20,000 nucleotides of DNA, from the IMG/VR virus record IMGVR_UViG_3300042564_001198, one strand, 5' to 3'. Below the pieces are notes generated by a model. That model ran no database searches, was not told where the DNA came from, and saw only the letters and a program-made list of their open reading frames with translations. Below are positions 1-20,000 of the stretch, one piece after another. Origin of the DNA: an uncultured virus (IMG/VR IMGVR_UViG_3300042564_001198) (taxonomy: Duplodnaviria > Heunggongvirae > Uroviricota > Caudoviricetes). A program made the translations under genes and the position numbers. Within the stretch, counting starts at the first letter, position 1, and the number at the start of each line of letters is the position of its first letter.

Positions 1-32
1 TTTTGAATTTGGAAACGACCGAATTGAGCCAT
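1..32 (-). CDS. N-terminal codons of probable major capsid protein (runs off window)
   Basis: ATG at 32 with AAGGA RBS, open to the window edge (MAQFGRFQIQ); follows the head decoration gene in a portal-protease-scaffold-decoration order. Confidence 0.55.
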   Translation of the reverse strand, partial: MAQFGRFQIQ

Positions 33-67
33 TATTTAGAATCCTTATTGAGAAATAATAACGGCTA

Positions 68-562
68 TTAGACGCCGTAGAAAGTAGAAGTAACAGCGCC
101 CAGTACAGACTTGACAGCGATGTTTTGTTTTTCGAGTTGTGCAATCAGAGAGTTCTGTTTAGCTGCGTTTAAGCCAGCATCAAAACGTAAGCCTGATTTC
201 TTAACAGAAGCAGCACCACGGAACAGCAGAACCACTTTGTCACCAGCAGTAGTAACAGATACGTCACCACGAACATCACCCAGAGCATCGAAGCCAACTA
301 CGACACCAAATTTAGCGCCGTTAGCTACAGCACCATCGTTCGCTGGAACGTTGACTGCATCACCAGTGAAATCACCAGCAACAGGTTGACGGTAAGCTAC
401 CAGAGTGTTGTCCCAAATAACAACTTGACCTACACGGTAGGTTTTGGTAGAAGCTTCATCAACGTTTACGTTATGTTGGTAGTTGAAGTTTTCAACCAAT
501 GGGAAGATGTCCTGCATCAGAACATCTGACAGAACTGGACTAGAAGTTGCAATAACAGCCAT
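68..562 (-). CDS. Head decoration/stabilisation protein
   Basis: 164 aa, Val/Ala/Gly-rich, AAGGA RBS; lies between scaffold and probable capsid gene. Confidence 0.7.
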   Translation of the reverse strand: MAVIATSSPVLSDVLMQDIFPLVENFNYQHNVNVDEASTKTYRVGQVVIWDNTLVAYRQPVAGDFTGDAVNVPANDGAVANGAKFGVVVGFDALGDVRGDVSVTTAGDKVVLLFRGAASVKKSGLRFDAGLNAAKQNSLIAQLEKQNIAVKSVLGAVTSTFYGV

Positions 563-581
563 TATTGTTTATCCTTTATAA

Positions 582-1520
582 TTAGTAAGGTTTGTTTAAT
601 TCTGCTGCGAATGCAGCTTTCTTAACTTGTTCTGGAGACACTTCATCACCAGATGTGGTTTCTTCGAACAGGTCAGATTTTTCTACCAGTTCTTTTTTAG
701 CTTGCAGAGATTTAATCACTACTTCAGCCGCTTCTGGGCTGGTGGCTTTCATTACGAATAATGATTTAGCAACAGTAGTTAATTCTTCAGCAGATACTAA
801 GTCTTTCAGAGTTTCTTGGAATGCTTCAAATTCAGCAGCTTCTTTTTCTTCTTTAGCTTTCTGTACTTGATTACGCAGTTCAACTACTTCCACTTCCAGA
901 GCAGATTTCTCAACTTTGAGTTGAGTAGCTTCTGCTACGGCAGCTTCGTGAGCTTGCTCGACTTGTTCTAATTGCTCGTAGCGAGCTTTTTCTACTTGGA
1001 TTTTCAAGGGGTCTTCCTCGTTTTGTTGTTGTAAAGATTTCTCGATTTGAGACTGGATAGTAGTGATAGCAATAAAGTCTTCATCACTAATTGTTTGGTT
1101 TGGGTTTTCGCTGAGAGACTTCATAATAGTGAACTGAGCTACACGCTCTGTAATCCACTTCTCATGTTCTTTCTCCCAATCGTATTCACCATCAGAAGAT
1201 TCACGTTCAGCTTTGTTTGCTTCAAACTCTGTTTCAAAACCTAACAGCTTTGTAAGGGTTTCCGCGTCAGAACTCCACATATCAAAGAACTTACGTAAGA
1301 ATTCTTCCATTGACATTGTTACAGTAATCTGTTCTAATGCTTTCTGTACTTTCACTACGTCAGTTGGTTGGATACCAACATTGGTCCCTTTTGTACAAAT
1401 TAGTTTGTACCCATTCGCGGCATTTCCTTGGTCTTTAGACACAAGGGCTACATGAGCACCATGTGTATCGAAGTCAAAGTTGAAAAGCTTACGCTTTGCT
1501 TTCTGTTTGCTAATTGTCAT
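582..1520 (-). CDS. Capsid scaffolding protein
   Basis: 312 aa; N-terminal AKRKLFNFDF..GAHVALV..QG.AANG, long acidic coiled-coil C-half; start overlaps protease stop. Confidence 0.7.
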   Translation of the reverse strand: MTISKQKAKRKLFNFDFDTHGAHVALVSKDQGNAANGYKLICTKGTNVGIQPTDVVKVQKALEQITVTMSMEEFLRKFFDMWSSDAETLTKLLGFETEFEANKAERESSDGEYDWEKEHEKWITERVAQFTIMKSLSENPNQTISDEDFIAITTIQSQIEKSLQQQNEEDPLKIQVEKARYEQLEQVEQAHEAAVAEATQLKVEKSALEVEVVELRNQVQKAKEEKEAAEFEAFQETLKDLVSAEELTTVAKSLFVMKATSPEAAEVVIKSLQAKKELVEKSDLFEETTSGDEVSPEQVKKAAFAAELNKPY

Positions 1521-2044
1521 TTAATTTCCTGCCCGTAAGCTTCACAATAAACGCTCAAGCCTGTGAACGTACCATCCTTCACTTTAGGCCAAATTACATC
1601 TTCAGCTAATTCATCTGGTTCAGGGAAGTACCATTCTTGCAACCAAGTGTTCTTGCGAATAGTCACTTGCTCACCTTCTGGATTCTCGATAATAAATTCA
1701 ACTGGAGAAGTATAAGACTGCTCGATAATGGCTAAGTCAGAATCAAGCATTACGCTGTGCATCAGATTAGCTTTCATGCAGTGAACGTTGAATGAGCGAC
1801 AAGCTTCGATAACGTCTTGGTCAAAGTAAACATCACCATGTAAGTCTTCTGTTTCTGCCTCAGACTCTTGTGGAGCTAATACAACGAACAATGCTCGACG
1901 TTCTTCAACGTCCACAGACTTACGTACCTGAACACCTTCTGGTGTAGTGACATCGCTCTCAATAACTTGCTTATGGTTTTCACTATCACCGATAGCCATG
2001 TCCAACAAGTCAGTAAACATTTTGATTAGTTTTTCTTTGTTCAT
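1517..2044 (-). CDS. Prohead protease (XkdF-like serine peptidase)
   Basis: 175 aa with DLHGD, ANLMH and VKDGTFTGLSV motifs; directly follows portal. Confidence 0.75.
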   Translation of the reverse strand: MNKEKLIKMFTDLLDMAIGDSENHKQVIESDVTTPEGVQVRKSVDVEERRALFVVLAPQESEAETEDLHGDVYFDQDVIEACRSFNVHCMKANLMHSVMLDSDLAIIEQSYTSPVEFIIENPEGEQVTIRKNTWLQEWYFPEPDELAEDVIWPKVKDGTFTGLSVYCEAYGQEIK

Positions 2045-2793
2045 GCAGAATTTGCCATATTTCTTGTAGAGTTAGGATTCTTCAACTGACTTGTACCTGT
2101 ACCACTAGAACCACCACTCTCACCAACACGGGCTGTGTCAGGGGTGAGCTTAGCTAACAGTTCTTCTTCAGTGAGCTTCTCGATCTCTGTTGTATCGAAC
2201 CCAGTCATCTTGTGTGCTTGAATAATGATTGACTTATCTTTAACCATCATACCAACACCAGCCATCAACTGAACCACTTTAGCATTGTTCTCTGGGTCAG
2301 CTTCATCCAGCTCACCAAACGTCATCACTGGCATATCATCTTCTTCAAGTTTCAGTTCATTAATGTCTGCAAGAGACTTAACAAACTCACGCTCAAATAC
2401 TGTTTTAATATACATCAGCATACGTTCCATGTAGAAAGCATGGACACTGCGAGAACTATCTGATAGACTGTGTGAACCTGTATCACCTTGACCAACCAGA
2501 AGGAAGGAAGCACCTAATACGTTAAGAATATCTTTCTTACGAGCTTCGATTAGTTCAGAGGTTTTATAGGCTTTACTGCCACCATCGACACCCTTCAGTT
2601 CAACATCGTAAACGTATTTACCGTTACCTGTTTCACCATGTGTATCTGATCCTAAGAGGATATATGTTTGATCGCCAGCATGAATAGCAGCAGCATTCTT
2701 TTGTAATGCTCTGAGTGTTTTTGCTTCTAAGCTCTGATCATCTTCAGCAGCTTTATTGATGTGGTCATTCGGGACACGTAATACAAGGACACC
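2041..2793 (-). CDS. Portal protein, exon 2 (250 aa; spliced protein 505 aa)
   Basis: Joins in frame to exon 1 after intron removal (VSKDLG|GVLVLRVP); portal-like C-half (ILNVLGASFLLVGQGDTGSHSLS). Confidence 0.85.
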   Translation of the reverse strand, partial: GVLVLRVPNDHINKAAEDDQSLEAKTLRALQKNAAAIHAGDQTYILLGSDTHGETGNGKYVYDVELKGVDGGSKAYKTSELIEARKKDILNVLGASFLLVGQGDTGSHSLSDSSRSVHAFYMERMLMYIKTVFEREFVKSLADINELKLEEDDMPVMTFGELDEADPENNAKVVQLMAGVGMMVKDKSIIIQAHKMTGFDTTEIEKLTEEELLAKLTPDTARVGESGGSSGTGTSQLKNPNSTRNMANSA

Positions 2794-3049
2794 CATTTGT
2801 TCAAAGTGAGTCGTTAATTCACTCCAGCGACATTATTCGCTTCTCTATGTTTCCATAAAGTTCAGACTATATCTTCATCCTATAAGGATGCTTCCCATTT
2901 CGAGCTACTTAGCCCTACGGCTTACGCCTAGTCGTTACACGTTCTCATTACTGAGCTTCGCTCGGTATTGTCTCCAACATTACTTGGTAAGAGTTTCACC
3001 GAATTAGAAAAGTTATTCAATGTGCATTACTACACAAGGGGGCAGTTCT
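2794..3049 (-). ncRNA. Group I self-splicing intron (256 nt, IA-like, no ORF) in portal gene
   Basis: 5' exon ends GGGU pairing with IGS GCCC; core UCGGUGAAAC, CAAUACCGAGC, GUAACGACUA, AAGAUAUAGUC; P3 CUUUUC/GGGAAG; P7.1 and P7.2 hairpins; P9 GAAA loop; terminal G at 2794; phase-0 join. Confidence 0.92.
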
Positions 3050-3814
3050 ACCCAAGTCCTTGCTCACCCCAACAACCTCATAGCTTGTAATCATTTCAAG
3101 CTCTTTCCAAGATTTAAAGCAGTCGTATAGATCTGATTTACCTTGAGGGTTGTTACCTGTACTGTTCCAACTAAACAACATAAACTTTTCTCTACGAACA
3201 AATTTATCTGTTAAGTTTTGTACAGTGAAAGGGTTGATATTACTTTGTCCAATAACTGTAGCTGGCATCCATTGATGTAAACCAACTAAGTCTCGCTTCA
3301 ATACAGCATCATCAAACACCCACTCACGAACACTCTTTTGAGCGCGAGGAGCAAGCTTTGCGTATTTGTATTTATATTTACCAGACCACTTAATACTATC
3401 ATTCTTTGCAAAGACTTTCTCAAGCCAAGCGAATCCATATTTACGGAATGTGATAATATTTGTGATGGCATCGTACCAACTGTTACCGACGAAGTTCTTG
3501 ATGTTCCAGTTGAGGAAGGCAGCAAAATCTTTTGACTCTTGACTTCCTGATACACCTGCGATAAACTTTGTAGCAAGTAGGGACTTCGTAAGGAATACTT
3601 CACCAGCGGTTAAGCCTTGGCTAACAGCAGAGGTAGAAGCCATCTTATCGTATGTGGTGAGGCTATGAGGAAACTGCAATTCTTTCTTAGCAGATTCTTC
3701 AATGTAGCCCCCGATGGCTTTTAGATATGGATTGCCGATCTCCCCTAAGCGAAGACGACTGTCTGAGCTAGAGGGATTAGATTCAGCTTTCTCAATTTGA
3801 ATTGTTTCTGACAT
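3050..3814 (-). CDS. Portal protein, exon 1 (255 aa)
   Basis: GAGG RBS; follows terL; portal-like segments (YGFAWLEKV, KLAPRAQ, NPQGKSDL); last 10 aa of listed ORF are intron read-through. Confidence 0.85.
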
Positions 3815-3826
3815 TATCCCCTCAGA

Positions 3827-5293
3827 TTATGAATTAAGGTCATATTGCGCTTTGATTGTGGGATCGTTGAGAGCGGTTAGTTTTGGGACTGTGTAAGTTT
3901 TGACACGGCACAGGAAATTAAAACAATCTGCTGTTGTATCAACCCAATCATCTTTGATTTTTCTGCTGCTGCGCCACTTACCGTCTTCGTTTGGTTGAAA
4001 TTGTTCAAGCTCTCTGTAGAAAGCATTCAGCGTCCTAGTATCAGGAAAACTATCTTCTACTATAAACACCAGACCAGATTGTGCCGCAGATAAGAAAGGT
4101 TCAAAGCGAGAAGATTTACTTCTTGTACCAGATGCGGCAGAAGGGTATATTTTAAATCCTTCGGCAACAAACTTCTTGGCAATCTCTTGAAACACTTGCT
4201 TTCCGTCTGCTCCGGCATCCTGAGCTAATACTACTTTAGTCTCTCTACCATCATGTTTGGCTTGCAGTAGCATTAATTGGTCTCGCTCACCGGCAGCTTT
4301 TCTAAACTTCCCATAAACTTGTTCGTGTTCATCGAAAGTAGTTTTAGCAAAGTCACCATATATGTAGTAAAATCCATTACTGTCTTTAGCCATGTGAATA
4401 CAAGCGGTAAAGTCTGCGTCTGTATTTTTAATCTTAGGACTATACTCTGTGTTAGCTTTATCCCAAGCTACTACTCTTTGACAACCTTCCGGTAAGGATT
4501 TTTTGACCCTTTCCCCATGTTGTCCCCTGAGCCATTTTCTGTCGAAGAATTTTATCTTGTCACTCTCGCTGTGCCAATTTCCGAAAAGCTGGCTGGCTCT
4601 TTCATGCTCAGGTAAATTTTGAAGTTCAGACAGATAGCGCGGGTTGAGTCGGATGAGTATTGGGTTATCAAAAATTGTTAGTTGCACAAAGCAAAACTTT
4701 TTAGGTGGTACATACATTTGCTCATTAGTGGACGGGTTGGTTATATACACCGTCTCCGGCATGTTTTCACTAAACCATTCTTCACTATCGGCAAATATAA
4801 AGTCATTATCTTTTACTACGTACCAACGAATTTGTCCATTCTTAGCCTTATCAACAAAACCCTCATCATCGAGATACCACTTAACTAGGTCATATACCCA
4901 GTTCTCCCTGTGGGGGTTACACGTTCCGATGCAAACAGAGTTCATGTTCGCTTCCGAGCGCAAAGTTGTAAGTAAAAATAAAAGAGCCTCTTTCGGGACT
5001 TGGGTGATTTCATCCACACCCAAATAGCTAAGTTGCAAGCCGCGCATTTTTTCAGCGTCAGAAAGATTTGAAATAGCTTTGTATCGAATCTTACAACCAG
5101 AAGGAAATTGATAATATGGTGGTGGAGATTTGATAGGTCTTGCACCAAGGAGAGGGTAGTATTTGTATGCAGTCTCCCACAAACCACCAGCACCTGTCAA
5201 TTGGTCATACTGAACACGGACAAACATTCCGTTGAATCGTGGATCATCTCGCCACATTAGAGGTATCTGAGTTATTACTTCAGACTTGCCGCC
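3827..5293 (-). CDS. terL: Terminase large subunit, exon 2 (488 aa; spliced protein 535 aa)
   Basis: GGKS end of Walker A, Walker B LGVDE, GTCNP motif, nuclease AWDKA and KDDWVD motifs. Confidence 0.92.
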   Translation of the reverse strand, partial: GGKSEVITQIPLMWRDDPRFNGMFVRVQYDQLTGAGGLWETAYKYYPLLGARPIKSPPPYYQFPSGCKIRYKAISNLSDAEKMRGLQLSYLGVDEITQVPKEALLFLLTTLRSEANMNSVCIGTCNPHRENWVYDLVKWYLDDEGFVDKAKNGQIRWYVVKDNDFIFADSEEWFSENMPETVYITNPSTNEQMYVPPKKFCFVQLTIFDNPILIRLNPRYLSELQNLPEHERASQLFGNWHSESDKIKFFDRKWLRGQHGERVKKSLPEGCQRVVAWDKANTEYSPKIKNTDADFTACIHMAKDSNGFYYIYGDFAKTTFDEHEQVYGKFRKAAGERDQLMLLQAKHDGRETKVVLAQDAGADGKQVFQEIAKKFVAEGFKIYPSAASGTRSKSSRFEPFLSAAQSGLVFIVEDSFPDTRTLNAFYRELEQFQPNEDGKWRSSRKIKDDWVDTTADCFNFLCRVKTYTVPKLTALNDPTIKAQYDLNS

Positions 5294-5503
5294 CAAGTCT
5301 CAGTTATGTGTTCGCTAGGCACTTCCACCGTTTCCGGTGTTGTCGGACTATATCTTATGCAATAAAGCATCCCTACGTTTTCATGTCGCTTGACATTACT
5401 TTAGTCTCTACACCCACGAATCTAATCGTTCGGCTCGGTATTGCCCTCGTCTATACGTTAGGGTTTCACCGACTTAGCAGGGTTACGTGGCAGCGGTCTA
5501 TTT
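5294..5503 (-). ncRNA. Group I self-splicing intron (210 nt, no ORF) in terL Walker A
   Basis: P1 CGUGGU/GCCACG with U.G at splice site; P10 CCGCU/GGCGG; P3 CCCUGC/GUAGGG; UCGGUGAAAC, CAAUACCGAGC, GUAGAGACUA, AAGAUAUAGUCC; P9 CACCG-GAAA-CGGUG; terminal G at 5294. Confidence 0.93.
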
Positions 5504-5644
5504 ACCACGCGAACCACCGATGATCATGAAATCTACTTCGGTAGCTCTTTTGAATACAAGTTCTTGCATTGGAGAACAAGGTCCAATCTCTACAATCTCT
5601 TTTGGAGGAGCCTTGTTCGTTACTTTAGGTCTTTTGTTACTCAT
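5504..5644 (-). CDS. terL: Terminase large subunit, exon 1 (47 aa, not in ORF track)
   Basis: AAGGAG RBS then MSNKRPKVTNKAPPKEIVEIGPCSPMQELVFKRATEVDFMIIGGSRG; splicing restores GGSRGGGKS. Confidence 0.9.
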
Positions 5645-5696
5645 ATTTCTCCTTTTTTATAATGCACTAATTAAATGCACTATAGAAAAGAGCCAG

Positions 5697-6659
5697 CTAT
5701 AAAAGCTGGTCTTCATATTCATACACTATAGATAATATCTTAGATAAATTAGAGAGGTACGTTGTCTCTACATAACCGTGCTTCATATCTACTTTCGAAA
5801 CTACCTTTCTTATAATATCTTTACTTCTGTAGACTTTATTCTCAATGTCCAGTGCTGTATAACCACTAGCAAAATTGAACAAATACATAGGCTCTATATC
5901 AAAGGTAGAGTAGCGTCTGATTTCCTTCAAACGCCTTTCCATATTATTTGTAACACCAAACTTTATAACATCGTCAGTTACTTTAAGTATGTAGAATGTT
6001 CCTGATTTCTGTGGTTGAAAACCACTTCCACCACATAGAGGACAACCTTTACCTTGAACATGATTGTCTGGTGTTATACTAAATTCACCATGTGTAGGGC
6101 AGGTGACAATCACTTTTTGTTTACAGTTCTTGAATTCTGAAACAGTAGAATAGTCGTATAAATCGCCGTGAACTGCTTTGAATTTAAGAATATAACTTTC
6201 ACGACCTTTGTTGTGAAGATGACCTTTTCTTATATTGAAGCAACTTGGACAACCATGCCCAGACATTAAATTATTTGGCTTTGCTCTGAAAGTATGACCT
6301 TCCTTACAAGTCACCTCTATGTGTACAGAAGCTCTCTCGTATTTTGCATTACTAAAATCAAAACCATGTGCAGGGAATTTAGCGTCCAACTTTTTAATAA
6401 ACTCGTGCAGATTACTTGAAGCCACTTTAGATTTATATTCTCTTAGGCAGTCACAGCATCCAATCCCACCTAACATCATTGATTGAGCATCTTGCCAATA
6501 TGTGTTGCCGTGCTTGATACAAGTCACTTCGCACTTCTCGTGCTGAGTCAGGTAAACAAGGTTAGAATAGTCTAACTCTATTTTCTGGTTCTCTTTACAT
6601 TTTTCAATAAATTGTTCTTGTGTAAGACGACGATATTTACCTTTCCGCTTCTCTTTCAA
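5697..6659 (-). CDS. Free-standing homing endonuclease: repeated Zn-binding modules plus C-terminal GIY-YIG (T5orf172-like) domain
   Basis: Three CxxH/EG...GCxxC repeats; C-terminal FYILK..IKFGVTNNMERRLKE..GYVE; TTG start after AGGA. Confidence 0.75.
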   Translation of the reverse strand: MKEKRKGKYRRLTQEQFIEKCKENQKIELDYSNLVYLTQHEKCEVTCIKHGNTYWQDAQSMMLGGIGCCDCLREYKSKVASSNLHEFIKKLDAKFPAHGFDFSNAKYERASVHIEVTCKEGHTFRAKPNNLMSGHGCPSCFNIRKGHLHNKGRESYILKFKAVHGDLYDYSTVSEFKNCKQKVIVTCPTHGEFSITPDNHVQGKGCPLCGGSGFQPQKSGTFYILKVTDDVIKFGVTNNMERRLKEIRRYSTFDIEPMYLFNFASGYTALDIENKVYRSKDIIRKVVSKVDMKHGYVETTYLSNLSKILSIVYEYEDQLL

Positions 6660-6664
6660 TTTAA

Positions 6665-7315
6665 AATCCTATTAATCAAATACTCCCCGCGCATTGGCGC
6701 GGGTCTGTTCACAAACCCAGCACAGAGAATATTTGTTAATAGAATCTCTGTGAACAATTTTTCGTGCCGAAGCACCAAGCCACGCCAATAGCCTGTACAA
6801 CAAAATGAAATAACCAACGTACTTACGCAGAGGTTGGTTACATATTATAAGGCTTCAATGAGCCAAACAACTTAAGTGCTTTTAAGCAATAACAGATTAA
6901 CGGACTGCTCTAAGTGCCCCAACGACACATTCCGTCGATTGTTTCACTTTATTTATACACGTTAACCGTAGCCATCGATAGCATCAATCGTGTTATATCT
7001 ATCCCACAATTAAACTTTTACTCCCCACGAGGGAAACCTTATTACAGGGAAGTAGGCAACCTAAACAGTCCAGCTCTAATTGCTCTATGTGTAGGGTTGG
7101 GTCAGCCTTTTTGTTAACACCGGTATTCATTCCTAGTGGAATCTACAGAATGCTAAATTAGGGAGTCTGCCGCTACCAGACCAACACATTATTCACTCTT
7201 ATAGTTGTCCATGTGTTATGGCGCTTGCACGGATTCCATCTGTATTTAAAGCCCTAGGGAACGTATTCGAGGGCTATCAGCAAACCACATCCCATGTGAG
7301 GATGCTGAATTCTTT
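6665..7315 (-). ncRNA. Candidate large structured non-coding RNA (~650 nt)
   Basis: No credible ORF; many stems incl. GUGC-UUCG-GCAC (6764-6775), 6811-6818/6833-6840 with inner GUAA loop, long-range GGACUGUUU/GAGCAGUCC; most G.U pairs favour the minus strand. Confidence 0.55.
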
Positions 7316-7321
7316 TAAATA

Positions 7322-7438
7322 TTAAGGACCAACAATATCCACATCTAACCAACCATCATTAATTACTGGAGGCCACTCATCAGAGATACCTTCACCATAA
7401 CCAACGTCAAGGTCTAAACCCCAATCTTGTTCTTTCAT
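7322..7438 (-). CDS. 38 aa acidic, Trp-rich peptide (not in ORF track)
   Basis: GAGGA RBS just after upstream stop; MKEQDWGLDLDVGYGEGISDEWPPVINDGWLDVDIVGP. Confidence 0.65.
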   Translation of the reverse strand: MKEQDWGLDLDVGYGEGISDEWPPVINDGWLDVDIVGP

Positions 7439-7447
7439 AATTCCTCC

Positions 7448-7894
7448 TTATGATTTCTTAGCTTTAGCAGCAGCCTTCTTCACAACAGGCTTAGCTTCTT
7501 GAACAGGGGCTTCTACTGTTGTGTCAACCACTACTTCCGTAGCCTGTTCTGCTTCAATTGTAGCTGCTTCTACTACGTCTGTCAAATCTTTTTCGATTAC
7601 AGACATCATAAATACATACTTTCTATCGAAGATAAATGTTACACGAAGTAATGTGCTAACAATACTACGAATATCATCTTCTGTCAAATCTTTTGCATTG
7701 GCTACAACGTAATCTACTACTTCATGTAACTGAGCAAATCGAATAGTATTACCACCAACACTATAATCGGTGCTAACATTGGTAAACATTTTTCCATTAA
7801 TTTCTTTCCAGAAATCAGCATATGTTCCATTCTTCACTGCTTCATAAATTGCTGGCAAGAAGCTACTCACGCCATGATAAGTTAAATTCTTCAT
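7448..7894 (-). CDS. Hypothetical protein with Lys/Ala-rich tail
   Basis: 148 aa, CAGGA RBS. Confidence 0.75.
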   Translation of the reverse strand: MKNLTYHGVSSFLPAIYEAVKNGTYADFWKEINGKMFTNVSTDYSVGGNTIRFAQLHEVVDYVVANAKDLTEDDIRSIVSTLLRVTFIFDRKYVFMMSVIEKDLTDVVEAATIEAEQATEVVVDTTVEAPVQEAKPVVKKAAAKAKKS

Positions 7895-7923
7895 TGTGTT
7901 TCCTGTGTAAATTACATTCTCTT

Positions 7924-8052
7924 AAAAATAAAAGCCCCGTTACGACGAGGAGAGGTGTGCAGAGGAGGATGCACCATCGTAACGGGGAAGGAGGGAACAC
8001 ATCACTGTGTTTTATTTTAATCGCTACCTTATGGTGATAGCTGGAGGAGAGA
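7924..8052 (-). ncRNA. Candidate small RNA / long terminator with CCUCCU-rich loops
   Basis: 11-bp stem 7935-7945/7977-7987 followed by a U-tract on the minus strand; four CUCCU-containing tracts in loops and linkers. Confidence 0.5.
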
Positions 8053-8090
8053 AGTAATGAAAATTGGTTACTTGCGGGAATGTAATTGAA

Positions 8091-8453
8091 TTAGCTTACA
8101 GCGCCAAATTTAACAACTACACCTTCGTATGTTTCTTCTTGTGTATCAGCCATGTCATCGACATCTGATTGCTTAGCTCGTTGAAGCTCCACTTTCTCAT
8201 TGTGGATAAGAAGCTCAAACCATTTACCGCTGAGGTAAACGTGAATCTTGATAGCTGCTCCAACATCACCGCGTTCTTCTAACGTAGCTGCAAGCTCTTG
8301 TAATTTCTTTAAGGATTGGGGACCGGCTAGTGACAACATAGATTCTAATTTAGCCTTAGAATGCTTACCTTTACTGCCAGTAGGTCTCCCATTTCTATTT
8401 CCGCTAACTCCTTTGCGGAACTTGCCTTTGTCATCACGAATTTCGTCTGTCAT
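8091..8453 (-). CDS. Probable terminase small subunit (DUF5681-like N-terminus)
   Basis: RDDKGKFRKGVSGNRNGRPTGSK motif; GAGGA RBS; upstream of terL. Confidence 0.65.
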   Translation of the reverse strand: MTDEIRDDKGKFRKGVSGNRNGRPTGSKGKHSKAKLESMLSLAGPQSLKKLQELAATLEERGDVGAAIKIHVYLSGKWFELLIHNEKVELQRAKQSDVDDMADTQEETYEGVVVKFGAVS

Positions 8454-8476
8454 ATTATATTCCTCTTACATCCACT

Positions 8477-8505
8477 AATGTATCATTGACTTCTTGATTT
8501 GTCAA
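8477..8505 (-). promoter_or_regulatory. Sigma70-like promoter for putative terS
   Basis: TTGACA-17bp-TACATT. Confidence 0.6.
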
Positions 8506-8517
8506 GAGATATTTAAT

Positions 8518-8769
8518 TTAATTATCAAAATATGAATAATAGAAGTCAGAATGACTCTCAGAATGTAACGATGGGCTTGCCCCTTCAGAGCAGTTTTCTA
8601 ATGTAAACGTAGGAGAGTATTGCTTTTCTTTTGATGCGTTGATACAGCTATTACAAAGCCCTACAAGCTCATCTGAATTGGGGTATGTACGTTTCTGTTC
8701 GCCTGTATCTAATAAGCGATTACAAGCCATGCAGCGGCTTATAAACCCTGTGATTGATCTATTTGTCAT
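8518..8769 (-). CDS. Hypothetical Zn-finger protein
   Basis: 83 aa with CMAC...CNSC. Confidence 0.65.
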   Translation of the reverse strand: MTNRSITGFISRCMACNRLLDTGEQKRTYPNSDELVGLCNSCINASKEKQYSPTFTLENCSEGASPSLHSESHSDFYYSYFDN

Positions 8770-8781
8770 ATTGTTATTCTT

Positions 8782-9060
8782 CTAGCATGTGATTGTTAAA
8801 GGGCTTGACCAAGGACGTAAGTAATCTGGTAATGGTTTACCAACATCAATTCGGTCTTGGGTTATTTTAAATTTATCAAGAACAGGAGAATCCGATAGTA
8901 ACCACTCCGATATTGTAGGATTCTTGATTGTTGTAGTTTCTTTCTTAAACACTAAATTCAAATGGTCTTTAATAATTAATACTTGCTTTGCATCCAGCAT
9001 AGATGGATCACCAATTTCTAATAATCCTTGTAACCAATAACAGAAATTCTCTGGGGTCAT
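8782..9060 (-). CDS. Hypothetical phage protein (92 aa)
   Basis: Start revised to ATG 9060 after AAAGGA RBS: MTPENFCYWLQGLLEI. Confidence 0.75.
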   Translation of the reverse strand: MTPENFCYWLQGLLEIGDPSMLDAKQVLIIKDHLNLVFKKETTTIKNPTISEWLLSDSPVLDKFKITQDRIDVGKPLPDYLRPWSSPLTITC

Positions 9061-9084
9061 AATGTTTCCTTTTGTTTGAATAGG

Positions 9085-9416
9085 CAATGAGCTGGCAACC
9101 TCAGCGGTTACGCTAAGCCGGAAAACCTTCGGGCTTACTTTGCAACGTTACTTGCGCATTCAGCTCATTCGACTATAGACTTGTGCTTACCTCTCACTCT
9201 GGCGTTCCACAGCAGCAAACTGTGTTGATCTGTTGAGCAAGTCTATATGCGAATAAACTCACAGTAAGAACCACTTACTTACGGTTGTGACTCCGGCAAC
9301 TCCTTTAGTGCTTCTCAGCTAACGCAATATCCGTCGAAAGTTGCTCTACTCGGATACTACGCCAATGTTACCAACGCTGTGGTTAGCAGCGGCATCATAA
9401 CATTAGGGACTCATTG
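9085..9416 (-). ncRNA. Candidate structured ncRNA (~330 nt) with possible pseudoknots
   Basis: Stems 9321-9333/9351-9363 (13 bp, 4 G.U on minus), 9174-9183/9238-9247, 9086-9094/9161-9169; GCU-GAGA-AGC loop; no credible ORF. Confidence 0.6.
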
Positions 9417-9431
9417 TTAATTAATCGAATT

Positions 9432-9662
9432 TCACATTCCAAATTTTACTTTAAAATAACTACCACACTGATTACGATAATGCAAGTTAAGCACTTCACG
9501 TAATTGTTCATAATTGAGAGAACAAACACGAGCAATCATTTCGTTATGTTCAATCCCCCAATTGTGTTCATTGTAGCGTTGATATGACGGATGCGTCAAC
9601 AACATTCTAATTTTATTAGCAAGTTTACGAATCTGTGTCTTGCTTAGCTTTTTCAAATTCAT
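9432..9662 (-). CDS. Hypothetical protein
   Basis: 76 aa, AAGGA RBS, promoter upstream. Confidence 0.7.
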   Translation of the reverse strand: MNLKKLSKTQIRKLANKIRMLLTHPSYQRYNEHNWGIEHNEMIARVCSLNYEQLREVLNLHYRNQCGSYFKVKFGM

Positions 9663-9689
9663 GTGTATTCCTTATTTGTGATATAAAAA

Positions 9690-9717
9690 AGAATAACACA
9701 TGATTCTTATTTGTCAA
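9690..9717 (-). promoter_or_regulatory. Sigma70-like promoter
   Basis: TTGACA-16bp-TATTCT with extended TG. Confidence 0.55.
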
Positions 9718-9731
9718 TAGCTAATTTGAAA

Positions 9732-10634
9732 TTATTTTACATGAGGTAAAATCTTACCATCATTTAACGCTGTTTGAAACTTATTCCAGAAACCTTGCAC
9801 ACGAGAGTAATACAGCTTACAACACAACCCGTAATGCTCCCAAGCAAATTCTCTAAACCAACCAGAAGTAATGCTCGTACACACTTTCATCAAGCTATAA
9901 CGCCACACTTCATGTTCTTTCACTTCTGGATCATCAATATGAATTAAGCTGCGTTCAATAGCCAAAACCATAGCTTCTTCCAGAACTGCATTGAGCTTTG
10001 TATCCAATGATTGTTGTTCAAACAACTTCTTACAGGTTTTAACTTCTCCAACCAGAAAGCTCTTATAAGCTGGCTCATTCTCAATTGCCACAGCTTCATG
10101 GATACTATCATGGTCGTAAATATATTCAACACCTTTTGTGTCGAAGAATTCTTCCTTGCTTTTATCCAAGCTCGGATGATTGTAGTAATACGTTTCTTTC
10201 TCACGCTCTATAAACCACTCAGAAAGCTCTGGTGGGATTTTAGCTCCTACCCTACGTAAGTCTTGAATGTCTTTCCAAGTCTTCTCAAAATGCGGGCTGT
10301 TGCGTAAAAACCTATGTGACATCTTCAATGTGTAAGCTAAGTCAATCTTACTTACTTGATGTTGTGTTAATATCTTCAACAAGCTCTCAGCAACACTACC
10401 TTTCACAGCTAACTCAACTTCAAGTATATCACCTGACGGATGTTTTAATACAAACGACTTTCTTACAGGATGACCACCGTCAATCACCTGTGCTGTGGAC
10501 CATTGATGTTCTTTTAATATTTCTGCAAATCTTTCTTCTGTACAAATAATATCGTAATCTGACTTAAAGGAAGGTTGACGTACACCTGATGCACCATCCA
10601 ATAAACGACTTCCTACAGTGATTTCTTGTAACAT
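9732..10634 (-). CDS. Nucleotidyltransferase-fold phage protein
   Basis: N-terminal VGSR...SDYDII (GS/DxD pattern); helical C-half with YDHDSIHE and CTSITSGWFREFAWE; AAGGAG RBS. Confidence 0.6.
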   Translation of the reverse strand: MLQEITVGSRLLDGASGVRQPSFKSDYDIICTEERFAEILKEHQWSTAQVIDGGHPVRKSFVLKHPSGDILEVELAVKGSVAESLLKILTQHQVSKIDLAYTLKMSHRFLRNSPHFEKTWKDIQDLRRVGAKIPPELSEWFIEREKETYYYNHPSLDKSKEEFFDTKGVEYIYDHDSIHEAVAIENEPAYKSFLVGEVKTCKKLFEQQSLDTKLNAVLEEAMVLAIERSLIHIDDPEVKEHEVWRYSLMKVCTSITSGWFREFAWEHYGLCCKLYYSRVQGFWNKFQTALNDGKILPHVK

Positions 10635-10656
10635 CAACCTCTCCTTCTATTTCAGA

Positions 10657-10914
10657 TTAACAATGTTGGCTGGAAGCCATCCAAGCGTAAGGTGTTTCAC
10701 TTTCCTCATCACTAGAAGCATCCCAGTCTTCTGTGAATGTACCACCCATACCGTATGTTAAACTGAAACGTAAATCGAAACGATGTGTTTCTGCTAAAAC
10801 TTCCGCTTCAGCAATGGCTGCTTTAGCTAAGTCCATCAAAGCATCAGCTTTCAGCTTTGGAGTTACATCTTGGAAATCCAGAATCTGTTGGATTGTTTGT
10901 GTTTTCTTACTCAT
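10657..10914 (-). CDS. Small acidic hypothetical protein
   Basis: 85 aa, AGGAG RBS; YGMGG and C-terminal WMASSQHC. Confidence 0.75.
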   Translation of the reverse strand: MSKKTQTIQQILDFQDVTPKLKADALMDLAKAAIAEAEVLAETHRFDLRFSLTYGMGGTFTEDWDASSDEESETPYAWMASSQHC

Positions 10915-10957
10915 TTACTTTCTCCTTTAAGTTAACAGCGTTATTGCTGTGGTGTAT

Positions 10958-10985
10958 ATTCTACTGATTTAATTCTTATTGTCAA
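10958..10985 (-). promoter_or_regulatory. Sigma70-like promoter
   Basis: TTGACA-16bp-TAGAAT. Confidence 0.6.
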
Positions 10986-10988
10986 GAG

Positions 10989-11261
10989 TTATTCTGAATA
11001 AACTTCTAACATCTTCTTGTTGTATTCCTTCACCCAGCCATATGTCAGGAAGAAATCTACGAAGTAGATAATGGCACTAATCACCACCAAAGGTGGAATG
11101 AACAAACCTAATACAAACACTAATGCTCGAAATACAAAGTGTGTTTCTTCTCCTACATACCAGCAGTGTAAGCCTACCACGCCAAATAGAAAACCTAATA
11201 TGTATGCTACACCAGTAGACTTCTTATTTAATTCATATAAAGCTAATTGTTTTGTGTTCAT
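10989..11261 (-). CDS. TM2-domain membrane protein
   Basis: KKSTGVAYILGFLFGVVGLHCWYVG matches the TM2 pattern; hydrophobic helices. Confidence 0.75.
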   Translation of the reverse strand: MNTKQLALYELNKKSTGVAYILGFLFGVVGLHCWYVGEETHFVFRALVFVLGLFIPPLVVISAIIYFVDFFLTYGWVKEYNKKMLEVYSE

Positions 11262-11270
11262 TATTCTCTC

Positions 11271-11561
11271 CTATAACTTCAAGTACTTTTTCATTAAAGT
11301 TTTTAACTTACCTAAGTCATCCGATACTAGATCGGACTCAGTGATGCAGTCAAAGTAATCATCTATGTGTGTTTCTACCATAACCAAGAAAGCTCTGGTG
11401 TTGTTTCTATGAATTATTTCAGTAACAGGAATAACCTGATACGGACCAACATAATGCCCAGAAATTAGTTTACATACATTGATTGGGATATTAACTTCAA
11501 AAGAGGTAATATCCCAATTGTCATGGCCAAACGGCATAGCTAACGTCTTACTCTTATACAT
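11271..11561 (-). CDS. Hypothetical protein
   Basis: 96 aa, AGGAGG RBS. Confidence 0.7.
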   Translation of the reverse strand: MYKSKTLAMPFGHDNWDITSFEVNIPINVCKLISGHYVGPYQVIPVTEIIHRNNTRAFLVMVETHIDDYFDCITESDLVSDDLGKLKTLMKKYLKL

Positions 11562-11660
11562 TTAAACCTCCTACAATCAATTCTAAGCCATTTTAGACAT
11601 CATTGTGTCTAAATGTATTCCATAACATCTAAAATGGCTATCCGTGTGTCCTATGAGCTA

Positions 11661-11689
11661 ATACTAAGCTATGTTTGTGTTGTTGTCAA
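11661..11689 (-). promoter_or_regulatory. Sigma70-like promoter
   Basis: TTGACA-17bp-TAGTAT. Confidence 0.6.
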
Positions 11690-11700
11690 GAATTATTTTG

Positions 11701-12270
11701 TTAATTAAACTGATTCATGGATTTTTCGTAACTTTCTATTGAAATTTTACCATGAGTCTGAAAATACTCTTTAACGTAAGAATCCACATCAGCATACCCT
11801 TGTCCTTCGATAAAATCAATGAGCTGCTTACCTGACCCATCAAAAACAGCCACTATTTGCCGATCTATTTGTTTCAGACAAAGCCCTGTCGTAGCCAATT
11901 CAATCGGTATCCCAAGCTCATCCATAGCATTACTGTAATACCCCCAACTGGCATCCACTTCAAAACCATAATCCCAGTCAACATCATCATGCCTGAGAAA
12001 ATTCAGATCAGCGCATTTCCATTTGATAAACTCTGGTAGCTCTTTTATGGAAAAGTTCGGTTTGTCTTTGTTCAGTAAAGGGTTCTTTTTAGAAATACCA
12101 AAAGCTTCAACTTCCAGCATGGTTTCTTTGTCTGGTAACTCACAGTAAACTACCTCATCAAATTCCTTGTCCCGTTTGTGAGTTTTCAACCTATCTATAA
12201 TTTTAGTGGTAGAACCAATGTACACTAACTCGCCTTTATTTTTAAGACAATAAACATAATATTTAGTCAT
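11701..12270 (-). CDS. GIY-YIG endonuclease family protein
   Basis: YYVYCL..LVYIGST...RLKTH...E..I....P.LN. Confidence 0.8.
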   Translation of the reverse strand: MTKYYVYCLKNKGELVYIGSTTKIIDRLKTHKRDKEFDEVVYCELPDKETMLEVEAFGISKKNPLLNKDKPNFSIKELPEFIKWKCADLNFLRHDDVDWDYGFEVDASWGYYSNAMDELGIPIELATTGLCLKQIDRQIVAVFDGSGKQLIDFIEGQGYADVDSYVKEYFQTHGKISIESYEKSMNQFN

Positions 12271-12284
12271 TCTATTTTCCTATC

Positions 12285-12755
12285 TCAAATTAAACCAATA
12301 CTTCTTTCATACTCATAATCAGGTTCGCTGAATTCAGGTATGTAACCACTCATGTCCACAGGAACATCCAACAAATGACTTGGTACTGATTCCTTACCGG
12401 TATTAACCACATCAAATATAGAATCAAACTTTGTGTAGTTCAGCCTGTTGCCACCACCGTTGAAGTAGTCAATGTATCCATGTGTTTTCCATTTCTGCAC
12501 GAAACGAGTTACAGTCTTTTTATCTACACCAACAGCATCAGCTATCTGCTGATAAGTTTCATAGTAACCGTTCTTTGTGATGAAATATACATACCTAGAT
12601 CTCATGTACACAAACAAAACCTTATCAAGAATTGTGATCTCTACTTCTTCTGGATCTCCATCAATGAATACACAACGAGACAGAGTGTGCCTCTGTTTCA
12701 GTATGTTGTGGTGAAGTTGTACGAAGCTTGGTTCTTTATCTTCTTTCTTTTTCAT
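12285..12755 (-). CDS. HTH DNA-binding protein, putative replication initiator
   Basis: YETYQQIADAVGVDKKTVTRFVQKWKTHGYI winged-HTH pattern; next to iteron array. Confidence 0.6.
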   Translation of the reverse strand: MKKKEDKEPSFVQLHHNILKQRHTLSRCVFIDGDPEEVEITILDKVLFVYMRSRYVYFITKNGYYETYQQIADAVGVDKKTVTRFVQKWKTHGYIDYFNGGGNRLNYTKFDSIFDVVNTGKESVPSHLLDVPVDMSGYIPEFSEPDYEYERSIGLI

Positions 12756-12782
12756 TTCTATTCCTAAAGTTCTAATGTATCT

Positions 12783-12902
12783 CTACATCTTTTCTATTTC
12801 TCTAAGCTTAACCAAACAGTTAACAATAAAAGCCTGACGGCTAAGCTCACCCCTACGACTATCTATCCACACAAGAACGTGTTTAGGTAGTAATAATTCC
12901 AT
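12783..12902 (-). CDS. 39 aa ribbon-helix-helix (CopG/Arc-like) protein (not in ORF track)
   Basis: AGGAGA RBS; MELLLPKHVLVWIDSRRGELSRQAFIVNCLVKLREIEKM fits strand-P-helix-G-x-SR-helix. Confidence 0.6.
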   Translation of the reverse strand: MELLLPKHVLVWIDSRRGELSRQAFIVNCLVKLREIEKM

Positions 12903-12914
12903 AATAATCTCCTA

Positions 12915-12990
12915 CTCTCTACTTGATTAAATTAATTATTCTATCTTTCTTTTCTTTGTTTCTTTTTATCTTACTTCTATCTTACTAATG
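12915..12990. promoter_or_regulatory. AT-rich, strand-asymmetric tract (putative DNA unwinding element)
   Basis: Pyrimidine-rich plus strand (ctatctttcttttctttgtttctttttatcttacttctatc) adjoining the iterons. Confidence 0.5.
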
Positions 12991-12995
12991 GAAGG

Positions 12996-13096
12996 TGCAA
13001 AATGTCTTATCTCTGTGGACAAATTGTCCTACCTGTGGTGACAGAATGTCTTTTCTATGAAGACAAAAAGTCTATTCCAGAAAGGACAAAAAGTCC
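12996..13096. repeat. Five iterons, consensus GACAAAATGTCY, period 22-23 bp (putative replication origin)
   Basis: TGCAAAATGTCT 12996, GACAAATTGTCC 13018, GACAGAATGTCT 13040, GACAAAAAGTCT 13062, GACAAAAAGTCC 13085. Confidence 0.8.
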
Positions 13097-13099
13097 TCA

Positions 13100-13258
13100 T
13101 TACCTCATCTTTTCCTGAATAAACTCATCAACAAGAAGTGCTATATGCTCACTATCCGCCCACTCCGACCAGTCGATAACACTCCAAATCAAAGCAACCT
13201 GCTCAACAGGAAGCTCGTAATGCTCAGCAATCTGTTTAATCATTTCTTCATCTTTCAT
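13100..13258 (-). CDS. 52 aa acidic hypothetical protein (not in ORF track)
   Basis: AAGGAG RBS; MKDEEMIKQIAEHYELPVEQVALIWSVIDWSEWADSEHIALLVDEFIQEKMR. Confidence 0.7.
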   Translation of the reverse strand: MKDEEMIKQIAEHYELPVEQVALIWSVIDWSEWADSEHIALLVDEFIQEKMR

Positions 13259-13394
13259 TGTCAATCTCCTTTGTTAACCTTTACTCTAATATCTTACCAC
13301 ACCTGTATATCATGTCCACTCAGATGCGATGAACAACCGATTCCACAAGACCAAACGCAAATCTCTAAAATTGCGTTTACCTCAACAGCTATAC

Positions 13395-13423
13395 ACATTA
13401 CACCGAATAAATAATGTTGTCAA
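13395..13423 (-). promoter_or_regulatory. Leftward sigma70-like promoter of divergent pair
   Basis: TTGACA-17bp-TAATGT. Confidence 0.6.
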
Positions 13424-13458
13424 CCTATTTCTCATTTGACAAATTCCACAAATACCTA

Positions 13459-13487
13459 TTGACAACCAATCAACAACACTGTAATCT
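13459..13487 (+). promoter_or_regulatory. Rightward sigma70-like promoter of divergent pair
   Basis: TTGACA-17bp-TAATCT; marks the strand switch. Confidence 0.6.
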
Positions 13488-13520
13488 GTGCAGACATTAA
13501 CACATATGAGGAGAAAATTA

Positions 13521-14111
13521 ATGTTTAAATCAATTATTTCGTGGTGGAAAAATCAATTTCTTGCTGAAGGTGAGAGTCAAATTAAGTATCAGGAAGATGT
13601 AAGTGTTAAAGCTACACTGCCAGACTTACCTGAGAATGTACTAACTAAATCTCAATATTTGGGTAGTAGTCTCAAAGGTGAGGAATTTTATTTACGCATT
13701 AAACTAGGTGTGGATACTTTCAGTCTATATGGTAACAATAATGAATTACTTGATAGACAACTTAATGTCCCAGTAGCTACACTGCTGAAAGTAATCAAGC
13801 AAGCTTTTGACGATGGCGGTATTTACTTTCCAACAAGAGATCTGGAAACTGGAACAGTTACGGTAAAGTACAAAGAGAAACGGTTGTTAGATTTGGTGTT
13901 TAGTACAGAATCCTCGCTCCTGCGTTTCAGTAATGACTTAGTGTACGTGAATTGCCCTATTCGGTTCCCAGAAAGTTTGAATTTCTTAACGCAAGACGAA
14001 CATTTCTGGATTAGTCAGTATTTCCACTATCGTCTGAGAACCTTATGTGAAGAAAATGAAGAAAAACGTCGAGCAGCAACAGAGTTAGAACTACAGGAGT
14101 TATTAAAATGA
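13521..14111 (+). CDS. Hypothetical protein (196 aa)
   Basis: Start revised to ATG 13521 after GAGGAG. Confidence 0.75.
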   Translation: MFKSIISWWKNQFLAEGESQIKYQEDVSVKATLPDLPENVLTKSQYLGSSLKGEEFYLRIKLGVDTFSLYGNNNELLDRQLNVPVATLLKVIKQAFDDGGIYFPTRDLETGTVTVKYKEKRLLDLVFSTESSLLRFSNDLVYVNCPIRFPESLNFLTQDEHFWISQYFHYRLRTLCEENEEKRRAATELELQELLK

Positions 14112-14749
14112 TCAAAATTGATGAAGACATCTTAGCGACAATTGAGAGTATTGCTGAGAATACGATTGGTTACGAAGTGTATCTTGGGGGCGGTCTTTGC
14201 CGCGATGTGTATCTTGGTGTAAAACCAAAGGACATTGATTTATTCTTTGTCCCAGTTGAGAATGCACCTCAATACTTGTTATATGACACACATCGTAACT
14301 TACAGTATAGTTATCGAATGGAAACAAACGAGACACAATCTCTGTATCAACGAGGTGTTGAACAACTGATTGGTTTTAAAACTCCATCGTTAGCGGTGCC
14401 TGAGCTTCAGTTTATCGTGTATGGGACAACGTTGACAGCAGAAGAACTCACTGAAGACATGGATATTGGTATTTGTCAAATCATGTATCACATTTTCTCT
14501 GGTAAATTCTACGTATCTGAGAATTTTAAGAAAGATGTTGCAGCTAAAGAGATCCGCTGTTATCATAAGTACGACAAATACCGCATGATTGAACGATTTG
14601 ACAGAATGCAACGTAAGTTTCCAGACTTTAAGTGTGTTGGTAAACCTACGGTTGGGTTTAATGACTTCATCGAATCACCAATCGAAGTTATCAGCAGTGT
14701 TTATCGTAAGATTAAACCGCGTAAAGTTAGTTGTAGTAGTGGATACTGA
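14108..14749 (+). CDS. Class II nucleotidyltransferase (CCA-adding/poly(A) polymerase head domain-like)
   Basis: YLGGGLCRDVYLGVKPKDIDLFF motif A and DMDIGICQI (RDFTIN-like). Confidence 0.75.
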   Translation: MIKIDEDILATIESIAENTIGYEVYLGGGLCRDVYLGVKPKDIDLFFVPVENAPQYLLYDTHRNLQYSYRMETNETQSLYQRGVEQLIGFKTPSLAVPELQFIVYGTTLTAEELTEDMDIGICQIMYHIFSGKFYVSENFKKDVAAKEIRCYHKYDKYRMIERFDRMQRKFPDFKCVGKPTVGFNDFIESPIEVISSVYRKIKPRKVSCSSGY

Positions 14750-14890
14750 CGTAATCCACATTTAAACGCTCTAGGAACGATTATAAGCGATTATTTTATT
14801 TATGGCTACGTATGTATGACTTTATGAATATAATTGATTGTAGGCGTTTATAGGGCGGTTATAATTGATTTTAACAGGAGGATTGAGGTA

Positions 14891-15196
14891 ATGAGTAAAC
14901 AGATGGTTCGAGTAGAGCTGACAACACTTCAAACAGAGGGCAATGTTCCGGATTTAATTCTTGAACTGCAAGAGTTAGTTACACAGTACGGTAACACATT
15001 GGACTACGAGGTTGAAACACGGTATTCTTGGGGTGATGAGTATAAAGAATTTGTAGTTTATCACAACAGAGAAGAAACTGATGAAGAATATCAAGGGAGA
15101 CTGGGGAGAGAAGCGTATTATGTTAAAATGCTAGAAGAAAAAGAGAAAGCCGAGTATGAACGCTTGACTATTAAATTTAAGAAACCAAGTTTTTGA
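14891..15196 (+). CDS. Hypothetical protein (101 aa)
   Basis: Start revised to ATG 14891 after GAGG; REETDEEY..R motif. Confidence 0.75.
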   Translation: MSKQMVRVELTTLQTEGNVPDLILELQELVTQYGNTLDYEVETRYSWGDEYKEFVVYHNREETDEEYQGRLGREAYYVKMLEEKEKAEYERLTIKFKKPSF

Positions 15197-15207
15197 GGGG
15201 GATGAGA

Positions 15208-15540
15208 ATGAAACCAATTAATCGTAAATTTACCCCAGAAGTAGGTATGGCTTTAGCAACTAAAGATGGTCAGCGTTGTGGGAATGCTTTTATTATTAAA
15301 GAAGAAGATGAGAATTACGGTGGTGTAGAAACATTTCACTTGTTCCATGTGTTAACTGATTTCGGCAATGTAATGCGACTGACTGAGAACGAAGTCATTG
15401 AATTATTTGATATTGCTGATTGGTGGTGCGAGGAAGTAACATTTAGAGGGTTCTCTACTATGCCTAACCCTAAATGTCCTGTAGCGAGAATTAAACGTCA
15501 GATGCAATTGTTGACAGAACTATTGGAGGAATTGGAATAA
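15208..15540 (+). CDS. Hypothetical protein
   Basis: GAGGGGG RBS; LATKDGQRCGNA..VLTDFGN; stop overlaps next start. Confidence 0.7.
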   Translation: MKPINRKFTPEVGMALATKDGQRCGNAFIIKEEDENYGGVETFHLFHVLTDFGNVMRLTENEVIELFDIADWWCEEVTFRGFSTMPNPKCPVARIKRQMQLLTELLEELE

Positions 15541-16166
15541 TGGCAACACCAAATACAAAACGAGATGAGAAACAATCATCTAATGATTTATATGTTACAC
15601 CTGAAGAAGCTTTGGATGCTATTTGGTCACACATGCTGAAAGATGTTTTACGAAGTAAATCAGTATTAGAACCTTGCGCTGGTATGTTAGATATTGCTGA
15701 TTATTTAGAGAGTCAAGTGATTGATGCGAAAATATATGTGAACGAATTACATCCAGTTAAAGGGGTTTATTACGACAACACTGTAGATTTCTTATCCGAA
15801 GATAACGGTATAGGCAAACACGATCTTATTGTAACAAATCCGCCTTATAACAAAGCTGCGGAGTTTATCCTGAAAGGCTTTGAACATGCAGCCGTTCAAT
15901 GGCACTTTTTAAGACTATCGTTTTTAGAAGGACAGAAGCGATTTGATAACTTATTTAATTTAGGTAAATTATCGGATGTTTATGTATTTACTTACAGAGT
16001 GAGTTGTCCTAAAGGTGTATATCGTGAAGAAACCGCAAATAGTGTGTGCTATGCTTGGTATCGGTTTGATAATAAATACTGTGGTCAACCCCGATTACAC
16101 TGGTTAACTAAAGGAGAACAACATGCAAGACAACATTTATTCCTACGACAATCACAACGGATTTGA
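15540..16166 (+). CDS. DNA amino-methyltransferase (N6-adenine or N4-cytosine)
   Basis: DLYVTP, motif I VLEPCAG, motif IV IVTNPPY. Confidence 0.85.
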   Translation: MATPNTKRDEKQSSNDLYVTPEEALDAIWSHMLKDVLRSKSVLEPCAGMLDIADYLESQVIDAKIYVNELHPVKGVYYDNTVDFLSEDNGIGKHDLIVTNPPYNKAAEFILKGFEHAAVQWHFLRLSFLEGQKRFDNLFNLGKLSDVYVFTYRVSCPKGVYREETANSVCYAWYRFDNKYCGQPRLHWLTKGEQHARQHLFLRQSQRI

Positions 16167-16338
16167 CCTTGTTGTAGAAGTTGCAGGTAATTACGAAGAA
16201 ACAGCTTATGTTGGATATGTGTATTATAAGAATAATCTTAAATACAGAACACCAATACGCTGGAATGGAGAACGTTGTAGACAAGAGATTATTGATGATC
16301 TGGAAGCATATCTGGATAATTTCGGCGCAGTCTATTGA
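16123..16338 (+). CDS. Hypothetical protein
   Basis: 71 aa, AAGGAG RBS, overlaps the MTase 3' end. Confidence 0.7.
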   Translation: MQDNIYSYDNHNGFDLVVEVAGNYEETAYVGYVYYKNNLKYRTPIRWNGERCRQEIIDDLEAYLDNFGAVY

Positions 16339-16362
16339 CAAATAGGAATTTAGTGGTAGTAT
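16335..16362 (+). promoter_or_regulatory. Sigma70-like promoter
   Basis: TTGACA-16bp-TAGTAT with extended TG; -35 overlaps the TGA stop. Confidence 0.6.
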
Positions 16363-16394
16363 TGAATAATGATTAATTATTGAGGAGAGAAATT

Positions 16395-16532
16395 ATGATT
16401 AAAAATTTATGTATTATGATTCCGCTAGGTATTGTGCAATTAATGGCATTAAAACTTGGTTGGTATTTTGCAGCAGGTATGGTGCTAGGGGCTGCTTATC
16501 TGGCTGGGGTTTACTTTGGGGAGAAAGCATAA
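16395..16532 (+). CDS. 45 aa membrane protein (not in ORF track)
   Basis: GAGGAG RBS; MIKNLCIMIPLGIVQLMALKLGWYFAAGMVLGAAYLAGVYFGEKA; TAATG coupling. Confidence 0.7.
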   Translation: MIKNLCIMIPLGIVQLMALKLGWYFAAGMVLGAAYLAGVYFGEKA

Positions 16533-16762
16533 TGCTCTATGAATATCAAACAGATTCATTCATTCTTGCTGTAGAACAATGGCTTGAGCAATTTCGTGGA
16601 GGTAATCCTGTGGATGATAATTTGTTAACACAAATTGACCCAGATTATTTAGCTTATGTTCATTTATCAAGGCAGTATGAATCAGTTCTGCGAGCTAAGA
16701 CAAAACCTACTAAGGTTTTATTATCTGATTTTGAATTAGAAACGTTACAGGAGTTTTTATGA
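16532..16762 (+). CDS. Hypothetical protein (76 aa)
   Basis: Start revised to ATG 16532 (MLYEYQ) after GGAGA. Confidence 0.7.
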   Translation: MLYEYQTDSFILAVEQWLEQFRGGNPVDDNLLTQIDPDYLAYVHLSRQYESVLRAKTKPTKVLLSDFELETLQEFL

Positions 16763-16929
16763 TGTGGTTAAATCATCTACGTTTTACTTTATGTGTTTTA
16801 TTGGTGTTATTTGTATACGTACCTGCTGGGCTACTTATTAAGTTGATTCTGTGGAGTGACAGAGAATCAATTATTACCTACGCAAAACATTTGGTATCAG
16901 AAATGAAAGAAGATATTTATTTCAAATAA
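16759..16929 (+). CDS. 56 aa membrane protein (not in ORF track)
   Basis: CAGGAG RBS, ATGA overlap; MMWLNHLRFTLCVLLVLFVYVPAGLLIKLILW... Confidence 0.65.
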   Translation: MMWLNHLRFTLCVLLVLFVYVPAGLLIKLILWSDRESIITYAKHLVSEMKEDIYFK

Positions 16930-16940
16930 GGAGTAGTTGA

Positions 16941-17747
16941 ATGACTTTAGAGCATGGTGGTGGTCGTAAAGTGCGTGAACGTAAAGTTACACGAGCTAAG
17001 AAGGTAGCTGAGTCTACAGCTAAACCAGAACGTAAAGAAAAGTTTGAGGAAGAACATAAATCTAAGCTGTTTGACTTAAAACCTAAGACACCAGCACAGG
17101 TTCAGTATCTTCAGAACTTGAAATCTAAGCAGCTAAATTTCGCCGTTGGCGCATCAGGTTCGGGCAAGACATTTGTTGCCTGTGTCTATGCCGTGAATAA
17201 GTTCTTAGAAGGGGAGTTTGAACGTATTGTTCTGATCCGACCATACGAATTCGTTGGGCGTACAATCGGGATGCGGCCCGGATCTTCTGATGAAAAACTA
17301 ATGCCTGTGATGCAATCAATGCTTGATCCAATCAAGCAAGTCCTTGGCGCTGGTCAATTTGAATATGCGCTGGAGCATGGTCAAATCATTATGGAAAGCT
17401 TAGAGGATTGTCGCGGACGAAGTTATAAGAAAACAATAATCATTGTAGATGAAGGTTCAAATACAGATGTCAAAGCTATTCAAACACTTGTTACACGTAT
17501 TGACGAAGGTTCTCAGATGATTGTCTGTGGCGATACTGCTTCTTGGCAACAAGACATTAAGGGTGAATCAGGTCTGAAGTTTATCCTAGATTTGATTAAA
17601 AAGCTACGCAAAGAAAGCCCAGAATATTTAGATGGTGAAGATTATGAAAATCTTACCAACAACATCGGTATTGTTACTTTCACCCGAGATGATGTAGTTC
17701 GTTCTGGATTAGCTAAGTTGTTTGTAAAAGCTTTCGATGAAATTTAA
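16941..17747 (+). CDS. phoH: PhoH-like ATPase
   Basis: GASGSGKT, CRGRSY, IIVDEGSN, TRIDEGS..CGD, DVVRSGL. Confidence 0.93.
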   Translation: MTLEHGGGRKVRERKVTRAKKVAESTAKPERKEKFEEEHKSKLFDLKPKTPAQVQYLQNLKSKQLNFAVGASGSGKTFVACVYAVNKFLEGEFERIVLIRPYEFVGRTIGMRPGSSDEKLMPVMQSMLDPIKQVLGAGQFEYALEHGQIIMESLEDCRGRSYKKTIIIVDEGSNTDVKAIQTLVTRIDEGSQMIVCGDTASWQQDIKGESGLKFILDLIKKLRKESPEYLDGEDYENLTNNIGIVTFTRDDVVRSGLAKLFVKAFDEI

Positions 17748-17759
17748 AGGAGAAACACA

Positions 17760-18539
17760 ATGAATAAGAAACCACGTTTCGGGTCAGATTTAGGGAACGG
17801 CATTACACCATTTGTTGTGCTGAGTAGCCCCGCTACTTACAAACACCAAATCTATATCCACAATAACTTAGAGCAACCAGACGAGCTTGTAGCTATTCTA
17901 GACGTATTGTATTCAGCGAGTGAAGATGACCAAGTTACTATTCATTTGAATAGTGGCGGTGGTTCCATTTACTCTCTGGATACGCTCTTGTCAGCTATCG
18001 CTTATTGTCCAGCACACATTCATGTGATTGCTACAGGAAATATTGCATCAGCAGCAACGTTTATCTTGTTGTCGGCAGATAGTTTTGAGATTAGTCCTTA
18101 CGCTTCGCTGTTGTTTCATGCCTGTTCGTTTGGTGTGTACGGCGAGAGCCAAGATAATATCGAATATGTGCAGTTTGTTCATAAAGAAAATGAACGTCTG
18201 ATGCGAGATTATTACAGTAATTTGTTCACTGAAGATGAAATCAATGATATTATCATTAATAAGCGTCAAAAGTGGCTTACGTCTGATGAGTTCTCAGAGC
18301 GATTTGAGAAAGCTAAGAAACTTAGTGAGAAACAACACAAAGAAGCTGTAGACAAAGCTCAGCAAGACTTCCTAGCTTCAATGGAAGCTGATGAACTACC
18401 AGAAGCAATTCTGAAGAAACTAACTAAGCTTCAACTAATTGCTTATATTCAAGGTGATATTATTGTTGAAGTGGGTGAGGATGGCGAGACATTTGAGATT
18501 ATTGAAATCGAAGATGAAGAACCTCCAAAATTACATTGA
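17760..18539 (+). CDS. ClpP-like serine protease
   Basis: IHLNSGGGS, IASAATFILL, LLFH motifs; acidic tail. Confidence 0.85.
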   Translation: MNKKPRFGSDLGNGITPFVVLSSPATYKHQIYIHNNLEQPDELVAILDVLYSASEDDQVTIHLNSGGGSIYSLDTLLSAIAYCPAHIHVIATGNIASAATFILLSADSFEISPYASLLFHACSFGVYGESQDNIEYVQFVHKENERLMRDYYSNLFTEDEINDIIINKRQKWLTSDEFSERFEKAKKLSEKQHKEAVDKAQQDFLASMEADELPEAILKKLTKLQLIAYIQGDIIVEVGEDGETFEIIEIEDEEPPKLH

Positions 18540-18564
18540 CAATAGACAATTAGTTTGATATGAT
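18536..18564 (+). promoter_or_regulatory. Sigma70-like promoter
   Basis: TTGACA-17bp-TATGAT with extended TG; -35 overlaps the TGA stop. Confidence 0.7.
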
Positions 18565-18597
18565 AGCCGCTCTACTGATGTAGGCGGCTTTTATTTT
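18565..18597 (+). terminator. Rho-independent terminator
   Basis: AGCCGC(T)CTAC-TGAT-GTAGGCGGCT then TTTATTTT. Confidence 0.7.
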
Positions 18598-18612
18598 ATG
18601 TGGAGAATGTAT

Positions 18613-18888
18613 ATGAAGAATATTGCTGTAATTGTAAACAATAAAAGAGAGTGGGAGTTTTTCGTTGAAGCATTACAGTTTGCTTTATCGAAAGAGGATG
18701 TACCATACAAAGCAACAGCCAATGACATTGTAGACAAACAGAAAGATGTACGATACTTCCTAGTACCTAATCATTTCAGTGGTATTGAACGTATGCGAGG
18801 TGTCATTGTGAATGATTATATGACTATGGCTAATTTTGTGGATGATGATATTCGTGAATATTTGATGAACTATATGAGAGGAGAATAA
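18613..18888 (+). CDS. Hypothetical protein
   Basis: Start revised to ATG 18613 after GGAG. Confidence 0.7.
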   Translation: MKNIAVIVNNKREWEFFVEALQFALSKEDVPYKATANDIVDKQKDVRYFLVPNHFSGIERMRGVIVNDYMTMANFVDDDIREYLMNYMRGE

Positions 18889-18889
18889 A

Positions 18890-19474
18890 ATGGCTAAAAT
18901 TTTTGTGATGAATTCACCACCAAACACAGGTAAAGATGTCGCAGCAGAGTATATTGCTGAGAAATACCAAGCTCAACACTTGCGATTCAAAGATGGTTTG
19001 TATAAAGTGGCTGCTATGGTGGCTGGGATTGATGTAGAGAGTATGAAATGGTCTGCTACGCAAAGATTGACTAAGGAAACACCACAACCTTATTTTATCA
19101 TAAATGGACTATCAGTTAGTCCTCGACAATGGCTGATTCACTGTTCTGAGAATATTGTAAAACCATTACTAGGTAAAGACTTCTTTGGTAAGCAATTAGC
19201 TCAGTCAATCACATCTGATTTGGTGGTTGCGTCTGACAGTGGTTTTGAATCAGAGATTATTCCTCTGCTTGAAGCAGGACACGATGTATATGTATTCCGT
19301 ATTGAACGTGAGGGTTATACGTTTGCGGGTGATAGTCGTAACTATTTACCAACATCACCGCTGTATAAAACATTCTTAGTGGAGAACAATGGAACACTGG
19401 AACAGTTCTTGAATAAGGTGGGAAGTATTGTGGATGATATTGTTGGAATTAGTGGGGTGTCTGGAAAATGCTAA
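18890..19474 (+). CDS. Deoxynucleoside monophosphate kinase
   Basis: P-loop NSPPNTGKD, SPRQWLI, VASDSGFESE, VENNGTLEQF. Confidence 0.8.
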   Translation: MAKIFVMNSPPNTGKDVAAEYIAEKYQAQHLRFKDGLYKVAAMVAGIDVESMKWSATQRLTKETPQPYFIINGLSVSPRQWLIHCSENIVKPLLGKDFFGKQLAQSITSDLVVASDSGFESEIIPLLEAGHDVYVFRIEREGYTFAGDSRNYLPTSPLYKTFLVENNGTLEQFLNKVGSIVDDIVGISGVSGKC

Positions 19475-19740
19475 CATTAATTGCTACAACAGCAGCATTT
19501 GCTGTATCGACAGCACTGAAGACAGCACAGAGCAGAACTATTGCTTTACGCAACTATAAAGCCGTTCCTGTAATTAGTTATTTCATCGCAGTGCTTGAAC
19601 TTACAGTATATTCAACGGCAATCGGAACAGCTATTGTTACATCGTCTACATGGCCTATCTTCATCCTAGCCATTGGTGCAAGTGTTGGTGCATTAGGTGG
19701 AGTGTATGTTGCAGATTTAATTAGTGAGAGGAATAAATAA
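19468..19740 (+). CDS. Small multi-pass membrane protein
   Basis: 90 aa, three hydrophobic segments. Confidence 0.7.
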   Translation: MLTLIATTAAFAVSTALKTAQSRTIALRNYKAVPVISYFIAVLELTVYSTAIGTAIVTSSTWPIFILAIGASVGALGGVYVADLISERNK

Positions 19741-19931
19741 TGTCATATCACTACACAGACATCGACGATAGACCTCCTATGCGTGTTCCTGATCTATTAG
19801 CAGAACGTAACGCATTGTATGTAATCTTATGTAGCTTTCTGTCTCCTAAAGAGATTGAGGAGTGTATGCAAGAGGTGTATAAAGGTATTTATACCGGAAC
19901 ATATGATACAAATGAAAAAGCCCGCATTTAG
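19740..19931 (+). CDS. Hypothetical protein
   Basis: 63 aa, GAGGA RBS, TAATG coupling. Confidence 0.65.
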   Translation: MSYHYTDIDDRPPMRVPDLLAERNALYVILCSFLSPKEIEECMQEVYKGIYTGTYDTNEKARI

Positions 19932-19944
19932 CGGGCTTTGTTTT
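19915..19944. terminator. Bidirectional rho-independent terminator
   Basis: AAAAAGCCCGC-ATTTA-GCGGGCTTTGTTTT. Confidence 0.8.
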
Positions 19945-20000
19945 ATGTGCAATTTGTAAACTTTGTTTACAATCCAGAAGATAATCTTGTAATCATATAA

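Follow-up and report, generated by a model that had tools for sequence, protein, structure and literature searches.

Organisation of the packaging locus

The window analysed here is the whole stretch of 20,000 nucleotides from an uncultured virus. Its minus strand carries a free-standing nuclease gene, terL and the portal gene, and each of the last two is split by a group I intron that has no ORF (Table 1). This locus is probably a packaging module, from an uncultured myophage of lake water with Pseudoalteromonas phage H101 and vibriophage ICP1 as distant kin, and the nuclease gene and the two introns are likely to be three separate selfish elements on this one module. Splice sites of both introns were placed by P1 pairing, by the terminal G and by comparison with homologues.

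Table 1. Features of the nuclease, terL and portal region, with coordinates given in the window.
Feature	Coordinates	Strand	Evidence
Nuclease CDS, homing-endonuclease-like, 320 aa, TTG start	6659..5697	minus	Pfam, PHROG, BLASTP
Predicted nuclease domain, approximately residues 215-320, GIY-YIG-like fold	5700..6017	minus	Profile search and AlphaFold model
terL exon 1, 47 codons, ends in the Walker-A loop (..IIGGSRG)	5644..5504	minus	ORF list and sequence
terL group I intron, 210 nt, ORF-less	5503..5294	minus	RF00028, P1 pairing, terminal G, homologues
terL exon 2, 488 codons + stop, begins GGKSEV	5293..3827	minus	Pfam, PHROG
Portal exon 1, 255 codons, ends ..VGVSKDLG	3814..3050	minus	PHROG 113 portal, E 2.8e-19
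Portal group I intron, 256 nt, ORF-less	3049..2794	minus	RF00028, P1 pairing, terminal G, homologues
Portal exon 2, 250 codons + stop, begins GVLVLRVP	2793..2041	minus	Portal_Mu, E 1.5e-07; PHROG 113, E 1.6e-21

Full-length TerL and portal proteins both require splicing, in keeping with the preliminary description, which had both motor components depend on it. Splicing of the window introns is predicted from the sequence; it is demonstrated for the ICP1 homologue only, in vivo, by RNA-seq and RT-PCR of the terL transcript (Barth, Dunham & Seed, 2023, NAR Genom Bioinform, PMC10448857).

The free-standing nuclease

The nuclease consists of three treble-clef zinc-finger modules followed by a C-terminal GIY-YIG/T5orf172-like domain. 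It matched Pfam families DUF4379 (29.4 bits) and DUF723 (21.0 bits) above the cut-off and CapR (18.2 bits) and MUG113 (17.0 bits, cut-off 22.3) below it, PHROG 681 'endonuclease' with E 9.5e-64 and, by BLASTP, ICP1 ORF130 with 27% identity over 212 aa (E 2.5e-20). The three Cys/His modules, to which the DUF4379, DUF723 and CapR matches belong as DNA-binding modules, were invariant in 31 homologues, the conserved zinc-ligand columns including C47 H50 C68 C71, C118 C137 C140 and C187 H190 C206 C209.

A profile of the same 31 homologues matched PDB 1zg2 (UPF0213) over positions 217-307 with E 0.0069. The AlphaFold model had a mean pLDDT of 85.8 and was compared with known structures using VIA-align. 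The top three matches, all GIY-YIG nucleases and all with moderate scores, were At-HIGLE (Z 6.9, rmsd 3.0, 87 aligned) and Slx1 (Z 6.8 and 6.2); I-TevI gave Z 3.8. Foldseek with the model as a whole returned no match at E <= 0.001. Residues Y223, K233, G235, R243, E273, G295 and E298 of the domain were invariant in the 31 homologues, and orthologues bear precomputed PF13455 or PF10544 assignments. Sequence and model together point to a GIY-YIG-type catalytic domain.

The nuclease gene ends 52 nt short of the terL ATG (5644), its stop codon being separated by 193 nt from the terL 5' splice site; both values are close to the distances of about 50 bp and 190 bp first estimated for this zinc-finger/GIY-YIG gene.

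The terL intron

The terL ATG is preceded by an AAGGAG ribosome-binding site. Exon 2 was matched by Terminase_6N (2e-15), Terminase_6C (1e-07) and PHROG 979 (E 3.8e-131). Three uninterrupted TerL proteins from other contigs (P0001, P0243 and P0249) have the exon 1 translation as their first 47 residues and read straight through the 5504|5293 junction.

RF00028 matched the terL intron at 5544..5324 with 47.7 bits (E 3.9e-10), slightly less than the gathering score of 50. The same-site introns of L026, L027 and L034 reached 55.8, 52.8 and 66.5 bits. The L020 terL intron, which is 88% identical to that of the window, was absent from the RF00028 matches at E <= 0.01, and the terL introns of ICP1, PH357 and 1.161.O were absent from those at E <= 0.001 in a 64-kb scan. 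P1 forms between CGUGGU (5509..5504) and the guide GCCACG (5491..5486), P10 between GGCGG and CCGCU, and both the U-G at the splice site and the terminal G (G5294) were read directly from the sequence. Nine introns of the family were aligned with MAFFT, an alignment that is not structure-fitted, and 29 of 41 predicted pairs had compensatory changes (at least one pair-keeping double change). Exon and guide have changed jointly in L034, to CGCGGT and GCCGCG.

The portal intron

Portal exon 1 was also supported by tblastn using the phage 1.101.O portal. The intron interrupts a conserved portal motif and matched RF00028 at 3063..2843 over the full model (1-253) with 80.6 bits (gathering score 50). 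P1 pairs GGGU (3053..3050) with GCCC (3043..3040) and is extended by CAAGG/CCUUG; U-G stands at the splice site, and the last nucleotide is G2794. P2 and extra P7.1/7.2 and P9.1/9.2 hairpins are present, and the fold z-score was −3.14.

Two uninterrupted portal proteins from other contigs (P0271 and P0272) read straight through the 3050|2793 junction. P0271 is 100% identical to the 255 exon 1 residues and then continues uninterrupted, its amino-acid differences clustering just 3' of the junction in a pattern that co-conversion would leave. RNA-library contigs (runs X20 and X22) also join 3050 to 2793, and their source may be intron-less DNA or RNA of a relative.

The best database matches of the portal intron were introns of Twort-like Staphylococcus phages, which have multi-intron structural genes; identity was ∼73% over 75-91% of the query, a likeness at the level of the intron subgroup only, with other host genes and another phage lineage. 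Also among these best matches was a terL intron of Aeromonas phage phiA009, 71% identical over 93%. Among relatives, L030 has an intron at the same portal site and L029 has one 3 nt away with an HNH ORF inside. By this comparison of sequences the introns at the portal site form a family of their own, in which one member encodes an HNH nuclease; the window intron most likely belongs to this family as a member without the nuclease that is carried elsewhere.

Comparison of the two introns

The preliminary description regarded the two introns as compact, nuclease-free twins with near-identical cores and different guides. Much of this was borne out: the introns are 210 nt and 256 nt long with junctions matched by uninterrupted alleles, neither holds an ORF of >=40 aa except exon-frame read-through, every core motif that had been named is present in both, and the guides do differ (six nucleotides in terL, GCCC in the portal gene). 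The term twin does not hold. The core motifs are also common to the terL introns of L020, L026 and L027, and the 63% identity of the two introns over the shorter one is at the between-family level of the same matrix. Each intron has closer relatives elsewhere than the other, the terL intron being 87-89% identical to the same-site introns of L020 and L027. Judged by these identities, the two are not a duplicated pair.

Strain-level polymorphism

Each intron was precisely absent in near-identical strains. Uninterrupted TerL proteins of 535 aa (P0001, P0243 and P0249), 97-99.6% identical, were found against split calls of 476 aa + 48 aa, and the uninterrupted portal proteins against exon 1 calls of 265 aa. 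The uninterrupted proteins could in principle be products of assembled spliced RNA. Against this, two of the TerL proteins derive from contigs of 5733 and 31355 nt, and contigs of equal nucleotide size retain the portal intron, as seen from a portal exon 1 ORF that ends inside it; one such contig is, moreover, 31 kb long.

A 91% variant of the nuclease (P0121) has a longest contig of 5733 nt, equal to that of P0001. There is thus probably a strain that has the nuclease variant and the portal intron and lacks the terL intron, its three features being placed on one contig by equal nucleotide length only. Strains of this kind would imply that the terL intron is not needed for self-immunity and that it is unlinked to the portal intron. 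The earlier proposals that the terL intron confers immunity and that the portal intron is co-converted with it accordingly lost ground: the nuclease variant probably sits beside an intron-less terL, and the two introns are separated in L020, which has the terL intron and no portal intron, in L029 and L030, where the reverse applies, and likely in the contigs of 5733 and 31355 nt.

The slot upstream of terL in relatives

The slot upstream of terL was scored in 21 loci, which are few and non-independent; intron-bearing 1.161.O and L034 were unscored for the upstream gene. It contained a T5orf172-like gene, an HNH gene, a GIY-YIG gene or nothing, with the intron present or absent. Of the 9 loci with a P-loop intron, 3 have a T5orf172-like gene upstream of terL, as do 4 of the 12 that are uninterrupted (H101, L030, L031 and L035); the corresponding counts were 3/9 and 2/12 for HNH genes and 1/9 and 0/12 for classical GIY-YIG genes. 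The co-occurrence of nuclease and intron that had been put forward as a check is therefore not seen: across these loci the two are uncorrelated, an outcome that the preliminary description had itself named as refuting.

The clade of the window repeats this pattern. The window has a T5orf172-like gene, NUMOD4-HNH genes occur in L020 and L027, in L026 no nuclease ORF can be recognised, and the same conserved non-coding blocks lie upstream of the slot in all four. Nuclease genes are thus patchily present at a fixed slot beside an essential gene.

It was considered whether the nuclease no longer homes and has been recruited, for example to assist the terminase in cutting DNA or to damage competitor phage genomes, with the introns as passive passengers. 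The gene does lie directly upstream of terL, full-length orthologues of 52-91% identity keep all zinc ligands and the conserved nuclease-domain residues, and such recruitment, proposed for the HNH protein of HK97, is discussed for HK97-like phages by Barth et al. (PMC10448857). Beside similar terL genes, however, the slot holds three unrelated families or is empty, and content this variable would be surprising for a fixed component of the packaging machinery. Relatives of the nuclease are also present in 891 phage records, often several per genome and in many contexts. Recruitment is considered very unlikely.

Comparison with known systems

An intron-split terL with an adjoining nuclease is a layout already published for the cholera phage ICP1, and the locus reveals no new kind of system. 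ICP1 has the same order of ORF130 (gp130, T5orf172), ORF129 (terL exon 1), an ORF-less intron and ORF128 (terL). The two nucleases belong to one family with CapR-type zinc fingers and a T5orf172-like domain, and both terL introns break the Walker-A loop. The introns are 80% identical in the matrix, with 69% over 78% of the query by blastn. The systems differ in that the window intron lies 6 nt 3' of that of ICP1 (GGSRG|GGKS versus GGA|AGGGKS) with a different guide sequence, the window nuclease is 27% identical to its ICP1 counterpart and 76 aa shorter, TerL identity is ∼27%, and the ICP1 portal is unbroken at the site corresponding to the portal intron.

Collaborative homing has been proposed for ICP1 (PMC10448857) and is defined by a nuclease target that is the intron insertion site (PMC3984707). 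It is described for cyanophage S-PM2 (psbA intron and F-CphI) and for T3/T7-like phages (Zeng et al., 2009, Bonocora & Shub, 2009, as cited in PMC10448857 and PMC3984707), in which the nuclease was demonstrated to cut at the intron insertion site, a cut that for the window nuclease would be a prediction. In its strict form the model would have the window nuclease recognise the uninterrupted terL Walker-A sequence, the intron disrupt this site and so protect its own genome, the nuclease and the intron spread jointly and the portal intron be co-converted. The preliminary description had put forward such a cassette, which was a legitimate proposal with the right anatomy. In its favour, 193 nt separate the free-standing nuclease gene from an intron without an ORF, ICP1 and PH357 share the layout with a related nuclease, Vibrio phage 424E50-1 has it with a classical GIY-YIG nuclease, and intron-less target alleles are present in the same population. 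What fails is the correlation between nuclease and intron. T5orf172-like genes precede uninterrupted terL genes, same-site introns are accompanied by HNH genes (L020 and L027) or by no nuclease (L026), and the 91% nuclease variant is probably on a contig with an intron-less terL. The portal intron, 2.45 kb distant, is unlinked to that of terL in the cases given above. Strict collaborative homing is consequently considered unlikely here, and the comparative sequence evidence in relatives of the window argues against an obligatory nuclease-intron partnership.

A looser collaboration is known from T4, where the free-standing mobE/I-TevIII nuclease promotes inheritance of a neighbouring immobile intron by trans homing (PMC2790892). 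This is the arrangement favoured for the window, with the differences that mobE is of the HNH family and acts at nrdB, as against a GIY-YIG/T5orf172-like nuclease at terL, and that the T4 intron keeps a defunct nuclease ORF whereas the window introns are ORF-less.

Proposed mechanism

The best reading of the locus is a hot spot for independent selfish elements at which hitchhiking of the terL intron is possible. The nuclease gene would occupy a recurrent insertion slot between the conserved non-coding block and terL. During co-infection the nuclease may cut nuclease-less relatives in or near the 5' region of terL, a target suggested by the position of the gene, and the nuclease gene would be copied into the cut relative through break repair. 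As the terL intron is 193 nt from the nuclease gene it could be carried along by co-conversion, that is, by trans or collaborative homing in a loose sense. The intron would not be an obligatory immunity device for the window nuclease, and the portal intron would move or be lost on its own. Taken as a whole, this combination of hot spot, co-conversion and dispensable immunity is probably correct.

Relative to L020 and L027, the terL intron is better conserved (87-89% identity) than the exons (∼70-81%). Exon identity is raised to 76-86% in the first 60 nt beside the intron, which is also expected from the conserved P-loop alone.

ORF-less introns might instead spread mainly by RNA-level reverse splicing into guide-matched sites, the nuclease being irrelevant. 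L027 has a second terL intron in another codon at the same CGTGGT hexamer and with the same guide GCCACG as the P-loop site, its nearest relative being the P-loop intron of L026 (80%), and the window-type site is 6 nt 3' of the ICP1-type site despite 76-80% intron identity. The L027 copy is the single ectopic case among the introns compared here, break repair after relaxed-specificity cleavage would look alike, and direct evidence for such spread is, according to PMC3984707, lacking in all bacterial systems. As the main route, reverse splicing is highly unlikely.

It is conceivable, though rather unlikely, that the lake population, with strains 97-100% identical in TerL and portal that have or lack each intron and with three nuclease families in one slot, is an active arena where introns without an ORF spread by hitchhiking on nuclease-made breaks combined with guide-directed insertion at new CGUGGU sites. 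The guide-directed route is suggested by the site shift of 6 nt relative to ICP1 and by the additional, guide-matched intron of L027. Were this the case, time-series metagenomes could serve to measure directly how introns are gained and lost in essential phage genes.

Through this locus the ICP1-type arrangement reaches beyond a cholera phage to an uncultured phage of fresh water that is distant from it, with a portal intron added, and there are natural strains that differ only in the presence of each element. It can help in the annotation of packaging genes whose split copies appear as fragments in the output of gene callers, and in testing collaborative homing as a real partnership against the crowding of selfish elements at conserved sites. 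LAGLIDADG inteins were found within terL of L024, L025 and L032, and a tape-measure intron accompanied by an HNH gene occurs in the window phage as well as in ICP1.

Group I introns and splice sites

Both packaging genes of the window, terL and portal, are essential and are split by group I introns, and splicing is needed for both (see table). As proposed in the preliminary description, which was made from sequence alone, neither intron contains a nuclease ORF and both packaging proteins depend on splicing. The terminase pieces matched Terminase_6N/6C (Pfam) and PHROG 979 (E 3.8e-131), and the portal pieces matched Portal_Mu and PHROG 113.

Coordinates of features in the window and in loci of its relatives (L numbers)
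Feature	Sequence	Coordinates	Strand	Remarks
Nuclease ORF, 320 aa	window	6659..5697	minus	
Spacer nuclease to terL, 52 nt	window		minus	contains AAGGAG ribosome-binding site
terL exon 1, 47-codon ORF	window	ATG 5644	minus	stop one codon past ..IIGGSRG
terL intron, 210 nt	window	5503..5294	minus	ORF-less
Main terminase ORF	window	entry at GGKSEV (5293), end 3827	minus	
Portal exon 1	window	ATG 3814; frame lost after ..SKDLG (3050)	minus	
Portal intron, 256 nt	window	3049..2794	minus	ORF-less
Portal exon 2	window	GVLVLRVP (2793) to 2041	minus	
Downstream of portal: prohead-protease-like gene, PHROG 4103 gene, decoration-like gene	window			Peptidase_S78_2 (first gene); by Pfam/PHROGs
Non-coding blocks upstream of nuclease	window	7315..7109, 6994..6887	minus	
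Matches to non-coding blocks	L020, L027	L020:3940-4147, L027:825-933		89-90% identical
189-aa ORF	window	12270..11701	minus	
PhoH-like gene	window	16941..17747		
terL intron	ICP1	L010:3475-3736		
Two portal introns	L030	7737-8068, 8282-8650		ORF-less; 93.2 and 69.3 bits
Portal intron	L029	8698-9537		
Portal (annotated as separate hypothetical proteins) and the CapR/T5orf172-like gene after it	H101 (L008)	6531-6829, 7429-8640		split by group I intron (77.1 bits)
Second terL intron	L027	2676-2904		at ..ALRG|LQLSY..
Intein-containing terL ORFs	L024, L032, L025	L024:3233-5716, L032:4295-6925, L025:2962-4560		827, 876 and 532 aa
Tape-measure intron	G001 (L016)	8150-9103		
HNH endonuclease ORF in tape-measure intron	G001 (L016)	8291-8995		

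The Rfam group I intron model matched 3063..2843 in the portal gene with 80.6 bits (gathering score 50) and 5544..5324 in terL with 47.7 bits (E 3.9e-10), slightly under the gathering score. In larger scans the terL introns of ICP1, Pseudoalteromonas phage PH357 and Vibrio phage 1.161.O were absent from the Rfam listing at E <= 0.001, and that of L020 at E <= 0.01. The terL intron family was aligned over nine introns (window, L020, both copies of L027, L026, L034, ICP1, PH357 and 1.161.O); 29 of the 41 predicted pairs carried a pair-keeping double change, and L034 shows a joint change of exon hexamer and guide.

Splice sites were set by pairing of the 5' exon end with the internal guide sequence. 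In terL, P1 is formed by CGUGGU (5509..5504) and GCCACG (5491..5486) with a U-G pair at the splice site; the CCGCU adjoining the guide is paired to GGCGG in exon 2, and the last intron base is G5294. In portal, P1 is formed by GGGU (3053..3050) and GCCC (3043..3040) with a CAAGG/CCUUG extension, and the last intron base is G2794.

Both junctions are independently supported, since uninterrupted alleles, a colinear portal and joined contigs agree. Proteins P0001, P0243 and P0249 from other contigs are continuous (..IIGGSRGGGKSEV..) across the terL junction, uninterrupted portals P0271 and P0272 (505 and 506 aa) read ..SKDLGG[V/I]L.. across the portal junction, and the portal of 1.101.O is colinear across the latter. 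Contigs of the RNA libraries X20 and X22, which belong to a relative with about 95% identity, join position 3050 exactly to exon 2, with the first 15 nt of portal exon 2 present as a synonymous variant (6 of 15 letters changed). Whether these contigs derive from spliced RNA or from an intron-less relative cannot be told; the portal intron is uncovered in them, which is not evidence of its absence. RNA-library contigs were almost absent over terL and the nuclease gene and are uninformative on terL splicing and nuclease expression. DNA run X13 yielded no fragments other than ones 100% identical to the window, and these contained both introns at 100% identity.

Assignment of the free-standing nuclease

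The zinc-finger/GIY-YIG assignment of the preliminary description was borne out by domain, profile and structure comparisons. Pfam matches above cut-off were DUF4379 (treble-clef zinc finger, 29.4 bits) and DUF723 (21.0 bits); CapR homology (18.2) and MUG113 (17.0) fell below it. PHROG 681 'endonuclease' was matched with E 9.5e-64. Three Cys/His modules and Y223, K233, G235, R243, E273, G295 and E298 were invariant in an alignment with 30 homologues, the profile of which matched the GIY-YIG-type structure 1zg2 (E 0.0069, positions 217-307). An AlphaFold model was obtained with mean pLDDT 85.8 and pTM 0.40. Foldseek with the whole model returned nothing at E <= 0.001. VIA-align with residues 215-320 placed At-HIGLE (Z 6.9, rmsd 3.0, 87 aligned) and Slx1 (Z 6.8 and 6.2) at the top, all three being GIY-YIG nucleases at moderate Z values, followed by I-TevI (3.8), UvrC (3.4) and T4 EndoII (3.1). 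The nuclease is 27% identical to ICP1 ORF130 (E 2.5e-20) and is predicted to belong to the CapR-type zinc-finger/T5orf172 group of phage homing-type nucleases.

Comparison of the two introns

Intron identity was calculated for every pair under the same scoring scheme, as the number of matches divided by the length of the shorter intron. The terL and portal introns of the window are 63% identical. The terL intron is closer to the same-site introns of L027 (89%) and L020 (88%), and to the terL introns of ICP1 (80%), 1.161.O (77%) and PH357 (76%). The portal intron shares 70% identity with those in the portal genes of L030 and H101 and 68% with the terL introns of L026 and L034; its best matches in the phage collection were Twort-like Staphylococcus phage introns and a terL intron of Aeromonas phage phiA009. 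When the entire region was compared with 50,697 phage records by megablast, just two short matches were obtained, both in the intron core.

The two introns had been described as twins with near-identical cores. The five motifs listed in support are indeed common to both; they are also present in the terL introns of L020, L026 and L027, and two of them, GACUA and AAGAUAUAGUC, are part of the Rfam consensus. A twin origin by recent duplication was rejected on the mutual identity of 63%, against 87-89% to L020/L027 for one intron and 70% to L030/H101 for the other.

Nuclease and introns among relatives

Relatives were drawn from the phage collection, IMG/VR and metagenome contigs and scored by tblastn with full-length TerL, by Rfam, and by Pfam or BLAST on the upstream ORF. 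An alignment-based scan of the metagenome contigs gave 12 loci; a single-protein scan of the same contigs found no relative. Of the viral contigs matched, two were identical to the window; the six other loci were more distant, and no intron-less close relative was among them. The upstream region was readable at nine loci with a group I intron in the Walker-A codons of terL (P-loop intron) and at 12 with uninterrupted terL; intron-bearing 1.161.O and L034 were left out because their upstream sequence is missing.

Gene upstream of terL at loci with and without the P-loop intron
Upstream gene	P-loop intron	Uninterrupted terL
T5orf172-like	window, ICP1, PH357	H101, L030, L031, L035
Classical GIY-YIG	424E50-1	
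NUMOD4-HNH	L020, L027, L028	184E37.1, 355E48.1
No recognisable nuclease ORF	L026	
Unclassified ORF	L033	
DUF5681 protein, no nuclease		L029, L036
Small unknown ORFs		1.101.O, L021, L022, L023 (L021/L022 near-duplicates)

A strict partnership of nuclease and intron, such as their joint presence in the window, ICP1 and PH357 might suggest, is unlikely, as the T5orf172-like gene was not associated with the intron (3/9 intron loci against 4/12 uninterrupted; HNH genes 3 against 2). The loci are few and unevenly spread over the phylogeny; within this sample, the collaborative-homing cassette of the preliminary description was contradicted by the outcome which that description had itself named as refuting. 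In the clade of the window (TerL 60-66% identical) the same-site intron accompanies an HNH gene (L020, L027) or no nuclease (L026), and conserved non-coding blocks lie upstream of the nuclease insertion position, or slot, in all four loci. P-loop DNA of uninterrupted relatives was dropped as a test for a shared target, the synonymous sites being too diverged, and exon identity profiles flanking the terL intron cannot tell co-conversion from P-loop conservation.

More distant relatives varied in the same way. In L020 the terL intron is present and the portal is unbroken. terL is unbroken in L030, in which one of the two portal introns lies exactly at the site of the window, and in L029, which has an 846-nt insertion 3 nt from that site with a 178-aa ORF that is HNH/AP2-like by motif reading alone. 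The portal intron of H101 is at another site, and T5orf172-like genes flank its terL-portal pair on both sides.

Strain-level polymorphism

The TerL 90%-identity cluster contained split gene calls (476 aa + 48 aa; up to 12 contigs, longest 186,720 nt) and three uninterrupted 535-aa calls, P0001 (99.6% identical; contig 5733 nt), P0243 (3190 nt) and P0249 (31,355 nt). A 265-aa portal exon-1 ORF ending within the intron was found as P0261 (contig 5733 nt) and P0266 (contig 31,355 nt). The longest contig of nuclease variant P0121, 91% identical and differing mostly in the N-terminal zinc-finger part when both sequences were read, is also 5733 nt. Judged by these equal lengths, P0001, P0121 and P0261 very likely share one contig, and P0249 and P0266 another. 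If the contigs coincide, some strains lack the terL intron but have the one in portal, and one such strain also has the nuclease. An origin of the uninterrupted terL from spliced RNA is argued against, because splicing would remove both introns.

Exon 1 of the uninterrupted portal P0271 is 100% identical to that of the window, and the differences lie mainly in roughly 25 residues past the junction (GILILRTP..EDPDSLEAQ vs GVLVLRVP..EDDQSLEAK), the pattern that co-conversion at a homing site would leave.

In the portal exon-1 cluster, P0258, P0260 and P0264 (strains at least 90% identical) are 255-aa calls ending exactly at the splice site, as expected if the intron opens with a stop codon, as in L029 and L030; these strains may carry a different intron variant at the same portal site.

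Proposed mechanism

The locus is probably a crowded hot spot of elements with optional hitchhiking. The presence or absence of each element is independent in close and distant relatives, and a homing-type nuclease gene adjoins terL. The terL intron lies 193 nt from this gene, and this distance and the nuclease-terL spacing agree with those first described; the portal intron is 2.45 kb away. Homing of the nuclease would start with a cut in genomes that lack it, within or close to the 5' region of terL, and the terL intron could hitchhike in the repair tract, as in the trans homing of T4 mobE/I-TevIII (PMC2790892). The portal intron would be a nuclease-less member of its own family; HNH enzymes encoded in introns of relatives could mobilise it in trans, ordinary recombination could spread it, or it could occasionally be lost precisely.

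Comparison with ICP1 and related phages

In blastn the terL intron hit 118 phage records; Vibrio phages account for 109, ICP1 isolates included. The ICP1 match falls between ORF129 (33 aa, ..FYGGA) and terL, which is ORF128 and carries the annotation 'poor ribosome-binding site'; ORF130 is immediately upstream. ICP1 terL was reported to be spliced by RNA-seq, RT-PCR and Sanger sequencing (Barth, Dunham and Seed 2023, PMC10448857). Collaborative homing was proposed there, so the central idea of the preliminary description is already in print for the homologous locus; turnover of the nuclease, leaving an empty intron, is the alternative offered in that paper for ICP1. PH357 combines the intron with an orthologue of ORF130 (42% identity). 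In Vibrio phage 424E50-1 a classical GIY-YIG gene is present, exon 1 is 37 aa long, and the intron core shares 96.3% identity with the window terL intron over 81 nt.

The core arrangement is thus already known from ICP1. The intron comes after GGA (GGA|AG[GS]GK[ST]) in ICP1, PH357, 424E50-1 and 1.161.O. The window and its clade have it after GGSRG (GGSRG|GGKS), 6 nt 3' of the ICP1-type site, with the guide sequence changed to match. New are the freshwater lineage, the added portal intron, the shifted terL site and natural strains with several presence/absence combinations. A literature search, with sources available in part, gave no directly relevant paper on portal introns, and these are not claimed to be unreported.

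Further elements in the window and its relatives

The non-coding blocks upstream of the nuclease gene are matched in L020 and L027, where the genes beside them are just about 70% identical. The blocks showed no frame preference in tblastx and no Rfam match. They delimit the nuclease insertion slot on its upstream side and could be a signal for regulation or packaging. The 189-aa ORF has weak PHROG homing endonuclease/endonuclease matches (E about 1e-6) and may be another nuclease gene or a nuclease remnant.

The 42-kb record G001 is 100% identical to window 378..16955. Past 16955 it diverges, the sole match beyond being a 311-nt stretch at 94.5%, which places a mosaic boundary just ahead of the PhoH-like gene. 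The tape-measure gene of G001, in the same phage but outside the window, is split by a group I intron with an internal HNH endonuclease ORF, an arrangement also described in ICP1. Counting this one, the phage carries three or more introns.

LAGLIDADG inteins rather than introns were found in terL of L024, L025 and L032, with the LAGLIDADG/Hom_end domains N-terminal to the terminase domain and the inteins in or near the intron-hosting P-loop region. The H101 portal intron is about 70 codons downstream of the site in the window, and behind the portal gene lies a second CapR/T5orf172-like gene.

Of the side leads, the second terL group I intron of L027 (TerL 62% identical) is the most interesting. 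It has the same 5' exon hexamer CGTGGT and guide GCCACG as the P-loop site, and is nearest to the P-loop intron of L026 (80%; other L027 intron 66%). From these sequences it looks like a guide-directed insertion at a new site; such circumstantial evidence for spread by reverse splicing has so far been cited mainly for rDNA introns (PMC3984707).

Follow-up and report, generated by a model that had tools for sequence, protein, structure and literature searches.

In the window (the whole 20,000-nt stretch of viral DNA that was analysed), the minus-strand terL gene consists of a first exon, a 210-nt group I intron and a second exon, and it is split inside the codons of the Walker A motif. We consider it very probable (about 0.9) that the insert is a group I intron that splices and would thereby restore Walker A. 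The preliminary description had proposed an intron of this kind hiding a 47-aa exon, and the core match, the covariation among relatives, the junction seen in uninterrupted homologues and the homology to an intron of Vibrio phage ICP1 all speak for it. The intron is not new in kind, because by its sequence it is a homologue of the terL intron already published for ICP1. The elements of the gene are listed below.

5654-5649, minus strand: ribosome-binding site AAGGAG of terL, read from the sequence, 4 nt before the ATG at 5644
5504..5644, minus strand: terL exon 1, 141 nt, 47 codons, ending GGT GGT TCG CGT GGT (GGSRG, the first half of Walker A)
5294..5503, minus strand: ORF-less group I intron, 210 nt (RF00028, 47.7 bits, and family covariation)
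3827..5293, minus strand: terL exon 2, 488 codons and a stop, beginning GGKSEV (Pfam Terminase_6N, 2e-15; Terminase_6C, 1e-07)

The triplets AAA TAG follow directly after exon 1, so the unspliced frame ends after one added residue, and a mechanical ORF call gives a 48-aa product (5498..5644). The downstream part of the gene was called mechanically as 3827..5296 with a TTG start at 5296, before which no Shine-Dalgarno motif was found in the sequence read. When the exons were joined by their coordinates, a 535-aa TerL with an intact GGSRGGGKS was obtained, which differs from the database protein P0001 at two residues. Six uninterrupted homologues (P0003, P0007, P0008, P0009, P0013 and P0014) all read ..VDF(M/L)(I/L)(I/V)GGSRGGGKSEV.. 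at the junction. The ribosome-binding site, the ATG and the 47-aa exon ending in GGSRG had been described earlier, and their coordinates hold in the sequence. Exon 2 does start with GGKS (GGC GGC AAG TCT from 5293), splitting Walker A exactly at the junction of the six homologues, and the stop predicted for the unspliced RNA is there, with TAG as the second intron codon. Exon 1 is conserved in two relatives (70% amino acid identity in L011 and 68% in L051), whose TerL proteins are 60-62% identical to that of the window. The closest TerL of an isolate among the GenBank phages was 43.5% identical, so this collection holds no cultured close relative.

Other explanations of the insert as a coding element were discarded. 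No minus-strand ORF of 40 aa or more was found inside 5294-5503. An intein is ruled out by the stop codons and the RNA fold of the insert, and a programmed frameshift by its length of 210 nt and by the TAG that the frame meets after a single codon. The plus-strand antisense ORF at 5239..5523 is a mechanical ORF lying over structured RNA. The GenBank record OX241437.1 likewise annotates an antisense 'hypothetical protein' over its terL intron.

The terL intron was missed in an Rfam search at the gathering threshold, as it does not reach the RF00028 cut-off of 50 bits. In a permissive search it scored 47.7 bits, with an E-value of 3.9e-11 for a 501-nt piece and 1.6e-09 for the whole 20-kb window. 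The near miss is due to the lack of P2 and a misaligned P1, which itself follows from the lack of P2, and not to the core: the alignment was good over P3, P4-P6, the AGACUA...AAGAUAUAGUCC hallmark (P7 and J8/7), P8 and P9. Elsewhere the 210-nt form scored 52.8 bits (L051) and 48.7 bits (L011), and the relative in L012 reached 82.4 bits.

The fold is described by the following elements, all on the minus strand.

5486..5496: internal guide sequence; GCCACG (5491-5486) is the P1 strand and CCGCU (5496-5492) the P10 strand
5477..5482: P3, 5' strand CCCUGC; partner GUAGGG at 5376-5371; every cell paired (100%), with compensatory changes in 3 of 6 pairs
5472-5467 with 5440-5435: P4, enclosing P5/P5a; seen in the alignment, RNAalifold and the MFE fold
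5463-5460 with 5447-5444: P5/P5a, inside P4; seen in the alignment and the MFE fold
5412..5434: P6 hairpin (5434-5426 with 5419-5412); seen in RNAalifold and the covariation alignment
5402..5408: P7, 5' strand GAGACUA with a bulged A; partner UAGUCC at 5350-5345; every cell paired (100%), with compensatory changes in 4 of 6 pairs
5383..5396: P7.2-like hairpin between P7 and P3', AUGUC/GACAU; 4 of 5 pairs compensatory, P7.1 absent
5357..5370: P8 hairpin, AUGC/GCAU; next to it comes J8/7 (AAGAUA, 5356-5351), which is conserved
5326..5339: P9 hairpin, CACCG-GAAA-CGGUG; 5 of 5 pairs compensatory
5294: omega G, the last base of the intron at its 3' splice site; all 18 aligned family members end in G

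It had been claimed that the guide sequence pairs with both exons, and the two pairings were found as proposed. In P1, the end of exon 1, CGUGGU (5509-5504), pairs with GCCACG and places a U.G pair at the splice site; in P10, CCGCU pairs with GGCGG, the first five bases of exon 2. When the 21-nt leader of the intron was shuffled 200,000 times, the adjacent arrangement of P10 and P1 appeared 33 times and P1 by itself 17,663 times. P7, the guanosine-binding helix, forms a pseudoknot with P3, and its pair at alignment columns 138/244 was G-C in all 18 introns, with the neighbouring column 137 unpaired (the G-binding pair beside the bulge). P9.1 of the window intron has 3 bp. The window intron has no P2, as only UAA lies between P1 and P3, and the absence of P2 noted in the preliminary description is therefore correct.

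Selection on this structure was examined in an alignment of 18 distinct complete introns, made with MAFFT after setting the splice sites by eye; P7 (as the pseudoknot) and P10 were added by hand to the RNAalifold structure. Over 53 pairs in 18 introns, 97.6% of the 946 pair cells were standard pairs, compared with 83.2% in shuffles, and none of 500 shuffles reached the observed value. When the partners were slid by 1-3 columns, the share fell to 34-37%. Compensatory changes were present in 30 of the 53 pairs, including pairs of P7, P1 and P10, so that the alignment supports P1, P3-P9, the P3/P7 pseudoknot and P10. It was also found that P1 and P10 covary with changes in the exons across the relatives, and that the U at position -1 before the 5' splice site is invariant (18/18). 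That the window and L011 rows count as unpaired in these two helices is solely an effect of the MAFFT alignment, in which their shorter leader is shifted; their own pairings are those described above. RNAalifold, unaided, recovered P1, P3, P4, P5, P6, the hairpin between P7 and P3' (P7.2), P8 and P9 from the 18 introns, and on a four-sequence alignment it also recovered P10 and P9.1. Folding of the window intron as a single sequence gave P3-P6, P7.2, P8 and P9 at a z-score of -1.85, modestly better than shuffles.

Our impression from the hairpin between P7 and P3' is that the window intron is IA-like. Subgroup IA (IA2-like) is reportedly marked, after Michel and Westhof, by the extra hairpins P7.1 and P7.2 between P7 and P3'. 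One such hairpin was present in the window, L011, PH357, L042 and L051, and two in 13 of the 18 aligned relatives. P2, P7.1 and P7.2 are named as class features in a review (PMC3984707).

Searching GenBank phages with the 210 nt by blastn matched 118 records, 109 of them Vibrio phages including ICP1 isolates. The identities were 69% for ICP1 (163 nt, intron positions 19-181), 81% for Pseudoalteromonas phage PH357 and 71% for Vibrio phage 1.161.O. In each of the GenBank records inspected, the match had a short ORF upstream of it and, on the other side, a 'terminase large subunit' that is short at its N-terminus. By megablast, the terL region matched GenBank phages solely in 81 nt of the intron core. 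The window intron is a mosaic, with 81 nt that are 96% identical to Vibrio phage 424E50-1 and a P7-P8 region resembling that of PH357. Further relatives were gathered by a motif scan of IMG/VR and with an HMM built from four family members, and one locus from a JGI metagenome (L051) was added. In the collected loci, the family HMM found 30 places with 21 distinct sequences, all adjoining terL where this could be checked.

The intron had been called minimal, and at 210 nt it is indeed the shortest form within its family: it has this length in the window, L011 and L051, and the other 16 of the 18 aligned members measure 225-284 nt. P2 is absent from every family member. P7.1 is absent from the window, L011, L051, PH357 and L042, and forms a 4-bp stem with a conserved loop in the others. 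The leader (UAA), P5 and P9.1 (3 bp) of the window intron are the shortest in the family. A full-text literature search for the exact phrase 'smallest group I intron' found no paper. The Azoarcus tRNA-Ile intron, of subgroup IC3, has about 205 nt; it resembles the window intron in being small and without an ORF, which implies no homology, and differs in lying in a tRNA anticodon loop and in having P2 and no hairpin between P7 and P3', the reverse of the window intron.

Introns in terL are also known from Lactobacillus phage LL-H and Twort-like staphylococcal phages, where they belong to group I; these phages and the Bastillevirinae differ from the present case in having Gram-positive hosts. 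Terminases are listed among the usual targets of phage introns in the review PMC3984707. For the Bastillevirinae, group I introns are reported in 5 of 52 terL genes, sometimes several per gene and with small internal exons; unlike the 210-nt ORF-less intron of the window, the introns described there average 802 nt and mostly carry endonuclease ORFs (PMC11878797).

The closest parallel is ICP1 (ORF129/intron/ORF128). Splicing of its terminase transcript was shown with RNA-seq (Magic-BLAST) and RT-PCR by Barth, Dunham and Seed (NAR Genom Bioinform 2023, PMC10448857). The same paper describes that earlier annotation had missed the N-terminal terL exon, and that the T5orf172 endonuclease gene adjoins this exon and is not inside the intron. 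The two phages have in common the gene, the P-loop codons, an ORF-less intron, a short unannotated N-terminal exon and, directly upstream, a free-standing endonuclease gene of the same family (Gp130 in ICP1). Their intron cores are homologous (69% identity over intron positions 19-181), with P3-P9 in common and P2 absent from both. On the other hand, the ICP1 intron has 262 nt and possesses P7.1 with its conserved loop and a long P9.1, whereas the 210-nt window intron has no P7.1 and a short P9.1, and P7 is GAUCA/UGAUC in ICP1 but GACUA/UAGUC in the window. The ICP1 site lies 6 nt (two codons) upstream, at GGA|AGGGKS, and is served by another guide sequence; the window site is GGSRG|GGKS. The window TerL is about 27-30% identical to TerL across ICP1-type loci, and the window phage comes from lake water.

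Of the 18 aligned introns, 16 are inserted after the GGA codon (..GGTGGAGCT|). The introns of the window, L011 and L051 lie 6 nt downstream of this site, between GGSRG and GGKS, and their guide sequence is altered to match. In all, four positions in the P-loop codons are occupied, namely GG| (L012), GGA|, GGSRG| and GGAAGG| (the second intron of L040), with matching guide sequences. We tentatively propose, at slightly less than an even chance, that the P-loop codons of terL in these aquatic phages are a hot spot where one intron lineage, through changes of its guide sequence, re-targeted itself to at least four positions within about 15 nt, that the window copy is the naturally minimised end of this series, and that free-standing endonuclease genes of four unrelated families were exchanged in the slot just upstream. 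If this is true, these loci would document how an insertion site slides in nature, probably through reverse splicing, and how endonucleases turn over, and the window intron would be a compact ribozyme scaffold tested by evolution.

Several of the collected terL genes were interrupted more than once. The region L040:1102-2421, on an IMG/VR phage contig, contains a 284-nt intron after GGA, a 9-nt micro-exon (A-G-G) and a second group I intron (83.2 bits), so the P-loop is built from three exons; at least two further RF00028 matches (92.3 and 32.7 bits) lie downstream. At L012:639-902 a group I intron (82.4 bits) follows ..YGG|; the protein, P0046-like and 827 aa long, has intein/LAGLIDADG domains right after GAGK, which places intron and intein within about five codons of one P-loop. 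L051 has a second member of the family (2676-2904; 42.3 bits; nhmmer E 1.3e-19), which follows TerL residue 132 and so stands immediately ahead of the Walker B region.

Upstream of the window terL lies a gene that resembles those of free-standing homing endonucleases.

5697..6659, minus strand: free-standing gene for a homing-endonuclease-like protein of 320 aa; 52 nt lie between its end and the start codon of terL

Its product matched phrog_681 'endonuclease' (E 9.5e-64) and phrog_559 'HNH endonuclease' (E 2e-30), and in Pfam the DUF4379 zinc finger, DUF723 and, weakly, CapR/MUG113. It is 27% identical to ICP1 ORF130/Gp130 over 212 aa (E 3e-21). An endonuclease-like ORF stands directly upstream of exon 1 in 15 of 19 distinct intron-bearing loci with upstream sequence; this count leaves out L006, whose record begins within the region of exon 1, as well as L012 and the truncated L043. 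Four PHROG families are represented:

phrog_681, six loci: window, ICP1, PH357, L039, L042, L032
phrog_59 (NUMOD4-HNH), five loci: L011, L051, L035, L050, L031 (Pfam NUMOD4 confirmed for L011 and L051)
phrog_99 (HNH), two loci: L034, L038
phrog_7168 (GIY-YIG), two loci: L046, 424E50-1

No such ORF was found upstream of terL in the remaining four of the 19 (L041, L044, L040 and L045). The introns of L035 and L046 are near-identical and their endonucleases different. As a control, we used six distinct relatives in which the P-loop is uninterrupted and the sequence upstream extends for 1.8 kb or more. A phrog_681 gene occupied the same slot in three of them (L018, L023 and L024) and not in the other three (L016, L017 and L019). 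Adjacency to an endonuclease is therefore not specific to intron-bearing alleles, and the upstream slot is a general endonuclease hot spot, a view of this position that also appears in Barth et al. (PMC10448857). The link between the upstream endonuclease and the intron is suggestive.

Information on intron-less forms of the window gene came from proteins. In the protein cluster at 90% identity, the split 48-aa/476-aa calls are accompanied by three 535-aa products without interruption (P0001, P0123 and P0129), which come from contigs of 3.2, 5.7 and 31 kb. These three fit an intron presence/absence polymorphism; being protein sequences alone, they would look the same whether derived from intron-less DNA or from cDNA. 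When metagenome contigs were searched with P0001 for an intron-less close allele, the single locus obtained was L051, which has the intron. A degenerate pattern of the junction peptide found 46 loci in IMG/VR, 25 of them with a TerL match, all at 23-33% identity, and no close relative among them.

Following established group I intron chemistry, splicing would proceed as follows. The pre-mRNA would fold into the P3-P9 core with the P3/P7 pseudoknot, and the guide sequence would pair with the last six bases of exon 1, so that P1 would contain U5504 as part of a U.G wobble. A free guanosine, bound by P7, would attack after U5504, the terminal G5294 would next take the same P7 site, and exon 1, aligned by the 5-bp P10, would attack the 3' splice site. 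The ligated mRNA would encode the 535-aa TerL with an intact GGSRGGGKS. Translation of unspliced RNA would end one codon into the intron, and exon 2 alone would be without the N-terminal strand and half of the P-loop. The upstream endonuclease may, in addition, mobilise the intron by collaborative homing. Among 24 sequencing runs (18 of lake or plankton DNA and 6 of RNA with small shares), X12, X13, X14 and X19 were used and gave fragmentary contigs without joints, X19 matching just 30-40-nt conserved core pieces from other organisms, and this result bears neither way on splicing or on intron-less DNA.

That the window intron self-splices unaided is a claim we would make less firmly than that it splices. 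With P7.1 and the longer P9.1 missing, it could need a protein cofactor or splice poorly in vitro. It might accordingly be spliced in vivo and not be autocatalytic, depending on an RNA chaperone or a maturase-like factor of the host or phage. We regard such dependence as improbable, even though the window intron is the most reduced of its family, having lost P2, P7.1 and most of P9.1, though some group I introns of Bastillevirinae phages are reported to be spliced in infected cells and not in vitro (PMC11878797), and though the splicing described for ICP1 was seen with infected-cell RNA only (PMC10448857). The entire catalytic core is intact and under structural selection, the 210-nt form persists in two diverged phages (L011 and L051, TerL 60-62% identical), and no candidate cofactor gene was identified. 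Far less credible is a decayed intron relic or spacer, with TerL made as two polypeptides (48 aa and about 476-489 aa) or started at TTG 5296. The public gene calls do list the 48-aa and 476-aa products separately (P0122 and P0121), but exon 2 alone has just half of the P-loop, its TTG lacks a Shine-Dalgarno motif, and in the record of ICP1 this exon carries the remark 'poor ribosome-binding site'. In addition, conservation with compensatory changes extends to every core helix, the -1 U and the terminal G, which would be unexpected of a relic, and the homologous ICP1 intron is spliced (PMC10448857).

How the intron moves is less clear-cut. With an ORF-less intron and an adjacent free-standing endonuclease gene, the window fits the layout of collaborative homing, a process documented for comparable layouts (PMC3984707, PMC6083498), and Barth et al. 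discuss the ICP1 layout as collaborative homing or endonuclease turnover (PMC10448857). Documented pairs are F-CphI with the psbA intron of cyanophage S-PM2 and, in T3/T7-like phages, the DNA-polymerase intron with the endonuclease next to it. The window differs from them in the gene and in the endonuclease families, and the family of the neighbour varies among related loci; cleavage of the intron-less allele at the insertion site has been demonstrated in those systems. It is possible, but rather doubtful, that the 5697-6659 endonuclease mobilises the window intron by collaborative homing. Spread or movement of the intron by guide-directed reverse splicing, with the neighbouring endonuclease as an independent selfish element sharing the hot spot, is a rival explanation that appears rather unlikely. 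Homologous introns at four P-loop positions, each with a matching guide sequence, point in that direction, given that endonuclease-driven homing copies a site and does not shift it, and so do the endonucleases upstream of three of six intron-less terL genes and their absence from 4 of 19 intron-bearing loci. Against it, an endonuclease-like ORF does stand immediately upstream in 15 of the 19 loci with an intron, and collaborative homing is on record for like layouts (PMC3984707, PMC6083498).

Public gene calls for the window phage consist of a 48-aa orphan and an N-terminally truncated 476-aa terminase, and the predicted true product is the 535-aa TerL. The same mis-annotation was seen in close homologue clusters, where 19 of the 29 closest begin at or after the P-loop. 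No new principle comes from the window intron. Its value is that it extends the ICP1 observation to a broad family of aquatic phages with an intron in the P-loop motif of terL, that it is a 210-nt natural variant without P2 and P7.1, and that the family forms a comparative set for insertion-site change in group I introns and for the turnover of free-standing endonucleases beside them. The first exon of terL is misannotated in OX241437.1 (2996-3214), HQ641347.1 (2379-2480) and MG592529.1 (1-212); GenBank labels it 'hypothetical protein' or a 38-aa 'terminase large subunit', and the introns are unannotated.

Other interrupted or mobile-element-like genes were noticed in the window. The portal gene is also split by a group I intron (3049..2794, minus strand; RF00028 80.6 bits over 2843-3063), the second in the window, which looks unrelated to the one in terL. 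Its junction, after ..SKDLG and before GVLVLRVP, was set from the uninterrupted portals of L013, L016, L021, L026 and L030; with 3050 as the last base of exon 1 and 2793 as the first of exon 2, the intron has 256 nt and ends in G2794. This intron possesses P2 and two hairpins between P7 and P3', and the portal ORFs 3017-3814 and 2041-2796 match Portal_Mu only in halves. The portal genes of L020 and L023 have extra interruptions. Two ORFs in the regions 1517-2044 (minus strand) and 14834-16166 (plus strand) match parts of DNA methyltransferase profiles (positions 205-353 of 379 in phrog_1530 and 198-386 of 458 in phrog_799); they adjoin short abutting ORFs (14834-15196 and 15193-15540) and may be split or fragmented genes. 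ORF 11701-12270 (minus strand) weakly matches homing-endonuclease PHROGs. The RF00028 search of the window detected no group I intron at 1517-2044, 14834-16166 or 11701-12270, and no tRNA genes were found in the window. The surrounding genes are ordinary large-phage content, with a nucleotidyltransferase at 14108-14749 and, on the plus strand at 16941-19474, PhoH-like (phrog_170), ClpP-like/head-maturation protease (phrog_1827) and dNMP kinase (phrog_139) genes. Outside the window, the nearest record (G001:C1:28149-29102) has two weak RF00028 matches (34.2 and 20.1 bits) at a distance of about 14 kb from the terL intron, and further introns may therefore be present in the genome.
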